Source: a virus. From it: a stretch of DNA of 64,000 nt. Below the pieces are notes generated by a model. That model was given only the letters and a program-made list of their open reading frames with translations, searched no databases and had not been told where the DNA came from. The stretch lies in the IMG/VR virus record IMGVR_UViG_3300038425_000174; one strand, 5' to 3'. Both the position numbers and the translations under genes were made by a program. This document shows, piece by piece, positions 1 to 64,000 of the stretch; position 1 is the stretch's first letter, and every line of letters starts with the position of its first letter.

Positions 1-1
1 C

Positions 2-940
2 CTGCGGGCCGAAACGGGCTGTGCCAACGCCGATGCGACCGTGCTGTCAGATGGCTCGGTCGTCGTCCTCTTTGACGAGAGCGACAACGAAACCTACCAG
101 GTCATACGCTGCGTCCGCTCGACCGACGAAGGTAACACGTTCGGTTCGTTCGCGACGATCCCGACGAACTTCACGTACAAAGTCACCGAAGGCAATAACA
201 TGGGAGGCGCGGTCGGCGGTCCTGCGGTCGAGTTGTCAGCACCTGGTCATCTCGTCATGGGGCAGCAGGGCTGCAATGCAGGTCAGAGCACCACGTACCT
301 GTGGGCGGCGACGGCGACAAGCTCAAACTATGGAGTGACGTGGGCCACGGGTGTCCCAATCACCGAATATGACGGAATCCACTCATCGGAAGAGCCGTGC
401 ATCTCGTGGGTAAAGGAACCCGAAGGTCACAAGAAGCTACTGGTTGCCCTCCGCAACGATGTGGATCACGACTGCCGCATGGCGTCCAGCACCGACGAAG
501 GAGCGACGTGGAGTGAACCCCACGTGGTGGAGATGGCCTCCAGGAACAACGTCGGCAGGCCGGCACTCTTCCAGGGCAAAGACGGCGGGCTACTCCTCAT
601 GCAGCGCATCTGGGAAACCAACGGCTGGCCTGCCTTCCACTACAGCTCAGACTTCGGGGCTACGTGGTCCCCGAAAGTGGCGATCGACGAAGAAAATCTG
701 CCTCACGTCTATGGACAGTGGTGCGTGCTTCCCGACTCCGAAGAAAAGGCGTGCGCGGGTCTCGTGTACGCCATGCAGAACTCGGAAAGCGTCGCGAAGG
801 TCTACTTCCGTAAGTTCACGGCATCAGAAACCTACACGCCCGAAAGGGAACCCCTAACGGTTACGAAGCCAGGCGTCACAAGCCCACACGAGAAGCTGGG
901 CGTAACGAGCCCGGAACAGAGACGCAGGGGCGAAGCGTGA
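2..940 (+). CDS. Asp-box (BNR repeat) beta-propeller / sialidase-like protein, 5'-truncated by the window edge
   Basis: Frame is open from position 2. Four S-x-(D/N)-x-G-x-T-(W/F) Asp boxes (STDEGNTF, SSNYGVTW, STDEGATW, SSDFGATW). Confidence 0.8.
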   Translation: MRAETGCANADATVLSDGSVVVLFDESDNETYQVIRCVRSTDEGNTFGSFATIPTNFTYKVTEGNNMGGAVGGPAVELSAPGHLVMGQQGCNAGQSTTYLWAATATSSNYGVTWATGVPITEYDGIHSSEEPCISWVKEPEGHKKLLVALRNDVDHDCRMASSTDEGATWSEPHVVEMASRNNVGRPALFQGKDGGLLLMQRIWETNGWPAFHYSSDFGATWSPKVAIDEENLPHVYGQWCVLPDSEEKACAGLVYAMQNSESVAKVYFRKFTASETYTPEREPLTVTKPGVTSPHEKLGVTSPEQRRRGEA

Positions 941-959
941 GCCCCAACCCCGGAGGTGG

Positions 960-1916
960 ATGATGGCCGACTTTACCATCGACCAGGGGCAAACACTGCC
1001 CATTTTTGAAGACACACTGAGCTACTCCAACGGGAAACTCGCCGAACCCGAATCTGTCAAGTTCGTGATGCGGTCTCCCACTGGCACGGAACCGCTCAAC
1101 CTCAAAGGCACTGCGGCGGTTGTGACAAAAGCGGCAGGCACTGTGTCCTTCACGCCGAGCGCATCAGACACAGCGGTTCCGGGAAACTACCTCGCCAATT
1201 GGGAAGCGAAAATCGCCGGCAGTCCGATGACCTTTCCCACCGAAGGTGACTTGTGGGTACAGGTGCAGCCGAGTTTGACGGCCAGCGAAGCGATGATTGT
1301 CGGCCTGCCGGAAGTCAAGGACCACCTGTTCCTGCCGTCGACTGACCATACGCATGACGCGACCCTGGAGCGATTCATCAAGGGCGTCCGGCCGCTGATC
1401 GAAAACCTCACCGGGCCGATTCTCCCGACCACCTATGACGAATGGTATGAAGGCGGTCACTCGACGATCGCTTTACGCCACGTCCCGTCCTATGGCTATG
1501 GCGCCTCACCGATCTTCGTCTTGATGGCCGTCAGCGAGTACCGCGGGCCTATCGAGTACAACCTGAGCCTCGTTCCCACCCCGACGCAGGGGTCCGTCTA
1601 CTCGACGATGGGGCACGGGGAACTCGGAACGATCGTCCGCAGGACCGCTGGAGGGGGAACCTACGCGTTCTGGAGCGACCCGAGTCACCCGCAGCAGTCG
1701 GTACACGTGGTCTATCACGTCGGACAGGAACAGGTCCCGGAAAACGTGAACATGGCCGCGATCGAGACGATCCGCTGGTGGTTCGAGACGACCCAGGCCG
1801 TGGGCCGTGGCAGTTTGGCGGCGGCGGATAACGAAACGATGCGGCCGATGGTGGCACTCCCCTACCACGCCGAGGCGATGCTCGCTCCCACGAGACGCCC
1901 CCCCGTCTGCGCATGA
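960..1916 (+). CDS. Head-tail connector protein with an N-terminal BppU-like/Ig-like domain
   Basis: SD GGAGG upstream. C-terminal half LPEVKDHL...DATLERFIKGVRPLIENLTG resembles gp6/gp15 connectors. Lies upstream of the sheath. Confidence 0.65.
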   Translation: MMADFTIDQGQTLPIFEDTLSYSNGKLAEPESVKFVMRSPTGTEPLNLKGTAAVVTKAAGTVSFTPSASDTAVPGNYLANWEAKIAGSPMTFPTEGDLWVQVQPSLTASEAMIVGLPEVKDHLFLPSTDHTHDATLERFIKGVRPLIENLTGPILPTTYDEWYEGGHSTIALRHVPSYGYGASPIFVLMAVSEYRGPIEYNLSLVPTPTQGSVYSTMGHGELGTIVRRTAGGGTYAFWSDPSHPQQSVHVVYHVGQEQVPENVNMAAIETIRWWFETTQAVGRGSLAAADNETMRPMVALPYHAEAMLAPTRRPPVCA

Positions 1917-2551
1917 CCGTCGAACTGCTGAACCCGCTCAGGGCACCCTGGAACGTCGAGCAGGCCGTCCTCGCCACGCTCAAGGAATGGATGCCGGCGT
2001 ACCTGTACGCGGTGGAGGAACAGAACGGCCTACATCACAAGGCCCTGGGTCGCCCACCCGCTCCCGAGAGCTACAAAGGTGGGCTCGACTGGGAGACCGT
2101 GGAGCAGGAGTGGGTTCCTGCGGTAATCGTCAACGCCAACCCTGTAGGGGAACCCGAGCGTTCCGCCCAGATCTACATCCAGGACTGGCAAGTGCAGGTT
2201 GGATGCGTGGTCGTCTCCCGTGAAGGGACGGACCCGGAGTCCTCGGCGAGGAGAACCGCCGGTTTGTTCGCCGCCGCCACGATGCTTCTCGCTCACCACG
2301 GGGGTCTGGGTGGCTTTGCGGCCGAGGAGACGCTGCTGACCGGGGCGCCGAAAGTGGAGTTCTTCAACCCCGAACGCCGGGACGTTGCCGTCGGTGTCAC
2401 GGAATGGCATGTATTCACCGAACTACTGAAGCCGAACGGCGGTCCGACCGTGCTGAAAACGACGGAACCCGAAGGTCCGTATCCGGAATGGCCAGAATCG
2501 TCGAAGGACACGATCACCGTTGTCGGTGAACCTGTAATCACGCCGCTCTAA
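1913..2551 (+). CDS. Probable tail terminator / neck protein
   Basis: ATGA overlap with the connector; directly precedes the sheath; 212 aa. Confidence 0.5.
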   Translation: MTVELLNPLRAPWNVEQAVLATLKEWMPAYLYAVEEQNGLHHKALGRPPAPESYKGGLDWETVEQEWVPAVIVNANPVGEPERSAQIYIQDWQVQVGCVVVSREGTDPESSARRTAGLFAAATMLLAHHGGLGGFAAEETLLTGAPKVEFFNPERRDVAVGVTEWHVFTELLKPNGGPTVLKTTEPEGPYPEWPESSKDTITVVGEPVITPL

Positions 2552-2560
2552 GGAGGGCCT

Positions 2561-4063
2561 ATGCCCCTAGGAATCAAGGTCACGACCGGTGAGACCGCAG
2601 GTTCAGCCGGAACATCCACCGCCACTGGCAACGCGTTCTTCATCGGTGAAGCCGAATGGGGACCCTACACGCCGCTACTGGTCAAGAGTATGGCGGCGTT
2701 CAAGGAATCTTACGGGGAACGCTCGACCATCAACGGGAAACTGTACGACGCTGTGGAAACGTTCTTCCAGCTTGAAGGCGCCCAGTGCTACGTGGTGCGG
2801 CTGCAGGAAGCGGCAAAAAGCACTGTGAAGGCTCAGCCGACGGGCTATGAACTCTCGAACACCGCGGCCAAAAAAGTGATCAGCGTGGAAGCTCGCTATG
2901 CCGGCACCTACATCAACGAATGGACGCTGGAAGTCGTGAAGAAAGCCGCGGAATCCGCGAACATTATTTTGAAGAACGCGGCCGGGGAAGTCATCGAAGA
3001 AACCGGTTACCTTGCGTCGCCGGAAAAGCTGCCGTGGGGATCGCTGACCGAATTCAACACGAGCTGGCTGACATTCAAGCAGCTCGCAGGATACGCGGCA
3101 GAACCGACGGTTCAGCTCGAAACCTACGCCGCCAAAAAAATGAAATCCTCGCAGGCGGGTACGAATCCGACGATCGCGGAAGCGGACGCTGAAGCGGGGC
3201 CGGCGCTCTTCCCGAAGACACTTGGACCTGGCCAGCTGTGCTACCCGGGTACGTCCGGCGAACCCTCGAAAGAAAAAATCCATAAAGCGATGGGTGAATC
3301 CGCGCTGAAAACCAACCGGGTGGCGCTCTGTGACATCGCAGACTCGGCGACGGCTGCAACCCTCATCACCAACAAGAAAACCTATGCGAACAACATCGCT
3401 GGGTACATGGCCTTCTTCTCATCCTCTGCCATCATCCCGGGTATCACTCTCGGCACGACCCGCACAGTTGCGGCGTCTGCGGTTGCGGCGGGCTTGTGTG
3501 CGCAGGCGGCAAAGTCCGGGAACGACTCCGCGGCACCGGCTGGGGTGCAGTGGTCGGGAACCGGTCAGGGACTCTCCCCGTTTGTGACGGGATTCACCAA
3601 CACGTTCAGCAACGAAAACATGGTGACGCTCGCGGAAAACGGGATCAACCCCTTTGCGGAACGCCAGGGGAAACCGGTGCTGTACGACTTCGTGTCCGCC
3701 CTCCCGCGCTCCACGGACAAGATCTTCTGCCAGTTCTCGGCGTCACGTGAGCGGATGCACCTCGTGTGGGCTGGGGAAGAAATCGCGGAAGGCTACCTGT
3801 TCAAGACCATAGATGGCCGGGGTCAGCTGCTCGCGGCGTTCCAGGGGTCGCTGATGGCGATGCTGAAAACCCAATGGGAAGCCAAAGCGATCTTCGGAAT
3901 TACCGCGCCGGAAGCCGGCATTGTCAACGTCGGCGAACCCGTCAACACCCTCACGACCGAGAGTGAAGGCCAGCTGAACGCGGAAATCCGGGTGCGCCTA
4001 TCCCCCTATGTCGAATCAATGTCGCTCGTCGTCATCTCGGCACCCATCACGGAAAGCATCTAG
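2561..4063 (+). CDS. Contractile tail sheath protein
   Basis: 500 aa. N-terminal FFIGEAEWGP...VKSMAAFKESYG and C-terminal LAENGINPF...AEIRVRLSPYVE are typical sheath motifs. SD GGAGG. Confidence 0.9.
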   Translation: MPLGIKVTTGETAGSAGTSTATGNAFFIGEAEWGPYTPLLVKSMAAFKESYGERSTINGKLYDAVETFFQLEGAQCYVVRLQEAAKSTVKAQPTGYELSNTAAKKVISVEARYAGTYINEWTLEVVKKAAESANIILKNAAGEVIEETGYLASPEKLPWGSLTEFNTSWLTFKQLAGYAAEPTVQLETYAAKKMKSSQAGTNPTIAEADAEAGPALFPKTLGPGQLCYPGTSGEPSKEKIHKAMGESALKTNRVALCDIADSATAATLITNKKTYANNIAGYMAFFSSSAIIPGITLGTTRTVAASAVAAGLCAQAAKSGNDSAAPAGVQWSGTGQGLSPFVTGFTNTFSNENMVTLAENGINPFAERQGKPVLYDFVSALPRSTDKIFCQFSASRERMHLVWAGEEIAEGYLFKTIDGRGQLLAAFQGSLMAMLKTQWEAKAIFGITAPEAGIVNVGEPVNTLTTESEGQLNAEIRVRLSPYVESMSLVVISAPITESI

Positions 4064-4072
4064 GAGGGTTCG

Positions 4073-4498
4073 ATGCCATTTATTCGTTCAGACCAGGCCC
4101 TCATCAACGTGGAAATCGTGGGGGTGTTCGGGGACAAGGAACCGTGGAGTTCGCTGGACGGTTTCGACAACACACCCGAGAGCGCACAGGCGTTCCCCGG
4201 TGGGATGAAGCCCCTAGTGGAGCTTGGCGGATTTCCGAAGCCAACCCTCGGGACCCTCACGCGCCCCTGGGAAGCGGCCCTCATCGGACCATACAAGAAA
4301 ATGTGGAACGCAGCCGGGCAGGCAGAAGTCAAAGTGACCGTGCAGTATCTCAACGCGGAAAGGAAACCGATACCCGGCTCGGAACCGATCGTTTATTCAG
4401 GAATTCTCGGTACGCCAACTCGACCGGGATATAAAGCGGGCACCTCGGAAGAGGGGAAACTGCAGATCACGGTCATGCCACACGGCGAAATCGCGTAG
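4073..4498 (+). CDS. Tail tube protein
   Basis: 141 aa immediately after the sheath; SD; beta-rich sequence. Confidence 0.75.
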   Translation: MPFIRSDQALINVEIVGVFGDKEPWSSLDGFDNTPESAQAFPGGMKPLVELGGFPKPTLGTLTRPWEAALIGPYKKMWNAAGQAEVKVTVQYLNAERKPIPGSEPIVYSGILGTPTRPGYKAGTSEEGKLQITVMPHGEIA

Positions 4499-4522
4499 TA
4501 ACTAACAAACGGAGGAGACCAG

Positions 4523-4993
4523 ATGGCCGGTGCGATAACGGAGGGTGTGTTGCAGGCGGGTTCGCTGAGGGACCGTCTACGTGCCGCGAAAGCACAGCGC
4601 ACCGGGGTGGTGGAGCATCAGCTTCCCATCCCGGGGTACGGCGGCCAGCTGGTGGCGCGCTACCGGACGCTGGGGTGGCGTGAGCGCCGGCAGATCGGAC
4701 TGGCGGTGACCGGCCCGAACATCGCCGGCAAGGAACTCGACGCGGCAGCCGACATTCTTATCGCCTCCTGCACGGGCGTTGATGCGCATGTGGACGGCCA
4801 GGTGGTTCTGTTGGAGCAGAAGCTCGGGAAGGATCTCGCGGACTTTCTCGGGGAGGACGGTGCGGAGACCGATCGGCAGGGCGTGTTTCTGATCTTCCCG
4901 TCAGAGCTGGCGTTGATGACGCATGTCGAGCAGCTATCGGCTCTGCAGGTGAGTGAGGATGAGGCTGTGGATGGTGAGATCGCGGGAAACTGA
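4523..4993 (+). CDS. Tail assembly chaperone (gpG-like)
   Basis: Follows the tube gene; ends in G GGA AAC TGA. Confidence 0.8.
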   Translation: MAGAITEGVLQAGSLRDRLRAAKAQRTGVVEHQLPIPGYGGQLVARYRTLGWRERRQIGLAVTGPNIAGKELDAAADILIASCTGVDAHVDGQVVLLEQKLGKDLADFLGEDGAETDRQGVFLIFPSELALMTHVEQLSALQVSEDEAVDGEIAGN

Positions 4994-5160
4994 GAGGCGG
5001 CCGATTCGCGTACAGCGTCGAATTGGCCGCCTTTTGTGCGTTGAACGGCCTCGGAAGCATGATTCCGGCGATCTGGGATGGGGAGCCAGAGGACGTGCTG
5101 TGGGTGGAGGCGGTCGCTGATCGGGTGGAGCGCGCCCTGATAGAAAGAAGGGAACGGTGA
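4984..5160 (+). other. -1 programmed ribosomal frameshift (GGGAAAC at 4984-4990) and gpGT extension
   Basis: X XXY YYZ heptamer in register just before the stop. The -1 frame is open for 56 codons (LRGGRFAYSVELAAFCALNG...ERRER) to TGA at 5158-5160, filling the gap to the next gene. Confidence 0.85.
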
Positions 5161-5164
5161 GCGC

Positions 5165-5689
5165 ATGGCTGTCACGACCGAGCTTGGTAAGAGCGGGGTG
5201 GACACCAAGGAACTCCGCAAGCTCACCAAGGACTTCCGGGGCTGGAATCCCGACAAGCAACTGAAACGCGCCCTGCGGCTGGCTGGGGAGATGGTGGCTG
5301 AGGACGCGAAGGTGATCGTGAAGCAGCCGGTGCATTTCCACGGTAAAACTCAGCGGGGCTCCACGACCGTTCCGGACACGATCAAGGTACGGATCTCCAA
5401 AACCCGGTTGTCCGTAGTGGCCGGTGGTCCGGAGGTGCCGTTGGGCGGGTTGCTGGAGATGGGGAATCGCGGGAAGCAGAAATCGGCGGCAGCGTCAAAA
5501 CGTGGAGAATTTCGTCACCCCGTCTTCGAGAAATCCGGCCAGTCGGGTAACTGGAAGCAGGGTGTGGCGCAGTCGATGAACCCGTATCTACTGCCGGCGG
5601 CTGAACGGAATACAAAGAAAATCGAAGCGCTTGAGGGTGCAGCGGTGGCAAAGGCGTTCGAAGAATCTGACTTCAAGGTGTTGCGATGA
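5165..5689 (+). CDS. HK97 gp10-like tail completion protein
   Basis: ELRKLTKDF...LKRALRLAGEMVAEDAK and PYLLPAAERN are gp10-like patterns. Confidence 0.6.
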   Translation: MAVTTELGKSGVDTKELRKLTKDFRGWNPDKQLKRALRLAGEMVAEDAKVIVKQPVHFHGKTQRGSTTVPDTIKVRISKTRLSVVAGGPEVPLGGLLEMGNRGKQKSAAASKRGEFRHPVFEKSGQSGNWKQGVAQSMNPYLLPAAERNTKKIEALEGAAVAKAFEESDFKVLR

Positions 5690-7158
5690 CCGATAGCCGC
5701 CAAGTCAAGGTTACCCTAGTCATAGACAGCTCGGGGGCTGTCAAGACGATGAGGGACGCCGGCTCGGAGTCGTCGAAAACCGAATCAAAGTTCCAGCATC
5801 TGGACAAAGGCGTCAAAGAACTCGGTAAGAGCTTCGGCGGCCTGAAAAACATGATCGGCCTAGGGCTCGGTGCCCTGGGGTTTGGCGGCGTCGCGTACGG
5901 CATCAAAGACATCGTGTCGGGGATGCAGGAAGCCGTCGGGGAAACCGAGAAGTTTCACACTATCACCGGCATCGGCGCACAGGCGTCGCTGGGGTACACG
6001 GCCGCCCTGAAGGCAAGGGGGATCGGCGCGGAAGCAGGCGGCAAGGCTTTCAAGTTCCTGGCGAAAAACCTGCAGACAGCTGAACGTCAGTGGCACACCT
6101 ACGGTGTGGCACAGATGACAGCGGCGGAAAAAGGCAAAGTGACGACGGGCCTACTGGGAATACAGGCCAACGCGTTCAAAGAACTCAGGATCAACCTCAC
6201 GCAGTTCATGGGTCTGTCGGAACAGGGGAAGCTGGAAACGATCACCAAGGCGTTCGAAGGGATGGCGGACGGGGTTCGCAAGACCCGTCTGGAGACCCAG
6301 ATCTTCGGCCGCGGTGGCACGTCGCTTTCAACGGTGCTGCAGGGCGGGGCGTTGGGCCTGACGGCGATGACGAAGGCCGCCCAGGAATTCTTCCCGACGA
6401 TCAAACTGGGGAACTTGGAAGAACTGCAGGTACAGACGGCCCGCTCTAATCTGGCGTTTGAAGGGCTGAAGTTCACCTTGGGGATGCAGCTGGTGCCAGT
6501 GATCCTGGAAGTGGACAAGTGGTTTGTGAAGACGATCAAAGAATTGGAGCACGGACACGGCACCTGGGGGGTGCTGGAGCGTGATGTCGAAGGTGTCGTG
6601 AAGTTCAGCACGAAACTGTGGCAGGGCTTTGAAAAACTCGTTGGGCCGACGAAAGCCGTGGAGTCCGCCGTGGGTGGCCTGGTCGGGGTGATGGTCGTCA
6701 GCAAAGTCGCGAGTTTTGTGACGGCGCTGTCGGGGATGGGGCCGGCGCTTCTCGGGATCGCCCCGGAGCTTGCGCCGCTTGCACTCGCGCTCGCAGGGAT
6801 CTACGAGACCTACAAGCACATCAATGAAATCAACGAATTCCTGCACCCGACGGTTCACATCTGGAAGAACAGTAAAGGCGAATACGAACCGTTCCACGGA
6901 CAGAAACAGGGCAAACTGTCGATGGCGGCGCTGCAGGAAGAGGCCGCGCTGGGTGGCAGGCCGGGCGCGTCGACGATGGCTAAGGAAGTGGCGGCGGAAG
7001 CGGTCAACCAGATCGCGGCGCACCTCAAAGTGGACGTGCATCTCGACGGCAAGCACTTCGCGGAAGGCGTGGCGCGGAACCCGAAGGCCGCCCGTATCCT
7101 CGCCGAATCCTCAGCCCACTACACGTCGAAGATGGCCGCGAGGGGTGCTCACCCATGA
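5686..7158 (+). CDS. Tape measure protein (short, 490 aa)
   Basis: Ala/Gly-rich helical sequence; follows the chaperone; hydrophobic segments. Confidence 0.85.
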   Translation: MTDSRQVKVTLVIDSSGAVKTMRDAGSESSKTESKFQHLDKGVKELGKSFGGLKNMIGLGLGALGFGGVAYGIKDIVSGMQEAVGETEKFHTITGIGAQASLGYTAALKARGIGAEAGGKAFKFLAKNLQTAERQWHTYGVAQMTAAEKGKVTTGLLGIQANAFKELRINLTQFMGLSEQGKLETITKAFEGMADGVRKTRLETQIFGRGGTSLSTVLQGGALGLTAMTKAAQEFFPTIKLGNLEELQVQTARSNLAFEGLKFTLGMQLVPVILEVDKWFVKTIKELEHGHGTWGVLERDVEGVVKFSTKLWQGFEKLVGPTKAVESAVGGLVGVMVVSKVASFVTALSGMGPALLGIAPELAPLALALAGIYETYKHINEINEFLHPTVHIWKNSKGEYEPFHGQKQGKLSMAALQEEAALGGRPGASTMAKEVAAEAVNQIAAHLKVDVHLDGKHFAEGVARNPKAARILAESSAHYTSKMAARGAHP

Positions 7159-8012
7159 CCGGCCCGCTCCCGTCGCAGTACATCACGTTTCTCGGCACGC
7201 TCGCGGGGAAGAACAAGGGTGGCGAGATCCTCGAAGAATATACGGTGACGGTGCTGGCGGGTGAAGGTGCGCCGACCGTCACTGGCGGTTGGCCGGAATG
7301 GATGACGCTTCCGCGCGCCCTCAGGGTGGGGATGACGGTGCTGCAGGGGTATCCGCCGATCAAGCTGTCGATCCCGATCCGGTTCGAGGCGATCACCGAA
7401 GGCGCACGGCAGGCCCGGAACATCGAGCGGGAAATTCAGGAACTCGAATGGATGGGTGGACGCGGTAGGCCCAGCGGCGCTCAGTCGAAACCCGGCGGGA
7501 CGTTCCACGGCACTCCCGGTCATGACGCCCTCGGTGACAGCCCGGCGATCAAAATCAGGACGGCGAACGAAAGCAAGGAAATCCCGCTGGTGCCGGTGCA
7601 GTTCCAGAGCCTACTGTGGGTGATCGACGGGGAAGCCGGGGGAATCACGTTCGACGCGAACCCACTCAGGGATCGTGGTGGTGCGAGGTTGCGTCAGCTC
7701 GCCACGGTGTTCCTGAAACAGCTCGTGGCGGCCCCTGGCACGTCGGCCGACTCGGCTGCGGAACGCGCGGCGCTGAGAGCTGCGGGGAAAGGCAAGGGGA
7801 AGGTGTATACCACCAGCACGGCTCACGACACCGTGAAACTACTGTTGATCCATGTGATGGGCGGCAAGACGTTCGAAACAACCGAAGCGCTGAAGGAAAC
7901 CATCCAGATCAACAAAGGCAATCGGAAGATCGGCACCGACCCGAACAAGAAGCTCAAGCCGGGAACGCGGGTGCTGATCCCGCTGGACGCGATCCGCCAC
8001 GTCTATGGCTAA
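7155..8012 (+). CDS. Tail tube initiator / baseplate protein with C-terminal LysM-like domain
   Basis: Directly after the tape measure gene. C-terminal VYTT...DTVK...INK...NKKLKPGTRVLIP matches the LysM pattern. Confidence 0.65.
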   Translation: MTGPLPSQYITFLGTLAGKNKGGEILEEYTVTVLAGEGAPTVTGGWPEWMTLPRALRVGMTVLQGYPPIKLSIPIRFEAITEGARQARNIEREIQELEWMGGRGRPSGAQSKPGGTFHGTPGHDALGDSPAIKIRTANESKEIPLVPVQFQSLLWVIDGEAGGITFDANPLRDRGGARLRQLATVFLKQLVAAPGTSADSAAERAALRAAGKGKGKVYTTSTAHDTVKLLLIHVMGGKTFETTEALKETIQINKGNRKIGTDPNKKLKPGTRVLIPLDAIRHVYG

Positions 8013-10107
8013 CGCCCCGGATGTCGCCAAGGAGGCCGCGTTCCTCGCCGCCCAGATCGTCAAGGGCCGCAAAGGGCCTTCCGAACAGGAAGTCGCGGAA
8101 GCCGTCAGCGAGATCGAAATCGAGACCCAGACGAAGGGCTCCAGCTTTATCAAATTGCACATGGCTGATCCAGAGTGGTCGATCATCTCCAGCCCCTTGA
8201 TCGAACGCGACTCGGAAGGGATGCTGCCGGCGATCCAGATCGAATTCCCGCAGGGGTCGAAATGGGAATGGACACTTGCGGCGGCGGAACCGTCGAACGA
8301 GCTGTCGCAGCCGAACCTGGTGTTGACGTTCGAGGACAGCATCGTCCATAAGCTCCGGGAATACTGGGGGTCCAAGCGGTCAAAGCCGGGGATCAACACG
8401 AGAGCGGAGTTCATCCGGGAACTCTGCGTCGAAGCGGGCGTGAAATACGTGATCCCTTCGGTGGAAGGCGCGAGGGAGCGGGAAAACAAAATCCTCGACG
8501 CGTTGCGCGAGGAGCTGCAGGTCATCGAAGCGTTTGAGAACAGCCTGACCGCGGCGAAGGAAGCCGGCAAGACCGTCCTGACACCGGAAGGCGAAACGAC
8601 GGTGAAGGCGAACGCCGTGAAGGAATCGGGGATCACCGCCGCCTCGAAGGTGACGGTGAAGGGTGCGGCTGCGACCCCGAACCAGATCGAACTGATCAAC
8701 GAAGTGATGGGGATCGCGGCGCACCTGAAGATCTCCCAGCTGGCCTGCGAAGCGCTGGTCGTCTCGTGCATCGTGGAGTCGCGGTTTGGGGCCGAAAAAG
8801 GCGGGCTGCTGCAGTTCGAACCGGCGACCGCGAAAGGCGCGGGCGTCACGATAGGCAATGTCAGTGAGGAAGTGTCCTATACGATCCAGCACGGTGCGAC
8901 CGGCCGAGGCGGCTTCCAACAGCTCGCGAAGCTCCACCCGACGTATCCGGCCTACCGGATCGCCCAGGAAGAGCAGGGGTCCGGTGCGGGCGCACCGACG
9001 AACGGTGCGGCGAACTACGGTCCCTGGGTAGCTGAGGCCAGAACCATCATCGCCGCCTACGGTGGTGTCAAAGCCGTGGCGGGCGGTGCTGCGGCGAGCA
9101 AACAGCAGGAAGTGGCCAGGGGCACGACGGCCAATCCGGACGAGAACAGCTGGGATTGCATGGTGCGGCTGGCGGGGGATGTGAACTGGTCAGTATTCAC
9201 AAACGGGCGGTCTCTGTTCTACCTGAGCGGCCCGGAAATGCTCAAACAGCGTCCCGTCGCGTATGTGTACCCCAAGCCGTCGGAAAACAAGGTGGTGCGG
9301 GAAGATGGCCGTGGCCGGAAGGTCACGGAAACCGGAGTGATTCAGGTGCCGCTGAACGCGACATTCGACAATACGTCCCTTGAATACTTCGAAGATCATA
9401 AGGTGAAGGGGAAAGTCCAGAAACGCTCGCGGATCGGCCGCCCGCAGTCGCCGTCGGAGATCAAAGCCAACATCGTCTGCGAACCCGCAGTGTACCAAGG
9501 GGGACAGGTCGCGGAAGTGCTGGTAGCGGGGCCGTTGAACGGTCGGTGGATCATCACGGACGCCACCCGTGCCTACCTGAAAGATCGGTTCACTCAGCTG
9601 ATCATGGAGCCGCCTGGATTCCCATACGAAGAAACCGAAGAAGGGAAGGTTGCGGAACAGCCTACGGTGGGAGCTTCCCTGCAAGCCGTGTCGGAACAGG
9701 CTTCGAAGGCGTGGTCGGAACATGAAAAGTACAAGTACACAGAGGCGATTCCGGCCCGGGAAAACAACGGGACGTTGTTCGGACCGTCGCCGAGGTATAT
9801 GGACTGTTCGGCGTTCGCGGAGCTTTGCTACAAGGCCGCTGGTCTGAAAGATCCCTCTGGACAAAACTATCACCCGATCGGAAACACGGGGACGCTGATC
9901 GCGGGAATGCAGAAGATCGGGAGCGAAACCCCGGGATGTCTCGCCTTTTTCGGACCTAGCCCGACGAGCACGGAACACGTGGTGGTGTGTGTCGGGAATG
10001 GTGAAGCAGTCGGACTGGAGGACCCCGCGTTGAACATGCTGAAAGGCAAAACAAGGGAACTCGGCGCGTCCTGGCAACATTTCCTGGGGTTCTTCGAACC
10101 AAAGTAG
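8005..10107 (+). CDS. Baseplate hub / tail lysin with lysozyme-like and NlpC/P60 domains
   Basis: Central IVESRFG...GLLQF is transglycosylase-like. C-terminal YMDCSAF...TEHVVVCVGNG is the NlpC/P60 Cys-His pair. Confidence 0.8.
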   Translation: MANAPDVAKEAAFLAAQIVKGRKGPSEQEVAEAVSEIEIETQTKGSSFIKLHMADPEWSIISSPLIERDSEGMLPAIQIEFPQGSKWEWTLAAAEPSNELSQPNLVLTFEDSIVHKLREYWGSKRSKPGINTRAEFIRELCVEAGVKYVIPSVEGARERENKILDALREELQVIEAFENSLTAAKEAGKTVLTPEGETTVKANAVKESGITAASKVTVKGAAATPNQIELINEVMGIAAHLKISQLACEALVVSCIVESRFGAEKGGLLQFEPATAKGAGVTIGNVSEEVSYTIQHGATGRGGFQQLAKLHPTYPAYRIAQEEQGSGAGAPTNGAANYGPWVAEARTIIAAYGGVKAVAGGAAASKQQEVARGTTANPDENSWDCMVRLAGDVNWSVFTNGRSLFYLSGPEMLKQRPVAYVYPKPSENKVVREDGRGRKVTETGVIQVPLNATFDNTSLEYFEDHKVKGKVQKRSRIGRPQSPSEIKANIVCEPAVYQGGQVAEVLVAGPLNGRWIITDATRAYLKDRFTQLIMEPPGFPYEETEEGKVAEQPTVGASLQAVSEQASKAWSEHEKYKYTEAIPARENNGTLFGPSPRYMDCSAFAELCYKAAGLKDPSGQNYHPIGNTGTLIAGMQKIGSETPGCLAFFGPSPTSTEHVVVCVGNGEAVGLEDPALNMLKGKTRELGASWQHFLGFFEPK

Positions 10108-10113
10108 GTAGCA

Positions 10114-12717
10114 ATGCCGAATCCTGCGACAGCCCTACGGACCCTGACGCCCAGCCCGCCGCAGCGGTCGGTGGTGGACGGGTTCGTCTCCACGACGCAT
10201 CCTGCCCCGTCGGGGTTCACTGAACCGGTGTGGGTGATCGTGCCGGAACACTCTTCGACGGTGCCCATCGGGCCGTGTGAATGGGGGGCGATCCACGGTT
10301 CGAGCTTGCCGAAACAGGGCGCGGCGTGCGTGGTCGCGTTCGATGAACGGGAAGTCGCGACGGTGGTCTGGTGGGAAGGCCCGTACGTCGGGGGTGGAGG
10401 CGGCGGCAAAGAATATAAAGCCAAAGCCTCCGGTGGACTGGCGCTCGGCGGCGCGGAATCAAACGAATTCTACATCGCCACCTCGGGCGTCCTGGAAGGG
10501 ATGCTCGCCGAACACGCCGTCACTGAATCGAAGCTGTCGGTAGCCGTCCAGGCAAAGCTCGCGGAAATCATAGTCTACACCGCTGGCGAAAACCTAGAAC
10601 TCACGGGGACCAAATTCAAGCTCGCTGAAGCGGTGTCCATCGTCAAAACGCTGAAAGTCGCAGAAGCTATCACGGGCGAAAAGACGCTCAAAGTCAAGGA
10701 AGGCACAACCCTCGAAGGCGAACTCAAAGCACAGGGCGCGCTCGTCGCATCGAAAACTCTGAAAGTCGAAGAACTCACGACCGCCCACGGAGGGCTGACC
10801 GTCGAAGGCGTCCTCACCCTCCCGGCGAAATCCATCAAAGCCGCATCGTTGGCAGAAGGTGAAATCACTAACGCCTACATCGCAGCGGGCGCAGGGATCG
10901 AAGAATCCAAGCTGAACATCTCGGGCGTCGTGAAGCTGGCCGGGGAACAGACGATCACGGGCAAGAAGACGCTGGAAGGAGGCCCGCTGCTTGAGGGTGG
11001 GCCGACGATGCGCGGAGCCTCTCCGGATGCCGAACTAGGGACCACTCTCATATCCGGCGCCATCTCAAAGGGTGCGTCCACCACAGCGGTATCCCTCTAC
11101 GCCGCCGGGACGACGTATGGCAAAGGGGCCATAGTCGAAGAAGGCAGCGGCGGCTACCGCTACATCAGTCTGGAAGCGGGCAACAAAGGCCACACGCCGA
11201 AAACCTCGCCCGCCAATTGGGAAGTGTTCACCGCCTGGTCGTTCGGCGCGGGGTGGGTGGAAGAAGGCGTCAACGCCCACCACGAAACAGGACACACTGT
11301 CGCGCTGTCCTACGCCTTCACGAAAGCCCAGGAAGAAGCAGGGGTCGGGCCGTTCGTGGCGGGTGCGCTCTATCTAGTGACAATCGTGCTGGCAACGGGT
11401 AGTCACACGGCGAGCGCGAGCACCTTCTACCAGGTGTGGTGCGGCGGGTCATCAGGCGCGCTCAGCAACTACGGTGAACAAAAGGAGGAGGTACTCTGCA
11501 CGGGCGTAGCGGGCCGGGTCTTCACGGTGAACGTCAGCGAAAAATGGGTCGGCACTATCGAAGAAATAACAGTCGAACACCTGATCCCCTCGACTGCGGC
11601 GATGGTCGTCCAGAACGAAAAAGGGGTAGCGGCGTGGGAAGTCCGCACCCCCGTCACACCGAAAAACATCTTGTCCGTCGGCATCAATGCCGGACGTGCG
11701 CTTCTCGCCAGCGCGGGAGCTTCTGAAAACTCGTTCTTTGGGGCTAGTGCAGGGGCCTCCTGTACATTGGGGTCTACCAACACGTTCTTTGGGTTCGGCG
11801 CCGGAAAAAACATTACGACCGGCAAGTACAACTTGCTCATGGGGGCGAATGCGGGAAGTCTGCTGACGACCGCCTTCCAGAACGTCGCACTAGGAGCATC
11901 TTCACTTGGCAACGCACGCGCCGTGGAAGGCACGGTCGCGATTGGCTACAAAGCGGGTGGCGGCCTGGTGGTCGGTGTCCAGAATACGTTTGTCGGCGAA
12001 GGCGCCTGGTCGTCAATGACCGAAGGGTCGGGCAACCTCAGCATCGGATACGGCGTCGGTAGCGGTGTCAAAATCGCCAACGAAATGCTCCTGCTGGGGT
12101 ACGAAGCAAGCTGCTCTGAAAAACTGTCAAAGTCGGCAGCCATTGGATACCAGGCCAAAGTTGAACAGAGTGAATCAATCACAATCGGCAAGGCTGGCTA
12201 CAAGGTCGGGATCGGTGTAGGCAAACCCGGCTACGCACTGGACGTGGCAGGGGAAGGGCACTTCTCCGAAGGCATACTCGGCGGAAAGACGCTGAGGATC
12301 GAAGAACTGACAACAGCGCACGGTGGCCTGACTGTCGAAGGCACCCTGACATTGCCGAGCGCCTCCATTGTTGCCAGCTACATCAAAGCGGAAGCAGTCG
12401 AACCGTCCAAGGTGCTGCCGGCCACGACGCCCAAACCGAGCGGTGCCGAAAACACGGTTGTCCTTGGTGTCGCGGGGGTGTCCCGGAAGATCACGGCGGC
12501 GATCACGACCAAACTCGGCACCAAAGCATACAAAGTCAAACACGGCCTCGAAACGAAAGCGCTGCAGGTCGGGATGCAGAACGAAGAAGCAGGCAAAGAA
12601 CTGCCGGGCGAAGGTCTCTTCACCGGCTACCTCTGGAAAGCGATCAGCCTCTCGGAAATCGAACTCGAATTCACGCCCGCCGGCAAAGAAGTCTTCTTCG
12701 TCACCGTCACCGGATAG
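10114..12717 (+). CDS. Baseplate spike (gpV-like N-terminus) fused to a fibre with YadA-like beta-roll repeats
   Basis: N-terminal LPKQGAACVVAFDE...VVWWEG is gpV/OB-like. About ten 14-residue N-x-(F/A)-(F/I/L)-G-x-x-A repeats at about 11710-12190. Confidence 0.7.
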   Translation: MPNPATALRTLTPSPPQRSVVDGFVSTTHPAPSGFTEPVWVIVPEHSSTVPIGPCEWGAIHGSSLPKQGAACVVAFDEREVATVVWWEGPYVGGGGGGKEYKAKASGGLALGGAESNEFYIATSGVLEGMLAEHAVTESKLSVAVQAKLAEIIVYTAGENLELTGTKFKLAEAVSIVKTLKVAEAITGEKTLKVKEGTTLEGELKAQGALVASKTLKVEELTTAHGGLTVEGVLTLPAKSIKAASLAEGEITNAYIAAGAGIEESKLNISGVVKLAGEQTITGKKTLEGGPLLEGGPTMRGASPDAELGTTLISGAISKGASTTAVSLYAAGTTYGKGAIVEEGSGGYRYISLEAGNKGHTPKTSPANWEVFTAWSFGAGWVEEGVNAHHETGHTVALSYAFTKAQEEAGVGPFVAGALYLVTIVLATGSHTASASTFYQVWCGGSSGALSNYGEQKEEVLCTGVAGRVFTVNVSEKWVGTIEEITVEHLIPSTAAMVVQNEKGVAAWEVRTPVTPKNILSVGINAGRALLASAGASENSFFGASAGASCTLGSTNTFFGFGAGKNITTGKYNLLMGANAGSLLTTAFQNVALGASSLGNARAVEGTVAIGYKAGGGLVVGVQNTFVGEGAWSSMTEGSGNLSIGYGVGSGVKIANEMLLLGYEASCSEKLSKSAAIGYQAKVEQSESITIGKAGYKVGIGVGKPGYALDVAGEGHFSEGILGGKTLRIEELTTAHGGLTVEGTLTLPSASIVASYIKAEAVEPSKVLPATTPKPSGAENTVVLGVAGVSRKITAAITTKLGTKAYKVKHGLETKALQVGMQNEEAGKELPGEGLFTGYLWKAISLSEIELEFTPAGKEVFFVTVTG

Positions 12718-12725
12718 AGAGAGCA

Positions 12726-13052
12726 ATGGCACAATCATTAGAACTCAAGATGCGCTGCACGCAGATAGTCGAATTGGCGCAGGAAGAAGCAAATCCGATC
12801 TACGCCCAGAAACTCGCGGAACTCGCCGCGGGAGGTAAGGGTGAAGCCGAAGCAAAGGCACAGCTCGAAAGCGAAGGGATACATGAACGGATTGAGAACG
12901 TCTTGGCGGTCGCGACGCTAGAGCAGGAAGGCACGAGTAACAAGGTCGAAGTAGAGGCAGAGCCGTCGGTGCTTCTAGCGGGAGCTATCTACGGGGTCAG
13001 CTTCACGGAGATCGCCAATCCACCAAAGCCACAACCCCCGGCGGTAACATGA
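12726..13052 (+). CDS. Hypothetical protein in the baseplate module
   Basis: SD-like GAGAG; codon style matches neighbours. Confidence 0.55.
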   Translation: MAQSLELKMRCTQIVELAQEEANPIYAQKLAELAAGGKGEAEAKAQLESEGIHERIENVLAVATLEQEGTSNKVEVEAEPSVLLAGAIYGVSFTEIANPPKPQPPAVT

Positions 13053-13315
13053 TCTCGCAAAAACGCACACGCGCACCACGGAAAGCATCGCCGGGGGTCA
13101 AGCCTCTTCCCCGCCGGCTCTCTGATGTCGATCTGAAAGCGCGGCAGCAGCTCGTCGCCCGCCGCGATGCGCTCCAACGGGCCGCAGAAGAGATCCACCA
13201 GGCGTCAAGCGAACTGGATGGGGCGTGGGCCTTCTGGCGTGACCAGATAAACCCCAAATACCAGATGACCCCGCAGGACAGCGTCGCCGACGATGGGACG
13301 ATCACTCGCGCGTAA
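13049..13315 (+). CDS. Hypothetical coiled-coil protein (possible fibre/spike chaperone)
   Basis: ATGA overlap; heptad-rich central region. Confidence 0.5.
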   Translation: MISQKRTRAPRKASPGVKPLPRRLSDVDLKARQQLVARRDALQRAAEEIHQASSELDGAWAFWRDQINPKYQMTPQDSVADDGTITRA

Positions 13316-13324
13316 GGAGGCCAC

Positions 13325-13624
13325 ATGGAACCGGTGCATCTCGCCAGCCCATTCGCATTCAACGCCCGCGGCGTGGCAAACACGGTGGTGCAGGACAGCG
13401 AAGCAGACCGGCGCGACCGTGCCTACAACGTGTGTGTCTGTATCGAAGGGGAACGCGAAGACAATCCCCCGTTCGGGATACCGGATCTCACGTTCGCGAG
13501 CCTGCCATTGAACCTTCGGCCCCTACAGACGGCGATAGAACGCTGGGCGGAAGTGCCGGTGACCGCCAGCGAAGCGGAAGAAGCGTACGTCGCAGCACGG
13601 CGCGTCACGATCGAAATAGGGTGA
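13325..13624 (+). CDS. Baseplate wedge protein (gp25/GpW-like)
   Basis: GEREDNPPFG motif; 99 aa; precedes baseplate J; SD AAGGAGG. Confidence 0.8.
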   Translation: MEPVHLASPFAFNARGVANTVVQDSEADRRDRAYNVCVCIEGEREDNPPFGIPDLTFASLPLNLRPLQTAIERWAEVPVTASEAEEAYVAARRVTIEIG

Positions 13625-13627
13625 CCG

Positions 13628-15106
13628 ATGGCGGAATACATCAAAGTGGAAGTCGCCACTGAAGCGGCGCAGCTGCTCGACACCGCCATCGAAAAGCTCG
13701 AAGCGGAAATGGTCGCCAGGGGCGTGGAAAACTACAAGCCCTCGGAAGCCGATCTGGAGATCATCATCCTCGGTGTCATCTCCACGATGGCGGCAGATGC
13801 GGCGGTCGTGGCCTCGACACTGCTGGATGCGGCGTTCCGGAAATATGGGGTTGAAGCGTTCGGACTGCTGTATAACGAAGGGGCGTTCGCGAAAGCCGCT
13901 ACGACGTGGACACAGCTGCCCGAAGGTGGGAAATACCCGGTGCGGACGATCGAAGCGGGACTGCAGCTCGAAGCTGCGGGCCTCGCGTTCCAGGTCGAAT
14001 CGAACGTCACGACCATCTCGGAACAGGCGACGGTGACGGTGGAGATCGTCGCAGTGGAACGCGGCACGGAATACAACGGCATCAGCTCCGGCCTGTCGCT
14101 CGTGAACAGTCTGAACTATGTCAAAGAAGTCGCGTTCAGCGGGGAAACCTCGGGCGGAGTGAACCAGGAAACGGACGAAGAATACATGGCGCGGCTGACC
14201 TCGATCCTGCGGCTGCAGGCACCGAGGCCGATCACCGCCAGCAACTTCGCGGAAATGACGCTGTACGGATCATCTGGGGTCGCAGTGGAACGGGCGACGG
14301 CGATCGATGGCTACAACCCGGAAACGATCACAATAGAAGCGAAAACGAACAGCTCGACCACCCTGACGGAAGTTTCGACGTTCACCGGGGTGAGCTTGGA
14401 ATCGGTGTCGCTGCCGCAGAAGCACCCCGGGTCGATGCTGCACTATGAAGGCGACGCGACGTATGCGACCCTGCCGCGGAACACGACGGCCGTCAGCAAA
14501 AAAGCCGCAGCGGAAATGGTCATCTCCCCTGCCGCCCTGAAATCGGAAGCGAAACACAAAATCGAAGTGATCGGCAAATACGAAGAACCGAAGTATGTGA
14601 CGGTGTTCGTGAAGCTGCCGAAAAAGACCAGGGCGGAAGAAGGCGAAGCGGCGGCGATAGCGCTGCGCACGACGATCCAGAAATACCTGGAATCCTACCG
14701 GGAAATCAACTTCAAAGTGCTGGTGGAACCGCCGTCCTACAACGAAATCCAGATCACCGCGGAGGTGCATTGTCTACCGGGCTACACCGAAGCGACGGTC
14801 GCGGAAAACGTGAAAGTCGCCCTGGAAACGTTCCTGTCCCCCGCAAACTATGGCAACCCGTCCGGTGCTGCGGTGGGCGGGAAGACGTGGTTGAACGCGA
14901 CGGAAGCGTTCGGGCTGCTGCGGTACAACCAGCTGATCGGTGTGATGGAGGCCGTCGCGGGGGTTGCGTACGTGCCCTCGGGGTCCGCCGGGTTGTCGAT
15001 CGGGCTCGCGGAAGCGCCGGGGTCGAAAACGGCCGATCTGGCGCTGGTGGGTCCCGCTCCGTTGACGTATACGGAAGCGGCGACCGTGAAAGTCACGGCG
15101 GTCTAG
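13628..15106 (+). CDS. Baseplate J-like protein
   Basis: TSGGVNQETDEEYMARL and PRPITASNF motifs; position after the wedge gene. Confidence 0.85.
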   Translation: MAEYIKVEVATEAAQLLDTAIEKLEAEMVARGVENYKPSEADLEIIILGVISTMAADAAVVASTLLDAAFRKYGVEAFGLLYNEGAFAKAATTWTQLPEGGKYPVRTIEAGLQLEAAGLAFQVESNVTTISEQATVTVEIVAVERGTEYNGISSGLSLVNSLNYVKEVAFSGETSGGVNQETDEEYMARLTSILRLQAPRPITASNFAEMTLYGSSGVAVERATAIDGYNPETITIEAKTNSSTTLTEVSTFTGVSLESVSLPQKHPGSMLHYEGDATYATLPRNTTAVSKKAAAEMVISPAALKSEAKHKIEVIGKYEEPKYVTVFVKLPKKTRAEEGEAAAIALRTTIQKYLESYREINFKVLVEPPSYNEIQITAEVHCLPGYTEATVAENVKVALETFLSPANYGNPSGAAVGGKTWLNATEAFGLLRYNQLIGVMEAVAGVAYVPSGSAGLSIGLAEAPGSKTADLALVGPAPLTYTEAATVKVTAV

Positions 15107-15107
15107 C

Positions 15108-15719
15108 ATGTTCCGGGAACGATTCCAGACGCATCTCGCACCGTGGAACACCGGGCCGCTGGTGTCCGGCGAGACCGATCTGGAACGCTACGTGAAAGCG
15201 ATAGCGGCGATGTTCGAACCGGTGTCATCGCTGGCGGAAGAATCCGGCTCGGATGGGGAAGCAGGCTGGGTGCCCCCGTATGGGACGCTGTTTGACCCGG
15301 CGACGTGTCCGAAGGACGCTATGGAGTACCTGGCGAACTATCTGGGGACGGCGCTACCGGCTGGCGGCACGGAAGCGGAATGGCGTGCGGTGCTGCTGGC
15401 GAAATCCGGCGAGGCGCGAGGAACGCTGGGATCGCTGGAAGCGCTACTTAGGAAAGCCCTGGGTTCGGTCCCGTTCTACATCCTAGAGCGCACCACGCCC
15501 AGTCTGACGGCGGGTTCGGCGTGGGAACTGGCGATCCTGATTCCGGCAGGGCACGTCGGGGAAGCGGTGTATAAGGAAATCAACCTGACGATCCCGGCGG
15601 GAATCATGTATGCGGTGATCGAACGGTTGGACACCTGGTATGCGGTGAAAGCGGGAAAGAAATGGTCGGAAGTCAAAGCGGGCCTCAAATGGAGCGAATC
15701 CGTTGAAGGCGAACCGTAG
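15108..15719 (+). CDS. Baseplate I-like (P2 gpI) tail protein
   Basis: DPATCPKDAMEYLANYLG and RGTLGSLEALL motifs; follows J. Confidence 0.75.
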   Translation: MFRERFQTHLAPWNTGPLVSGETDLERYVKAIAAMFEPVSSLAEESGSDGEAGWVPPYGTLFDPATCPKDAMEYLANYLGTALPAGGTEAEWRAVLLAKSGEARGTLGSLEALLRKALGSVPFYILERTTPSLTAGSAWELAILIPAGHVGEAVYKEINLTIPAGIMYAVIERLDTWYAVKAGKKWSEVKAGLKWSESVEGEP

Positions 15720-15728
15720 GAGGATCTG

Positions 15729-16424
15729 ATGGCGGAAAAAACGACCGCCGCACCGTTCGAACTCCCGTATCCGACTAGCGCGGGGGAAGTGAAAAATGGG
15801 GCGACAGACATTGAAGAACTCGCGGCGCGGCTGGCGACGGTGTTCAAAGAACACGTGCTCGTCATCAACAAACGAGCGGCATCGTATGAAGCGGCGTCCG
15901 GGGAACTCGGGGAACTAACGAAAACGGCGCAGACGGTAACGCTGCCAAACGTCGCGACGGCGAACCAGATCATTGGCGTATTCTCCACCGTCGCGGAAAC
16001 CAAAATCACGACGGTCGCCAAAATCTACGGTGATTTCGTGGAAGGTGCCAGCGGCATCATCCTGACCACCAATCAGCACGTCGTCCTTCAGAGCAACGGC
16101 GCAAACTGGTTCATCATCGCCGGGGAACCGAGGCGAGAAACTGCCTACGTCGCGCAGAAAGCCTTTGCCTCGGCCGAATCCCTCCCGGCTGCCGCGTTCA
16201 CCCGGCCCGCGTCGGTGTTGGTCGAAGCCGCTGGCGCACTAGAACTCGAAGGGTCGATGACCGTCAGTGTCGGTGGAGTGCAGGTAGGGGCCGCCCAGTG
16301 GGGGAATAACGTAAAAGGGCTCGCCGCTATTCAGACGATCAGCTTCGACCTGAACGCGGGCGAGAAATGGTCGGCGACAGCTACAAACGTCACTAGGCTC
16401 GTCTGGACCTACAAGCTGCGCTGA
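15729..16424 (+). CDS. Tail fibre / receptor-binding protein
   Basis: N-terminal PFELPYPTS...DIEELAARL anchor; TVTLP and LQSNGANWFII fibre-like motifs; last gene of the tail operon. Confidence 0.65.
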   Translation: MAEKTTAAPFELPYPTSAGEVKNGATDIEELAARLATVFKEHVLVINKRAASYEAASGELGELTKTAQTVTLPNVATANQIIGVFSTVAETKITTVAKIYGDFVEGASGIILTTNQHVVLQSNGANWFIIAGEPRRETAYVAQKAFASAESLPAAAFTRPASVLVEAAGALELEGSMTVSVGGVQVGAAQWGNNVKGLAAIQTISFDLNAGEKWSATATNVTRLVWTYKLR

Positions 16425-16431
16425 CCCACCG

Positions 16432-17022
16432 TTAGTCTTCACTCGGCACCGTGCATGTGACCTCAAGCTGGTACCACGCTTCTTCACCCGGCAGGCCGTA
16501 CGTGCCGGGCAGTTTGGCGAAGCGGGACACTTCCCAGCCCGTCGCCGGTTCGTCCCAGCCTCCCGCTACGTGCTCCGGGACAAGCCCTTCGAATTCCTCG
16601 ACGGGTTTCTCGTACCCTACGTCCGGGGTGATTTTGTAGGCGCTGGTGCCTCCCGACTCGGCGATGTCACCGGAGGGGCAGGACACCGTTTCTTCGATGT
16701 AGACGACGCATTCCTTAGCGCCGCATGGCTGCTTCACGAGGTTACCCTTCACCACGATCGTTCCGACACCCTGCGGCCCCGGCTTTCCTTCGGGTCCCTG
16801 GACGCTGACGCCAGATGGCCCTGTAACCCCTTGAGCGCCGGCAGGCCCCCGAGGGCCAGTTGCCCCCGTCACGGTCTCCGTAACGATGGGCACGGGCCTG
16901 CGGAGCGTTCGTAGCACGCTCGGCTTGATCTGGCTGGTGCTCGTGATGAGGTAGTGATGACTCACCACGGCAGGGACGGCGAGAGAGACAACCACTGCGA
17001 GACCTGCTGCGAGCTTGGGCAT
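16432..17022 (-). CDS. Secreted collagen-like protein (moron)
   Basis: Signal-peptide-like N-terminus; G-x-y repeats GATGPRGPAGAQGVTGPSG and GPEGKPGPQG; opposite strand to the tail operon, with its own promoter and SD. Confidence 0.75.
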   Translation of the reverse strand: MPKLAAGLAVVVSLAVPAVVSHHYLITSTSQIKPSVLRTLRRPVPIVTETVTGATGPRGPAGAQGVTGPSGVSVQGPEGKPGPQGVGTIVVKGNLVKQPCGAKECVVYIEETVSCPSGDIAESGGTSAYKITPDVGYEKPVEEFEGLVPEHVAGGWDEPATGWEVSRFAKLPGTYGLPGEEAWYQLEVTCTVPSED

Positions 17023-17158
17023 GGGACCTCCGGTTCTGGAGTCCGAGCCCTACTCCGTGCGTTTCGTCCTGGCCGTCTCTCTCCAGGACGCTTACGACGA
17101 TCATATCAGGCCCCCGCGCCGTTTGCGCGGCCGGGGGCGTGCCCGGAACCCCTGGGAG
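17023..17158. promoter_or_regulatory. Repeated regulatory cassette, copy A: 87-nt promoter/leader (17023-17109) plus 49-nt GC hairpin element (17110-17158)
   Basis: Near-identical to 30677-30763 and 30859-30907. Minus-strand extended -10 TGaTATGAT at 17100-17108. Confidence 0.8.
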
Positions 17159-17166
17159 GTCCCGAG

Positions 17167-17352
17167 ATGCCAAAGCCTATACCTACGCTCCGGCTCCGTT
17201 GCGAAGCGGTCGCCGACACGCCTAACGGTGTCGTTGCTGCCATCGTGGAAGGTGGAGCGGTTGCGGCAAATAGGCTCTCGACCTTCTTTGTTCCAGCAGG
17301 ACAGCAGTGGGAAGTCAACCAGACTGCAAAGGCGTCAGCCGTTCAGCTATAG
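17167..17352 (+). CDS. Small hypothetical protein (61 aa)
   Basis: GGGAGG SD before ATG at 17167; divergent from the collagen gene. Confidence 0.5.
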   Translation: MPKPIPTLRLRCEAVADTPNGVVAAIVEGGAVAANRLSTFFVPAGQQWEVNQTAKASAVQL

Positions 17353-17373
17353 GGCCGACGAAGGGGAGGGGCA

Positions 17374-17694
17374 ATGACAGAAGGCCAGGTTTGGGACCTC
17401 GTAACCCAGACGCTCGACCGGCTGGAGGGTAAGGTCGACACGGGACTCGCCGGTCTCAATGCCAAGCTCGACACGAAGGCTGATAAGGCCGATCTTTCGC
17501 GTCTGTATGGCCGATTGGAAGGCACGGAACGCCGGGTGGACAAGGTCGAACGCGCGGAGGCCGAGGACGCCCTGGCGGCCGAGGTCACCCACGATCACGA
17601 ACAGGCACGTAGAGAGCGCACCCATAGACGTATGCTGCTCGCCTGTAGCGTGGTCTCGACCGCGGCCTTGGTGATTGCGGTGGTGCATGTCTGA
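17374..17694 (+). CDS. Coiled-coil membrane protein of the lysis region
   Basis: Heptad coiled coil plus one C-terminal TM helix; SD GGAGG. Confidence 0.6.
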   Translation: MTEGQVWDLVTQTLDRLEGKVDTGLAGLNAKLDTKADKADLSRLYGRLEGTERRVDKVERAEAEDALAAEVTHDHEQARRERTHRRMLLACSVVSTAALVIAVVHV

Positions 17695-18268
17695 GGTACC
17701 ACCCGCGCTACGCCCGGTGATCTGGCTGCTGCGCCACTTCAACAGTAACCCGAGATTTCAATACCAATTCAACCTGGTCGGTACCGCAGTGGGCGTCGCG
17801 GTAATGATCGCCATGCCGCTCGTGTACTTTCTCGCGCCGCACGTCTGGGCGTCCAGTTCGATCCTCGCTCTCATCGAGATCACCCTGTATGGCAATGCTA
17901 GCTCGGACTATGTCGGAGTGTCGGACGCTGAGGCTAGTGGCCACTCCGCAGCGCTACGCGCCATTCGCTCCAGCGCCGCACATCACCGTCTCGCCGGACG
18001 TGTCTTCGACGCGCTGACGTCGGACGCACGTACCCAATACCGCCTTCATCTTGTGTTGACGTACGTCTGGATTGTGCAGATGGTGATGGCGCCCTTCATC
18101 TTTGCGCTCGCTTCGAGCTTCTTTGGTGAGTATGACATTCTCTACACACTCCTCGTCAACGGGTATACAAACGTAGCGACCAACTTCTCCGCGCTTCCCG
18201 GCACGCTTGCAGCAGTACGCCTTCAGGAGGTGCGCGAGGGTCGGTCACCGTGGGAGTCAAGAAGATGA
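17687..18268 (+). CDS. Internally duplicated membrane protein (holin-like candidate)
   Basis: Two homologous halves, each with (N/D)xRxQYxxxL followed by two TM helices and a YxNxxx(D/N) motif. Confidence 0.55.
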   Translation: MSEVPPALRPVIWLLRHFNSNPRFQYQFNLVGTAVGVAVMIAMPLVYFLAPHVWASSSILALIEITLYGNASSDYVGVSDAEASGHSAALRAIRSSAAHHRLAGRVFDALTSDARTQYRLHLVLTYVWIVQMVMAPFIFALASSFFGEYDILYTLLVNGYTNVATNFSALPGTLAAVRLQEVREGRSPWESRR

Positions 18269-18870
18269 AGACTTGCAGTAGATGCGGTATCGCCCAGCCC
18301 TTCACTAATTTCTATAGGCATTCCCGAACCCGAGACGGCAGGCAGTCTCACTGTAAGGACTGTGATCGGAAGCGCTATCGCGAAGATCCGGAGCGCCGCG
18401 CGCAGGTCAAAGCGAGTAAACGCCGCCGCCATCTCGAAGATTCGGCAGCGATGCAGGCGCAGTGCCGTCGTTGGGTCGCGGCCAATCCTGAGCGATGGCG
18501 AGAGATCGGACGACTGGGTAAACAAAGACAAAGGGCAGCCGACCCGGAGCGAGCCCGTGAAACGAGTCGGCTCGCGTCTCGTAAGAGGCGTGCGCTCGCG
18601 CCGAGGGGCGCGTGACCCTTGGGAGATACCGTGCCCGCAAGCGCGACCAGTTCATCGAGGATGTAGACCCCAATCTGGTCTACGAGATGCACGGTGGGCG
18701 CTGTGGCAATATGTGGTGAGTTCATCTCTCACGAGGAGTTTCATGTTGATCATGTAATTCCACTCGTGGAGGGTGGCCCACACGGGTATATCAACGTTCA
18801 GCCTGCCCACCCAGCCTGCAATATCTCTAAGGGCGCCCGGCTTCCCAGCGAACTCAGTGTGCAGTCATGA
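18265..18870 (+). pseudogene. Split/frameshifted HNH endonuclease
   Basis: Zn-ribbon ORF 18265-18615. The frame from GTG 18612 reads ...MHGGRCG, then needs a +1 shift near 18708 to give ICGE...HVDHVIPLVEGG...NVQPAHPACNISK up to TGA 18870. Confidence 0.7.
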
Positions 18871-19304
18871 CTCGCGACGACCTCAAGCAGGCGATCTTCG
18901 GCGGCGCTGACGGTCTGACCTCTGCGCTCGGGGCGATCGTGGTGCTCGCTGCTAAGGGCGACTACCAGGCGCTTGTCATCGCATCGGTGGCCTACGCGGT
19001 GGGAGCGGCCTGGAGCATGGGCGGATCTGAGTACCTGTCGGACTTCAGCGGCAGCCTGCGCAGGGCGACCGTGATGGCTCTCGCCACGCTGACGTACTCG
19101 ATCGCGCCCGCGATCCCCTTCTTTGCCCTGAGCGGTCTCGCGGCATGGATCGGCGCGATTGTCATCACCGTGCTCTGCGCGGCGCTGATCGCGGAGGCTC
19201 GTCCCTACGGGGCGCTCAAGAGTTACACACAGACGTTCGGCATCGTCGGTGTTGGAGCTGTGCTGGCGGTCGGGGCGAGTCTCTTGGCCGGCGTACTGAT
19301 CTAG
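18867..19304 (+). CDS. Minimal VIT1/CCC1-family membrane protein
   Basis: IFGGADGLTS and AWSMGGSEYLS match the VIT1 GxxDG and SMxxGEY motifs; lacks the cytoplasmic loop. Confidence 0.75.
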   Translation: MTRDDLKQAIFGGADGLTSALGAIVVLAAKGDYQALVIASVAYAVGAAWSMGGSEYLSDFSGSLRRATVMALATLTYSIAPAIPFFALSGLAAWIGAIVITVLCAALIAEARPYGALKSYTQTFGIVGVGAVLAVGASLLAGVLI

Positions 19305-19313
19305 GAGGAAACA

Positions 19314-20177
19314 GTGAGACGGATGATCCTCGCCGCCTGCGCGGTGGCTATTGCCGGTTGCGGCGCCTCGCCCTCTCGCAGTCCGTCCACCTCGTCGCCC
19401 TGTAACCCAGCGCCCGGGAACGGTGTCATGGGGATCTGTATCCCCCACCGCGTTGGGGGTAGCTTGAACGCCCCGCGCGGGGCACTACTGCCGGACGTCA
19501 GCGAATACCAGGGTTGCCCCAGATGGCAAGAGGGTATCCCTGGCGTCACCTTCCGCGTCTATGAAGCCGGCACGGGACTCCAGGACCGTTCCGCCGCCTG
19601 CAACGCGCGCCGCCTGCGTCAGATAGGGGCGTGGGACGCCGCGTACGCCTTCCTGCGGCCCGGAAGCTGTACGGGGCAGGCAGACCGTACGGTAGCGATC
19701 CTCAGGGCCGTAGGCGGCATCTCTGGGCCTGTCGTGGCCGATGCGGAGGTCCCGCTGCCGGCGGGGTTCGTGGCTTGCTTCGACGCCCGTGTGGCGCGTG
19801 ACATGGGGAATGACGCCCAGGTTGACTACTCCGCTCCGGGGACCTGGCCTGGGGGCTCCCCCACGAGACCTGTCTGGGTTGCGACCTACGGGCCGGCGCC
19901 GGGCTGCGTCGGTGGAGTGTGCTCACACGTCGCTTGGCAGTTCTCGGAAGACTTCAACTGCCACGGACTCGTCGGCGATTGCTCGCTCGACACGGGCATC
20001 ACCGCGATACGACAGCACGTCCTGAATCGAAGGCTGCTCGCCGAGCGGGAACTCCTCCGGGCCGATCTGATTCGCCACCGCTGTCGCGTAGCTCCCTATC
20101 ACGGGCGCGGTCGCTACCACCGAGTCTGTGCTCGCTGGCTGAAACGCGGCCGGGTGATTGACCGCGAGCTGAGATGA
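19314..20177 (+). CDS. GH25 muramidase endolysin with lipoprotein signal peptide
   Basis: PDVSEYQG, ADAE, WVATY and AWQFS GH25 motifs; MRR + hydrophobic stretch + IAGC lipobox; SD AGGAGG. Confidence 0.8.
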   Translation: MRRMILAACAVAIAGCGASPSRSPSTSSPCNPAPGNGVMGICIPHRVGGSLNAPRGALLPDVSEYQGCPRWQEGIPGVTFRVYEAGTGLQDRSAACNARRLRQIGAWDAAYAFLRPGSCTGQADRTVAILRAVGGISGPVVADAEVPLPAGFVACFDARVARDMGNDAQVDYSAPGTWPGGSPTRPVWVATYGPAPGCVGGVCSHVAWQFSEDFNCHGLVGDCSLDTGITAIRQHVLNRRLLAERELLRADLIRHRCRVAPYHGRGRYHRVCARWLKRGRVIDRELR

Positions 20178-20470
20178 ACACAGCCGAACGAGTCATCCAC
20201 GATCTTCAGCAGGCACATATCGCGCACTACCGAGCAAGGGAGAAGCAAGTGAACCTCACGGCCATACAGACCAGCGTCATTAGCCTCGTGGTAGCCGTCG
20301 CCGGCATCGCTGGGGCTCTCGGGTTTTGTGACACGGACCTCGAAAAGCTGATCGTCAGCACCGCGTCAGTGGTAATCCCGCTCGCATTCCAGCTTTATAT
20401 CGAGCTTGAGCGGAAAACCGTCACGCAGGCGAGGATCGCCGGTCTGCCGATCCGGAGCCGCCTGCCGTGA
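20174..20470 (+). CDS. Holin-like protein
   Basis: 98 aa, two TM segments, basic C-terminus; coupled to the endolysin by ATGA. Confidence 0.6.
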   Translation: MNTAERVIHDLQQAHIAHYRAREKQVNLTAIQTSVISLVVAVAGIAGALGFCDTDLEKLIVSTASVVIPLAFQLYIELERKTVTQARIAGLPIRSRLP

Positions 20471-21261
20471 GGCCCCGGATCACCAAGGGCTACGGATGGA
20501 TCGCAGATCTGCCCGATCCGCGTGACCGGAGTTACAACCTCGACGAGACGATCCTCAAGGCCGTGCAACTCCCGGCGAAGTTCTCGCTGCGGGAGAAGAT
20601 GCCGAGGATCTTCAACCAGCTCGCGCTCGGCTCCTGCACTGCCAACGGGATCGTTGCGGTACTGATGGCGGCGGGCATGAAACAGGGCGAGGCGGAACTA
20701 ATGCTCTCCCGGCTGTTCGTCTATTACGGCGAGCGTGTCATCGAGGGAACCGTCAACGAAGACTCGGGCGCCCAGATCCGTGACGGCATCAAGGTCGTGG
20801 CGAGCGAGGGCGCACCACCGGAGTCCGTGTGGCCCTACGACATTGCGGAGTTCGCGGTCAGGCCCCCGGCCGTGGCGTATGCGGACGCGAAGCACCACGA
20901 GGCGATCGTCTACCAGCGGATCAACCCGATCTCCCCCGGCGCCCCGCTGCGCACCGCGCTGTTCAATGGCTATCCGATCGTCAAGGGCTTCGCCGTACCC
21001 GAACGCTTCGAGAGCCCGTCATGGAATCCGGAGACCGAACCGCTGCCCCTGCCGACACCAAGCGAAGGATTCATCGGCGGGCACTGCACCGTGACGGTCG
21101 GCTGGGATTTCTCGCTCACGCGTTTCAAGGTCCCCGTGTTCGAGGAACGGAATAGCTGGGGCACAGGTTGGGGGGAAGACGGTTACTACTGGTCGGACGC
21201 GCGCTGGCTGTGGAACCCGGAATTGAGTTCGGACTTCTGGTGTATCCGTCGCGCGAGCTAA
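20467..21261 (+). CDS. Papain-family (C1A) cysteine peptidase
   Basis: YGWIADLPDPRD, NQLALGSCTA (Gln/Cys), GGHC (His), RNSWGTGWG (Asn). Confidence 0.9.
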   Translation: MRPRITKGYGWIADLPDPRDRSYNLDETILKAVQLPAKFSLREKMPRIFNQLALGSCTANGIVAVLMAAGMKQGEAELMLSRLFVYYGERVIEGTVNEDSGAQIRDGIKVVASEGAPPESVWPYDIAEFAVRPPAVAYADAKHHEAIVYQRINPISPGAPLRTALFNGYPIVKGFAVPERFESPSWNPETEPLPLPTPSEGFIGGHCTVTVGWDFSLTRFKVPVFEERNSWGTGWGEDGYYWSDARWLWNPELSSDFWCIRRAS

Positions 21262-21277
21262 CGGACGGCCGCGCCCT

Positions 21278-21463
21278 GTGGCACTTCTCGAACACGACCC
21301 CTGCGCCTACTGCGGCGCTCCACACGAGCAGGTCGATCACATCGAGCCGGTGGCCCGCGGCGGGATAACCGAATGGGCCAACCTCACGAGTGCCTGTCGC
21401 CCGTGCAATAGGAGCAAGCGCGACATCCCACTGCTTCTCTGGATGCTCCGTAGGGCGTCGTGA
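21278..21463 (+). CDS. Minimal HNH endonuclease
   Basis: CAYCG...VDHIEPVARGG...NLTSACRPCNRSK. Confidence 0.8.
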   Translation: MALLEHDPCAYCGAPHEQVDHIEPVARGGITEWANLTSACRPCNRSKRDIPLLLWMLRRAS

Positions 21464-21562
21464 GTGTCCGGCTAGCTCTGTACCCGCTCTAACGCGTAGA
21501 TCTAGCAGCCGGGCGTCGTAAGCGGGTTTCGCCTTCGCGCCTAAGTTTGAGGATGTGCCCGA

Positions 21563-21716
21563 GAACCCCAAACGAGCAAGGTGCGTCGCCCGCCCACCTA
21601 GCTTTGATCTTGTGGCTACGAACCGAAACGAGCAAGGGGTGTCGGTCGGGGGTCTAGCTTTCGATCCCGTGGAACCCAAACGAACAGAGAGTGTGGGTCG
21701 GGCGTCTAACTTTCCC
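21563..21716 (+). repeat. Three imperfect tandem 52-57 bp repeats, each ending in a TA(G/A)CTT -10-like hexamer
   Basis: Units start at 21563, 21620 and 21672 (GAACCnAAACGA..AAG...GT....GTCG..CTA(G/A)CTTT). The last -10 is 7 nt before an in-frame ATG at 21720. Confidence 0.75.
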
Positions 21717-21719
21717 GGC

Positions 21720-22988
21720 ATGGCGACCAATCCGAGGAGGACCGTGACCAGGCCATCCAACGACGTGATTGCGGAGGCTTACGCGAACGCCGGCTCCATA
21801 CGGCAGACGGCCGACGCCCTGGGCTGGGGCGAGACGACGCTCCGGGGCTGGGCCAAGAAGGACCCAGAGCTGGCGGCTCTGTTCTACGGGGAGCGGGACC
21901 AGTCTCTCCAGTTCACCCTCGCGTCGAAGGACGCCGAGCTGCGGGAGCTACGCCGCGATCACAAGAAGCTCGTCGAGCTGCTCGGGAAGCGGCAGGAGTG
22001 GGTGAGCGAGATGGTCGAGGCGGCGCGCGTGCCGGTGAAGACGCCGAGCTACCGCAAGCGCGATTCGCGCGTGAAGAACCTGGCGAAGCGCCCCGAGCGT
22101 TCCGTCGTCCTGCCAATCTTCGACCTTCAGTATGGACAGCACGTCAGCCACGAGGATGTCGCTCTCGGGCGCGGCGCTTTCGACGAGGGGATATTCGACG
22201 CACGCCTCGCGGCTTACGTCGAGAAGGTGTCCGCCCTCCTCGCGGATCGGGCGGCGACCACGCAGTTCACGGAGCTGCATATCGTGCTTGGCGGGGATCT
22301 CGTGGAGGGAGACCAGATCTTTGCCGGCCAGGCGTGGCAGCTGGAAAAGCACCCGATCCGACAGGTACTTGACCTCCGCGTGAAGCTGGGCTCGGCTCTG
22401 GGGTATCTGATCGAGTTCGCGCACAAGGACCTCGACGTCCAGCGGGTGGCCCTGTACGGAGTCCCCGGTAACCACGGCAAGGTCGGCGGCAAGCGTGCCG
22501 GCGCCATCCCTGCCGACTACTCGTGGGACTGGCTGGTCACCGAGTTGATCTTCGACGCGCTTCGCGAGCACGCGATAGACCTCCGGGTGAACGAGGCGGC
22601 CGGGGCGCTCCTGTTCGAGACGCTCGGGCACAAGTTCCTTGTGATCCACGGCGACGAGATCAAGGGCCAGATGAGCATTCCCTTCTACGGTCTCGTGCGC
22701 TTTGACGGGCGCGCGATGCGCCTGGCGGAAACGGTCTACGACTATTGTCTGCTCGGGCATCATCATCAACCTGCCTCCATTCCGAATGGTAGTGGTGGTG
22801 AGTTTTTCGTATCCGGCGACTGGGTCGGCGGGAACAACCTTTCCAAGCACATCGTTGCTGCTTCGAGGCCGCAGCAAAGAGTCCTCCTCATCAGCGCGAA
22901 GCACGGTATCACGGAGGACAGTCGGATCTACTTCGACGACCGCCGAGATCGCAAACCGCCCGTAGTCCACAACGTGAGGACGGCATGA
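21720..22988 (+). CDS. HTH-coiled coil-calcineurin-like metallophosphoesterase
   Basis: DLQYG, GGDLVEG, GNHG, HGD and GHHH motifs; N-terminal HTH SIRQTADALGWGETTLRGW. Start is 21720 (leaderless) or GTG 21744 (SD). Confidence 0.85.
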   Translation: MATNPRRTVTRPSNDVIAEAYANAGSIRQTADALGWGETTLRGWAKKDPELAALFYGERDQSLQFTLASKDAELRELRRDHKKLVELLGKRQEWVSEMVEAARVPVKTPSYRKRDSRVKNLAKRPERSVVLPIFDLQYGQHVSHEDVALGRGAFDEGIFDARLAAYVEKVSALLADRAATTQFTELHIVLGGDLVEGDQIFAGQAWQLEKHPIRQVLDLRVKLGSALGYLIEFAHKDLDVQRVALYGVPGNHGKVGGKRAGAIPADYSWDWLVTELIFDALREHAIDLRVNEAAGALLFETLGHKFLVIHGDEIKGQMSIPFYGLVRFDGRAMRLAETVYDYCLLGHHHQPASIPNGSGGEFFVSGDWVGGNNLSKHIVAASRPQQRVLLISAKHGITEDSRIYFDDRRDRKPPVVHNVRTA

Positions 22989-23272
22989 GGCCGGTACGTC
23001 ACAAGGGCAGCGACGTGATCTACCGCGGGCCGGCTCCGGGTATAGGGGATCTCTGGTGCCAGCGCATTGCGCCCGGCCAGATCCGGGTCGTCTACGAGCT
23101 AGACGACAAAGACCGTCGCGTGATCGCTGAGGGCGGACGGATCGAGCTGGCGATGTTCTCCGAGCCAATACCGCCGATCAGCATGATCGTTCTGCCCGAG
23201 TCGATGTGTCGCCCGGTGGCCGAGCACGGCTGGAAGGATCAGCGGTACGACGATCCCTTGGAGACAGCATGA
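22985..23272 (+). CDS. Hypothetical protein
   Basis: ATGA-coupled in the operon. Confidence 0.55.
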   Translation: MRPVRHKGSDVIYRGPAPGIGDLWCQRIAPGQIRVVYELDDKDRRVIAEGGRIELAMFSEPIPPISMIVLPESMCRPVAEHGWKDQRYDDPLETA

Positions 23273-23435
23273 ACTTTCATGGGCCGCAGCTCCGCACGGG
23301 TGATCACCGTCGTCGCGGGCTCGTGGTAAACCGGCAGCCGGGGGCGACTCCTACCCGCCCCATTCACGTGGCGGCTGCGGCGACGACCCGTAACGGGCGC
23401 CCATGCACCTCCCTGCGGGACACGAGGGCCGCCTG

Positions 23436-23762
23436 ATGGGTCGACCGACTGTGATCCCGCCCGGTACCAAGATCGGTTTCACTAGGCCCAGTTCTCATGC
23501 GTACAAGGATTACGGCGGCCGTGGCATCACGGTGTGCGAGAGGTGGACCGACTTTAGAGCCTTCCTGGAAGACGTAGGCGAATGCCCTGGTGACGGGTAC
23601 ACCCTGGACCGTATAGACAACGACGGCAACTACGAGCCCGGGAATGTGCGCTCGGAGGAGCAGGGGTGGAACAAGCGCAGTGTAGAGCTAGCTAAGCGCG
23701 TTCGGGACGCTGTCCAGTTTCTCCAAAAGCACGCCCCTGAAGAGTTGGCGGCGAAGCTATGA
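23436..23762 (+). CDS. Degenerate HNH homing-endonuclease-like protein
   Basis: [15 protein letters not shown]...[17 protein letters not shown]; the usual N-terminal part is missing. Confidence 0.7.
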
Positions 23763-24007
23763 CACATCCTCTACCCAGCCCTGTCTGCCGATCCGGCTAT
23801 CCAGAGTCCCAGTTGCGCGAAATCCTGAAGGACCAGTTCGATTCCTTCGGGAGGTGGATGGATGGACAGACCGTCACATTGTGCGAGGGGCGCTACTGGG
23901 ATCACGTGTTTCAGAAGTACGTGCCGGACGGCTGCGGCCCGCACGGACCCGTCGTCTATCGCTGGGATCTCGAACGGTTCCTTCATGGCCTTCCGGTGGT
24001 GGACTGA
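23759..24007 (+). CDS. Hypothetical protein
   Basis: Overlap-coupled ORF chain. Confidence 0.55.
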
Positions 24008-24237
24008 TGTCCGCCGAGGGGTACCGGGAGTTCGCTGAGGAGAGTCTGGAACTCTCGGAGCTGGCCATCCAGCTCGCTATCGACGTGGATGAAGACTTCC
24101 GTGATCCCGGGAAGCTTCCCTGTCCGGACTGCGGGGCGCGGGTGGGTGACTACTGCGTCACCTCGACAGGTGAGCGTACCGGCGACCACAGCATACGGCG
24201 ACGGCTAGCAAAGTACAAGCCCGTGGAGGAACGATGA
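24007..24237 (+). CDS. Small zinc-finger protein
   Basis: CPDCGARVGDYC...H; TGATG coupling. Confidence 0.55.
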   Translation: MSAEGYREFAEESLELSELAIQLAIDVDEDFRDPGKLPCPDCGARVGDYCVTSTGERTGDHSIRRRLAKYKPVEER

Positions 24238-24539
24238 AGCTCGAAATCCGCGATAACCTGCCTACCGAGATCGTCGTCCGATTGTCCCGACGGAATCTCC
24301 AGTCACTTCTACACAAGCTCGACTGGGAGGGCTCTCACAGGAGCATCCAGCGGCAGGAGCGCTCGCACGGACCGATCCTCACAGTCATCGCCGAGGATGA
24401 CCCCGAACACTACGTGGACAGGACTCCCGGACCGATGCACCCGATCACCGAGGCGGCGATCACCAAGTCGGACATGCTCGACGCGATGGAAGCGCTCATC
24501 CACGATCGCGGCTTCGAGGACTACGTTCACCATGACTGA
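24234..24539 (+). CDS. Hypothetical protein
   Basis: ATGA coupling; SD GGAGG. Confidence 0.55.
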   Translation: MKLEIRDNLPTEIVVRLSRRNLQSLLHKLDWEGSHRSIQRQERSHGPILTVIAEDDPEHYVDRTPGPMHPITEAAITKSDMLDAMEALIHDRGFEDYVHHD

Positions 24540-25005
24540 GACCCATGAACAGCTCGTGACGATCCGGTTCATTGAGAGGTGGCCTGCCCACGAACCCCGG
24601 GAGAATGATCCGAACTATCATTTCTTCCGCGAGGCCAAAGCGCGTCTCAAGAAGGCGGGTCTGCTCAAGTGCGTGGTGGACAGCGACTACCACGAGGGAC
24701 CGGTGGAGCTGCACCATAGCGTCGTCGAGTTCGCCCACATCAACGACGTGTCGGTAGATAGGCTGAATGCCGCGTACGGGCTGCACCTGACGGACGAGCA
24801 GTTCCAGGAATTCGTCGAGGGGGTGCCCGCAGTCAACGAGCACGGCGAGCAGGTCAACTCGCTGGAGCCTCTTTGCCGGCTTCACCACAGAGGAACCGAG
24901 GGGATTCACAGCCTGCCGACACCGGAGTGGGCTGTGCTGCGCGTCGCCAAGCCGGGCCGGCAGATAGCGATGGCCCGGTCCAACACTGGGGTCCCGGTGG
25001 TCTGA
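24532..25005 (+). CDS. HNH-like hypothetical protein
   Basis: VELHH...NSLEPLCRLHHRG pattern resembles a His-Me finger. Confidence 0.5.
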   Translation: MTETHEQLVTIRFIERWPAHEPRENDPNYHFFREAKARLKKAGLLKCVVDSDYHEGPVELHHSVVEFAHINDVSVDRLNAAYGLHLTDEQFQEFVEGVPAVNEHGEQVNSLEPLCRLHHRGTEGIHSLPTPEWAVLRVAKPGRQIAMARSNTGVPVV

Positions 25006-25514
25006 TGTCCATCAAGCACTGCACCCGCTGTCAGACGACGAAACCCCGCTCCGAGTTCGGGCGGGACCGGAGCCGTAGGGACGGTCTCTATCCCTGGTGC
25101 AAGCCCTGTAAGAGGACTAACGCGAAAATCTGTAGGGAACGCTCACCTGAGGAGGCTCGCACCAGAACCGAGCGGTATCAGGCCAAACGCGATGCGAACA
25201 TCGAGGCGCGCACTCGTTACCTCCAAAGAGCTGCCGCGTACACCCTCCAGAAACGCTACGGGATCACGACGGCCGACTACAATGTGATCTGGGACGGACA
25301 GGGTGGCATCTGCGCGATCTGCGGTAGACCGCCTAAAGCCGGCCGCTGGGGCTCCCTACAAGTAGACCACGACCACGACACCGGGGAGATCCGCGGACTG
25401 CTCTGCTTTTCCTGCAACGCCGGCCTCGGCCAGCTCGGTGATTCTCCCGAGAGCCTAGAACGCGCGCTTTGCTACGTCGCCTCCCACACCCCGATTGGCA
25501 CGGTCACCGCATGA
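25005..25514 (+). CDS. Recombination endonuclease VII-like protein
   Basis: CAICG...VDHDHDTGEIRGLLCFSCNAGLG. Confidence 0.9.
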   Translation: MSIKHCTRCQTTKPRSEFGRDRSRRDGLYPWCKPCKRTNAKICRERSPEEARTRTERYQAKRDANIEARTRYLQRAAAYTLQKRYGITTADYNVIWDGQGGICAICGRPPKAGRWGSLQVDHDHDTGEIRGLLCFSCNAGLGQLGDSPESLERALCYVASHTPIGTVTA

Positions 25515-26682
25515 CCCCCCTTCCAGAGGCACGCTGGTCGAAGGAAAACCCTCCCGGGTCCATCCTCCGGGAGTCTCTCTGCGAGCGGCTCCAGGCCCTC
25601 ATCGAACGGGTCGCCGAGGAAGATCGGAAGGTCAGGGAAGCGAGCGTGAAGTCACAATGAGGATCGGCCCACTCGGACTGGACGTGACTCGCCCCGGCGT
25701 TGGCGGCTGGGCCAACCTGGAGGTACTCCGACGCCGCCGATACCTCGCGATGCTCCGGCTCCCCTACGGCCGTGTCTTCACCTGTTCATGGACGGACAAA
25801 CGATGAACTACACGACCGAAACTTACACGACCAAGGTCTTCCGAAGATTCGACGTCCCGCCCTGGGTCTGTGGTCTCTACCGTAAGCCTCGATTTGCCCG
25901 TCTGCGGTGGTTCCTGAGGCGCGTGTGGCCAATTCAGGCCGATCCTATAGGTGGGCTGGAGCTGAGCGTACTCAGAGGCTTAGAACGGGATTATCAGCTC
26001 CGGCTCGACAGGCGGATCTCGGGAATCTACGCGACGCCATCTCGCCGGGAAGCCTACGACGCAGCCTACGGCGACGGTGCTTGCGAGCGGGACCGTGCCA
26101 TTTGCGCGTCTGCCGGCGTCAGGACCGAGCACCTCGACTACGTATTTGGACCGATCCGCGAACGCCAAGATGGCGAGCGTGTCGACCCCGAGACGATGGG
26201 ACACGGATGATGACCCTGTCCGACCCCCTCAATACGGCAGGGAATCGAGGCCGGCTGGCCCGTCCCCCGCGAGTGATGTTCGACCGGGCGCTGGCGCGGC
26301 TGATGGGCCTTCGCGTTACCGAAGATGACGACGGCGTGATCGGCGTACACGTTCCGGGTTGGGTTGCTGCCCGGCCGCGCCTCATAGACGCCGTTGCTGA
26401 GGGCGTCAAGCGCGCCCTCCGGGGGAACGACCGATGACGACGGAGATCCGCCTTGTTGTGACAGGTTACTGTCCGCCGGACCCTCCGATACCACCGCCGA
26501 TCGAGACATACTGCCGCAGGCAGCCGCGGGGGCCGTGTGAGCACGAGGGTATGTGGACGTCCGGTGCTCGTGCCGGTGTGGCGATCTGCTTCGACTGTGG
26601 CGGCGAATGGGCTCCCCTCGAAACCGACTGGGAACGCCGTGCTCGCGAGATCGCGCTGCGGTTACCTCTGGAGGGACGATGA
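25511..26682 (+). CDS. Run of five small coupled hypothetical ORFs (25511-25660, 25657-25806, 25803-26210, 26207-26437, 26434-26682)
   Basis: Consecutive ATGA overlaps; no recognisable motifs except a Cys cluster in the last ORF. Confidence 0.5.
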
Positions 26683-27230
26683 CCTGCATCGCCGGCATTG
26701 AGTACGATGGCAAGGTCTGGATTGGCGGGGACTCTGCCGGGTCGGATGGCTACTACCTGACCATCCGCGCCGACGAGAAGGTGTGGACGAACAACGATTT
26801 CGCGTTTGGCTTCACCAGCTCCTTTCGCATGGGGCAACTCCTGCGATACAAGCTGAAGCTCCCGCCTGAGCGGCACGAGGTTGATAGTGACCCAGTCGCC
26901 GAGCTGGAGTTCATGTCCACCGTGTTCATCGACGAGGTGCGCGAGACGCTCAAAGACGGCGGCTTCGCCAAGCTAGAGAATGGCGTCGAGCGGGGTGGCT
27001 CGTTTCTGGTGGGCTGGCGCGGCCGGCTCTACATGGTCCACGAGGACTTCCAAGTCGGTCGTGCCCTACAGGGTTTCTACACCATCGGCTCAGGCGGCGC
27101 GCACGCCGAAGGAGCGCTCTACGCGCTTCGGGGCGTAGGGCAACCGGAGGAGAGACTCCGGGTCGCCCTTGAGGCGGCAGAGGCCCTTGTGGGCTCCGTG
27201 CAGGGTCCCTTCAAGGTGGTGAGTGTATGA
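26679..27230 (+). CDS. HslV/proteasome-beta-like Ntn hydrolase (Thr protease)
   Basis: Starts M-T-C-I-A-G; IGGDSAG, EKVW, IGSGGAHAEGAL. Confidence 0.75.
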   Translation: MTCIAGIEYDGKVWIGGDSAGSDGYYLTIRADEKVWTNNDFAFGFTSSFRMGQLLRYKLKLPPERHEVDSDPVAELEFMSTVFIDEVRETLKDGGFAKLENGVERGGSFLVGWRGRLYMVHEDFQVGRALQGFYTIGSGGAHAEGALYALRGVGQPEERLRVALEAAEALVGSVQGPFKVVSV

Positions 27231-27400
27231 CCGTCTACGCCGTCTGGGAGCATGAATTCGAGTACGACGAGCTGATCGGGCTGTTTCACAGGAAGAGTGA
27301 TGCTGAGGCTAGGGCTGCTGAAAATCCGGTGGGCAATCTCCCCGGTCAGTGGCCTGACAATCGCGGAAGCTGGACTGTCGAGGAGCACGAGGTCCTATGA
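27227..27400 (+). CDS. Small hypothetical protein (57 aa, MTVYAVWEHE...)
   Basis: ATGA overlaps at both ends. Confidence 0.55.
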   Translation: MTVYAVWEHEFEYDELIGLFHRKSDAEARAAENPVGNLPGQWPDNRGSWTVEEHEVL

Positions 27401-27843
27401 GGTCCCCGGAGAAAGAAACCGTGAGCACCGAAGAGCTGGTCCTAGAGTGGCTGACATGTGCGTCGCAGGAGATCATGTCCGGGCAGATGCTGCGACACGT
27501 CGAGCCCAGGGTGTGGCTCGACCCGCTGACCGAAGACCTCACTGCGCAGCTATTCACCTACGTACTCGCCGAGAAGATTCTGACCGAGGACCGTAAGGAG
27601 TGGTTCGAAGGTCACGCCACCCTGGAGAAGTCGCTGACGTTCCGCGAGGCGCTGCGCCTGGTCTTCCATCGGAACCGCACGGTCACCCAGGTGACCGACG
27701 TGCAGGGCTACGTGGACATCCACGTCGCGCACTACGAGACGTTTCCCGAGAGCCGGATCGACTACCCCAAGAACCTCGGAAGGGCCGTGCCACTGACGAA
27801 ACTGCACGCCGGCCGATCACACCTCCACCAGGGGGACGCATGA
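27397..27843 (+). CDS. Hypothetical protein
   Basis: ATGA-coupled. Confidence 0.5.
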   Translation: MRSPEKETVSTEELVLEWLTCASQEIMSGQMLRHVEPRVWLDPLTEDLTAQLFTYVLAEKILTEDRKEWFEGHATLEKSLTFREALRLVFHRNRTVTQVTDVQGYVDIHVAHYETFPESRIDYPKNLGRAVPLTKLHAGRSHLHQGDA

Positions 27844-27851
27844 CGTCCGAG

Positions 27852-29273
27852 TCACGCAGCCGCCTGGAGAGGGTCGGCCTGCAAATCCTCCACGAGCGGG
27901 GGCAGGGGCTCACTGGCACCGTGTTCGGTGAGGTTGACACGCTCAGCGACGGGCCGGCGTCCCTTCCGGCGCCGCACGGCGATCGTCTCAAAGCCCGCGT
28001 CGAGCAGTCGGCGTAGCTGGTCTGAAGTGTGCTCACCGGCTGTGACTAGCTGCGGGTCGATCTGCCGTAGTGGCGTCGCCTGCTTCGCGAGCGCCTGACA
28101 TTCGGCCTGGTCTACTTCGATCTGATCCTTGCGCGCCTGCAACGCCGGGTGGTAGCCGTCGCCGAGGATACGGCGAGCAGTGGCGTCCGCCGCGAAGGTT
28201 GCCAGCTCGTCCTCTGAGTCTTCACGTTTGCGCTCAGCCGCCGCTAGGGCGCTGGAGAGATCCTCGGTTGGCGCCGCGTAGGGCGTCTTCCAGTAGTGGC
28301 GCAGGACCGTCAGGCAGTAACGCTCCAGCCGGTTGGCGAGGATCGTGGGCGGCGAGGGGCAGCCGCTGTTGCGGCATCCATAGGTCCGTTCGCCGTTTGT
28401 GTTCGAGCCGACCAGCGGGCCGCCGCAGTGGGCGCAGGAAGCGATGCCGCTCAGCGGGAACTCGCGGCTGCGGCGCTTTTTCCGGGTCGGTGCCGGTTGG
28501 GCAGCTTCCCACTCGCGCCGGCTGACGATCGGCTCATGGGCATCCTTTTGGCACAGCTCGCCAAAGGTCACTTCGCCGAGGTAGGTCCGGCTCGCGACCA
28601 TCCGCCGGACCCGAGTCGTCGTCCATTTGCGGTCCGGGGAGGCCTGGCGCAGGTACTCAGCTGCCACGCTGAGATCCAGGGCTGCCCGGCGGAACGCCTC
28701 GCGGACGATCGATGCCCGGTCGGGATCGGATTTGAGCCGGCCGTCGCTGCCGCGTACGTAGCCGAAGGTCACTGCGCCGATCTGCTTGCCTTCCCCGATG
28801 GCCTTGACCTGGGCGGCGCGGGTCCGTTCCTCCGTGGAGCGTTTCTGGTACTCGGAGACGACCGCCATCATCGTCCCGTTCATCCACTGGGCAGCGCTAG
28901 CGTCGCTGACGGCACCAAAGTCCAGCGTCAGGATGTTATCCACGCGCCTGCCGACTTCTTCCTTGATCCGTACGCCGCGGAAGAGCCGGTCGAAGTAGCC
29001 GGCCACGATCATGTCGGCCTCGCCGCGCTCGACGGCTTCTACGGCCTCGCGAAGCCCCTGGCGCTTCTCCAGCGGCGCGTCCCCTTTCACGTCGATTTCC
29101 TCGGTGCAGCGCAGCAGGGTATAGCCGTGGAGCTGGCAGGCGGCCTCCATGCGCTCGCGCTGCTCGTCGGGGGATTTGAAGTGCTCGTCCTCGCGCCCGC
29201 CGCGCTGGGAGACTCGGACGATGCCGATGGCTCGTTTCTGGCGCTGGGCCTGGTCTTCGTTCTTGCGCTCCAC
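27852..29273 (-). CDS. Large serine recombinase (integrase)
   Basis: IVRVS catalytic Ser, DRLFR, recombinase domain YLGEV, Zn ribbon CAHCGG...YGC..C, coiled coil. SD AAGGAG before GTG 29273 (alternative TTG 29300). Confidence 0.95.
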   Translation of the reverse strand: MERKNEDQAQRQKRAIGIVRVSQRGGREDEHFKSPDEQRERMEAACQLHGYTLLRCTEEIDVKGDAPLEKRQGLREAVEAVERGEADMIVAGYFDRLFRGVRIKEEVGRRVDNILTLDFGAVSDASAAQWMNGTMMAVVSEYQKRSTEERTRAAQVKAIGEGKQIGAVTFGYVRGSDGRLKSDPDRASIVREAFRRAALDLSVAAEYLRQASPDRKWTTTRVRRMVASRTYLGEVTFGELCQKDAHEPIVSRREWEAAQPAPTRKKRRSREFPLSGIASCAHCGGPLVGSNTNGERTYGCRNSGCPSPPTILANRLERYCLTVLRHYWKTPYAAPTEDLSSALAAAERKREDSEDELATFAADATARRILGDGYHPALQARKDQIEVDQAECQALAKQATPLRQIDPQLVTAGEHTSDQLRRLLDAGFETIAVRRRKGRRPVAERVNLTEHGASEPLPPLVEDLQADPLQAAA

Positions 29274-29394
29274 GGTGATCTCCTTAGGTATCGGCTCCAA
29301 AGCTGTTCTGCTTTAGGGAGCGTTGGTGGACAGCAGCGTCCGTTGATGCACATAAGCCTACCACGGTCCGCCGACGTCCGCAAGCTCCATCGGC

Positions 29395-29598
29395 CCTGTC
29401 CGGAATCAGGGTGGCGCCTTGCCTTAGCCGCGCTGCCCGTCCGTCGATACCTGCCCTAGGCGTCTCCACGAACGTTGAGCGGGGACCACCCTAATCCCGT
29501 CAGACTATCACGCTGCCAGTAAACGGGAAGAGGCCCCCTTGCGCAGAGAGCCCCTTTCCCGCTTTGGAAGTCAGACCGGTTTTCATGAACCGCCTGAC
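29395..29598 (-). ncRNA. Candidate ~200-nt structured ncRNA upstream of the integrase
   Basis: TAGCCT -10 (29605-29610) 6 nt before a 5' hairpin; 20-bp hairpin at 29521-29564; 13-bp helix GGGAUUAGGGUGG/CCACCCUGAUUCC; no credible ORF. Confidence 0.5.
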
Positions 29599-29633
29599 GC
29601 CCAGAGGCTAGCACAGGGCTCCGGTCGGCGAGA

Positions 29634-29666
29634 AGGAAAGGGGAGCCCGACGGATCGGGCTCCCCC
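29634..29666 (-). terminator. Intrinsic terminator
   Basis: 11-bp GGGGAGCCCGA/TCGGGCTCCCC stem followed by TTTCCTT on the minus strand. Confidence 0.7.
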
Positions 29667-29772
29667 TGCTCGGACGGGCCGCCCGGGATTCGCAGGCCGG
29701 ACGGTGAGGGGCAGTCTACCAGGGTCCCTCACCTCCCGCACTGCCCCTCCGTGCGTTGAGGGAGGCAGCAAA

Positions 29773-30675
29773 CTAGTACGGAATCACCGTGTGTCCGTGT
29801 GGGGTCCGAGAGGAATACTCAGTGATCCGGGTGAACATGGGGCCGCCCGTGGTGGGATCAGTCCCAGGGCGAAACGCGACGATCCGCACTCGGTATGGCT
29901 TTGATCCAATCATACCGGGATGCTCCCCGCGATCGTAGCCCGTGGCCGTCGCTCGGCCTGTGGTCCAGGTAGTCCAGTGCAGGTCAAAAAGGTTGAGGGT
30001 TTCGGCGTTGGCCGCCCCGGGCCGATCAATAAAGCATTGGCGGGGCTTGATGGGAGAACTATAGTCCGGTGGCGTTAGACAGACAAGTGCAGTGGGACGC
30101 ACGGGCCACCCTCCGAGTCCGAAGGTTTCTTCGGAGCTGGAGAGGGATACGCACCGCCAGTTTCGATTGACAAACTCCGGGTCTGTGAACGTGAACGCGA
30201 AGCGCTGGCCGTTGAAGGAGCCAACGGTGGTCACTTCGCCTGCGTAGCCTTCGAGCGTAACCCAACCAGCAATGCTACCGCCTTCGCTCGGACCACCTTC
30301 AGGTCCTGGGTAGTGAAGTTCGACCCGCTGACCGTATTGGTTGACGCCGTATTTCGGCCTGGCACGGAAGCCGCCGTCGAGCTGGTAAGTACCACAGCTA
30401 GGGCCAATGGCAAAGTCGTCCGCCGTCTCTTCCCCCCAGTAGCTAGGGTCCCACACTTCATCTTCAATGGTCAGGCTGCCAGCGCTCGCGTCATAGCGCA
30501 CGAGGACTTCGTGCTCGTACTCGTTCTGCTGGTCGGCCGGCGGTCCAGGTTCGCCGATGCTGGGCGGGCTCTTTGGCTCGGTGAACACGATGTGCCCGCT
30601 GTGGACGGTGGCGCTGGCTACCGCAGGCGTCATCAGCGCGGCGCCTACGGCGAGAGCTGCAACGAGCCTGGACGT
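29773..30675 (-). CDS. Secreted hypothetical protein
   Basis: Signal peptide RLVAALAVGAALMTPAVASA. The SD-aligned start is ACG at 30675 (alternative GTG 30735). Confidence 0.7.
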   Translation of the reverse strand, partial: TSRLVAALAVGAALMTPAVASATVHSGHIVFTEPKSPPSIGEPGPPADQQNEYEHEVLVRYDASAGSLTIEDEVWDPSYWGEETADDFAIGPSCGTYQLDGGFRARPKYGVNQYGQRVELHYPGPEGGPSEGGSIAGWVTLEGYAGEVTTVGSFNGQRFAFTFTDPEFVNRNWRCVSLSSSEETFGLGGWPVRPTALVCLTPPDYSSPIKPRQCFIDRPGAANAETLNLFDLHWTTWTTGRATATGYDRGEHPGMIGSKPYRVRIVAFRPGTDPTTGGPMFTRITEYSSRTPHGHTVIPY

Positions 30676-30676
30676 T

Positions 30677-30907
30677 GGGACCTCCTGCGTTCTGGAGCCC
30701 GAGCCCTCTCCAGTATTTCGTCCTGGCCGTCTCACTCCAGGACGCTTACAACGATCATATCAGAATGGCGGAGATCTCAGACATCCCGATGTAGGATATC
30801 AGATAGCCCGAATCAGGACGTTGAACATCCCTTCCGCCGCGGCGTAGCGCGCCACTGTGCCCCCGCGCCGTTTGCGCGGCCGGGGGCACGCCCGGAACCC
30901 CTGGGAG
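30677..30907. promoter_or_regulatory. Repeated regulatory cassette, copy B (leader 30677-30763, ~95-nt insert, hairpin element 30859-30907)
   Basis: Direct repeat of 17023-17158 with an internal insertion. Confidence 0.8.
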
Positions 30908-30981
30908 CAAGGTGGTTCGTGACCTCAACTTGTAGACGACAGGATGAGGGACTTCCTGGCCAATGTGGAGTGTCCAACGCC

Positions 30982-31155
30982 TCACCACCGCCCCTCGCCT
31001 CCCGCCCTGTCGTAGTCCGTCCTGCTCAGCGGCACCCGGTTGAAGAGTATCGCGCTCATGTACTCGCGCCACGTGATTGTCGGCGGGGTTGCGAGGCGCT
31101 GCTCTAGGCTCATCCGGCCGGTTCCGCCGGGGGAGATTGTAGTCTGGTCTTGCAT
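30982..31155 (-). CDS. Small hypothetical protein (57 aa, MQDQ...)
   Basis: Directly downstream of the repeated hairpin/GGAAGGA element. Confidence 0.5.
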   Translation of the reverse strand: MQDQTTISPGGTGRMSLEQRLATPPTITWREYMSAILFNRVPLSRTDYDRAGGEGRW

Positions 31156-31164
31156 GGGAGGTCT

Positions 31165-31496
31165 GTCCTTCCGTGCCATGCCCCCGGTCGTTGCAAGCGG
31201 CGCGGGGGCGCTTTTTGTGGGTGTGTCCGGCTGTTATCGACGTATTCAGGGCCTTCCTTCAGTCCTTGGGTCGGTTCTGGCCAGATGGTTCCGGCGGTGG
31301 GGCGCCCTCCTGGCTATCGGCGAGTGTCCGGGACATCATCAGAGAGACCAGGGAGAGCAGCAGCACCGTTGTCTTTGTTTCGCTCGGGGTCATCTCCGGC
31401 CTGCTGTAGGGTTCGCGCTGCATGGGAGTACCGAGTCCTTCCGTGCCATGCCCCCGGTCGTGTCAGCGGCGCGGGGGCGCCTTTTGTAGGTTGCGT
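31165..31496. repeat. Two direct repeats (31165-31218, 31435-31496) of a GC hairpin related to 17110-17138 and 30859-30887
   Basis: 27 bp identical (GTCCTTCCGTGCCATGCCCCCGGTCGT), then GCGGCGCGGGGGCGC and a T-run. Confidence 0.85.
31259..31423 (-). CDS. Small hypothetical protein (54 aa, MQRE...)
   Basis: Same upstream element as 30982-31155. Confidence 0.45.
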   Translation of the reverse strand: MQREPYSRPEMTPSETKTTVLLLSLVSLMMSRTLADSQEGAPPPEPSGQNRPKD

Positions 31497-31505
31497 TTCC
31501 CATCG

Positions 31506-31808
31506 TCATTTGTCGGCCGCTGCTTGAGTGATCTCGATCGTGAAGGCCGTCAGCGGCCTGTTGGGCTTCCCGTCGGCTCGTAGCGGTCTCCGTTTGCTCG
31601 TCTGGCCCCATAGCCGCCATGCGTCCGCTGCGTCCCGGAAACGGCGCGCACGGGCCTTCTCCGGTGACGTGAGGACATGGGCGAGCATGGGAGCGCCGTC
31701 TGGCGCCCGGCCGTCGCGCTCCGGGTCGTACTCGACGAGGTATTGGCCGTCGAAGGGCGTGGGGCCAGCGCCGCATCGCAGCAGCCGCATGACGAAGTAG
31801 TGCGCCAC
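31506..31808 (-). CDS. Hypothetical protein
   Basis: SD-preceded ORF in the leftward operon. Confidence 0.55.
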   Translation of the reverse strand: MAHYFVMRLLRCGAGPTPFDGQYLVEYDPERDGRAPDGAPMLAHVLTSPEKARARRFRDAADAWRLWGQTSKRRPLRADGKPNRPLTAFTIEITQAAADK

Positions 31809-32344
31809 TAGCGATCACGCTCCTCGACTGGACGGTCCAGAATTGTCGGCGGAACCGACCCTCCTCTGCCGGCCAGGGTCGGGCGTCTAGTCGTCTTCCT
31901 GATCAGTTCGCCCGCAACGTGGTGGACGTAGTCCTCCCCGAAAGCCGCGAAGAGCTGCTCGTACAGACGCTCCTCCCGCCGCGACGGATGTCCACCGATC
32001 TGATCAGCCTCAATGAGGAGCCGTGCGCCCTCTTCGCTCGTGAGGTAGCGGGGCTCGGGCTTGCAGCCGTAGGGACAGCGCATCGTCTCGACCACTCCCC
32101 ACAGGCGGCAGATGAGCGGGCGGATCTCGTAGACACCGCACCGGTTCTCCCTGAGCATCGAGCAGCTCGCGCCCAGCCCGCAGGTGAGTGGTCCCGCCCG
32201 CTGCTCGATCCGTTGACGCTCTCGGACCGACGTCTCTATAGGCCCGCAGGAGTCGTAGCAATGGCGCTGACAGTCGATCGTCGGCAGGGTCGCGTAGAGG
32301 GCCTCCAGGCGCTCGTCCGTGCGTCGCGGGTTAGGTGCCATCAC
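31808..32344 (-). CDS. YkgJ-like (CxxCxxCC) cysteine-cluster protein
   Basis: CQRHCYDSCGP...CSMLRENRCGVYEIRPLICRLWG. Confidence 0.75.
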   Translation of the reverse strand: MMAPNPRRTDERLEALYATLPTIDCQRHCYDSCGPIETSVRERQRIEQRAGPLTCGLGASCSMLRENRCGVYEIRPLICRLWGVVETMRCPYGCKPEPRYLTSEEGARLLIEADQIGGHPSRREERLYEQLFAAFGEDYVHHVAGELIRKTTRRPTLAGRGGSVPPTILDRPVEERDR

Positions 32345-32356
32345 TGTCAGTCTTCC

Positions 32357-32797
32357 TCAATGGGCGACGCGCCCATTGTTGTCAAGCCGCTCCCTCAGTG
32401 CGCGTGCTAGGTGATCCTCGGCAGTGTAGAGCGCGTTTAGTGCTCTTGTGATTTCTGCGCGCTCGGTTCGGGATTCCGCCGCCTGCTCTGCCCAGGCGGT
32501 CTCTTGCGCCGCCGCCTGTACTTTTACCGCACTGGTCTCTGCTGTTGCCTGTTTTGACGATGGCCGTTTCGACAGACGGCGACCCATACTCCTGGCTAGG
32601 ACCTCCTCGGCTTGAAGCCGTGTTAGTACAGGTGCCCCGTTCTCCGCTGTCTTGAGTCCTAGCCGACGATGAATCCGAATGCCACTTAGGTACCATAAGC
32701 CGTACCAGGTCTCTGCCCCGGTGGGGTCTACCCGAACCTGTAGAGATCCAGTCCCATAGCGCCGCTTCTTTCTCGTGGTCTTTATCAGGACTCCCAT
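32357..32797 (-). CDS. Protein with a tyrosine-integrase arm-binding-like N-terminus and coiled coil
   Basis: RRYGTGSL...WYGLWY...RRLG...AEEVL; no catalytic domain. Confidence 0.45.
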   Translation of the reverse strand: MGVLIKTTRKKRRYGTGSLQVRVDPTGAETWYGLWYLSGIRIHRRLGLKTAENGAPVLTRLQAEEVLARSMGRRLSKRPSSKQATAETSAVKVQAAAQETAWAEQAAESRTERAEITRALNALYTAEDHLARALRERLDNNGRVAH

Positions 32798-33263
32798 TAC
32801 TCCTCCTTATCGGGCATAGAGTCACGCGGGTAGGGGCCATCAGTATCCCGTGCCTTGCGGTGGCTCTCATTATCGCGTTGACGCCACCAGCGGGCGTCCT
32901 GCCGAATGATGGCCAGTCGCCGCCGATCCAACTGGCCCTTACTCCATCCCTGGTGCCGGCTTGGGGGAAGCGGCGCTACGGGCTTAGGAAGCGGTGTCGG
33001 CTTACGGCGACGACTCATGCCGACTCTCCCATCACACGATCATCTGGCCTGCGTTTCCGAACCCTCACTCGGCCAGGATAGGTCGCCCTCCACCAATGGG
33101 CCGCTGTGGCGGTGTCCTGCCGCGTCCGCCCGCAGGACACGATCCCGCCATCGACATAAACTCCGTATGGCATCCCGGTGATCGGTATACGGTCGAGCAT
33201 CCTGCGGGCGTCGGTAATGGCCGCAGGTGTTGAGCGGGGATCGGGTTGCTTGGTGATCGTCAT
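32797..33263 (-). CDS. Two small hypothetical ORFs (32797-33018, 33015-33263)
   Basis: Overlap-coupled. Confidence 0.45.
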
Positions 33264-33715
33264 CGCATCGCGTCCAGCGATTCGTAGTACCAGCTGTGAA
33301 GAAAGCCGAGGGCAAACGGATCGCGCCCGATCCGAGTTCGGTGCCACGCCCACAGCGCCCGCCCCGACCGCCCGTTCCCATCTGTGAAGGGATGCAGCTC
33401 CTCGTAGCGGCTGTGGAGCATGAAAGGTGTGATCGAGCCTCCATCCAACATCTCCAGTAGCGATTCGAGTTCCTCCGGTATCGTCGGCCCACCGGGCGGG
33501 GGTTGATGATGTGAGCCTGTGATCCACACGTTCATGCCCGCACTCTTACGTAGGCGGGCATCAGCCACCCGGTCAACGAACCTCTCAAGGTCCGGGATGG
33601 TGATCAGGCTCCACGATAGGAACTGCTGGTGGGCGGTGATCTCCTCCGGGAACACGAACTCGCGGTGGATGCCCTCGATGCGATTCGATTCCCGGATGAA
33701 GTCGAGGAGGATCAT
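33260..33715 (-). CDS. Fic-domain protein with N-terminal inhibitory helix
   Basis: HPFTDGNGRSGR catalytic motif; SNRIEG matches (S/T)xxxE(G/N). Confidence 0.9.
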   Translation of the reverse strand: MILLDFIRESNRIEGIHREFVFPEEITAHQQFLSWSLITIPDLERFVDRVADARLRKSAGMNVWITGSHHQPPPGGPTIPEELESLLEMLDGGSITPFMLHSRYEELHPFTDGNGRSGRALWAWHRTRIGRDPFALGFLHSWYYESLDAMR

Positions 33716-33873
33716 CGCGACCTCCCGAACAGGAAACACAGGCGCAGGAAGGCGAGCGTCAGGACCCAGAGGAACGTAACCGCTATCAGCGGTTTGGCGA
33801 GGGTCAGGAAGCCCACCGCGCCTATGAATCCGACCTCACCCACCGCGAGCGTTATCCAGAAGCTGGGTCTCAT
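33712..33873 (-). CDS. Small membrane protein (53 aa)
   Basis: Two hydrophobic segments; ATGA overlap with the Fic gene. Confidence 0.5.
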   Translation of the reverse strand: MRPSFWITLAVGEVGFIGAVGFLTLAKPLIAVTFLWVLTLAFLRLCFLFGRSR

Positions 33874-33893
33874 CTACTGCGGTCCTGTGCGCG

Positions 33894-34280
33894 TCATGTG
33901 GTTCCTTCAAGTTGATCCGCCTTTGCCAGGAAGGTGGCAGCCTCCGCAGGCGTACGACCAGCGACTTCGCGCAGTGACTTGATGCGCTCCGCGCGCCGGT
34001 CCACACCCTCGATGCGGTCTAGCTCGCGCTGTGCTGCCTCAACATAGCCCGATAGGTCGCGGAGTGCGTCACGCAAGTATGCAAGCGTTGCCTCATTCAT
34101 ATCAGCGTCGTTCCAGGTCGTGCGTGTCCTCACGGCGCGCGAGAACCAACGCATCACCGCACTGGTTGCCGACTTCAGTCGACGCTCGCAGTCGTACTGC
34201 GTGTAACGCTTCCCCTGCTCAGTCACCAGCCAGCGCGTGATCCCGTGATCTTCTCGACGCTCCTGTATACGGTCGCTCAC
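33894..34280 (-). CDS. Hypothetical helical protein
   Basis: SD-rich upstream; GTGA overlap. Confidence 0.5.
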   Translation of the reverse strand: MSDRIQERREDHGITRWLVTEQGKRYTQYDCERRLKSATSAVMRWFSRAVRTRTTWNDADMNEATLAYLRDALRDLSGYVEAAQRELDRIEGVDRRAERIKSLREVAGRTPAEAATFLAKADQLEGTT

Positions 34281-34588
34281 AGCCCCTCCTCCTCCTCCCT
34301 GCCTATTTCCGAATCCCTGTCGTCGAACCGCCACTCGTCGCGCTCCTCCATCGCCCGCTGTGTAGCCTCAGCACTCCCAGCGGGTACGATGCCGTGATCC
34401 TCCAGCTCGCGGGTCAGGTCGACCTCGGTCGCTCCGTGGTAGATCACGACCTCGACGCCGAGCTTGATCGCGTCGTCCGCCTTGATGTAAATGGGCTGGC
34501 CTGCGCGTAGCCGCGTGACATTCATGTCGGAGAGGCCGAGGAATACGATTGGCGGGCGTCCCTCCGGCTCGGCTCGATAGCGGATCAC
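34277..34588 (-). CDS. Hypothetical protein, GLS...GxP paralog family member 1
   Basis: Similar by eye to 49898-50452 (N-terminus) and 50708-50995. Confidence 0.6.
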   Translation of the reverse strand: MIRYRAEPEGRPPIVFLGLSDMNVTRLRAGQPIYIKADDAIKLGVEVVIYHGATEVDLTRELEDHGIVPAGSAEATQRAMEERDEWRFDDRDSEIGREEEEGL

Positions 34589-35163
34589 CAGTTCTCCTTA
34601 CGATCAGGAGGCGGGGGCGCCGGGGCGTAATCGAGTGTCGCGTTATCACTGACGCGCTTCGACGTACACCAGTCTTCGTCTATCTGCGCCAGTCCGAGCC
34701 GCTCGCGAGCAAACTCACATAGAGCTTTCGCGTCATCCTCTGGCACGACAAATATCAGTTCGGTCCACATTGACTCGGCTCCCATCAGTCGGCCCCCGTC
34801 TCGTAGATGATATCGGTGACATACGTGATATCGGGCTCGGGCTGTCCCGTGGAATCGTGAACGTCTCGCAGTCGAACGTCCAGCGCACGTCCGACCCGAG
34901 GCAGAAGTCGCAGACGGGCTCGGTCATCATCGTGTCCCTGGCCTTGGGGATTCGAGCGGCCTCATCCTAGTGACAGACGCGCTTTCCTGTAGGGTTTTCA
35001 CGGCCGTACGAGGCTGCCGTCCTAGCTCGAAGAAGACGCGAGCACCGAGCCTGCCCACCCTTGTGACCGACCACCATCCGTTGACGTTCAGAATCGTGTC
35101 GCCCTCGCGGATCTCGCTCGCCGGGACGCTCTCGGTAGGCAGCGGCCTGCTCAGAGGTGGCAT
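34585..35163 (-). CDS. Three small hypothetical ORFs (34585-34785, 34733-34930, 34927-35163)
   Basis: Coupled leftward ORFs; exact starts uncertain. Confidence 0.4.
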
Positions 35164-35585
35164 TCTATTTCGACGTGGAAGGCTTCGCGGTACTGACTGA
35201 TCGAATCAAATGACTCTTCTCGAATGTGCCCTGATCGGTCGATCACCATCTGGGCAACCCAGCATTTCGTCTCATGGCGAGGGATAAAGAAGCCTTCTTC
35301 CTCGGGAATGATGCCATTGCAGTGATAGGCGCCTTCTTCGGACTTACATTCCTGTTCCACGCCAGGTGAATGAAGGTGTTGGACCGATTCCCCGACCCCA
35401 TGAGCTTCCACCACGCTCAAGAACTTCTTGAGCCAGATCGATTTGGCTTGCGTCGCGCTGATCGTCGGCCCAGTGGTGGTCGAGGCCGACGAGGAGCCGC
35501 CGGCTTCGCCGCTTTCCGAACTGGCACACCCGGCTACGGCGAGCACAGCCGCAATGCCAGCGAGGGTTAGGAACACTCGTCTCAC
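35151..35585 (-). CDS. Lipoprotein
   Basis: MRRVFLTLAGIAAVLAVAGC lipobox; Ser/Thr linker; GTGA overlap. Confidence 0.75.
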   Translation of the reverse strand: MRRVFLTLAGIAAVLAVAGCASSESGEAGGSSSASTTTGPTISATQAKSIWLKKFLSVVEAHGVGESVQHLHSPGVEQECKSEEGAYHCNGIIPEEEGFFIPRHETKCWVAQMVIDRSGHIREESFDSISQYREAFHVEIECHL

Positions 35586-35986
35586 CGTGTCCCTCCTGGG
35601 CCTGGAGGTTCTAGTGTCGATTGGCAATAGGTCGATATTTGCTTACCCGTCTTGAGATAGGCGTTAGTTAGAAGCTGTGTTTCGGCGGCGGTCACCGTAC
35701 TCGTTTCGACGCTCAGACCGCTGATCTGTCCCGTCAGTTCCGGTATGCAGGTCGTGAGCTTCGCGACCGTCGCATCACTCTTGGCAACCAGCCCGTGCAG
35801 GACCGTGACTTCGGCCTTGAGAGCCTCCGCTTCGCTCGTCAGTGCCGCTACCGACCCGAGGTTGAGCTTCTGCGCCGCCGCTGGTTTCTTGTTCAGGGCG
35901 ATGATCGCGAGTCCCGCCGCAGCGACCGCCGCAATGAGCGCTACCAAAGTGATCGCCAGATGCGTATTAGTTCGCTGCTCGTACAT
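35582..35986 (-). CDS. Membrane-anchored coiled-coil protein (leaderless)
   Basis: TATAGT 7 nt before the ATG; N-terminal TM helix. Confidence 0.7.
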   Translation of the reverse strand: MYEQRTNTHLAITLVALIAAVAAAGLAIIALNKKPAAAQKLNLGSVAALTSEAEALKAEVTVLHGLVAKSDATVAKLTTCIPELTGQISGLSVETSTVTAAETQLLTNAYLKTGKQISTYCQSTLEPPGPGGTR

Positions 35987-36012
35987 GCCCGCAACTATAT
36001 AGCAGGCGGGTA

Positions 36013-36126
36013 CTACCGGGGCTCCGGGCCTACAGAGGCCGGCGTCCCGCCGTGTTTCAGTCCCGGTCGCGTATCCGGGACTCGATCAGACGGAAGCCGG
36101 CTTGTCTACGTAGCGGTCGGAGTCTA
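36013..36126 (-). ncRNA. Candidate ~100-nt sRNA with its promoter
   Basis: TAGACT -10 at 36121-36126; GUCCCGG/CCGGGAC hairpin; ends in the 17-mer shared with 38843-38859. Confidence 0.4.
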
Positions 36127-36305
36127 CCAGCGAAAGGGAACTGTCGCCAGCCGTCGAACATAGGGACGTCGCGAGTTCTGGCCCCGGGGTTTCGGTTGTC
36201 CCCCGAGAGAGCCTCAGCGCGGCACGGGGCGCCAGCAAGGGGCCGCCGGGTTTTCGGTAGATCCCCGGCGGCCCTCTCCCTGCCGGAGCGCTCAGCTAAG
36301 CGGCT

Positions 36306-36596
36306 ATGAGTCACGACCTACATGCCCAGCTTGTAGAAGTCCTCGCCACCAAGCCAGCGGCTCCCGGTCAGCACACGGGTCAGAGCCTCTACCGTCTCGC
36401 CCGCGACTCTAACTGGGTGATCGAGTACACGCGACGACTACACGGGATCTCGCTCCGTGTCGAACGGCCCGACGGCCAGTGGGCGGCGACCTTCTCGCAG
36501 GTCGGAGCCTTCTCGGCCGAGGAGTACGTCTGGGAAGCTCTCGCGGAGGGCTTCAACCGCGATCCTGGCGGCTTCTGGACCGACCCCGCTGCCTAG
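36306..36596 (+). CDS. Hypothetical protein
   Basis: Isolated + strand ORF after a strong hairpin (about 36239-36277). Confidence 0.5.
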   Translation: MSHDLHAQLVEVLATKPAAPGQHTGQSLYRLARDSNWVIEYTRRLHGISLRVERPDGQWAATFSQVGAFSAEEYVWEALAEGFNRDPGGFWTDPAA

Positions 36597-36721
36597 TTAT
36601 ATTTGGACTGAGGCCCCCATCGCTGTCCTCCGAAGGTCGCAACGACAGGGGCCTCAGCCGGCTGAGCCGCGTAGTCCTGATCGGATGTGCGGTGGGAACT
36701 CGGGCTCAACAGGAGGACAAG

Positions 36722-38819
36722 TTACGGCACGGGTCGGATGGAACCGTCGCAGGTCGGACAGAGGTCGCCCTCCGGCCCCGAGCCCCATTGCGCCAGTTCC
36801 TCCCCCGACGCCTGTCGGGGGTCGATCCCGTGCCCACAGCGATCGCAGTAGAGCCAGGACAGTTCCGCCAGCGCCGGACCGTCCAGGTGCTCTCCGACGA
36901 TGGTCCGGAGGCGCAAGCGACCCATGTGGCTTGACTCGCTTCCCATCACTCGGCGCCAAGCGCGATTTCCGTGATACGCACCAGCTCGCCGCCGAAGGTG
37001 AACGCCTGATCCGCCGCCTCGTGATCGTGCGGCGCGACGTTCATAGCACGCAGGATCGTCGTCTGCGGCGTAGGAGGACCCTGCTGGGCCTCCTCGTCCT
37101 GCACAGTTGTGCAGAGCGCGTGGGAGCAGCTCCTTGGTGACGCTCATGCCGGAGGAAGGATGGTCGCCATCGGGTCGCTATCGGTCCATCGCCGCTGACC
37201 GGCGACGTAGACGTGTTCACCGGGGTGACCGGCCCGGAGCTGACAGCAGAGGCAAACGACCGCCATCTGGGTCCCCCTGTTCTTGAGACCGGATGGACAC
37301 TGGACCTCGCCCTCCCGGCCCCGCGTCAACCACTCTCGCTCGGCTTCACTATAGGTCATGCCGACCAGCCCGTAGCTACCAGGATGAGCGCCTGGACGGC
37401 CACGTTTAGAAGGAGCCCGCTCCACTCCAGGGGATGCACCGGCCGCACAGGGCGATCGTCCTCCTCCCAGGTCCAGTGGGTCATTCGCGCCATCAGTCGC
37501 CAGAAGAGGAACAGGGGAACGAACGCGACCAGGACTGCCAGGGCGAACACGTCGCCGAGCAGAAGCTCGTAGACAGCATGGAAGAGGACATAAAGACAGA
37601 ACCCGCACCAGAGGACGTAGAAGATCAGCCGTTCTGGGGGCGGGCGACGGCGGCGAGTCAGCTTCAGTGCGAGCGCGAGACTGCTCATGGCTCGATTCTA
37701 CTCGGTTACCTGGACGGAAGGCGCGGGCGGCCCGATTCTCTCCATCGCCTCAAGTAGGCGCTCAGTCCGATCCCTCAGTGATGGGGGGAGGTTGGTTGGC
37801 TCTGCGTCGTAGCCCTCGACCCACTCCCGGAGCAACGGGCCGAGGACGAGGGACGGCACGTACGTTTCCCCAGAGATGCGCAACGGCTCATCGAGCCCGT
37901 GGATCGAGACGCCGATTACCGCAGCGCCTCGGCGATCGGTTCGACCTGTTTCCCTCCGAGTTCCGAGGAGGACTCCCACGGCCCCAGCGTCGGAGGCGAG
38001 ACGCCGTCCCGCCGTATCTCTGCAACCCAGCCCTCGCAGCGCTCGGCGTCCATCACCAAGACGACCAATATCTCCCGGCGTTCGTGATGCTCGCTGGGAC
38101 GACCCCGCGGATACTCATTGCGGTCCAGTCTCGCACGCTCAGCCGGCGTCAGTGTGGCCGGGTCGATGGCGACTTCCCAGGACGAATGAACGCGCGCCAC
38201 CTTGAGCGCCTTGCGCCGCTTCGCCACCTTCGCCACCTGGACCCCGTACAGCTCCTTGTCGCCGCGCAGCGCCATGATGAGCCGGCGGCCGTCGCGGCAG
38301 TCGAGGATGGCGAACGGCTCCCAGTCGTCATCCCGGTCCGTGAAGCCCTTGCCGACCGACTCAGCCTGTCGGCACACCTCCTCCTGAAAAGCCCGAAAGC
38401 TCGGCATGGACTACCGGCCCTTCGTCGGCGACTCTACGTGGTCAAAGAGCCAGGCCGAGCCGATCATCCCGACGAGGCTTCCGCCGATAGTCACCCCGAA
38501 CACGATCCAGCCGTGCTGCCCGATTGCTTCGAGCGAGAAGCCGATCATGGCACCGAACGCAAGCCCGGCGACGATTGGACGAATGACGCTCATCGGGACA
38601 CCTCCCGCTTGTCCTGTTCGCGCCTACGGTTCCGCGCGAACGTCTTGGCCCATGCTCGCGGCATCCGGCGGGCCTTCTCCGGATCGGCATCGTGGCCAGT
38701 GTTCGTACGGATGGGGACGCCGCGCAGTTGTGTCGATGGGTCCTGTGCGCGGCTCATGGGAGCAGCCAGTCGAACAAACGATCCACGCATCCCCCGATCC
38801 TTCGTCTGAGCCAGCCCAT
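36722..38819 (-). CDS. Leftward operon of small hypothetical/membrane ORFs (36722-37147, 37356-37688, 37698-37979, 37916-38407, 38411-38593, 38590-38757, 38754-38819)
   Basis: Overlap-coupled chain starting from a near-leaderless TATAGT promoter at 38828-38833. Confidence 0.5.
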
Positions 38820-38842
38820 AGGCCCTAACTATATACCAAGCC

Positions 38843-38908
38843 CTACCGGGGCTCCGGGCTGGGATGCCACCGTCTCCTGCCGCGCCCGGAGCCCCGCCCC
38901 GGAGTCTA
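38843..38908 (-). ncRNA. Candidate ~55-nt hairpin sRNA / operator with its promoter
   Basis: TAGACT at 38903-38908; perfect 12-bp inverted repeat 38848-38859 / 38884-38895. Confidence 0.35.
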
Positions 38909-39170
38909 GCGCGCCGACATAACAGGATCGCTGTAACGTTCGCAGCTTCGGAAGCCCCTCCCCTAGCGATCGATCCCCACTCGCTGGGTTCAGGGCTTCT
39001 TGGGCCGGAACGGCGCCACCGCGAACCCTAACAGAAGCAAGGCGTCCCCCGAGCCAGTCCTGAGCCCTGGAGACGCCCTGTAGTACAGGAGGATCAGCGA
39101 ACCTACCATAGTCTAGTCCCGCAGTCAAATAGTCCCCAAGCCTATCCGATCATCCTGCTAGGCTGGAACG

Positions 39171-39413
39171 GTGCCACGCAGCACGCCCAGCCAGGCGCTT
39201 GCGGAGCTTCTCTTGCAGCTCCGAGAGGAACGCGGGATGTCGCGCGAAGCACTCGCGGTCAAGGCGGGGATCACAGCCACGGCCCTGAGCCACATAGAGC
39301 GGGGGATCAGCTCTCCCGGTTGGGAGACTGTCGCCGCCATCGCCCTGGCCCTCGACGTGACTCTCGTTGAGATTGCCAGCGCGCTCGAAGGTGAGCTTCC
39401 ACCCGGGCTCTAG
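39171..39413 (+). CDS. XRE-family HTH repressor (leaderless)
   Basis: LREERGMSREALAVKAGITATALSHIERGISSPGWET; TAGGCT 6 nt before GTG; divergent from the leftward operon. Confidence 0.9.
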   Translation: MPRSTPSQALAELLLQLREERGMSREALAVKAGITATALSHIERGISSPGWETVAAIALALDVTLVEIASALEGELPPGL

Positions 39414-41270
39414 TCCTCATCGTCGATCGCGAAGAAGACGAGTTCCTTCTCGTCGACCCGCACGCGGTCCTCTCGGATTGCCTCCCGAGCTGCGTCACCG
39501 ATATCCAGGCCGACCCCCTTACCCGCACACTGACTACAGATGACCGGCGCCGGCAGGCCCACCGTCAGTGCCCGCTTGCTCACCCAGCACCTCGCGCCAC
39601 ACTTCGTACATGGACGTGCGACTGCAGGCACGTAGGGAGCGACTAGGTCGGCAACCCGCGTGCAGATGTAGAGGCTCTCGGTCACTCCGACAGCCATCCC
39701 GGGGTGATCTCCACTTCTAGGCGCCGGGCACGCCAGGCACCCCGCAGCAAGCGCTCCAGTTCGGCGAACGCGGCCTCGCATTCAGTCCTTCGCTCCTCTC
39801 TTCGTGCTTTCATGAACGCCGTCCACCTGAGATGCCCGGGGAGCCACACTGCGACCGCCACCGCCATCCAGGCGATGCCGACCACTATGGACAGGACCCA
39901 GAAGACGAACGCGAGCCCGAAGAGCAACCTATGCGGCCAGGCTTTCATTCCGACGCGTCGGTCTCCAGGTTCGAAAAGATCAGTCGGGCGCATCCGTGAA
40001 CGCATTGCTCATGAGCGATGATCGCTACGGCATTGTAGGCACGTCCCTCGTGCGCCTTCCGGCGCTCGTCCGGATCATCCCCGGGGCCGATCTCCACCAG
40101 CGCCGGCACGTCTCCCACGGCCAGCGGCTTCCCGCACCCTGGGCAGATGTCCCCAACGGCTGGGTGATCCGCGGTGATTGCTCCGAACCGTCCCGGTGCT
40201 GATGGCATTAGCGTAACCTGCCGTGCTTGCGGAGGAAGGCAGTGCGTTCCGCGAGCTGCTCCGGGGTATGGTTTTCTCGCAGCGGTCTTAGCATCTCGAT
40301 CACGTCTAGTGCTTCGGAGAGAGCGGCCTCGGCGCATTTGGTCCGATGTTGGTGGAACTTGCAACCGGCACGCCAACCGGCAAGAAAACACCCTTTCCGC
40401 GAAACTCGGCCCTGATGCACTTGCTCGCTGAGTGATCCTTTCGCGCCACGGCTGCCCCATGCCCGCTCCATCGCCTCTCGCTCAGCTGTAGGGAGGTCGG
40501 TCATGGCTGCTCCGACAGGATCTCCACGTCGATCGCGTCGACGTTCCAGCCCTGATCACGGGCACCGATAGTCAGGATGCCGACGAAGCCAACGCCCTCC
40601 ATCTGGGTCTCGCACTCGACAAGAAGATGACCGGCGACTTTGCGCCCGCCGGGGGACGCCCGCTCCGCGAGTCGCGCTTCGATCCACTCCCGCGCTATCG
40701 CCGTAACTGGACGCCTGCACTCGTCCCCGAGCCCCTTGAGGGTGTCGAACTGTCCCTGATCGAGGCCACCTAGTATCAACACGCCCGTTACACCGCGCGG
40801 AACCAGCTCCTCCAGGCTATCCCACTCCGCGTCGCCGTATCCCGGCAGGAGTCCGGCGGTGGCATCGAGCGCCTCGGCTGCCTGTACTTGCCACATTCTC
40901 TGGGCATCGGGTTTCAGCTCATCCCACGGGCAGACACCGTGGCCGAGGTTCTGAAAGAGATACTTCGCCAGTCGCATCTCCTGCCGTTCGACCCTGCTGC
41001 TCATCTCTCCACTACGCGTGACCTCGTTCGCTATCCGAACGAGCCAGTCCGGCCTCTCATCGCTCATGACCCCATCCCTCGGCCGAGAGCTGCTCCAGCG
41101 ATGAGGACCGCGAGTGTCCCAAGCTGGTAGGCTTCTTCCTCCTCAGCCCTGCGGGCCAGCCTCGCGTACGCCTCGGTGTCGAGTGGGAGGGCCTCCTTGG
41201 CGACCTCGCCGTGACTCCGGCCGATGAGCGCCTCGAACCTGGCCTCTACCTCCATTGTCATGGTGCCCAC
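39410..41270 (-). CDS. Run of leftward hypothetical ORFs (39410-39781, 39682-40005, 39945-40205, 40208-40504, 40501-41067, 41064-41270)
   Basis: Coupled ORFs; several starts uncertain. Confidence 0.45.
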
Positions 41271-41373
41271 ATCCCGGTAGCGATTGCGAAGAGTATCCCC
41301 ATGACGACCAGCGGCACGCCGATGCAGACGACCCCTGTCAGGTAGTAGACAAACCAGTAGGCGATCCGACCCA

Positions 41374-41640
41374 TCACGTTGATCGTACCTTTCCCGCCGC
41401 GAGTCCGTCCCTGTACCACTTCTCGAATCTCAGCCAGAAGCCAGGGGAAACACCGACGACGATGGCGAGCCGCTCCGCGATCTCCCCCGTGATATGGGCG
41501 TCGCCCCGGAGTATCCCCTCGAACACGTCCAGGGGGATGTCACAGGCGGTGGCCGCGACTCGGGGCGTGAGCCCGTTCTCCCCACACCACTCGCTCAGGA
41601 CCTCCCCGGGCGCGACGACCCAGTCAGGATTCCAGCTCAC
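41374..41640 (-). CDS. HigA-like antitoxin / XRE HTH protein
   Basis: PGEVLSEW...ITGEIAERLAIVVGVSPGFWLRFE matches the HigA/VapI pattern. Confidence 0.8.
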   Translation of the reverse strand: MSWNPDWVVAPGEVLSEWCGENGLTPRVAATACDIPLDVFEGILRGDAHITGEIAERLAIVVGVSPGFWLRFEKWYRDGLAAGKVRST

Positions 41641-42030
41641 TCTGCCGCCTCGCCCTCCTGCGCTTTCGTCTCGTCAGGCTCCCCAGCGTCCTCTGGCTCC
41701 TCCTTCGGCGGGTGGTCGCGTTCCCATCTGTCGAGCCTGGCGCGATCGAGAACCCTTCCCCTTTGAGTGGTCATGAGTGCGTGCGCGATGTATTCGGCCA
41801 GCAGTCCGGCGACCTCGGCGTCGGCATCCTCTCTGTCTCCAGCCAGCTCCGTGAGCGCACGACCGACGAGGGGAAGATCCGACTCGTCGATGAGGATACG
41901 CATTCGGCGCGGCTCGCGCCACACGGGGACATCGCCACCGATCCCCTGCTCGTGCGTTGCGCTGCGTGGCGGCCGGCGCTTGACCTCGATGTGCTCGGTC
42001 AGCTCAGGTTTACGCTCCTCGTCGTTCATC
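41637..42030 (-). CDS. Hypothetical protein
   Basis: SD AGGAG before MNDEER; GTGA overlap. Confidence 0.5.
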
Positions 42031-42541
42031 TGCCTTCTCCTTTCGGGGTGAGGCGGCCGGGCGGACCCCCGAGACCTCACCTGGAGGGGTGGCTCCGATC
42101 GTCGAGCATTTCGTCTTGCCTGGGAGTTCCCGGCCGCGTGGGCAGTCTATACCAAAGGTCGCCTCGTGTGGCGTTACAGGCCCCCTAGCGCCCCGCTGAC
42201 GCGGTCCTGGGGCTAGGTCACGGTGCGCCAGGTGTTTCATGGACCCCATCGAACAGGCGTGTCGGTCGTGACGGGATCTCCCCGCCCACCATGCCTAGCG
42301 CACGGCAGAAGAGACTACCACTCACGCCGCGGCCCTGAACTGCGCCTGCGCGCCTCCGACGGGCGCTTGAATAGCGGCTCGTCCGCTTCCGAGCCGCGGA
42401 TTCCCCCCTCGGCGATACAGATTCGGCACGCCCAACCGGAGAGGCTGCCTATTGTCATGTGGGATCGGCAGGTCGCCAGGGAATAGTTGGGAGGCGTCGC
42501 CCCCACTTCTCGCCCTCGCTCACCGCTTCAGCCTCCATAGG

Positions 42542-42886
42542 CTAGGACCTAACGTACCATTCACTTTCAGCGATGAGCAGTCGATGCCCCCGCACGTAGA
42601 CGCGGTCGGTCCAGGTCACAGAGGTAGATCCGATCACCCTGCCAGATTCCTCTACCACGAGGGTGGCCCTGACGGTGCAGGAGGTCCCACCCCCCTGTGA
42701 GTGGTGACAGCTGCTCACCGAGAGCGCGATCGTGGGGGCGTCGGCGTGAATAACGCGCTTTGCCGTGGCGGCGCCCACGACGCGCGCCTGAGCTACTGCG
42801 GGCGCCATGAGCGCGATCAGGAGCGCCAGCACAGCTAGCCGGCGCCCCCGCTTGACTTCACCTGTGTGACCGATGCCTACGCTCAT
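42542..42886 (-). CDS. Small secreted protein
   Basis: Signal peptide RRLAVLALLIALMAPAVAQA. Confidence 0.65.
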   Translation of the reverse strand: MSVGIGHTGEVKRGRRLAVLALLIALMAPAVAQARVVGAATAKRVIHADAPTIALSVSSCHHSQGGGTSCTVRATLVVEESGRVIGSTSVTWTDRVYVRGHRLLIAESEWYVRS

Positions 42887-43430
42887 ATCTCCGACATTCA
42901 CGCTTGCTGTACGCCTTCCCTTCGACGAGCAGGCTACCACAGCGGCCCGTCGCCCACGCGGGTACTCCAGGCAGGTGGTAGGGAAAGTCCCGCGTACAGG
43001 CCGGGACCATGTCCGACCGCGGTTCGAGGAACATCACCGAGAGCGGATCGCCTGTCTCGTCGGGCAGGCCGACGCTATGCCCGTACTCGTGTACTGAGAG
43101 GATGCAGTTGAAGCGCTTACCTTCGGCTGCCGACAGCCCGGTCATCTTCGCCCACTGCGCGGGCGCGAAGCGCTGCCAGCAGCCGTCGAGCTGGGCGTCT
43201 GCGACCACTTCCCCGTCTTCCGCCCCTTCGGCTTCCATCGGCCCGACCTGGATGACGTAACCGGCGGCGCAGCCATTCCGCGCCGCCACTTCGGCCGGGC
43301 TCAGGTGCCAGTATCCGGCGTCGACGGCGAGGAACCGCTGCGCGATGGGCGTGCCCGTCACGTCTTGCCCCTGCGCGACCGCCGGGGCCAGGCAGGCTAG
43401 CACGAGCAGGAGCGTAAGCGGGCGCCTCAT
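42858..43430 (-). CDS. Secreted zinc metalloprotease-like protein (metzincin/M10-like)
   Basis: Signal peptide; HEYGHSVGL...SVM zinc motif and Met-turn. The third His of HExxHxxGxxH is replaced by Asp. Confidence 0.7.
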   Translation of the reverse strand: MRRPLTLLLVLACLAPAVAQGQDVTGTPIAQRFLAVDAGYWHLSPAEVAARNGCAAGYVIQVGPMEAEGAEDGEVVADAQLDGCWQRFAPAQWAKMTGLSAAEGKRFNCILSVHEYGHSVGLPDETGDPLSVMFLEPRSDMVPACTRDFPYHLPGVPAWATGRCGSLLVEGKAYSKRECRRYERRHRSHR

Positions 43431-44887
43431 CCGATCGTTACGCCCATGTGTGCTGCTGCTTCCAGCGCTTCGTAGCCTACGGTCGCGCAGCTATATTCAC
43501 TATATCCGATAACTATGCCCTCGCCGACGGCCCAGCCGTCACTCATCGCAATCATCGGACCGCCGCTGTCGCCGGGCAGGGCGCAGGCGCCTTCTAGTTC
43601 ATAGGTATGCTGAACCGCGATAACCTTACTTTCACCCGGGTTGAGTTCGTATCGCAGCGGGATAGTGCGATTCGGAGTCTTCACCGTTCCGCAGAGCGGG
43701 GATTTATACCCTACGCTTTCACCCCTAGCGATATCTTCTAAGCTACGGGCGCCGTAGTGACACTCCCACTGACCGAGATAGGGTCGTGCGCCTCCCCGTA
43801 TTGGGATTTCGGGGTTTCTGTTCCTCTCTTCGATTTCGGCATTTTCGGCCCCGATGTTAGCGCGTTCCACTTCGCGGTTTAGTCTGCGTGTAAGACATTC
43901 GAGATATTCCGCCTGTTCCTTGTGCCAGCGTTCCGGTTCGGTGAAGACTTCCGCCTGCGGCCATTCGCAGGTAATTGGCGCTGGGACCGTTTTGAGGGGG
44001 AGCGGCGCCGGCTTGTACCCCCACGCCTGCACTTTGTATTCACCCCCGCAGTTGCCCATCCCGAGCAGCCCGTCGTCTCCGTTTTCGTCTAGCTCCCACT
44101 GTGACCATAACCCCGTGTTACACACACCGCCGCCGCCGGTAAACCAGGGCTCTCCCTGTATGAGAGGGGGGGCCAGGCAATGCCCGGCCGTGAGCAGGTA
44201 GGTACCCGATGAGTTGTAGGCGAGGAATCCGGCAGAACAGATGATCTTTTGACCTACGTTTCCATTTTCCGCCGGGCGTTCGGCTTCGATTCTCACACCG
44301 GAGCGTATTTCACGCGCGCAGTACGGGAACGAGCACGAGGCCGCGACTACTGGGGTGATCGTTTCGCCCCACTTGAAGTGAGGGGTAATGCGTTTCGACC
44401 AGCCATCGGCCATTGCCACGACGGCGACGGCGAACTCTTGGTCTAGGGTGAGCGTGTTTCCCTCGGCGACTGTTACCGTGTTTTCCTGCACGTCCGGCAT
44501 GACTTGTACCGAATAGCCCGCCAGTCCTGCAGCTAGGGTCGCTTCGTATGCCTGGAGTGCAAGTTCAGTGTGCTTCACCGGAACGTAGCGAGCTGGGGCG
44601 CCGGCCATCGCTATTTCCGCCTGCGCCTGGCTCGCGCCCGGCGGAAGATTCACTACAAATTGCGCCGTCGTGTTATCGAACCACACGCCGCCGTAGTTCG
44701 CGTGGAAAGTTTCCTGCAAGGCGCTAACGACGTCTGGGTCCTGTTGCTGCGCTTCCAGGTCCTGCACGGCCGTCGATTCGGCGACGCCGGCATGTGCCGC
44801 GAGCGCCGCTGCTTCGCCTTCCGCCCGGGCAGTCGCCGGTACGACCAGTGCGACTGCGACAATGATAGTTAGGCCGAGTCTACGCAT
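43427..44887 (-). CDS. Secreted S1 (alpha-lytic/streptogrisin-like) serine protease with propeptide
   Basis: Signal peptide; CSAGF, LLTAGHC, DDGLL and GDSGGP triad motifs. Confidence 0.9.
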   Translation of the reverse strand: MRRLGLTIIVAVALVVPATARAEGEAAALAAHAGVAESTAVQDLEAQQQDPDVVSALQETFHANYGGVWFDNTTAQFVVNLPPGASQAQAEIAMAGAPARYVPVKHTELALQAYEATLAAGLAGYSVQVMPDVQENTVTVAEGNTLTLDQEFAVAVVAMADGWSKRITPHFKWGETITPVVAASCSFPYCAREIRSGVRIEAERPAENGNVGQKIICSAGFLAYNSSGTYLLTAGHCLAPPLIQGEPWFTGGGGVCNTGLWSQWELDENGDDGLLGMGNCGGEYKVQAWGYKPAPLPLKTVPAPITCEWPQAEVFTEPERWHKEQAEYLECLTRRLNREVERANIGAENAEIEERNRNPEIPIRGGARPYLGQWECHYGARSLEDIARGESVGYKSPLCGTVKTPNRTIPLRYELNPGESKVIAVQHTYELEGACALPGDSGGPMIAMSDGWAVGEGIVIGYSEYSCATVGYEALEAAAHMGVTIG

Positions 44888-44947
44888 GATACCCTCCCTG
44901 GTAGGCGCCCTCCGGGCGCGTTAGAGGGGATATTAGCAGGTAGACGG

Positions 44948-45103
44948 CTACCTCTGCCGGTACTCCCACGCGAGGGGACCGAGCAGACACACGGCCGCGA
45001 ACCCCCAGAGCACGTAGCTACCCATGAACCCACCAGCGATGGCGCATACGAACCCGAGCCGGACTAGGACCTTACAGCCCCTACCTTCCTTGCGTCCTTG
45101 CAT
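44948..45103 (-). CDS. Small membrane protein (51 aa)
   Basis: Hydrophobic ORF MQGRK...LAWEYRQR. Confidence 0.4.
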   Translation of the reverse strand: MQGRKEGRGCKVLVRLGFVCAIAGGFMGSYVLWGFAAVCLLGPLAWEYRQR

Positions 45104-45239
45104 GAGACCGGAGCCTAGCACGAACGGCGACCCTTGGTCACCCTGGTGGTCAGAACCGCCTCACCGGAATCTGCCGTCCTTCAGCTAGCACTACACAGCC
45201 GTCCGTACCGACACCGCGACCAAAGGCCAAGACGAGTCG

Positions 45240-48113
45240 GTGGACGAGGCGCTTCCGTCGCAGCCACCCAAAGACGGGGCTCCAGACCGTCGGGATTCGG
45301 TGGTCCGCTGGTTCAGGCAAGCTGTGGCCGTGGTCCGTCCTAGCCGAAACGACATCCGAGAGTCCGCTCGCGCCTTCGCCCACGAGTGGGAGGGAGAGAC
45401 GAGGGAGCGCGGAGAGGCGCAGAGCTTCTGGACCGACTTCCTCCTGATCTTCGGAATCCAGCGTCGCCGCGCCCACGCGGCATTTGAGCGGCACGCTCGC
45501 CGTAGCTCAACAGGCGGGGGCGGCTTCATGGACCTGTTGTGGCCGGGCATGCTGCTAGCCGAGCACAAGTCGGCTGGCGAGGACCTCGATGAGGCGATCG
45601 ACCAGGCCCTCGATTACGTCGAGAGCCTGGACGACCGGGAGATGCCCCGCCTCGTCGTGGTCTCCGACTTTGCCCGAATGAAGATCCTCGATCTCGAAGA
45701 CGAAGCACCTGAAGCCTTCGAGTTCCCGTTGGCGGATCTCCCCCGTGAGGTTGATCGCTTTCTCGTGCTCGCCGGGTACGTAAGCCGCAAGTTCGAGGCC
45801 GAGGATGCGGTCAACGTCCAGGCGGCCGAGCTACTCGGCAAGGTGTACGACGAGATCGCGGCGACTGGCTATCCCGGTCACCAGCTCCGCATCTTCATTG
45901 TGCGAGTCCTCTTCTTGCTCTTTGGAGACGACACGGGCCTGTGGCCTCGCGAGCAGTTCGCCGATCTTGTACGCAACCGAACGGCCGAAGACGGATCTGA
46001 TCTCGGAATGTGGCTCGGGCGCCTCTTCATCGCCCTCGATACAGAGCAGAGCCATAGGACTACGGCGCTCGATGAGGACATCGCCGCATTCCCGTTCGTC
46101 AACGGCGGCTTGTACCAGGAGCGCATTGACCCGCCCGACACAACGCGTGCGATGCGGGATCGGCTGCTCGATGCGAGCGCGTTCGACTGGTCGAAGATCA
46201 GCCCGGCCGTCTTCGGGTCGATGTTCCAGTCCGTGATGGACCCTCAAGCGCGGCGCCACCTGGGTGCGCACTACACTTCCGAGGCCAACATCTTCAAGCT
46301 CATCCGACCGCTCTTCCTCGATGCACTTGAAGCGGAGTTCGTGGCGTGCGGCTCCTCGAAGGCTCGGCTCCGAGCCTTCCACGAGAAGCTCGGGGAGCTG
46401 ACGTTCCTTGATCCCGCCTGTGGCTGCGGCAACTTCCTAGTGATTGCCTATCGCGAGCTGCGACGGCTGGAGCGCGAAACCATTCTCCGGCTGAACCCCG
46501 GAGATGTCCAGATGACGACGGAACTGCACACATTGCGGAAGGTGTCTCTCGATCAGTTCTATGGCATCGAGGTCGAGGAGTTCCCCGTCCGGATCGCAGA
46601 GACCGCGATGTACTTGGTGGACCACTTGGAGAACGAGGAGCTTGGTGCCTCGTTCGGAGTCAACATCCCAGACCTCCCGCTCACGGGGTCGGCTGAGATT
46701 CGCTGTGCCAATGCCTTGCAAGTCCCGTGGGAAGAAGTTCTGGACCCGAAGGAATGCTCATTTCTGCTCGGCAACCCACCGTACGGTGGCAAGCACCTGC
46801 TTGATGACGAGCAGAAGGCAGACCTAGCCCGCATCTTTGCGGGCCACCCCCAGGGCGGATCGTTGGATTACGTGAGCGGTTGGTTCAAGCTTGCGGCCGA
46901 CTACCTAGCAACGAGTGCCGGTACGGCGATCGGAGCGTTCGTTGCTACGAACAGCATCACCCAGGGCGAGCAAGTACCGGCGCTCTGGCCGCTACTACAC
47001 GCGGCAGGGCTGCACATCATGTTCGCGTGGCGCACGTTCGACTGGACAAGCGAAGGACGCGGGAAGGCGCACGTCCACGTCGTCATCATTGGTTTCGGTC
47101 GGTCCAGGCAGGCTCCCAGCGACACCCTCTATGAGTACGACGGGGAGACAGGCACCGCTGTTGCGCTCAAAGTGCCGACGATCAACGGATACCTGGTTGC
47201 CTTCGATGAGGTCTACCCGGCTTCCAGGACGCAGCCGCTCGTGGCTGTCCCGCATGTCGTCTACGGGTCCAAGCCTGCCGACGACGGCCACCTCCTGCTA
47301 ACGGCCGAGGAGGCCGAGGAGGTCGGACGTACGGACCCCATCGCGGCGAGTTACATCCGGCCTCTGATGAGTGCGACAGAGTTTCTCAGCGGTGAAGATC
47401 GCTTCTGCTTCTGGCTCGAAGATGCCAATCCGGCGGAGGTTCGTCTCTCGCCAACGCTTACCGCGAGACTCGATGCGGTGCGCGCCTTCCGCGAAGCCTC
47501 CACGAAGGCGCAGACGAAAGACATGGCGCTCACGCCTGGACTGTTCGCCGAGGTACGTAGACCAACAGGCGATTTCATCTTTATCCCGATTCACGCAAGC
47601 GCGGCACGTCGGCTGATCCCGATGGGGTTCGTCGCAGCGGACGAGAACGCGATCGTCCATAACAGCGGCGCCTACGTGCAGGGAGCCGACCTCGCGCTCT
47701 TTGGCATTCTGCAATCGGAGATGTTCTCGGTGTGGCAGCGTGTCGTAGGGGGGCGAATCAAGAGCGACTACCGGTTCAACAATCGGTTGGTGTACAACAC
47801 CTTCCCGTTCCCTACGAACACAACGGACCACCAGCGCGAGCGCATCGAGGCGGCAGTCGACGGAGTGCTTTCGGCACGGGCTTCGCACCCTGATTCGTCA
47901 CTGGCCGACCTCTACCATCCGCTCACCTCCCCAGGCGACCTAGTAAGAGCGCATCGACGATTGGACCAGGCTGTGGACGGAGCATTTGGTCGTCGGAGCC
48001 GCCTCGGCGAGGCCGAGCGGATGTCGTTTCTCTTCGCAGAGTACGTTCGCCTGGCGAACGCGGGGCAACTCCCAGCCACTGTGGGCGCGCGACAGCGGCG
48101 CGCACCAGCGTAA
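45240..48113 (+). CDS. MmeI-like type IIL restriction-modification enzyme (fused endonuclease + N6-adenine MTase)
   Basis: EAQSFW...MDLLWPGMLLAEHKS nuclease motif, GAHYTSE, LDPACGCGNFL, GNPPY; 957 aa. Confidence 0.9.
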   Translation: MDEALPSQPPKDGAPDRRDSVVRWFRQAVAVVRPSRNDIRESARAFAHEWEGETRERGEAQSFWTDFLLIFGIQRRRAHAAFERHARRSSTGGGGFMDLLWPGMLLAEHKSAGEDLDEAIDQALDYVESLDDREMPRLVVVSDFARMKILDLEDEAPEAFEFPLADLPREVDRFLVLAGYVSRKFEAEDAVNVQAAELLGKVYDEIAATGYPGHQLRIFIVRVLFLLFGDDTGLWPREQFADLVRNRTAEDGSDLGMWLGRLFIALDTEQSHRTTALDEDIAAFPFVNGGLYQERIDPPDTTRAMRDRLLDASAFDWSKISPAVFGSMFQSVMDPQARRHLGAHYTSEANIFKLIRPLFLDALEAEFVACGSSKARLRAFHEKLGELTFLDPACGCGNFLVIAYRELRRLERETILRLNPGDVQMTTELHTLRKVSLDQFYGIEVEEFPVRIAETAMYLVDHLENEELGASFGVNIPDLPLTGSAEIRCANALQVPWEEVLDPKECSFLLGNPPYGGKHLLDDEQKADLARIFAGHPQGGSLDYVSGWFKLAADYLATSAGTAIGAFVATNSITQGEQVPALWPLLHAAGLHIMFAWRTFDWTSEGRGKAHVHVVIIGFGRSRQAPSDTLYEYDGETGTAVALKVPTINGYLVAFDEVYPASRTQPLVAVPHVVYGSKPADDGHLLLTAEEAEEVGRTDPIAASYIRPLMSATEFLSGEDRFCFWLEDANPAEVRLSPTLTARLDAVRAFREASTKAQTKDMALTPGLFAEVRRPTGDFIFIPIHASAARRLIPMGFVAADENAIVHNSGAYVQGADLALFGILQSEMFSVWQRVVGGRIKSDYRFNNRLVYNTFPFPTNTTDHQRERIEAAVDGVLSARASHPDSSLADLYHPLTSPGDLVRAHRRLDQAVDGAFGRRSRLGEAERMSFLFAEYVRLANAGQLPATVGARQRRAPA

Positions 48114-48291
48114 CGTTGGCGTAAGGGGCCGTCGAGTGATGGCGCGACGCCCTCGCCGCTGGGAGGATGACAGCCGCGTCACAGCGCGACTCTCGGCCGA
48201 TCAACTCGCGTAAGTCGATGCGTCGAGGATCAGCTCGGGTAGGGCTGGAGGAGCGTTGGCCGGCACTCGGCCGACGTAAAGCGAGTGGACC

Positions 48292-48380
48292 TGGTGGTGT
48301 GGACCCGGTGGGAGTCGAACCCACTCCGTTAGCGCTGAAGACCGGTTCGGCGCCAACCCCCCCATCCAGAAGCGCTGGAC
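48292..48380 (-). ncRNA. tRNA-like element (intact T-arm and 3' acceptor strand; no matching 5' strand found)
   Basis: GTGGG-TTCGACT-CCCAC-CGGGTCC-A-CA-CCA; two upstream hairpins (48328-48357, 48365-48379). Confidence 0.45.
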
Positions 48381-48382
48381 AC

Positions 48383-49463
48383 TTATGGCCGATGGCACCG
48401 CCACAATCGGGACATGGCCAGCCCATTCTCGGTAGATGACGCGTTTACGGTCGGCGTGAGCTTCGATTTGCTAGGACGCTCCTTGGGAGAGACCGTGTCC
48501 ACCGCTTCAAGTATCCAATCGCCGACAGACCCAATCACACGGTCGCTAGGGCTTCCCATAGCCCGATTCAGACCCTCCTGGGGGTTCCGCATAGGGTCAC
48601 TGCGCTCGCGGGCCTGTACGGCCTTTAGCGCCTCTCTGATGATCTGATCCTGTGTCTTCATAGCTTGACGCGGACCGCCGGAGGGAGCCCGCGGCCCGCG
48701 CGCCGATAAGCCTATATCAAACCGGGGCGATCTCCGCGAACGCTGCCTGGCTCAGGCCGTACTGTGCTCCCTCGACAAACTCGCCCGCTTCGCCCAGGAA
48801 GACGATCTGGTTGTCGGGGTACTCATCCTGCCGCAGCGCGACCACCTCCGTTTCGTCCTCCTCTCCCGGCACGACCAGCGTGCAAAGGAACACGAGTTCT
48901 GGTACTCCCATGCCTACCTCCTTCTAGTTGATCCGCTCCAGTAACTCCGGCCTGCACTGGCCAGCGATCCGCTCACCCTTGCGGAGCATGTGACCGGGTA
49001 TCGCGCTGGGGGTGTCGACTGGGACCGTCGCCAACACCACGACCCGTGACTCCTCCAAGGCAATGCGATTCACGACACCCTCGCCCGTAAGCTCCGGGGC
49101 GACCGCCATCGCACCCCTGTGAAACCTGACCTTCGTGCCGGGTGGCCATTCAAGGGCCAGTCGTCGATGTAGCTCCTCCTCCACCTCCTGCTGCTCCAAC
49201 TCCTCACGACCGAGAAGCCGGCCGCGGTTCTCTAGTGGTACACGTCTCATGTCCTCATCGGACATCGGGCCGATCATCGCCACCTCGCCACCGGGATTGA
49301 GCTTGCGGCGGTGCGAGTCATAAAGCGCAAGGCTCTGATTCTGGGCGTAGAGGAAGAGTCCTCCGAGAAACCCCTGCTCGCCGATGAAGGACATGTAGTA
49401 CCAGCCCGGGGCGTCAACCTTCGCGCCCTCGGCCATGCGCTGTTCTCTCTCCGACGAGTCCAT
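48383..49463 (-). CDS. Three hypothetical ORFs (48383-48661, 48717-48911, 48924-49463)
   Basis: Leftward ORFs; SD-like sequences before the latter two. Confidence 0.5.
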
Positions 49464-49465
49464 CC

Positions 49466-49843
49466 CTATCCCTCGGGGGACGTCCAGGCCACGGGTTTAT
49501 CGACAACCAGAAACTGATACTCGCCGATGTTCACTCCCGCGTTCGCCGGGAAGAAGACCGTGTCGCCCTCCTTGAACGGTGCCTCGAATGTCGGAGGTAG
49601 GATTCCGATCTCGATAACGACCGCCCCGACGAAGCCCGCCGCCGGGTCTTTCAACTCCACTCCCTGCATGTTGTCTAGCGCGCCCTCCGGGAGTCCGAGT
49701 CCAGACAGTAACTTCATAAGCCCTGGCGGCAGCGGTACCATGTCGGACTTCGGCTCGAAGTGCGCCCCGGGAATACGAATCACGGACATCCAGCCGGGAG
49801 CGGGATGCGCCTTCAAACCGCTCTGCGCCTCTTGCTCAGCCAC
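49466..49843 (-). CDS. GroES/Cpn10-like protein (tentative)
   Basis: GAVVIEIG...FKEGDTVFFPANAG...YQFL resembles the GroES core. Confidence 0.45.
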   Translation of the reverse strand: MAEQEAQSGLKAHPAPGWMSVIRIPGAHFEPKSDMVPLPPGLMKLLSGLGLPEGALDNMQGVELKDPAAGFVGAVVIEIGILPPTFEAPFKEGDTVFFPANAGVNIGEYQFLVVDKPVAWTSPEG

Positions 49844-49897
49844 GTGGGCCTCCGTAGGTTAGGGGGACCGGCACCATAGCACCGGTCCCCACAGGAG

Positions 49898-50452
49898 CTA
49901 GTGAATGTCCTTTGTGGCCGCGCAGCCTTCGCCGAGCTTATTCAGCATGGTGTCGAAGCGGTCCGCGATCGGTTTGATCTCCTCTTCACCGAACCCTGGC
50001 GCCCCTTCTTCGGCCTTTCTCATGATGAGGGTGCCGAGCGCCCGCGCCTCCTGCGCGGCTTCGATCATGTAGCGGTCGAGGGTCTGGGCGCGGTCGAGCT
50101 TGTCCGTCTTCTCGCCGAGCCACTCGCCTTTACTCTTCATGCGGTCAAGCACTGCTCCTGCCATTGATGTCTCCTTGGTGGTTGGGTTGAGCTGGTAGCG
50201 TACCGTGTCGAACCTGATGCTCGCGACAACACCGGGCGGCAGAAGAGGCTCAAGCCGCTCCAGTTCCCGCCTCATATCCTCCTCGGTCTCGCCGTAACAG
50301 ATCACCACGGTCGCGTCGTCCAGACCGCTTTCCCGCGCCTGTCGACCTCTGATGAGGATGGGCTCGCCTTTACGAAGCTGCCTCATTTCGGTCTCTGACA
50401 GACCTAGAAGGACGAGGTGCTTCCCGTACGGCGTGGTGCGGGCGCGGAGCAC
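49898..50452 (-). CDS. GLS...GxP paralog family member 2, fused to a helical C-terminal unit
   Basis: Internal SD AAGGAG + ATG near 50164 suggests a second in-frame start. Confidence 0.55.
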   Translation of the reverse strand: MLRARTTPYGKHLVLLGLSETEMRQLRKGEPILIRGRQARESGLDDATVVICYGETEEDMRRELERLEPLLPPGVVASIRFDTVRYQLNPTTKETSMAGAVLDRMKSKGEWLGEKTDKLDRAQTLDRYMIEAAQEARALGTLIMRKAEEGAPGFGEEEIKPIADRFDTMLNKLGEGCAATKDIH

Positions 50453-50707
50453 AGCGACATCAATAGTAGCGAATTGCGATGTGCTCCAGACACAGCAATT
50501 CCTCGCAAATTGCGATGACCTTCTTCCACTCCCTTCTGGAATGCCGCAGTCCTAGGGCCTGCCTTGGACATACGGCGGGTCCACACTCCTCCCGTAGAAC
50601 CGCTGGTCCTCCTCCCAGTCCTCGCGGTTGACGCTCATCCAGCCTTCGCAGCCCTCCTCCCCGCAGCCGCAGGGCCGGACGACACGTCCCCGCCGTCATC
50701 GCCGCGG

Positions 50708-50995
50708 TCACCGTGCCATAGCTATGATCACCGGCTTCAGTAGTACCAGTGTTTCCATTGCCACGATCTGTTCCGTCGATCCCTCGGGCACCAGTCCACG
50801 CTTCTCAAGGCGGGCCATCAGCTCCGCATCCGTGGGTGCGTTGATGATGAGGATCGGAACACCGAGCTTCGCATCCTGTGCGATCTTATGGCCCACGCTC
50901 ATGGGTTGGCCGGTCTTCAAGCGGGTGAAGTCCTTATCGCTGAGACCGATGCAAGCGGCCGACACGTCCTCTAGCTTGATGGGGGTGACAATCAT
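50708..50995 (-). CDS. GLS...GxP paralog family member 3
   Basis: IGLSDKDFTRLKTGQPM...KLGVPILI...LEKRGLVPEGS. Confidence 0.6.
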   Translation of the reverse strand: MIVTPIKLEDVSAACIGLSDKDFTRLKTGQPMSVGHKIAQDAKLGVPILIINAPTDAELMARLEKRGLVPEGSTEQIVAMETLVLLKPVIIAMAR

Positions 50996-51660
50996 GCCGC
51001 CTCCCGCGCGGCACGCAGGTGGTGGTCCCGGGAAGCCCGCAGTTCGTTGTGGACCTTCTTTGCTACACGCTCTGTGTTCTTTGGCCGTATCGGGAATTCC
51101 ACCGTCACGTGCCCCTTGCGAGTGAGCTGCGCCTGTCCGTCCTTCCCGGACCTACTGAAGGCCCATCCGTTGGCGATAGCTTTTCGGACCTCGATCTGGA
51201 GCGGCCTAGCGACCAGCTCAATCAGGCTCGGCTTACGCACGTTGCTGGAGTGCGGCTCCACCGTGGGCTCTGGCTCGGGCTCAACCAGTGCGTAGATCTT
51301 CCAATGCCCAAACCTCTCTTCCGTGTCATAGAGAATCCCCTCCTCCACGAGGGGTCCGACCCTCAATCTGAGCGTCGGTATTGGCACCCCGGTCCTGGCT
51401 GACCACTCGCCCAAAGTGAAGGTCCGGAGCTGCTCTGCGACCTGCCGAATGAGTGTGTCCGAGATACGTTCCCTCCTCGGGGGAACGAAGTCCGGGGGAG
51501 CCTCATTCAGCTCACGCTCGATCGCCGCTTTGCGCGTCTCCAGGTAGGCGATCCTCGCTGGGATTTTCTCCAGCTCGTCTTTGAGCTGGTCTCTGTGGAT
51601 GCGTTCTCGCCTGAGGACGGCCTCCGGCGAGTCGTCGACGAATAGTGCCGTGGCCATCAC
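50992..51660 (-). CDS. Coiled-coil / winged-HTH protein with a HicA-like C-terminus
   Basis: FTLGEWSARTGVPIPTLRLRVGPLVEEGIL (wHTH); NGWAFSRSGKDGQ...VTVEFP. Confidence 0.5.
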   Translation of the reverse strand: MMATALFVDDSPEAVLRRERIHRDQLKDELEKIPARIAYLETRKAAIERELNEAPPDFVPPRRERISDTLIRQVAEQLRTFTLGEWSARTGVPIPTLRLRVGPLVEEGILYDTEERFGHWKIYALVEPEPEPTVEPHSSNVRKPSLIELVARPLQIEVRKAIANGWAFSRSGKDGQAQLTRKGHVTVEFPIRPKNTERVAKKVHNELRASRDHHLRAAREAA

Positions 51661-52481
51661 GCACGACTCCGTGCAGCCTGCTTCGGGGTCGAGCGGTAGA
51701 CGTCTCTGAGAACCTCGGTCACGAACTTGGGCGTGGTAGTGTGTACACCCTTACCTTCCCGGAGCGCCACCGCTCGTTTACTCACATCTGATGGGGTGAC
51801 GTTTTTGACCCTGTCGATGAAGCGGTCCTCGTCCAGGTCACGCGTGTCTCTGACGAAGTAATGCAGTCCCCGCAGGATGTCCTGCCTTGTCGCGAGGGGC
51901 ATCCCCTTCCACACCGACCTGATCAAACGCAGCATCGTGCGCAGACGCTCGGGGTCCTCTTTGTAGACCGTCTCCAGCACCCGTACGGCCTGTATGCTCT
52001 CCCAGTGAGTCTGAGTGGTGGTGTCGCCGATGAAGAAGCCCTCGGACTCGACCATGCTCTTGATCGCTATCGCCGTGCTATTCCCGGCGATGAGGTCGGC
52101 GTTGAACCGCTGGAAGCTGGTTATCGCCTTACGGAGGCGTTGGAACTTCGAGAAGAGCGTCGCCTCCTCCTCTTCCGTAAGCTCGTAGAAGACGAGGCAT
52201 GGGGCCTCTTTGAGTCCCAACTGTTTCATTGCCTCCCGGCGCTGCTGTCCGTCGATGACGGAGTACCTCTTCCCTTTTCCCCGGCGTTCGGAGACGATCA
52301 GGGTCCCGACGAGCGCCGGCTCGAAGTTCTCCACGATGGACTCGACGATGTTTTCGACCGGACGCTGGTAGCGAGCGATCCACATCTCCGATAGGGATAA
52401 CACCTGGAAGCGATATGGCCACTCGCTCGTTTTCGCGATGATCGCATCGATGTTCGGTCGCTCTACGGTTGCTGCGGGCAT
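51657..52481 (-). CDS. ParB N-terminal-like (DUF6551-type) protein
   Basis: YQRP...IVENFEPALVGTLIVSER...YSVIDGQQR. Confidence 0.8.
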   Translation of the reverse strand: MPAATVERPNIDAIIAKTSEWPYRFQVLSLSEMWIARYQRPVENIVESIVENFEPALVGTLIVSERRGKGKRYSVIDGQQRREAMKQLGLKEAPCLVFYELTEEEEATLFSKFQRLRKAITSFQRFNADLIAGNSTAIAIKSMVESEGFFIGDTTTQTHWESIQAVRVLETVYKEDPERLRTMLRLIRSVWKGMPLATRQDILRGLHYFVRDTRDLDEDRFIDRVKNVTPSDVSKRAVALREGKGVHTTTPKFVTEVLRDVYRSTPKQAARSRA

Positions 52482-52765
52482 TCTGTCTCCTTCTTCTTGT
52501 GGTTTCCAAGATCGTATCCGGCCCGTTCGAGAACGTAGCCCAGGTCAAGTTCCAGGCCCTTCGATAGGTGTACGTACGTGAGGATGGCTCTCGCGTCCAG
52601 CGTCTGGGCACCAAGCTCTATCCAGGTTACGTTACTATGGGACAGCCCTCCCCGATCCCCAACCTCCCTCACGGTCCAGCCGCGCGAGGTACGATATCGG
52701 CGGACCCAGCGTCCGAATGCCTCGGGCTTGGAGTCGGTCTCCTGCTTATGATGCGTGGCGGACAT
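52463..52765 (-). CDS. XRE HTH regulator, paralog 1
   Basis: FGRWVRRYRTSRGWTVREV...WIELG...KGLELDLGYVLERAGY. Confidence 0.85.
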   Translation of the reverse strand: MSATHHKQETDSKPEAFGRWVRRYRTSRGWTVREVGDRGGLSHSNVTWIELGAQTLDARAILTYVHLSKGLELDLGYVLERAGYDLGNHKKKETECPQQP

Positions 52766-53035
52766 TCAGGAAGACTCCTTGTTACGACCGTGTCCGAGAT
52801 CGTAGCCGGCCTTTTCAAGTACGTAGCCAAGATCCAGTTCCAGGCCCTTCGCGAGACGCATAAACGTGTCGATGGAGCTACTACCCAGCTTCCAGTTCGG
52901 CCGGTCGGTACGGTGACCGGCCTCCATGTATGGGAGGATGCTTTTAGGAAGCCCTCCGCGCTCGGCGACCTGGGCCTGAGTCCAGCCGCGTGACCTGCGG
53001 TAGCGGCGAAGCCAATGTCCAAAGTCCTCGGCCAT
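52766..53035 (-). CDS. XRE HTH regulator, paralog 2
   Basis: FGHWLRRYRRSRGWTQAQV...YMEAG...KGLELDLGYVLEKAGY. Confidence 0.85.
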   Translation of the reverse strand: MAEDFGHWLRRYRRSRGWTQAQVAERGGLPKSILPYMEAGHRTDRPNWKLGSSSIDTFMRLAKGLELDLGYVLEKAGYDLGHGRNKESS

Positions 53036-53037
53036 AG

Positions 53038-53301
53038 CTAATTCGCCCGTCCAGCATGTCCGGGATCGTATCCGGCCCGTTCGAGAACGTAGCCCAGGTC
53101 AAGTTCCAGCCCTCTGGCCAGACGCACGAATGTGGAGATGGGCCTCATGTCCAGGTTCCTACCCCCCCCCCGCTCCAGATAGAACATGATGCCCTCGGCC
53201 ATATCACCGCGGTCGGTGACGTCCTTCTGGCTCCAGCCGTGCGAGATACGATAGCGCCGAACCCAGCGCCCAAACGCCTCGTCTCTGCTCTTGTCGGACA
53301 C
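53038..53301 (-). CDS. XRE HTH regulator, paralog 3
   Basis: FGRWVRRYRISHGWSQKDV...YLERG...RGLELDLGYVLERAGY; TATGCT 9 nt before GTG. Confidence 0.85.
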   Translation of the reverse strand: MSDKSRDEAFGRWVRRYRISHGWSQKDVTDRGDMAEGIMFYLERGGGRNLDMRPISTFVRLARGLELDLGYVLERAGYDPGHAGRAN

Positions 53302-53314
53302 GGCTGCTGTAGCA

Positions 53315-53388
53315 TAGCAAACCGGGGCCGGGACTAAGTCCCGGCCCCGGTCCAGGAGGAGAGGAGATTTTCTCCGGTGCCCACTATA
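53315..53388 (-). ncRNA. Candidate ~60-nt sRNA with anti-SD tract and terminator
   Basis: TATAGT at 53383-53388; UCUCCUCUCCUCCU tract; 15-bp perfect inverted repeat 53321-53351 followed by UUGCU. Confidence 0.5.
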
Positions 53389-53408
53389 AACGGTTGTCGG
53401 CCGGATTG

Positions 53409-53603
53409 CTAGCCCTTTGGAAGGCTTAGCAGGTTGGTGGTTGGTACCTCCATTGAGGCGAGGAGGCTGTCGAGTTGCTCCGGCCAGAACCGTCGCTGGT
53501 CGCCTGGGGTTCGGCAGTAGCCGACGTGCCCTGCATCTGCCCAGCGGCGCAGCGTGGATACCGAGACTCCGAGATACCGGGCTGCTTCCGAAACGGTCAA
53601 CAT
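53409..53603 (-). CDS. Xis/BldC-like (HTH_17, MerR-type) DNA-binding protein, paralog 1
   Basis: MLTVSEAARYLGVSVSTLRRW...RTPGDQRRF. Confidence 0.85.
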   Translation of the reverse strand: MLTVSEAARYLGVSVSTLRRWADAGHVGYCRTPGDQRRFWPEQLDSLLASMEVPTTNLLSLPKG

Positions 53604-53636
53604 GCGATTCTCCGATCTTCGGGGTTAGATGCGGAG

Positions 53637-53846
53637 CTATCGACAAGTCCGGATAGGGACTTGAGCCCTCTCTGTCGCCGCGGTCCTGAAGAGATCGAGC
53701 TGGGCCTGGGAGTAGCGCCGCTGCCCTCCCGGAGTTCTATAGCAATGAAGCCAACCATCGTCGGTCCAGTCACGCAGAGAGTCCGTGGACACTCCAAGGT
53801 AGCGCGCCGCCTGCGGTGCGGTCATAATGGTCGTTGACGTCACCAC
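53637..53846 (-). CDS. Xis/BldC-like DNA-binding protein, paralog 2
   Basis: MTAPQAARYLGVSTDSLRDW...RTPGGQRRY. Confidence 0.85.
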   Translation of the reverse strand: MVTSTTIMTAPQAARYLGVSTDSLRDWTDDGWLHCYRTPGGQRRYSQAQLDLFRTAATERAQVPIRTCR

Positions 53847-53924
53847 TCCCGATAACCCCAGTCAACCAGTTTCGGCGGATATCGACGATCTCCTTCAACG
53901 CGCTTCCCCAATCGAGGTCGCCCT

Positions 53925-54227
53925 TCATGATGCCAGCGCCGCCAGCATCGCGCCGTCTTCAATACCGAGGCGTTTGCCGAACTCCACCCCCGCCAGGAAG
54001 ACGGAGAACGCGCCCGTCACCGTCGCACCCTCGGAGTCGGTCCGCTGGAGCGCCTGAGCGATCGTGCCGCTGAGGACGTCGCTCGCGTATAGACCCAGAC
54101 CGGCCACGGTCTCATCGGCGATGTCCCCGAAAACATGGTGGGTCTGCTCCAGGATCGTCCGCGGGCCTTCGGCGTCTTCGGCAATCAGCACGTCGATCGC
54201 CGTCTGGATGCGCTCCTCGATCGTCAT
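53925..54227 (-). CDS. Hypothetical protein
   Basis: SD GGGAG before MTIEER. Confidence 0.5.
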   Translation of the reverse strand: MTIEERIQTAIDVLIAEDAEGPRTILEQTHHVFGDIADETVAGLGLYASDVLSGTIAQALQRTDSEGATVTGAFSVFLAGVEFGKRLGIEDGAMLAALAS

Positions 54228-54375
54228 GCCAATCTCCCGATTGCGAGTGCGCCGCCCGACGCAATGAGAGCGACGGCCACTACCGTGGCCGCGAACCCTT
54301 TGACGGTGCCGCCGCCGTGGACCATGCCGGCGATAAGCCAAACCACTGCCGTGAGGTAAATCACCGCGGCGATCA

Positions 54376-54768
54376 TCAGAACGGCACCTCGTCGTCAACC
54401 GGCGGTGTGGTGTCCGGGGCCGGCTGGCGACCGTTCGCGCTCGACTGTAGGAACTGCACAGCGCTCGCGCTGACCTGCACGCGCTCGCGTTTGGTCCCGT
54501 CCTGGGCATCCCAGCGGCGCTGCACGAGCTTGCCTACGACACCGATACGGTGTCCCTTGCTCGCGTGTTTCGCCAGCGCCTCACCCTGCCTGCCGAAGAC
54601 CGTCACGTTGAAGAAGTTAGGGTAGTCCTCCCAACCTTCCCCCTTCTTGACAGATCCGTTCACTGCGATGCTTGCCTCGCAGAGACTTTTTCCGGTCGTC
54701 GTGGTGCGCAGCTCCGGGTCTCGGGTGAGCCGCCCGATCAGCGTTACGTTGTTCACATCCTGTGCCAT
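54376..54768 (-). CDS. ssb: Single-stranded DNA-binding protein
   Basis: NNVTLIGRLTRDPELR...; acidic tail DDEVPF. Confidence 0.95.
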   Translation of the reverse strand: MAQDVNNVTLIGRLTRDPELRTTTTGKSLCEASIAVNGSVKKGEGWEDYPNFFNVTVFGRQGEALAKHASKGHRIGVVGKLVQRRWDAQDGTKRERVQVSASAVQFLQSSANGRQPAPDTTPPVDDEVPF

Positions 54769-54779
54769 TGATTCTCCCT

Positions 54780-56122
54780 TTAGATTCCGACGTCGTGCGG
54801 GTTGATTCCGAGTACCATGCTCAGTGCTGCCGCCTGCTCGTAGGGGATGAAGATTTTGAGCCCTACCCACCCGTTACCATTTGACTTTGCACAGCAGCCC
54901 AGCGCTTCGCATAGCCTCAGGACCAGAACCTTGGGCTTGCCAGTGAATAAGGAGGAGCCGTAGTGGGCTCCATCTTCCGCCTCCATCTGTCGGAGCTGCT
55001 TGAGAAACGCCTTCGCGATCTCCAGCCTCTCTCCAGGATTTGCCAAGAACGCGTCGCGAAGGCGCTCGTTTGGTACCGCCCTCAGGTAAACCAGGTCGAC
55101 TAGAGCGTTCCCCTCTATACGCGGGTGCCTGGCACCCAGCTCTTTACAATGCAACACCCATCGACGAACGTCCTCGGAGGTGTACTGGCCCTGTGTCGCT
55201 TCAGCTGTGAGACTGTAGAGACGTAAATAGCACTTACCCAGCGCCTCCTCAAGCTCGTCGTTTCCCAGATGTCGTGCCTCCCGCTCAAGAGCCTTCCGTT
55301 CTCTGGTCAGAATGTCGACCTGCCCACGAATACGCTGCTCTAGCTCTAGCTGTCCCCGTGCCCACTCGGCGTCAGGATCGTCCTGCGCCATCGTAAGCGT
55401 AATCTGCTTTTGGTCGATCATGATGCTCCCCATGTTTTGACGTGCTCCTCACGCATAGCAACGGCACGATCACATGGTGGCTTGAATATTTCAACACTCT
55501 CGGAAAACCTACTCATTCCAATCACCCGCCTGACGGCTCCATGCGCCCATCGTCAGCAGCACTGCCCGGTCGTCACGGCATAGCCGTACGCGCTCCATAG
55601 CGGCCCTGTCGCGGGCCGCGGCTTCGTCCCGAGCCTCTTTAGCCGCCTTCACGCTGTCCACGCCCTTAGCGAGCGTTTCTGCGATCGTGGAGCCGTGCGC
55701 GACCTTGAGCGTGCCGACCGCGACCGCGAGCTGCTTGTGATACGCGCCCTCGGCCCCCGCGAGCGCCTTCCCCGCCAGCTCCGCGTCGGTGATCGCCTTG
55801 CGGTGTTCCCTGCTCACCGTCATGGCGGCCCTACGAAACTGCGGGTAGTCGTAGGGCTCGCTTCCAGTCAGGTCGTGGTCCAGGACCTCGTAGACCTCGC
55901 CGGTATCAGGGTCGGCAAGTGTCCTCATGAGAAGAGACGCTTCACTGTCTCCCGAGTGCTCCAGCGACGCTCCTGTGCGTCGACGAGCCGTTCGTGAGCG
56001 TCTGCCAGGGCGTCGGCCAGCTTCTGCGCCGTCGTGTCGGCACGCTCATGAACACGACGCGCCCTCTGGTGTGTCCGCAGGGCGGATACCTCGACTCGCT
56101 CCTGCTTGTTGAACGGAATCAT
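54780..56122 (-). CDS. Three hypothetical ORFs (54780-55433, 55509-55928, 55925-56122)
   Basis: Leftward, partly coupled; the second is coiled-coil. Confidence 0.5.
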
Positions 56123-56787
56123 GCCGTCACCTTTGTCTCGCTTGAGAGCCACTGTTCAACGTCCTCGGCCGCGTCGACATTCAGATGGCCGATCTTGCCC
56201 GTGTCCACACCCACGTCCGCGAGCTTCGCTATCAGCACGGGTCGTATCGTCAAAACGCCATTCTCCTGGCTGGCGAGCCCCACTTTCATGGCCTGTTCAA
56301 GGATCAGCTTCGCCCGATCGCTCGGTATCCTGGGCGCCGGCTGGCGCTCGGGCTGCTCGCTCACCTGGTCCTTCTCCGGATCATCCCCGGTGGGGATCAG
56401 CAAAAGGTTCAGCAAGAAATACTTGAGCGCACCCGTGTATGCCTTGTAAAGACCCTTGTCGCCCCCGACGTCGGCGCCAGCTCCGAGCCACGCGCACGTG
56501 TACTGATCTCCGTCGATGTCGAGGTTCACTAGCGTGTAGTCGATTTCGAGCGTCGTTAGAAAGCTCTTGCCGCCCGTCTCGGTGAAGTGGTCGAGCGAGC
56601 CCGGCACCACCTTCGGAACGAGCACGACGCGCGCCTTGTGCAGCTCCTCTCGGATCTGGCGCACCACGTCCTCGGAGCGCACGTAGCTGTAACCGAGCGT
56701 CTCGTTGCGTCCCTGCTTGGCTATTCCCGAGACGGCGTGCGACACGTCTGCGAGCTTCTCGGCGAGCGTCTTTACATCGCTGGACAA
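56119..56787 (-). CDS. ERF-family ssDNA annealing protein
   Basis: KQGRN...YSYVRSEDV...DKGLYKAYTGALKYFL...IPTGDDPE; SD AAGGAG before TTG 56787. Confidence 0.85.
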   Translation of the reverse strand: MSSDVKTLAEKLADVSHAVSGIAKQGRNETLGYSYVRSEDVVRQIREELHKARVVLVPKVVPGSLDHFTETGGKSFLTTLEIDYTLVNLDIDGDQYTCAWLGAGADVGGDKGLYKAYTGALKYFLLNLLLIPTGDDPEKDQVSEQPERQPAPRIPSDRAKLILEQAMKVGLASQENGVLTIRPVLIAKLADVGVDTGKIGHLNVDAAEDVEQWLSSETKVTA

Positions 56788-56872
56788 GATATCCTCTCCT
56801 TTGGTATGATCCCGCGCATGGGCATAAGAAACTGGATACGGCGTAGGCAACTGCTGCGGTTGATGGCGCAAC

Positions 56873-57757
56873 TCAACGAGGTGTCCCCTGACTGGCCCGA
56901 GGAGGTCGACCGGACCGTGCCGGCGCGAGCGCTTGAATCTCGCGCTTCGCCTTCTCAGCCGCCAGGTACGCCAGGAAGTGCTCAGGCGTGGCGCAGCTCC
57001 GAACCAGATCGTACGTCCCCTCCTCATGAGTGTTGAGCACATACTGCGCGTCGGTTGGCGAGAAGCCCATCTCGACGCCGGCTAGCTCGTAGCCGGCGAG
57101 CTGAGGAAAGTGACTCGTCGGGTACACACCCTTGCTCGTCTTCAGATCGACCAGGCACAGCACCGCCTCGGTGTTACAGCCGGAGCAGACCATGTCCGTA
57201 CTGTCGTCGGGTGGGTCGGGTTGACACTCCACGCACCACTTCTCGTTCGGCGGGTCCTGCTTCAGGCCCAGCTTCGTACCCGGCATGACGCAGCGGATGT
57301 CGTAGCGCCCCGCGAAGCCGTGCCTGACGGAGACCACCTGGACCTCGGTGGCGACGAACACGGGTCGATAGTCGAGGTACCAGCGGAGGAATCCCCGCAC
57401 GTGCCCACGGACCTTCTCCGGATACTTCGTCAGATCGCTGACGGTTCCGTCCTGGGCGAGCGCCTCTAGTGCATCATGGGTCCACGTTCCTTCCTGGCCG
57501 CGCTTGTTGCGCTTCGCGTTCGGGGTGAGCTTGCGTCGTTTCAGCTCCCCGCGCAGCTCCTCCACAGTGAAGGTGAGCTTGCCGGGGTCGTAGACCTCAC
57601 TCGCAGCCTCATAGCCCAGCCGCCATCCCCACCACGAGGCGGGTCCCCAGGCGTCGTCCCCGATCTTCGCGATCGTCGAGACACCTAGCAGCTTCTCACC
57701 ATTCAAGGTGTAACTGTGGGACGCGTCATCGTAGATGACGTCCGGACGCGTGATCAT
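56873..57757 (-). CDS. PD-(D/E)XK exonuclease with zinc-ribbon insert
   Basis: FAGRYD...VDLKT...QLAGY; CxxC...CxxC insert. Confidence 0.85.
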   Translation of the reverse strand: MITRPDVIYDDASHSYTLNGEKLLGVSTIAKIGDDAWGPASWWGWRLGYEAASEVYDPGKLTFTVEELRGELKRRKLTPNAKRNKRGQEGTWTHDALEALAQDGTVSDLTKYPEKVRGHVRGFLRWYLDYRPVFVATEVQVVSVRHGFAGRYDIRCVMPGTKLGLKQDPPNEKWCVECQPDPPDDSTDMVCSGCNTEAVLCLVDLKTSKGVYPTSHFPQLAGYELAGVEMGFSPTDAQYVLNTHEEGTYDLVRSCATPEHFLAYLAAEKAKREIQALAPARSGRPPRASQGTPR

Positions 57758-58395
57758 TATGAGCCCGCCTCATCCTGAGGCCAGCCGCTAAGAGGTCCTG
57801 CCGGAAGTCCGAGGTCTAGGTCTCTTGCCTTCTCCCACTTTCTAAGTACTGAAAGCGCCTGTTCCCGCTTGATGGGACCGAGGTACGGCCATAGGCAAAT
57901 CACCACGTGAAGCACGTCGTCGAAAGCCGCCACGGTGTAGTGCCAACACGTCGTCGTACCTGACGGCGGCCTGATGTATCCGATGCCCCCTACGGACCCC
58001 TTGAACCGAAGAAGCAGAAGGGGCGACTTCTGGACGACGGTGATCTGCGCCCTGCCCTTGGACCGTATGTTACCCTTTCTGTCTCGTTGAAGTGTGTGAT
58101 TGACGTTCCCCTCTCCGTCAAAAAACCCCGCCGCCCAAGCGATATCTGGCTGGCTAGCAAGCGCCCCATTCATCAGCGCCTTGCTTGACTCGTACGGTCC
58201 TATCAGCGTGCGGTAAAGCTCTAACTTCGCCCCCTCGATCGCGCCCAGCAGGTCATTGTAGGTCTGGTATGACTCGCCGCGCTGAAACCAGTACGATTCT
58301 AGCTGCCACGTTAGGATAAAGTTCAGCTCGCCGACCGTCGTCGGGCGACGTCCCCGCGTCAGCTCCTCCCTCACTTTCTCAGCTAGGTACGGCAT
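57757..58395 (-). CDS. Conserved phage helical domain (DUF6899-like) fused to a LAGLIDADG endonuclease
   Basis: GELNF...YNDLLGAIEGAKLELYR...PYE, then IAWAAGFFDGEG. Confidence 0.75.
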   Translation of the reverse strand: MPYLAEKVREELTRGRRPTTVGELNFILTWQLESYWFQRGESYQTYNDLLGAIEGAKLELYRTLIGPYESSKALMNGALASQPDIAWAAGFFDGEGNVNHTLQRDRKGNIRSKGRAQITVVQKSPLLLLRFKGSVGGIGYIRPPSGTTTCWHYTVAAFDDVLHVVICLWPYLGPIKREQALSVLRKWEKARDLDLGLPAGPLSGWPQDEAGS

Positions 58396-59152
58396 CGGTC
58401 CCCCTGTCGTCGAGATCCGGATGGTGCTTGCGAAAGTACATGAGCGCGAGCGCGTGAAACACCACCGACGCCATGTGGTCGCATTCGGTCTCCGGATCGA
58501 TGTCCTCGCCCTGCCAGAAGGCGACAGCGTGGCGGATGAGTGAGCTGAAGCTCAGTTTCCAGGCGTAGCCCTTGCACCAGTTGTGCTCGGAATACTTTGC
58601 CGCGCCTCGCTCGTAAAGCCTGGCGACCTCGTCCATCGGCTCCCAGGGGATCAGGTCGTAGCGCTCGCGCTTGCTGCCCTTTTCACCACCGGTCTTCTCG
58701 TTCACCATCCTGACCTCGCTCGGCACGAACGTCACGACCCTCTTTGGCTTCGGGGACGAATAGCCGTGCGCGATATCGACTTCCTGTGGGCACACCTCCT
58801 CCAGCGATGGATACTGGAGGATCGGTAAACCACACAGCCGTCCGACATAGCTCTCCAGTTTCGCTCCACGTGACTCCAGCCAGCCTGGCAGCACCACGAT
58901 CGCTTCGATCCCGTCGTCGGCGATCAGTTCCACGTCCCGAGCGAGAAGTTTGCCCCAGGTATCGCCAAGCGCATAGCCTGCGGGGTCGCCGTCCACGGAC
59001 GACAGGGCGGCGGCGCGCGCTGCTGGCGAGTCCAGCTCGGCTGGCGAAATGACCTCATGGCCACGCTCGCGAAGATCCTTAGCGGCAGCGTCGAACGCAG
59101 GGAAGTTCATCTGGGGGTAGTGGCTCATCGGGCCGCCGCAGTAAACCTTCAT
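58379..59152 (-). CDS. DUF4406 (nucleoside deoxyribosyltransferase-like) fused to a dATP/dGTP diphosphohydrolase domain (DUF5664)
   Basis: VYCGGPMS..NFPAF...LPGWLESRGAKLE; RYDLIP...GAAKYSEHNW..G...SLIRH...DPET..HM. Confidence 0.8.
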   Translation of the reverse strand: MKVYCGGPMSHYPQMNFPAFDAAAKDLRERGHEVISPAELDSPAARAAALSSVDGDPAGYALGDTWGKLLARDVELIADDGIEAIVVLPGWLESRGAKLESYVGRLCGLPILQYPSLEEVCPQEVDIAHGYSSPKPKRVVTFVPSEVRMVNEKTGGEKGSKRERYDLIPWEPMDEVARLYERGAAKYSEHNWCKGYAWKLSFSSLIRHAVAFWQGEDIDPETECDHMASVVFHALALMYFRKHHPDLDDRGTDAVPS

Positions 59153-59279
59153 CGCGCGAGATCCTTTCCGCACTTGATGCACCGTCGCACGACTTCCCCG
59201 TCCTCGTATTCCACGACGGGCCACGGCCGCGGCTGGCCGTCCTGGCCCTTGCAGGCGCATGGTTTCAGAATGTCGGCCT

Positions 59280-59609
59280 TCATCGGACCGCTTTCGCGAG
59301 GAGGTGGAAGAAGAAGTCGAGTGGAACGTCAGCTCGCCATCCTCCGCGATTCCGTCGCCAAATCACGCACGGCTGCCCCTCCGGCGCCGCGTCCCTCACG
59401 GCCTGGCGGACCATCGCGTCGACCGATAGTCTCTCGTCGCGCTTCACCTCGACGTGAACGTGCGGCGCTTGCTCAATGGTTACGTCCGCCGATCCCTGTC
59501 GGCCTGCCTGGAGCGGAGCCGTCCTACGTGCGTCGAGCCCGAAGGTACGTGCGATACGCACGACCTCCCGCTCCCCTTGCTTACCCTTAGTGACGCTCGT
59601 GCTTGCCAT
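59280..59609 (-). CDS. Holliday junction resolvase (PD-(D/E)XK)
   Basis: KGKQGEREV...ADV...HVEVKR. Confidence 0.8.
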   Translation of the reverse strand: MASTSVTKGKQGEREVVRIARTFGLDARRTAPLQAGRQGSADVTIEQAPHVHVEVKRDERLSVDAMVRQAVRDAAPEGQPCVIWRRNRGGWRADVPLDFFFHLLAKAVR

Positions 59610-59613
59610 CTGC

Positions 59614-59922
59614 TTACAGGCTACGTGCCCGACCCACACTTCTATGCCGGGCGCGCTCAATTCCACCCGCAGCACGCACCAGCGCGACCTGCTCCTTCAG
59701 GGTGAGGTGCGCCAGTAGGTCAAGCTCGTGAGCGTCGTAGTCGTCGTGACAACCGCAGCCGCCCTTGATACGCGAGCACAGCGGGACGATGAGGTCCGGA
59801 TCGTCGAAGCCTCCACCGCCGAGCGAGCGGTCCCAGAGGTGCGCCGCGTCGCATCTGTCGGCCGGCACTCCGCACACCCGGCACTGGCCCTCAAGCTCGA
59901 CCTTTTCACGAGCGGGGTTCAT
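59614..59922 (-). CDS. Small HNH-like protein
   Basis: CRVCG...AAHLW...VPLC...CH; ATGA overlap with the primase gene. Confidence 0.6.
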   Translation of the reverse strand: MNPAREKVELEGQCRVCGVPADRCDAAHLWDRSLGGGGFDDPDLIVPLCSRIKGGCGCHDDYDAHELDLLAHLTLKEQVALVRAAGGIERARHRSVGRARSL

Positions 59923-60770
59923 CCGAAGATCCCCTGTAGTCGCTCCCGGCACTCCATGAAGTCGCTGCCTTGCAACGGCATCGGATAACCCCACAGCAGG
60001 CCCGCAAGCGTATAGATATTGCCCCCGAGCACCTGCTGGCCGTTGAGCGGTTCGCACGCGAAGCAGCTCCAGAGGGCACCGTCCACCTTGAAACTGGGCG
60101 TGCGCTCACAGCCGTCCTTGTGGAACGGGCACGTCACCCAGCCGAAGTCATCGGCACGTCTGCCGGCGATCCTCTCGACGTACACGCTCGCTGGTATCCG
60201 CCGTAGGTCGTCGTCGGTGGCCGTGTTGCGTTGCCGGGCCGCGGTTACGACCGGCCGGCGCATTCGCGCAAGCCACGGCTCGGGCAGGTCGGCGATCCGC
60301 ACTTCCGCAGGATCTCCATCGACTGACCAGAGATAGGCAGATCCCGAAGGATGAATCGACGGCGGCGCCACGATGTAGCCGGCGTCCTTGATGTCAACCC
60401 CGTCACCGAGCGAAGCTCTGAACGATCCGCCAGGGTGCCTGAAGAGGATGTGCTGGCCACCACCGCCGGAGAACGCTTCGAAAGTTATAGGGAGTTTGCC
60501 CAAACTCGCTATAAGCCCATGCAGCGTGTCCTCACCGCCGTTCCGCGGATCGATGTCCAGCACGACAAGGTTGGACTGCTCGCAGTTGATTCCAATGTTT
60601 GCGGATGGCCTGAGCTGCCACCAGCGGAACACCGTGCCCAGATCCGTGGTGGAGTCGTTCTTGCCGTGAGACACGAGGTAGGGATCGGGACGCTTCCCCC
60701 GTGGCATCAGGGGGAGCACCGACCACCCCCGTAGCGCGTAGTCGCAGGCGGCGTCGCGTAGATCGCTCAT
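59919..60770 (-). CDS. Bifunctional primase/polymerase (Prim-Pol) with C-terminal CHC2 zinc finger
   Basis: ANIGI...VVLDIDPRNG...SGGGGQH...YIVAPPSIH; CPFH...PSF...CFAC. Confidence 0.9.
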   Translation of the reverse strand: MSDLRDAACDYALRGWSVLPLMPRGKRPDPYLVSHGKNDSTTDLGTVFRWWQLRPSANIGINCEQSNLVVLDIDPRNGGEDTLHGLIASLGKLPITFEAFSGGGGQHILFRHPGGSFRASLGDGVDIKDAGYIVAPPSIHPSGSAYLWSVDGDPAEVRIADLPEPWLARMRRPVVTAARQRNTATDDDLRRIPASVYVERIAGRRADDFGWVTCPFHKDGCERTPSFKVDGALWSCFACEPLNGQQVLGGNIYTLAGLLWGYPMPLQGSDFMECRERLQGIFG

Positions 60771-61926
60771 CGCCGGAACAGCTTTCGCAAGCGGCGCTCA
60801 GGAAGCTCGGCCAGCCCGATCGACCGTGCGAATGCGGCGAGATCGGTTGCCGTTTTCGCCACCTTTTGGCAACTCGCAACATCCGCGCTGGTGATCCGGC
60901 GGCTGTGTGGCGGGTACCACTCGTCGACGAGCCACGACGGCGGCACGAATTCACCTGCTCTCGTCACAACGGGCCTCATAACAGCAGCAGTCCGTTGGCG
61001 ACGGCGAGGCAGATCGACGCCACGCCCTGTCGGTGGTTGCCGGACGCGACGTCGATCACCCCGAGCACCACGAAGGCGCTCACGGCGAGATAGATACACG
61101 CTAGCCTCATCCGATGGTGGTCGGCGTCATCAGTCACGTTCCATCTCGCGGCGGCGCGCTTCCCTATCCCTGACCTCCTGAGCGGTTTCGATCTGCCCGG
61201 GCTCAGGGGACGCTTCCATGACTGCTGCCAGTAACTCGTCGTGACTCGGAAGCTCCATCATCCGTACTACCTCAAGGGCCTTTTCGATGGTGCCAGCGGC
61301 TCGGATTTTTACGAGATCCCGTAAAAATCCGAGCGCGATCCGCATGTATTCCGAGGCCGTCATGGGACCGCCTACCAGTCCATCCCGCACCGTCCCCCAG
61401 TCACCATCATGCCGTGTCTTCTTCTTGCGAACCACTAGGCCCGCACCCGCGAGGATTGCGTAGCCGAGAGCACCCGATTGAAAGGTGCCGACCCCGGCGT
61501 GCGCCTTACGGACGATGTTGTCCACGGCCCTGGGGGTAACCGCCGCCTGAAACGTCGGCAGCGCCAGCTCGGTGCTCATCCTGACTCCTTCAGTTGTTTG
61601 GTATAGACCTTCCGCACCTCCATCGCAGACTCGTTGTCCAGTATCGACACGGCCCGCTTCATCGCGGCGAGCATGGCCCTCTCGCGCCGTTCCGCCTCAC
61701 GCATGTTGTGCAGGAATACCTGGGCTTCCGCCCGTCCACCCGTGTCGTGAATCAGCTCGAACTCAGGCGGCGCGTCCCCAATCGGGAACCAGCGCTCATA
61801 CACCGTGCCGTCCTTCATGTAGACGAATAGGAACTCCCCCTCGCTGTCTCCGTAGCGCTTCTCCATGCGCACGTAGAGCATCGGGAGTCCCTCGGGTGTG
61901 CGGTAAATCTGTCCAGGCGCGAGCAT
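60767..61926 (-). CDS. Three hypothetical ORFs (60767-61099, 61130-61579, 61576-61926)
   Basis: The first gene of the operon starts 8 nt after a TAGCTT -10. Confidence 0.55.
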
Positions 61927-61934
61927 CGGGACAA

Positions 61935-62060
61935 AAGCTAGGCGCCCGACCCACACTCGCCCAGTGTGGGTCGGGTCGTTATGCTGAAGCCGGACGTCGA
62001 GACTGTTTCTTTTGTAGCTAGGGTCCTCTAGCTAAGAGTGTGGGTCCGTCTGCTACCTTT
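61935..62060. promoter_or_regulatory. Back-to-back promoters carrying the GTGTGGGTC motif
   Basis: Perfect 13-bp inverted repeat 61945-61957 / 61963-61975; -10 hexamers at 61935-61940 (-), 61980-61985 (+) and 62054-62059 (+). Confidence 0.7.
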
Positions 62061-62171
62061 CATAGTGCAGTCCAATGCTCGACTGTTCCTCGAACTTCGA
62101 GGAACAGGATAGGTAGGAACCGAACAGGGGCACACTCGGGAAACGGAGCCCCCATATTACGGGGGAGGGGT

Positions 62172-62848
62172 ATGTCTAAGACGACTGGTTGGCAGTCGCC
62201 GTTTTCCAGGGCTGACAAACGCCAGAAGCAGGCTCACCTTCATCAAGAACTTCTGGTTATGGTGCCGAATCTGACGAGCGCACCACCTCACGGCGTACGG
62301 ACGAGGACGAAGATCAAGGAACTGCGCCTCAGTCGCAAGCAGCGCAACCGGCACGCCGTCGAACGCAACCTCTTGTCGTACATCGAGTGCTCGAATTCAA
62401 AGTCGCCGACGGCGACTTTGAAAAGGACGGAGGCTGGTTGTGGGGCGTGACGACATCTGCACCGTCGCCCGGCGCATAGACGACTACCGGGCGATCACCG
62501 GTCGCGGCCTTCGCGGGCTCTTCAAGTCCGTCGACATCGACGAGGAGGATCTCGGCCACCTGGCCCGCCACGCATCGCAGCTTGCGGATCTGGAGCCGGT
62601 CTCTTTCGCATGGGGACTTCTGTTCGGACTGATGCTCGCTCGCGAGCAAGCACCGCTAGAGGAACTCACAGATCATGATCTTTCCGAGCTACTTCAAGGC
62701 TGACGTGTGCGACGAATGCCCCGATCCAGGACTTTGCGCGGCTGAAGGCTGCCTTGCCGATCTACCGCCCTACGACGATCCGGACATTATGTTCGACGAT
62801 CCCGACGCGGAGGCGATCGAGGTCTGGATGCGAGAGGTGTCAAGTTGA
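62172..62848 (+). CDS. Three small hypothetical ORFs (62172-62450, 62440-62703, 62675-62848)
   Basis: SD before the first two; overlapping chain. Confidence 0.45.
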
Positions 62849-62861
62849 GCGTCGCAGTTCG

Positions 62862-63821
62862 ATGAGTCTTGAGGACGCAATCGCCGACATCGGGCGCACA
62901 TTCGGCGCTGGAAGCATTCTCCGGCTCGCCAGCTCACCGTCACTTGATGTGGAGGTAGTGCCTACGGGCGCCCTCACTCTTGACATGGCTCTGGGAGTGG
63001 GCGGACTGCCGCGTGGTCGCATCGTAGAGATCTTCGGTCCCGAGTCCTCCGGTAAGACGACGCTCGTGCAGCACGTCATCGCCAACGCCCAGGCTGCCGG
63101 CGGTGTGTGTGCGTTCATAGACGCCGAGCACGCGCTTGATCCCGCGTATGCCGAGGCCACCGGGGTGAACACGAAGGAGCTTCTTTTCTCTCAGCCGAAC
63201 AGCGGCGAGGAGGCGTTGGAGATCGCGAGCAGGCTTGTTGCGTCCGGTGAGGTAGCGGTGATCGCGATCGACTCCGTCGCAGCACTCACGCCGAGGGCTG
63301 AGCTTGCCGGTGAGATGGGCGACGCCTCGATCGGGCTCCAGGCACGGCTGATGGGGCAAGCGATGCGCAAGCTCGCCGGTCCAGCGTCCCGAAGCAAAAC
63401 GCTGATCGTCTTCACCAACCAGATCCGCGAAAAGGTCGGGGTCATGTTCGGCTCGCCGGAGACTCAGCCCGGTGGTCGAGCACTGAAGTTCCAGGCGACG
63501 CAGCGTCTCGACATCCGCCGTATCGGTACGGATAAGGATTCAGCCGGCGCGGCCTTCCAGAACCGGGTTCGTGTAAAGGTCGTGAAGAACAAGGTCGCTT
63601 CGCCATACCGTCAGGCCGAGTTCTCCATTCGCTTCGGAGAAGGTATTGACACGGTCGGCGAGCTGCTCGATCTTGCGGTTACGCAAGGCGTCATCAAGAA
63701 GGCCGGCGCCTGGTTTCAGGTTGATGGCGATCGGATACAGGGCTACGAGGCTGCACGCACCGCGTTGATCGACCTCCCGGATCTGATGGCATCTATTCGC
63801 GCCACGGCGCTCGACGTATGA
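62862..63821 (+). CDS. recA: RecA recombinase
   Basis: GGLPRGRIVEIFGPESSGKTT, FIDAEHALD, IDSVAALTPRAE, QARLMGQAMRKL, FTNQIREKVG; lacks the acidic C-terminal tail. Confidence 0.97.
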   Translation: MSLEDAIADIGRTFGAGSILRLASSPSLDVEVVPTGALTLDMALGVGGLPRGRIVEIFGPESSGKTTLVQHVIANAQAAGGVCAFIDAEHALDPAYAEATGVNTKELLFSQPNSGEEALEIASRLVASGEVAVIAIDSVAALTPRAELAGEMGDASIGLQARLMGQAMRKLAGPASRSKTLIVFTNQIREKVGVMFGSPETQPGGRALKFQATQRLDIRRIGTDKDSAGAAFQNRVRVKVVKNKVASPYRQAEFSIRFGEGIDTVGELLDLAVTQGVIKKAGAWFQVDGDRIQGYEAARTALIDLPDLMASIRATALDV

Positions 63822-64000
63822 CCCGCTGGCGAAGAGTCCGGGCGCGGCTTCGCCTCGCGCTGCGAATCTGGGATCTGGAGGCAGGATGAGACATCCGCAA
63901 CAGTACGATGACAGACATCCATTCGCCGCTCACACATCCAAGGGCGTTCGTTGGCTGGGTGATCCCGCTCGTGGCGAGTTCACGCCGCGGGACAGGCGCA

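Follow-up and report, generated by a model that had tools for sequence, protein, structure and literature searches.

A repeated hairpin, promoter-like box and leader precede two exported-protein genes in a temperate soil phage

Leaders that sequester the SD, RNA thermometers (ROSE, fourU) and the expression platforms of riboswitches are known controls that act by SD occlusion. The PeSL motifs of T4-like phages have a composite terminator/promoter layout, in which a stem-loop stands beside a promoter (PMC2839356, PMC4122927), and morons by definition carry their own promoter and terminator (PMC3594210). Stem-loops at the 5′ terminus stabilize mRNA in the studies of Emory (1992), Bouvet and Belasco (1992) and Hambraeus (2002), as these are cited in PMC3997798.

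The window, a stretch of 64,000 nucleotides (IMG/VR record IMGVR_UViG_3300038425_000174), belongs to a temperate phage from peat or soil metagenomes whose tail is myovirus-like; it encodes a sheath, baseplate J and a serine integrase. Solirubrobacterales names occur on MAG proteins among the homologues, which gives a hint of the host. A preliminary description of the window reported an 87-nt leader in two near-identical copies ahead of unrelated secreted-protein genes, and the alignment bears this out: positions 17023–17109 (copy A) and 30677–30763 (copy B), each 87 nt on the minus strand, are identical in 77 of 89 aligned columns, far above chance, the 12 differing columns comprising 8 substitutions and 4 gap columns. 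Identity reaches 96% over the leading 48 nt, and the loop pattern has 2 matches in the window against 0.00 expected by chance. Next to copy A, and 95 nt away from copy B, lies a further repeated segment (block 1; 17110–17158 and 30859–30907) of 49 nt that includes a GC hairpin and is identical at 47 positions. Judged by this alignment, block 1 is part of the repeated unit, which brings the cassette to about 136 nt, more than the 87 nt first recognized. The cassette, present twice in the phage, thus consists of the GC hairpin, a promoter-like box, the two-hairpin leader and a ribosome-binding site; the hairpin-1 stems, loop 2, CUCC, SD and −10 box are unchanged between the copies. The features of the two sites are as follows.

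16432–17022, minus strand: gene A, whose product is a collagen-like protein of 196 aa, secreted or anchored, from the widespread HYLITSTSQIKPSVL family
17023–17056, minus strand: hairpin 2 of copy A (GGAGU/ACUCC, 5 bp, loop AGGGCUCGG), spacer and SD GGAGG (17031–17027)
17023–17031 (minus strand) and 17155–17163 (plus strand): 9-bp inverted repeat GGAGGTCCC
17090–17065 (copy A) and 30744–30719 (copy B), minus strand: hairpin 1, 8-bp stem CGTCCTGG/CCAGGACG with a 10-nt loop
17108–17100 (copy A) and 30762–30754 (copy B), minus strand: extended −10-like box TGATATGAT
17110–17158, both readings: block 1 of copy A, GC hairpin (17110–17138) plus 20 nt, on the minus strand directly 5′ of the −10-like box
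17167–17352, plus strand: divergent ORF of 61 codons, preceded by block 1 and the second GGAGGTCCC, also a gene call in independent assemblies
29629–29667, minus strand: strong terminator 3′ of gene B, called at 29638–29667, with a GC stem of 13 bp and a U-rich tract after it
29773–30675, minus strand: gene B, encoding a secreted all-beta protein
30677–30763, minus strand: leader of copy B, with hairpin 2 at 30713–30692 (CUGGAG/CUCCAG, 6 bp, shifted register) and SD at 30685–30681
30764–30858, minus strand: copy-B-specific insert of 95 nt, which folds as a long, imperfect palindrome and contains a second TGATAT box (TGATATCCT)
30859–30907, both readings: block 1 of copy B, in which homology stops after CTGGGAG and the plus strand keeps only a 7-codon remnant

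We favour, with moderate confidence, the reading that this is a composite hairpin–promoter–leader cassette that recombination duplicated within a temperate phage and that heads two single-gene accessory units (morons) for exported proteins. Gene A stands alone in antisense orientation, with the last tail gene on one side and the lysis block on the other, and no terminator of its own was found; both gene A and its leader are absent at the matching position from L047, a relative syntenic through the tail genes. Gene B is laid out as an independent unit upstream of the integrase, with promoter-like box, gene and strong terminator. Its closest homologues, in related phages, lie inside operons where the cassette is absent: in one (P0004) the gene starts 3 nt after the preceding gene and in another (L040) it overlaps the preceding gene, neither having a leader. 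The gene B product has no Pfam or PHROG match, and its all-beta AlphaFold model (mean pLDDT 69) has no meaningful fold match in the PDB or in AFDB clusters. The two downstream genes were described as unrelated, which is true of their sequences, yet their homologues adjoin each other beside an integrase in another element, L049. The region upstream of the L049 homologue partly resembles the leader, an observation that prompted the idea of an ancestral 5′ UTR of the collagen-like family; this idea was ruled out, as 74 upstream regions of the family are mutually unrelated and unlike the leader. The 9-bp inverted repeat reported to flank copy A was located, its second arm preceding the 61-codon ORF on the plus strand.

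The extended −10 box of the preliminary description was found in both copies, and transcription is predicted from sequence to start near 17093–17091 in copy A and at about 30748–30746 in copy B. A consensus promoter scan did not call the box sites at either copy, because they have no −35. According to the favoured reading, the GC-rich hairpin could insulate the unit against transcription from upstream, and the extended −10 TGATATGAT would act without a −35; the cassette genes would be expressed from the prophage. The 8-bp hairpin 1 (CGUCCUGG/CCAGGACG as RNA in copy A), some 2–4 nt from the predicted 5′ end and stable across all predicted folds, would shield the mRNA from 5′-end-dependent decay. 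The GGAG/CUCC/GGAGG region would partly hide the ribosome-binding site and so set the level of translation rather than serve as a switch. A leader peptide is unlikely, the sole ATG lying within the −10 box.

Hairpin 1 was correctly described in its existence and conserved loop, its stem being one base pair longer than stated. The same element could act as DNA, the palindrome CGTCCTGG-N10-CCAGGACG forming an operator at which a dimeric host or phage factor co-represses both genes. The perfect 8-bp inverted repeat with its 10-bp spacer, which in each copy spans about +3 to +28 and has unchanged arms, fits such a site, as does the further long palindrome in the copy B insert; sequence alone, however, cannot separate a palindrome from an RNA hairpin. 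Moreover, CCTGG-N8–12-CCAGG matches only these two sites in the window, with no third even in the immunity region, and no regulator gene is adjacent, leaving the operator an improbable explanation.

Hairpin 2, reported as GGAG/CUCC, is present in both copies in different forms: compared with copy A, copy B has lost an inner pair (on both sides) and gained two outer ones, giving 5 bp in A and 6 bp in a shifted register in B. The proposed ability of the CUCC arm to pair with the SD is supported by the folds, in which this pairing is predicted to be favoured in A and B alike. The leader might accordingly be a true translational riboregulator responding to a ligand, temperature or protein, with CUCC choosing between the upstream GGAG (SD free) and the SD (SD blocked). 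Such a role would agree with the alternative pairings and the predicted dominance of the SD-blocked state in both copies, with the retention of hairpin 2 despite 12 differing columns while the hairpin-1 stems, loop 2, CUCC and SD stay unaltered, and with the covariation-supported SD/anti-SD helix in a neighbouring leader family of the same phages. However, that none of the 16 stem bases has changed is not significant: two recent copies alone would be expected to show about 1.8 changes. The fold z-scores of the leaders are −2.2 and −1.7, and opening the ribosome-binding site is calculated to cost 14.3 and 9.6 kcal/mol, compared with 9.6 ± 3.6 kcal/mol for 50 genes of the phage; predicted leader folding and SD occlusion are thus ordinary for this GC-rich phage.

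Searches for relatives of the leader also speak against a riboregulator. The Rfam comparison suggested with the preliminary description matched no known RNA family: the whole window gave 0 matches to Rfam 15 at gathering thresholds, and at E-value thresholds only chance-level matches, the best being the Fluoride aptamer, which scored 16.9 bits where its threshold is 34. The leader had no match by blastn and megablast in 50,697 GenBank phage records, and blastn-short and nhmmer found no relative over 266 kb of loci. Neither a stem-independent loop pattern nor a promoter pattern retrieved a leader relative from IMG/VR, and the 39 matches of the hairpin-1 pattern in GTDB genomes were all chance occurrences in coding DNA of unrelated phyla. 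The covariance model built from the two copies (R1), likewise suggested earlier, yielded no leader homologue in 337 kb of related loci and five IMG/VR records, its two weak matches both falling in coding regions. These searches yielded no homologue beyond the two copies, and hence no covariation in the leader. Riboswitches have an aptamer conserved across genomes, covarying stems and invariant ligand-contact positions, none of which was found in the leader; it consists of two short hairpins and has no conserved core of the size of a binding pocket. With copy B also lacking a canonical start codon, the riboswitch-like character originally proposed is unsupported, and a riboregulator of any of these kinds is decidedly unlikely; what stands of that proposal is a single module copied ahead of unrelated genes. 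Control through GGA loops of the CsrA type was set aside, as the host is probably a member of the Actinomycetota, which to our knowledge have no CsrA.

Copy B departs from copy A in its start codon and its insert. After the SD there is no ATG, GTG or TTG, and the codon aligned to the Met of the closest homologue is ACG (30675–30673), which leaves the copied SD with no canonical start codon behind it. The frame is open upstream as far as GTG 30735, within the hairpin-1 loop, and gene callers choose ATG 30633, a start that truncates the signal peptide. The reported insert of about 95 nt with internal symmetry is indeed there, between block 1 and the leader with its promoter box, and no further copy of it was found. 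Given the ACG, copy B may be in decay, or its gene translated poorly. The repeat could then be a neutral scar of illegitimate or homologous recombination, with at least copy B no longer functional, which would also suit the separation of block 1 from the promoter by the insert, the truncation of block 1 on its plus-strand side and the occurrence of the cassette in no other genome searched. Nevertheless, each copy still has an intact −10 box, hairpin 1, loop 2, CUCC and SD, and gene B retains an intact reading frame and signal peptide, both conserved relative to its homologues. The same sequence is, moreover, fixed in at least ten independent assemblies from different samples, which are 100% identical across both copies and therefore offer no natural variation to use. 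We consider a neutral scar unlikely.

On its plus strand, block 1 resembles a second leader family, modelled as R2, in which a conserved GC hairpin and a putative SD/anti-SD helix supported by covariation stand ahead of genes unrelated to each other, on several soil phage contigs that are likewise unrelated, accompanied by a −10-like box at a fixed distance. The family is absent from Rfam. Two modules of it lie in the window.

31153–31221, minus strand: first copy of the R2 leader module, which runs up to the ATG of an ORF of 57 codons
31421–31490, minus strand: second copy of the R2 leader module, which runs up to the ATG of an ORF of 54 codons

Block 1 of copy A, which on the plus strand precedes the ORF at 17167–17352, matches R2 significantly (31.7 bits, E = 1.5e-6), and that of copy B scores 29.3 bits over the hairpin only; by these scores block 1 on the plus strand is a diverged member of the R2 family. 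The 87-nt leader itself has no match to R2. The −10 decamer GATATGATCG recurs in an unrelated phage contig, L131, 19 nt upstream of a hairpin leader. A broader and quite doubtful proposal is that both halves of the cassette come from a toolkit of portable structured promoter–leader modules swapped by soil phages of the Actinomycetota type. The 87-nt leader would be a private, recent member and a true switch, through one CUCC facing three GGAG tracts, and the module of GC hairpin and SD/anti-SD helix a widespread, covariation-supported and so far undescribed one.

If the favoured reading of a copied accessory-gene cassette holds, the locus is an ordinary but clean case of a temperate phage using a single control cassette twice, so that each of two accessory genes has expression signals of its own. 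Repeated composites of terminator and promoter, familiar from T4-like phages, would then be known from a GC-rich soil phage as well. The R2 leader family is the more useful product: confirmation would make it a new cis-regulatory RNA motif that could also mark accessory-gene units in uncultured actinophages.

Among SD-sequestering leaders, thermometers and riboswitch platforms, the likeness lies in the CUCC anti-SD, which can pair with the SD or with the upstream GGAG; unlike them, the leader has no conserved aptamer, family or Rfam 15 match, and its predicted occlusion is no stronger than that of many ordinary genes of the same phage. It shares with the ompA, papA and aprE leaders, cited in PMC3997798, a stable hairpin a few nucleotides from the 5′ end followed by a strong SD, the 5′ end here being predicted from sequence alone. 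Like morons (PMC3594210), genes A and B are single accessory genes with exported products between core modules (after the tail genes and beside the integrase), each with an extended −10-like box of its own and missing at the same position in related phages (L047 for gene A, the relatives carrying gene B homologues for gene B). They differ from morons in base composition, the GC of 0.63–0.64 at both sites equalling that of the surroundings, in the terminator, which gene B has and gene A lacks, and in that prophage expression is here presumed. With PeSLs the cassette shares a short stem-loop/promoter composite, the 17110–17138 hairpin abutting TGATATGAT in copy A, that is repeated in one genome, borders variable accessory ORFs and marks joins between unrelated sequences. 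PeSLs occur in many copies with early sigma-70 promoters in lytic T4-like phages of Gram-negative hosts, whereas the cassette, with a 75-nt structured leader and SD attached, is present twice in a soil phage that is temperate and GC-rich; the likeness is one of layout only, with no sequence similarity found or expected.

The metagenome-derived window represents a temperate phage that carries contractile-tail genes, a GH25 endolysin and a serine integrase, and in which two accessory genes are each headed by a copy of the same cassette.

Features of the window
2561–4063: tail sheath, with distant matches to Gordonia and Arthrobacter phages
13628–15106: baseplate J
16432–17022, minus strand: gene A, 196 aa, N-terminal hydrophobic segment, motif HYLITSTSQIKPSVL, collagen-like repeats
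17023–17109, minus strand: leader, copy A, 87 nt
17110–17158: block 1, copy A, directly adjoining the leader
27852–29300, minus strand: serine integrase
29638–29667: terminator 3′ of gene B, 13-bp GC stem and U-rich tail, with the integrase gene next
29773–30675, minus strand: gene B, signal-peptide protein, about 20 homologs
30677–30763, minus strand: leader, copy B, 87 nt
30764–30858: insert in copy B, 95 nt, between leader and block 1
30859–30907: block 1, copy B, 47/49 identical to copy A

The near-identical leader repeat reported in the preliminary description was confirmed (77 of 89 columns identical in a hand alignment, with 8 substitutions and 4 gap columns), and the repeated unit exceeds 87 nt, as the 49-nt block 1 is also duplicated. 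Identity reaches 96% over the first 48 nt of the leader, which span the −10-like box, GAAA and hairpin 1. None of the 12 differing columns touches a functional-looking part: they are located in the stretch separating the −10 box from hairpin 1, in loop 1, in the linker, at one inner base pair of hairpin 2 (both partners) and in the spacer preceding the SD; the −10 box, hairpin 1 stems, loop 2, CUCC tract and SD are the same in both copies. The repeat is not an assembly artefact, because copy A or copy B is found in at least 10 independent JGI, Logan and ENA assemblies at 100% identity, with no natural variation among them. Some contigs stop within copy B (about 30785–30863), as expected for assembler breaks at repeats. 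The insert in copy B forms a long imperfect palindrome (GGCGGA...UCCGCC arms) with a second TGATAT box at its centre, and has no further copy in the window or the fetched loci. The hairpin module in block 1 faces away from genes A and B, so that what was duplicated is an entire divergent control region, more than a leader. In copy A this module precedes a 61-codon ORF (17167–17352, plus strand); in copy B it ends abruptly after CTGGGAG.

Two further relatives of the block 1 GC hairpin (GCCCCCG...CGGGGGC) lie within the window, and the module also occurs in other metagenome, MAG and IMG/VR loci (L numbers).

Occurrences of the GC-hairpin module
Window 31153–31221, minus strand: runs to the ATG start of a small ORF
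Window 31421–31490, minus strand: runs to the ATG start of a small ORF
Window 17098–17154, plus strand: block 1 of copy A, 31.7 bits with covariance model R2
Window 30859–30887, plus strand: block 1 of copy B, hairpin found by R2
L049:1868–1934, minus strand
L049:4475–4544, minus strand
L082:1278–1345
L131:9577–9650, IMG/VR contig
L132:1923–1989, IMG/VR contig
L144:745–812, minus strand, IMG/VR contig
L130:261–326
L050:5937–6003: R2 copy directly upstream of a gene B homolog
L160:1501–1571
L161:1501–1572

Model R2, built from seven copies, matched 14 instances, two of them in G001, the record of a related phage. The module consists, in order, of an A-rich tract, the GC hairpin, CAUGGCAC, the SD (GGAGG), a short loop and CUCC(C)AUG. 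In the model-fitted alignment, which leans towards the model and whose covariation figures are to be read accordingly, 97% of cells are paired and both partners have changed in 9 of 14 pairs; none of 500 shuffles attains the observed values, and slid controls drop to 40–64% paired. The second helix, in which the SD (GGAG) pairs with CUCC just 5′ of the AUG, covaries in L050 (GAAG/CUUC), and both helices are backed by covariation in this alignment. The ORFs 3′ of the module are mutually unrelated, and its hosts are unrelated soil phage and prophage contigs, of which the IMG/VR contigs L131, L132 and L144 have no proteins in common with the window at 1e-8. Seven external members carry a TANNNT hexamer 13–19 nt upstream of the hairpin, an arrangement more in keeping with a promoter-proximal leader than with a terminator on its own strand. 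On the opposite strand the A-rich tract reads as a U-rich tail, and termination of antisense transcripts may be a second role of the hairpin. The module, which no Rfam entry matches, may represent a new promoter-proximal leader motif, and the family merits follow-up in its own right. The decamer GATATGATCG, which contains the −10-like box, is common to the cassette (17107–17098 and 30761–30752) and L131 (9563–9572), where it sits at the promoter position ahead of a GC-hairpin leader.

For the 87-nt leader itself, nothing similar was found in GenBank phages or in five whole IMG/VR records, and its loop and promoter patterns gave no match resembling it in IMG/VR. The 39 matches of the hairpin 1 pattern in 185,579 GTDB species genomes were all chance, and blastn, nhmmer and covariance model R1 detected nothing like the leader in the 80 gene A-family metagenomic loci or in those of gene B relatives. 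Among the closest homologs of gene B, the coding sequence begins 3 nt past the upstream gene or overlaps it, and no leader precedes it. Hairpin 1 (8 bp) is present in the predicted folds, except the minimum-energy fold of 81–82-nt fragments of copy B, which adopts an alternative long-range pairing, and the CUCC tract is predicted to prefer the SD over the upstream GGAG as partner. Both the fold statistics (z-scores −2.2 and −1.7) and the predicted energy needed to unfold the ribosome-binding site (gene A, 14.3 kcal/mol; gene B, 9.6 kcal/mol; 50 phage genes, mean 9.6, sd 3.6) are unremarkable. The hairpin 1 stems contain no changes in 16 bases against about 1.8 expected (mean difference rate about 0.12 per nt), which is not significant. 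Hairpin 2 is retained through different pairs (GGAGU/ACUCC in A, CUGGAG/CUCCAG in B), a suggestive pattern seen in two sequences. The preliminary description had proposed a riboswitch-like RNA and named a lack of covariation in homologs as evidence against it; that evidence is present in its strongest form, as the searches yielded no leader homologs at all. The leader matches no described RNA family in Rfam and has ordinary fold statistics. The interpretation holds in part, in that one module heads two unrelated accessory genes; a riboswitch-like character is unsupported.

Gene A, in antisense orientation, separates the last tail gene from the lysis block; the corresponding place in the syntenic relative L047 holds nothing comparable. 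Its family is common in soil metagenomes. The family (80 metagenome loci, L051–L130) is large, has no dedicated Pfam model and shares a layout of basic N-terminus, hydrophobic segment, invariant [ST][SN]QIKPSVL, collagen-like G-x-y repeats and variable C-terminal domains. Gene B has no Pfam, PHROG or fold match. In L049, a MAG contig of 1.15 Mb, homologs of both genes adjoin each other and a tyrosine integrase (L049:633–4056), which suggests that the two secreted proteins are a functional pair carried on different temperate elements; the genes are unrelated in sequence, yet seem to move together. The gene A homolog there is collagen-like, with HYLI[NT]STSQIKPSVL. In the window, several independent contigs stop just past the integrase stop codon (about 27767–27840), where an attachment site may lie.

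No ATG, GTG or TTG follows the SD of copy B. Directly behind this strong SD, identically in all assemblies, an ACG (30675–30673, minus strand) occupies the position of the initiator Met in the closest gene B homolog, P0004 (60% identity; TSRLVAALAV in gene B versus MLKLTAVLAV in P0004). The frame is open upstream as far as GTG 30735, within the hairpin 1 loop, and the start chosen by gene callers, ATG 30633, loses the signal peptide. In copy A the start codon is an ordinary ATG, and loop 2 contains an in-frame TAG. The ACG would be either a near-cognate start or the sign of a crippled gene; judged from sequence, genes A and B cannot be translated equivalently, whatever the leader's role.

On the minus strand, the cassette comprises a hairpin, an extended −10 box, a 5′-proximal hairpin and an SD that is predicted to be partly occluded, and most likely represents a composite insulator–promoter–leader, copied by recombination onto the second accessory gene. 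Extended −10 promoters without a −35 are common in Actinomycetota. We infer promoter activity, a transcription start and lysogenic expression for the cassette, and a stabiliser role for hairpin 1. Located 2–4 nt from the predicted 5′ end, this hairpin is placed as 5′ stabiliser stem-loops are known to require (references in PMC3997798). The cassette as a whole finds a parallel in the PeSL motifs of T4-like phages, composite terminator/promoter elements repeated in the genome, which border variable ORFs and act as exchange points (PMC4122927).

Follow-up and report, generated by a model that had tools for sequence, protein, structure and literature searches.

Tandem small-RNA-like units next to the attachment site of a temperate phage with a large serine integrase: a possible orphan sRNA cluster

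Background

In the phage analyzed here the integrase gene is preceded by a non-coding gap that folds strongly on one strand, and the question is what this gap produces and whether the product serves the neighbouring recombinase. The original prediction was a single promoter-led RNA of around 200 nt on the minus strand, which would regulate integration and excision and might even guide the integrase. A promoter-led, structured non-coding RNA on the minus strand is indeed plausible and has no match in Rfam, but a single simple gene of 200 nt is probably not what the gap contains. Our preferred reading, held tentatively and at slightly less than even chance, is an orphan cluster of phage sRNAs, a tandem series of predicted small-RNA genes in the part of the early minus-strand arm closest to attP, which would act in trans and would insulate as well.

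The phage and its integrase

The 64,000-nt window (the whole stretch of DNA analyzed) comprises most of a tailed temperate phage, with around 26 kb of the genome lying outside it. The plus strand carries the structural and lysis genes up to about 28 kb. The early genes run from 62 kb to the integrase and use mainly the minus strand; most genes between 30 and 62 kb point towards int. The host group probably consists of Solirubrobacterales soil bacteria, because the chromosomal relatives of the integrase are mostly found in Solirubrobacterales genomes. The integrase has the Pfam domain make-up of an ordinary large serine recombinase and starts with a GTG at 29273, preceded by an AAGGAG ribosome-binding site (RBS). 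No convincing open reading frame was found in the gap upstream of it (29274-29772), the features of which are collected in Table 1. Elsewhere the phage carries an MmeI-like restriction-modification gene (45324-48113, plus strand) and a recA of its own (62862-63821, plus strand).

Table 1. Features of the integrase-proximal gap and the integrase gene (window coordinates)
Feature	Position	Strand	Remarks
Promoter motif A	29713-29741	-	Extended -10 at 29721-29713; -35-like hexamer 17 nt upstream, resembling promoter D; putative function
Unit A, ~75 nt, sRNA-like	29631-29706	-	8-bp hairpin, linker, GC-rich terminator and U tail
Promoter motif B	29605-29613	-	Extended -10; start predicted at G29598; spacing judged against the leaderless int promoters found in the host group
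Unit B, ~80 nt	29518-29598	-	Hairpin 1 (29598-29570) and 19-bp terminator-like hairpin 2 (29564-29521), weak U tail
Linker with promoter motif C (29510-29502)	29499-29520	-	Complementary to the 5' end of unit B
Rod C, ~95-100 nt	29401-29499	-	14-15-bp closing helix, branched interior; predicted start ~29495, or 3' arm of a read-through RNA
Promoter motif D	29355-29383	-	-35, 17-nt spacer, extended -10; putative geometry, from the attP position
attP	29305-29354	-	Central dinucleotide TC at 29330-29329; placed from relatives
Sigma28/WhiG-type promoter motif	29288-29315	-	TAAA, 16 nt, GCCGATAC; between attP core and RBS
Large serine integrase, 473 aa	27852-29273	-	Pfam Resolvase, Recombinase, Zn-ribbon; gene calls P0001, P0029

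Promoter motifs and strand-specific folding

Four co-oriented extended -10 motifs (starting at 29721, 29613, 29510 and 29363) occur in the gap within 360 nt. In the window as a whole 11 such motifs were seen, against 2.9 expected from order-4 Markov simulations, and the densest cluster within 500 nt held 4 of them, compared to at most 2 in 60 simulations. Among the leaderless int genes of the host group, 30 of 79 loci have a TAnnnT hexamer that precedes the start codon by 6-8 nt, and 14 of 35 hexamers are TG-extended; this usage supports the reading of the four gap motifs as predicted promoters, A to D. Neither promoter B nor promoter C is preceded by a good -35, and motif C is an exact fit to the promoter consensus of the phage itself. 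At the 3' ends, the terminator is clear for unit A, weak for unit B and absent after rod C.

A check of the sequence recovered all elements of the original prediction at their claimed minus-strand places, including TAGCCT (29610-29605) 6 nt ahead of G29598, hairpin 1 with 11 bp (29598-29570), the 13-bp helix (29498-29486 with 29414-29402, enclosing 71 nt where about 70 had been claimed), a second CUGAC (29503-29499) and the TAGGCT on the integrase side (29360-29355). Two elements needed adjustment: the '20-bp' hairpin 2 is present at 29564-29521 but comprises 19 bp plus a bulge, and the terminator described as insulating (stem 29666-29640, U-rich tail to 29631) exists but represents the 3' end of unit A itself. 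Two of the extended -10 motifs had been overlooked, one inside the proposed RNA (29510-29502) and one further upstream (29721) that leads a third unit.

The 203 nt between 29397 and 29599 fold on the minus strand with a z-score of -4.74 (none of 200 shuffles was as stable), and on the plus strand with a z-score of only -1.03. The same bias holds for unit B alone (-5.26 versus -2.46) and for rod C alone (-2.93 versus -0.42); unit A scored -2.7, and the folding window over hairpin 2 ranked 15 among 4262. The stems of B and C include 9 G-U pairs and two 1x1 mismatches, both of the latter within C, a pattern in keeping with selection acting on one strand rather than with a double-stranded palindrome. 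Folding with DNA parameters gave weaker z-scores than folding with RNA parameters, and RNA-level structure is therefore favoured over structure in single-stranded DNA. The structure in 29397-29599 is real and strand-specific. The loop of hairpin 1 consists of a self-complementary 8-mer (29589-29582, minus strand), a possible kissing or dimer site; cofolding of two B units yields about 10 kcal/mol, a figure that comes without a null comparison.

Position of the attachment site

L121 is the locus with the closest integrase (P0002, 48% identical). When the segment that follows promoter D is compared with its counterpart there, 38 of 63 ungapped positions agree, where the background maximum was 35 in 1.7 Mb. 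Both att segments display a dyad symmetry, in register and centred on the same TC. Within the integrase clade, which was selected by C-terminal HMM score, one member was available both as a free phage (L238) and as a prophage inside an MFS transporter gene (L239), and the sequence shared by the two begins a few bases before the equivalent TC core; L237 and L243 align at the att core likewise. On the basis of this match, the dyads, the free/integrated pair and the latter alignment we infer that attP lies at about 29354-29305 and thus outside the RNA region.

The suggestion that attP may overlap the RNA therefore does not hold, as attP sits downstream of it, and the RNA region itself fails to display the ~50-bp dyad around a central dinucleotide that marks a serine-integrase attP. 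The idea that the inverted repeats are attP arms or simply chance can draw on the fact that GC-rich DNA folds readily and that the region adjoins int. Considering the location of attP, the strand-specific stems with G-U pairs and the z-scores down to -5.3, its probability is negligible.

Because attP lies between the units and int, integration would put A, B, C and promoter D at one end of the prophage and int at the other, so that cis control of int by the units is possible only in unintegrated DNA; likewise, promoter D would act on int only while the phage is unintegrated. In the chromosomal relatives, for which mostly the int-side ends were covered, int adjoins the att site and host genes such as bcp and miaB follow at a few tens of bases. 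A search for attB of this phage in 401 genomes returned nothing convincing, and no integration junction of the phage itself turned up. It probably inserts into an MFS transporter gene, at the conserved D-x-T/S motif.

In MFS transporter genes, the integrase clade targets a D-x-T motif close to the gene start (L239:4940-4985 compared to L238; L243). In L239 the phage arm supplies the cut MFS gene with a new in-frame start, and the att arm in the window (29305-29340, plus strand) holds an RBS-like hexamer and a GTG at the equivalent position. The loci L148-L227 represent an extensive family of Solirubrobacterales elements with serine integrases. Their insertion sites are bcp/peroxiredoxin, miaB, efp and moeA, and the att arm itself contains the leaderless int promoter.

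A sigma28/WhiG-type promoter motif beside int

Thermoleophilia possess WhiG and RsiG, and in Rubrobacter the corresponding promoter consensus marks pilus and c-di-GMP genes (PMC8325347). With the consensus taken from that study, a single match was found in the window, which is kept in register in L121 (3955-3982) amid divergent flanks. Three host-group genomes contained 12 matches versus 1 for the control, and these precede genes for PilM, a PilB-like ATPase with an MshEN domain and a HAMP protein. The other clade members have leaderless housekeeping int promoters instead. The motif is predicted to remain with int in the prophage, which suggests that integrase expression in the lysogen could be linked to c-di-GMP or pili. 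SPbeta in spsM and skin, as outlined in PMC4191935 and PMC5025042, are developmentally controlled serine-integrase elements, and on that outline they resemble the present case in a possible link between integrase and alternative sigma factor and in the insertion of the element in a host gene. They differ from it in that the motif described here is predicted, of the sigma28/WhiG type and connected to a non-sporulating actinobacterial host.

Short RNAs or one two-arm RNA

The 22-nt linker can pair with the 5' end of unit B via three short helices, and a B read-through transcript refolded in this way would form a 100-nt rod that adjoins rod C without a spacer, yielding a two-arm form of ~200 nt. 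The two folds are nearly isoenergetic, within 1 kcal/mol (-99.0 versus -98.7 to -99.7 kcal/mol), and in a post hoc test only 3 of 400 linker shuffles were as stable, also with the promoter motif held fixed. The suspicion that the second CUGAC could pair with the 5' GUCAG in a bistable arrangement is thus borne out in silico. Hairpin 2 is intact in both folds, and the arrangement is therefore not a classical terminator/antiterminator switch.

These data bear on a reading in which promoter B yields one RNA (29598 to ~29400) with two functional, stacked arms of ~100 nt, hairpin 1 being a metastable intermediate and the internal -10 incidental or minor. The two-rod fold is the minimum free energy structure of 29397-29599, the arms abut without a spacer, the linker complementarity is rare among shuffles and the U tail of B is weak; in addition, the outer 3-4 bp of the closing helix of rod C lie upstream of the predicted start of promoter C, which speaks for the long form and against an independent C. 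On the other hand, the ensemble prefers hairpin 1 (97% versus 2.5% for the alternative), which is also the first to form during transcription, the internal motif is an exact phage promoter consensus, a terminator is missing after rod C and the complementarity test was post hoc. We consider the single RNA rather unlikely. The short RNAs and the 200-nt form both find support in the sequence, and they may coexist.

In the two-arm form the continuous strand carries positions -24 to +10 of promoter C, and the first two bases of the -10 hexamer are unpaired. The ~200-nt read-through RNA could conceivably act as a phage-made promoter decoy for the host RNA polymerase or, less likely, as a partner of the serine integrase, but we regard this as very unlikely; compared with 6S RNA, a polymerase decoy would be alike in function and different in topology.

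Type I toxin mRNAs use metastable hairpins, and the B read-through could encode a 28-residue peptide (29586-29500), silenced by structure, in a type I toxin-antitoxin system. The open reading frame is exactly coextensive with the refolded rod and begins within the loop of hairpin 1, but the peptide is Gly-rich and neither hydrophobic nor transmembrane-like, the RBS is poor and the plus strand lacks an extended -10 for an antitoxin, which makes a toxin very unlikely.

Homologs, known families and recurrence of the layout

The original prediction did not recognize the family of the RNA, and the Rfam search agrees with this: the covariance models (among others for 6S, Ms1, SRP, tmRNA, Y RNA, riboswitches, ribozymes and CRISPR repeats) gave no match in the window at gathering score, and at the level of E-values just generic hairpin and terminator matches far below it. 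ARAGORN found no tRNA or tmRNA, and descriptors and patterns for self-cleaving ribozymes (HDV-like, hammerhead, twister, pistol, hairpin) found nothing on either strand of 29250-29800. A likeness to SRP, tmRNA and Y RNA seen by eye was unsupported by Rfam, and an HDV-like reading, prompted by a GGCUAAG motif, was discarded as loop 3 and P2 do not fit.

Searches for homologs gave a similar outcome. A blastn search against the phage collection yielded no match, a DNA search of 401 genomes of the order Solirubrobacterales five short chance matches, and 27 virus records with related integrases short matches alone. In an exact-pattern scan of viral contigs a 14-mer recovered chance matches alone, and the patterns of hairpin 1 and of the rod C helix recovered none. 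Single-sequence covariance models of B and C, with self-recognition as the sole positive control, found nothing in 151 genomes each, in 39 integrase loci or in a related 83-kb myovirus, which itself lacks this integrase. HslV-like homologs of a neighbouring gene were also followed, but these led to unrelated phages. The absence of conservation next to homologous integrases, named beforehand as an outcome that would speak against the original prediction, was what we found: no homolog of A, B or C neighbours int in around 130 related loci. Six other contigs represent the same phage and are identical in this region, and no diverged homolog was found for covariation.

What does recur among the relatives is the layout of promoter, hairpin and terminator, and not the sequence. 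L237 and L238 have such a unit just upstream of attP, unrelated in sequence to those in the window; L121 has a cluster of structured units ~1 kb upstream of int, and L243 has none next to attP. The units of L238 (4855-4925) and L237 (3262-3340) have a short CUAGUUG linker in common, which extends to an anti-Shine-Dalgarno tract in L238, and the L121 cluster (2795-3050) includes a closed rod of ~100 nt (z-score -4.5), the sequence of which is unrelated to rod C. Within the phage, further strongly folded intergenic units were seen at 39033-38920, 38908-38820, 45540-45680, 53270-53400 and 61260-61400, and none of the other folded units is homologous to A, B or C. The presence of several promoter-led structured units elsewhere in the phage points to a habit of the genome and not to a feature specific to the integrase. 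Another promoter-led rod, of ~95 nt (36120-36025, minus strand; z-score -4.0), carries the sole hammerhead-like core variant in the window; Rfam finds no hammerhead in it and just a weak likeness to CRISPR-DR52 (E 4). This rod is a candidate ribozyme variant or a candidate solitary mimic of a CRISPR repeat.

Is there a link to the integrase?

A role in integration and excision, as proposed originally, finds no support in the data: pairing of the RNA with the int leader did not exceed the level of shuffles, no guide-like match to attP was found and the RNA would reside at the prophage end opposite to int. The speculation that the serine integrase is bound or guided by the RNA, or that the RNA takes the place of the directionality factor, fares no better. 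Apart from proximity it can point to a match of 10 out of 11 that rod C (29448-29438) shows to the left arm of attP, but this match lies off the core and was equalled in 6 of 60 shuffles, and nothing spans the crossover core. Furthermore, the integrase has the domains of an ordinary large serine recombinase, and its relatives recombine at att sites adjoining int without an RNA homolog. Judged by the standards of bridge and seek RNAs, we found no core-spanning loops on the attP side and no co-conservation with the recombinase (~130 loci), and we found no published case of a large serine recombinase that works with an RNA. The resemblance to the IS110 bridge RNA and the IS1111 seekRNA is limited to a non-coding RNA beside a recombinase gene in the unintegrated form; the recombinase is of another family, and the units lack target and donor loops, leave the junction unspanned and are not conserved with the enzyme. 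Taken together, an integrase partner or guide is highly improbable.

We rate an RNA-primed origin of replication equally low. The precedent is formed by the parABS cluster A mycobacteriophages, in which RNA replication origins are found at the lysogeny-maintenance locus (PMC7157519), so that a non-coding RNA at a lysogeny module is shared. Those phages, however, have parABS and no integrase, whereas the locus here consists of an intact integrase and attP, and neither ParA nor ParB is among the top 25 families listed for the open reading frames scanned in the window.

A more serious alternative, though again an unlikely one, on a par with the single long RNA, is that the gap works in cis only. 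Its stacked promoters and terminators would then set the level of read-through into attP and int while the phage is unintegrated and would insulate the host in the lysogenic state, and the RNAs would be by-products. This reading agrees with the orientation of most 30-62 kb genes towards int, with the terminators that precede attP in L237 and L238 as well and with the lack of sequence conservation. But rod C is branched and closed and not a terminator, a promoter followed by its own terminator 80 nt on has no insulating use, placing B and C upstream barely alters the predicted accessibility of the RBS, and L121 and L243 lack such a cassette beside attP.

Proposed role of the units

For the cluster of small RNAs speak the clustering of the motifs, the strand-specific, G-U-rich folding, the recurring layout, the similar units elsewhere in the phage and the lack of an open reading frame. 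In this scheme the housekeeping RNA polymerase of the host would start at the extended -10 promoters A, B and C, giving short, stable and nearly fully paired RNAs of presumably ~75 (A), ~80 (B) and ~95 nt (C). The weak terminator of B would leak, and the resulting ~200-nt form would refold into two abutting rods. The predicted RNAs might act in trans by binding a protein, as a decoy or sponge, in the lysogen or during early infection, a guess based on their nearly complete pairing and on the fact that no mRNA partner emerged, as a search for sRNA targets within the phage found none. At the same time the stacked terminator hairpins could keep read-through of the early genes away from attP, int and the host junction. 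The units would thus be accessory cargo and not recombination machinery.

Precedents exist for such RNAs. [quoted passage not shown]

Prophage-encoded trans-acting sRNAs with intrinsic terminators form a general class, and units A and B share with it the layout of promoter, 5' hairpin and terminator within 75-80 nt. They differ by the scant unpaired seed, and rod C and the refolding form are atypical.

As an orphan sRNA cluster, the locus would add one more uncharacterized RNA in an uncultured phage of little-studied soil hosts, which is of modest interest. Its importance would be far greater if the bistable 200-nt form were indeed a polymerase decoy or an integrase partner. More usable are the by-products of the analysis, namely the located attP, the likely MFS target and the predicted WhiG-type promoter, and the latter, if true, would tie the expression of the integrase in the lysogen to the c-di-GMP and pilus programme of the host.

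Follow-up and report, generated by a model that had tools for sequence, protein, structure and literature searches.

Tandem XRE-family paralogs of a temperate peat myophage and their copy-number polymorphism in nature

Both XRE paralogs and tandem gene duplications are well known. The virus described here, an uncultured temperate peat myophage, carries three XRE genes side by side, with a common scaffold, three different recognition helices and an exact 46-bp repeat in the outer two. Is such an array a set of regulators with different DNA sites, and is its gene number fixed? In what follows 'the window' is the whole 64,000-nt stretch analysed (IMG/VR record IMGVR_UViG_3300038425_000174).

Array genes, proteins and surroundings

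The array and its neighbours comprise the following features:
51657..52481, minus strand: DUF6551 gene of ParB-CTPase fold, 274 aa (Pfam DUF6551, 5.6e-19)
52463..52765, minus strand: par1, 100-aa XRE protein (ORF list, alignment, Pfam)
52766..53035, minus strand: par2, 89-aa XRE protein (ORF list, alignment, Pfam)
53038..53301, minus strand: par3, 87-aa single-domain XRE protein, GTG start, first in the array (ORF list)
53321..53351, minus strand: perfect 15+15 GC-rich hairpin, then UUUGCUAU, 19 nt before the par3 GTG
53409..53603, minus strand: small HTH_17/MerR-like (Xis-like) gene immediately upstream of the array (Pfam, 5.6e-12)
53637..53846, minus strand: second HTH_17/MerR_1-like small gene (MerR_1, 1.5e-9)

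The par2 and par1 genes abut (TGA then ATG), the par1 tail overlaps the start of the DUF6551 gene by 19 nt, and gene calls of independent assemblies likewise give par3 as an 87-aa gene. At 53637..53846 the public gene calls place a 52-aa ORF instead. The hairpin (fold -54.3 kcal/mol, z=-3.5) is predicted from its sequence to be terminator-like or operator-like. Because this terminator-like element lies 19 nt upstream and no Shine-Dalgarno precedes par3, expression of par3 is uncertain. A search around the array gave no sigma-70-like promoter, no operator was found for par1, par2 or par3, and no Rfam family was found in 50000-56000; the listed public runs that contain the sequence included no RNA runs.

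Pairwise protein identity among the paralogs is 51-57%, with par3 at 51-52% to each of the others. ORF list and alignment agree with the initial annotation in giving three tandem paralogs with two common motifs, FG(R/H)W(V/L)RRYRxS(R/H)GW and (K/R)GLELDLGYVLE(R/K)AGYD. Helices 1, 4 and 5 are common to all three, while helix 3 is different in each: SHSNVTWIE in par1, PKSILPYME in par2 and AEGIMFYLE in par3. The loop that follows helix 3 is 5-6 residues longer in par2. In an AlphaFold2 model of par1 (pLDDT 84.6) the helices span residues 13-27, 32-39, 43-51, 60-71 and 75-81. With helix 3 at 43-51 (HSNVTWIEL), it is the recognition helix of a five-helix XRE fold that diverges, and the annotated divergence HSNVTWIE / KSILPYME / EGIMFYLE is borne out by alignment and model alike. 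Helix 3 is the DNA-reading helix of Cro/C1-type XRE proteins.

Family assignment rests on profiles and fold. Pfam HTH_31 (cut-off 27 bits) scores par1 at 33.4 and par2 at 32.0 bits, and HTH_3 (cut-off 23 bits) scores par2 at 30.2; par3, at 15.1 bits, falls below the HTH_31 cut-off and is placed by its identity to par1 and par2 and by 99.7 bits to an HMM of the subfamily described below. Foldseek matches the par1 model best to XRE dimers (5woq of M. smegmatis, ClgR, the restriction-modification controller proteins C.BclI and C.Esp1396I, the DNA-binding domain of SinR and 434 Cro) at TM 0.55-0.65, as fits the five-helix bundle of the family. These single-domain regulators have the same fold and a similar size (75-100 aa), but identity of the paralogs to solved XRE proteins is at most 30%, and the paralogs form a distinct subfamily and lie in three adjacent genes. 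Pfam detects no oligomerisation or peptidase domain in any of them. Most likely par1, par2 and par3 are sequence-specific DNA-binding regulators with three specificities, working within an early operon.

The paralogs are old. Synonymous divergence (dS) between them is 0.75-1.2, and all three ORFs are intact despite saturated synonymous sites. Helix 1 has a dN/dS of 0.05-0.14 and helices 4-5 one of 0.10-0.26, against 0.54-0.72 for helices 2-3 with the loop; these values are rough because dS is saturated. The initial annotation had named decay of the extra copies, with dN/dS near 1, as an outcome that would count against it; the scaffold helices lie well under 1 in every pair. The three genes are thus intact, anciently diverged tandem paralogs.

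Broad heteroimmunity was another suggestion of the initial annotation; the array would then consist of immunity repressors acting against related phages. CI-like repressors run the lysogeny switch, usually lie near the integrase and divergent from the early genes, and carry an oligomerisation or autocleavage domain. The phage is probably temperate, since it has a serine integrase, and small XRE proteins can be repressors. The array, however, resembles a CI-like locus neither in position nor in domain content: its genes point the same way as the rest of the minus-strand early operon (ERF-SSB-HTH_17-DUF6551), inside which they lie, the integrase is 24 kb away, and their single domain comes with no C-terminal oligomerisation or S24 peptidase domain. 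The subfamily is moreover tied to DUF6551 and not to integrases, and a separate 83-aa XRE protein at 39162-39410 is the better match to repressor PHROGs. We consider heteroimmunity very improbable.

The 46-bp repeat and the copy-number alleles

Four further features concern variation in the array:
52510..52555, strand not applicable: 46-bp exact repeat, par1 copy, codons LELDLGYVLERAGYD
53064..53109, strand not applicable: 46-bp exact repeat, par3 copy
52510..53063, strand not applicable: segment missing from a one-gene hybrid allele, 554 bp (contig joint 52509->53064)
53162..53171, minus strand: par3 tract of ten Gs (G10, coding strand), in codons RGGGR just past helix 3

The perfect repeat reported by the initial annotation is exact and admits no extension, and no exact repeat in the window is longer (the next has 29 nt). 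It stands in two genes of 65% nucleotide identity, and chance was excluded by codon-column shuffling of par1 and par3, where no identical run of 46 nt arose in 100,000 trials (p<1e-5). Where par1 and par3 encode the same amino acid, the codons are identical at 15/15 positions inside the block and at 12/29 outside it (Fisher p=8e-5); in par2 the same block has different codons at 6 of 14 such positions. From these sequence comparisons the identity is a recent, short gene-conversion tract in an otherwise saturated gene pair. No such tract was found between the two domains of a fused relative (P0031, below). As DNA the 46-mer is not conserved in the relatives, and we disfavour a conserved DNA site as its explanation because the longest word they have in common with it is 12 nt.

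Recombination between the repeats had been predicted to delete 554 bp and leave one hybrid gene. Such an allele exists in an independent peat metagenome (SRR12951267, here X7): a contig of 2771 nt (L008) joins 52509 to 53064, skipping the 554 bp, with a depth of 9.25 and 97 nt on the shorter side of the joint, and cover across 52534-53003 is zero. The junction can be placed anywhere within the repeat. The resulting gene, a par3 body with a par1 tail, is in frame and retains the DUF6551 overlap. The one-gene allele dominates run X7, as seen at assembly level in one Logan contig of that run. Six other runs (X1-X6) contain 0.92-1.00 of the inner 508 bp; X7 is not among the runs in which that stretch was found.

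The three-gene array itself is spanned by independent JGI and ENA assembly contigs (L001-L003, 99.9-100% identity) and so is not an assembly artefact. The three-gene form or its inner parts occur in L001-L005, L009, L010, L014, X5, X6 and X8, and the inner segment is present in at least nine assemblies or runs other than X7. Could the deletion allele, the triplication or both nevertheless be artefacts? A single k=31 contig of one run carries the deletion, a 46-bp repeat is of the kind that classically causes mis-joins, and contig L004 stops exactly at the repeat boundary. Against this, where three genes are present (X5, X6; L006, L007, L012) the Logan contigs are interrupted 30 nt inside either copy of the repeat and there is an assembled inner segment, while the X7 contig runs through continuously at its depth with no words of the inner segment, and contigs of three different assemblers span the triplication. 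We give the artefact explanation almost no weight. The locus shows a natural copy-number polymorphism, with three genes in most samples and one in-frame hybrid in at least one. A genetic switch, as the initial annotation suggested, is at present hypothetical; within any single genome the deletion is one-way.

A second kind of variation lies at the G10 tract of par3. Ten Gs are found in the window, L001, L002, L012, L013 and L014, and eleven in one assembly (L003), where par3 is frameshifted into an immediate TAG stop; gain or loss of a single base brings a stop within 0-5 codons. Contigs of the four runs compared all break at the tract, and the variant is one contig. Illumina and assembler errors are common at G runs. 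The tract is the longest homopolymer in the window, in which G/C runs of at least 7 are 7-fold depleted (4 observed, 27.6 expected); by base composition it is unsurprising (0.84 runs expected) and stands out only against this depletion. It resembles contingency loci, which vary phase by slipped-strand mispairing, in being a homopolymer inside an ORF with a stop on length change and in having a G11 form in one natural assembly, but differs from them in that its variation is known from a single contig, at assembly level.

A subfamily tied to a ParB-like gene

Relatives were sought in several collections. GenBank phages gave no DNA or protein match, a scan of viral and metagenome contig collections with the paralog alignment gave no relatives, a word-based protein search returned the window's own cluster only, and a DUF6551 scan of genome contigs gave weak relatives (24-33% identity) in unrelated taxa. 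The subfamily is known only from metagenomic phage contigs. In ten distinct phage loci with DUF6551 proteins 38-51% identical to that of the window, an XRE gene lies directly upstream of the DUF6551 gene in nine, mostly with a 4-nt overlap; one DUF6551 clade (L029-31) has no XRE gene upstream. Aligned with the window paralogs, these XRE proteins retain FGxWLRRxR and GLxLELGYVLxKAG(Y/F)D at about 30% overall identity, with A82 and G83 near-invariant and position 84 mostly aromatic. By motifs and synteny the window locus belongs to this DUF6551-linked subfamily. Judged from the alignment, what had looked like paralog motifs are a family-wide signature tied to the ParB-like neighbour, which is new here.

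The usual form in the relatives is one long copy. They are 138-279 aa long and have a conserved helical C-terminal extension of 50-130 aa (RLxRVE...LGRALGxLDLVTERLRE) that is missing from par1, par2 and par3, which end 6-19 residues past the AGYD turn. As to copy-number variation, for which the initial annotation had proposed to search related phages, one copy, the usual state, was found in six relatives and likewise on a syntenic contig with P0033, and two subfamily domains fused in one 172-aa chain upstream of DUF6551 were found once (P0031, in L026/L028). P0033 itself has a hybrid architecture, its body grouping with par3 (96/83) and its tail being par1-like; the XRE gene on that contig appears to be N-terminally shortened. 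A locus with two XRE genes in another context (L025, P0142) was set aside because its second gene has no helix 1. Multi-HTH proteins too contain repeated XRE domains (two of this subfamily in P0031, 4-10 in other matches), but in one chain, whereas the copies in the window are separate genes with their own starts and stops. Repeated XRE domains arise via tandem duplication.

The neighbour suggests a role in which the paralogs are site-specific targeting or clamp-locking partners of the ParB-CTPase-fold DUF6551 protein, by analogy with KorA and TrbA, which act with the KorB protein of plasmid RK2. The divergent helix 3 would direct each paralog to a separate operator, and through a common C-terminal surface (GLELDLGYVLERAGYD, with conserved aromatics) all of them would recruit or arrest one and the same ParB-like, NTP-dependent protein. 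The number of site classes served by that protein would then depend on gene copy number, which would be altered in nature by recombination at the 46-bp tract and by slippage at G10. The nine-in-ten synteny and the subfamily-wide motifs, with their near-invariant A82/G83 and mostly aromatic position 84, speak for this, as does the DUF6551 protein, whose model (AlphaFold2, pLDDT 91.5) Foldseek matches to Noc, ParB, pNOB8 ParB-N and KorB and which carries the invariant residues Q39-R40 and D77-G78-Q79-x-R81. DUF6551 proteins of ParB fold from phages have been found to bind CTP or ATP in vitro (bioRxiv 10.1101/2025.10.10.680097). KorA and TrbA, both small HTH dimers, are paralogs that differ in their DNA-binding domains and are conserved in their C-terminal domain, where a key aromatic residue docks on KorB (PMC13768133).

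The likeness to KorA/TrbA-KorB (PMC11790492, PMC13768133) is one of architecture: small HTH paralogs, divergent in DNA binding and conserved elsewhere, stand beside the gene of a ParB-family NTP-dependent protein. Sequence homology to KorA or TrbA was not found (at E<=0.1 Pfam gave no KorA-family match), DUF6551 is another family of the ParB fold, and the conservation falls within the XRE domain itself here but in a separate C-terminal domain in KorA and TrbA. Further points count against partnership. Among about 215 retrieved proteins there were no XRE-DUF6551 fusions; the L029-31 clade lacks the upstream XRE gene; the DUF6551 model aligns with ParB over the helical domain as well, so that the protein may have a DNA-binding part of its own; and if the helical extension of the long forms is the contact surface, the short forms of the window cannot bind. 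We regard partnership with DUF6551 as possible but doubtful.

A preferred reading of the array

We favour, at a probability of roughly 55%, an array of ancient paralogous XRE regulators that read different sites, with the conversion tract serving as the crossover point of a copy-number polymorphism. A constrained scaffold (helices 1, 4 and 5 and the AGYD turn) has been kept in all three, while the positioning and recognition helices of the HTH and the following loop have diverged. Most likely each paralog recognises a site of its own. Given their common scaffold, the paralogs can probably form homodimers as well as heterodimers. The 46-bp patch would be where three genes recombine into one hybrid, and the phage's own annealing system is a plausible agent, since ERF and SSB are encoded in the same operon as the array.

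Heterodimers had been part of the original proposal; the fused two-domain relative P0031 makes them plausible, and structure prediction weakly suggests a par1+par2 pair. The complex scored 0.53, against 0.02 for the best of three controls, past a mark that 58 of 80 solved complexes and 2 of 110 mismatched pairs also passed, although scores of 0.60 or less include just 7 of those 80 complexes and both passing mismatches. Runs agreed in at least 78% of contacts with partner pLDDT of at least 79; custom alignments were used, and as XRE dimers are among solved structures the pass may reflect likeness to them. A precedent is the radiation of XRE paralogs in Caulobacter and its phage phiCbK (RtrA, RtrB, CdxA, CdxB and the phage copy TgrL), which form homomers and heteromers in two-hybrid assays and whose ChIP-seq peaks are in part distinct (PMC10688885). 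The Caulobacter paralogs are scattered over the bacterial chromosome and have a similar DNA motif (PMC10688885), whereas the present ones are tandem in one phage operon, with strongly different recognition helices and variable copy number.

The array might instead be a leftover of redundant duplication in which one copy suffices, eroded by repeat deletion and homopolymer slippage, the polymorphism being neutral or mildly deleterious. Three copies are in fact dispensable, given a natural sample in which the one-gene allele is the dominant form and six relatives that are single-copy. The dominance of the hybrid in X7, the G11 frameshift of par3 in L003, the single copy in those relatives and on the P0033 contig, and the P0033 protein, which has the par3-like body (96/83) and par1-like tail of the hybrid, would all suit a leftover. 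It fits poorly with ORFs that are intact at saturated dS, with scaffold dN/dS well below 1 in every pair, with the three-gene form or inner parts being kept in at least nine assemblies or runs, and with P0031, which retains two diverged domains in one chain. We judge it unlikely.

On the favoured reading, of diverged regulators with a recombining patch, the array is a compact natural experiment on the divergence of DNA-binding specificity, with a constrained scaffold set against free recognition helices. The collapse of the array to one hybrid gene through the 46-bp repeat, predicted from sequence alone, has been matched by an independent metagenome, and both alleles can accordingly be compared in nature. 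XRE and DUF6551 form a conserved two-gene module whose second member belongs to a family recently shown to bind CTP or ATP; if the two proteins do prove to be partners, the spread of KorA/TrbA-like clamp partners would become testable in phages.

The XRE array and its place in the genome

The window is from a tailed phage with sheath and baseplate genes, with 62.5% G+C in the phage sequence. The array lies on its minus strand, and the triplicated XRE cassette described in the initial annotation is confirmed. The three reading frames are consecutive, with only 2 nt separating the stop of par3 from the start of par2; the par1 ATG abuts the par2 stop and has AAGGAG 8 nt upstream, and par1 overlaps the next gene, a DUF6551 gene of ParB-CTPase fold, by 19 nt. 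No Shine-Dalgarno sequence was found at the par3 start; a perfect 15+15 GC hairpin, then UUUGCUAU, lies 19 nt before its GTG.

Genes of the array, the early region and the integrase
53038-53301, minus: par3, ORF of 87 aa, GTG start
52766-53035, minus: par2, ORF of 89 aa
52463-52765, minus: par1, ORF of 100 aa
54376-54768, minus: SSB gene
about 56119-56787, minus: ERF gene
59919-60770: Prim-Pol gene, next to a MazZ-like fusion
27852-29300: serine integrase

All three proteins are new XRE family members, 51-57% identical in pairwise alignment. Par1 and par2 match Pfam HTH_31/HTH_3 above gathering scores; par3 alone falls below, and scores 99.7 bits with the subfamily HMM. The AlphaFold2 model of par1 (pLDDT 84.6) has five helices (residues 13-27, 32-39, 43-51, 60-71 and 75-81), and the top Foldseek matches are small dimeric XRE regulators: M. 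smegmatis 5woq, ClgR, R-M controller proteins, SinR and 434 Cro. Two motifs are common to all three aligned proteins, FG(R/H)W(V/L)RRYRxS(R/H)GW on helix 1 of the model and (K/R)GLELDLGYVLE(R/K)AGYD on helices 4-5, exactly as first described (FGxWxRRYRxSxGW and (K/R)GLELDLGYVLE(R/K)AGY). The claimed difference in recognition helices also holds, since the wholly divergent stretch HSNVTWIE / KSILPYME / EGIMFYLE falls on helix 3 of the model.

Synonymous divergence between the paralogs (0.75-1.2) is saturated; they are old, and dN/dS values are rough for that reason. Across the three paralog pairs, helix 1 gives 0.05-0.14, helices 4-5 give 0.10-0.26, and helices 2-3 with the following loop give 0.54-0.72. 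Even by such estimates, purifying selection clearly acts on the XRE scaffold. Decay of all copies but one (dN/dS near 1), named in the initial annotation as a refuting outcome, is not what is seen: all three ORFs are intact despite very long divergence, and their scaffold is constrained.

The long minus-strand early region runs Prim-Pol, MazZ-like diphosphohydrolase fusion, ERF, SSB, two HTH_17/MerR-like genes, XRE trio, DUF6551. A role as immunity repressors is disfavoured, since the array sits within this early operon with 24 kb between it and the integrase, and encodes proteins without a second domain. The same points make it very improbable that the trio confers broad heteroimmunity, as had been suggested. 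A fourth, distantly related XRE gene (39162-39410, plus strand, 83 aa) gives better matches to phage repressor PHROGs than the trio and is a better candidate for immunity repressor.

Other features of the window were recorded. Gene calls conflict at 53637-53928 (minus), where a public 52-aa ORF (53770-53928) overlaps a 69-aa ORF (53637-53846) with a clear MerR_1/HTH_17 match (1.5e-9); the latter is more likely the real gene, giving two tandem Xis-like genes. The MazZ-like gene (58379-59260, minus) fuses DUF4406 to a dATP/dGTP diphosphohydrolase N-terminal domain; this fusion, which lies beside Prim-Pol, hints at editing of the nucleotide pool or modification of bases. Also in the early operon, 57757-58395 (minus) encodes a DUF6899 domain that faintly matches LAGLIDADG and may mark a homing endonuclease. 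A 957-aa MmeI-family protein (45240-48113, plus) matches the full set of five MmeI domains in Pfam (N, helicase spacer, MTase, TRD and C). Within 1.4 kb (61299-62652), close to RecA and to where the early region starts, perfect or near-perfect palindromes cluster; the many HTH proteins may use them as operators or terminators.

Palindromes
61299-61334: 18+18
61945-61975: 13+13
62083-62107: 12+12
62396-62422: 13+13
62633-62652

Repeat, deletion allele and G tract

The perfect 46-bp repeat claimed for par1 and par3 is real: 52510-52555 and 53064-53109 are identical over 46 nt, not extendable, and form the longest exact repeat of the window. Par1 and par3 are 65% identical in nucleotides, and a 46-nt identical run occurred in none of 100,000 codon-column shuffles. 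Where the two encode the same amino acid, the codon is identical at 15/15 positions inside the block and 12/29 outside (Fisher p=8e-5); par2 has nearly the same peptide there, yet 6 of 14 such codons differ. The block edges are sharp on either side. This pattern is best explained by a short, recent gene conversion between par1 and par3. Protein-level selection does not account for the block, nor does a conserved DNA site, because relatives do not keep the 46-mer at the DNA level. The window has two more exact direct repeats, of 29 nt (17110-17138 = 30859-30887) and 27 nt (31165-31191 = 31435-31461).

Window DNA was found in 22 peat/wetland metagenome runs, all as Logan contigs and none recorded as RNA, and the contigs of four runs were mapped onto 51500-54300. 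Runs X5 and X6 contain the inner segment, with contigs breaking 30 nt (k-1) into either repeat copy, as expected of a true two-copy repeat. In X7 (SRR12951267) a single contig (2771 nt, depth 9.25) runs from 52509 directly into 53064, skipping exactly 554 bp, and no contig of this run covers 52534-53003. X7 has 0.68 of the sampled words of a 1801-bp stretch, where 0.69 is expected without the 554 bp; the inner 508 bp is present at 0.92-1.00 in X1-X6, and X7 is not among the runs listed.

The deletion through the 46-bp repeats, predicted to leave one hybrid gene, thus occurs in nature, though a single contig from a single run is its source, and minor variants do not show in contigs. In that contig (also retrieved as L008) the ORF ends in RNLDMRPISTFVRLARGLELDLGYVLERAGYDLGNHKKKETECPQQP and a stop, joining par3 body to par1 tail in frame and keeping the overlap onto the next gene. 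Its flanks are 99.96% identical to the window, by which the event is recent. (L008:1-4 reads GCCC against GGGT in the window, at the G-tract edge, probably a contig-end error.) The three-gene form or inner parts of it are seen in contigs L001-L005, L009, L010 and L014 and runs X5, X6 and X8; that the deletion allele, the triplication or both are assembly artefacts is hardly credible.

We infer the direction of change, deletion between direct repeats being the simplest route. The same operon encodes the ERF annealing protein and SSB; besides these, a full-length RecA gene lies at 62754-63821 (plus, 5.7e-115). Since deletion is one-way within a single genome, the proposed genetic switch is not supported, although co-infecting genomes could rebuild the array by exchange. 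The earlier interpretation is therefore supported in part: deletion and hybrid gene stand, the switch is not supported, and heteroimmunity, given array position and single-domain proteins, is unlikely.

Par3 also carries a G10 tract on its coding strand (53162-53171; codons RGGGR directly after helix 3), the longest homopolymer of a window in which G/C runs of at least 7 are 7-fold depleted (4 observed, 27.6 expected). G10 is seen in the window and five other contigs; L003, from an ENA assembly, has G11, giving an immediate TAG stop in par3, and G9 would put the stop five codons further on. In all four mapped runs contigs break at the tract, and G11 may be natural slippage or sequencing error.

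A DUF6551-linked subfamily

An exhaustive HMMER search found no close relatives of the trio beyond the window's own cluster, and about 30 proteins of 138-279 aa bearing both subfamily motifs, FGxWLRRxR and RLAxGLxLELGYVLxKAG(Y/F)DxG, in an N-terminal XRE domain. As these motifs recur across the DUF6551-linked subfamily, the trio's C-terminus is conserved, as claimed, but as a subfamily signature in sequence rather than a product of triplication. The best-scoring XRE-profile matches (P0002-P0014) are metagenomic chains of 360-850 aa with 4-10 tandem XRE domains, a multi-HTH class.

Ten distinct phage loci were compared, the window included. A subfamily XRE gene lies directly upstream of DUF6551 in 9/10, mostly with a 4-nt overlap, and copy number varies among the loci.

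XRE genes upstream of DUF6551
One long copy: six loci (L015/19, L016, L017, L018, L020, L032)
Two domains fused in one 172-aa chain: one locus (P0031 in L026-28)
Single short copy: one locus (P0033 contig)
Three short copies: the window
None: one clade (L029-31)

The window's copies are unusual in being three and in lacking the helical C-terminal extension of long forms. The P0033 gene, syntenic and known from a gene table alone, groups with par3 in its readable part (96/83) and has a par1-like tail, so a one-gene state of this architecture may be ancestral or recurrent. Such single-copy relatives, the viable one-gene allele and the G11 variant would fit neutral erosion of the array, which we consider unlikely.

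Among the eight relatives whose DNA was available, DUF6551 proteins share 38-51% identity with that of the window; the QR and DGQxR motifs of DUF6551 are invariant. Its high-confidence model (pLDDT 91.5) matches Noc, ParB, pNOB8 ParB-N and KorB in Foldseek, and phage ParB-fold DUF6551 proteins are reported to bind CTP or ATP (10.1101/2025.10.10.680097).

Function of the trio

A shared scaffold with three recognition helices would give regulators of three DNA specificities, pairing with themselves and probably with one another. That the trio are such sequence-specific DNA-binding regulators is the reading with most support, and we put its probability at roughly 0.55. Comparative support for pairing comes from the fused two-domain relative P0031, and XRE paralogs of Caulobacter and phiCbK are known to form heteromers (PMC10688885). 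Of the pairwise dimer predictions proposed, par1+par2 scored 0.53 against 0.02 for the best control, with contact agreement of at least 78% and partner pLDDT of at least 79. This is weak support: that mark was reached by 58/80 solved complexes and 2/110 mismatches, and scores up to 0.60 hold 7 of the 80 and both passing mismatches. The prediction used alignments built in this analysis; XRE dimers are already solved, so the score may reflect likeness to known structures.

A doubtful but more specific alternative would make the paralogs DNA-targeting partners of the DUF6551 protein. The parallel is RK2, where KorA and TrbA, two small HTH dimers that are paralogs, differ in their DNA-binding domains and share a conserved C-terminal part from which an aromatic residue docks on the ParB-family clamp KorB (PMC13768133). 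The resemblance is of architecture only; the trio has no homology to KorA, and an extension that might bear the contact is missing from its short forms.

The cassette stands out in three respects: its tandem paralogs are old and show a natural 3-to-1 polymorphism by recombination, it contains a homopolymer tract, and its link to a ParB-CTPase-fold gene is conserved.
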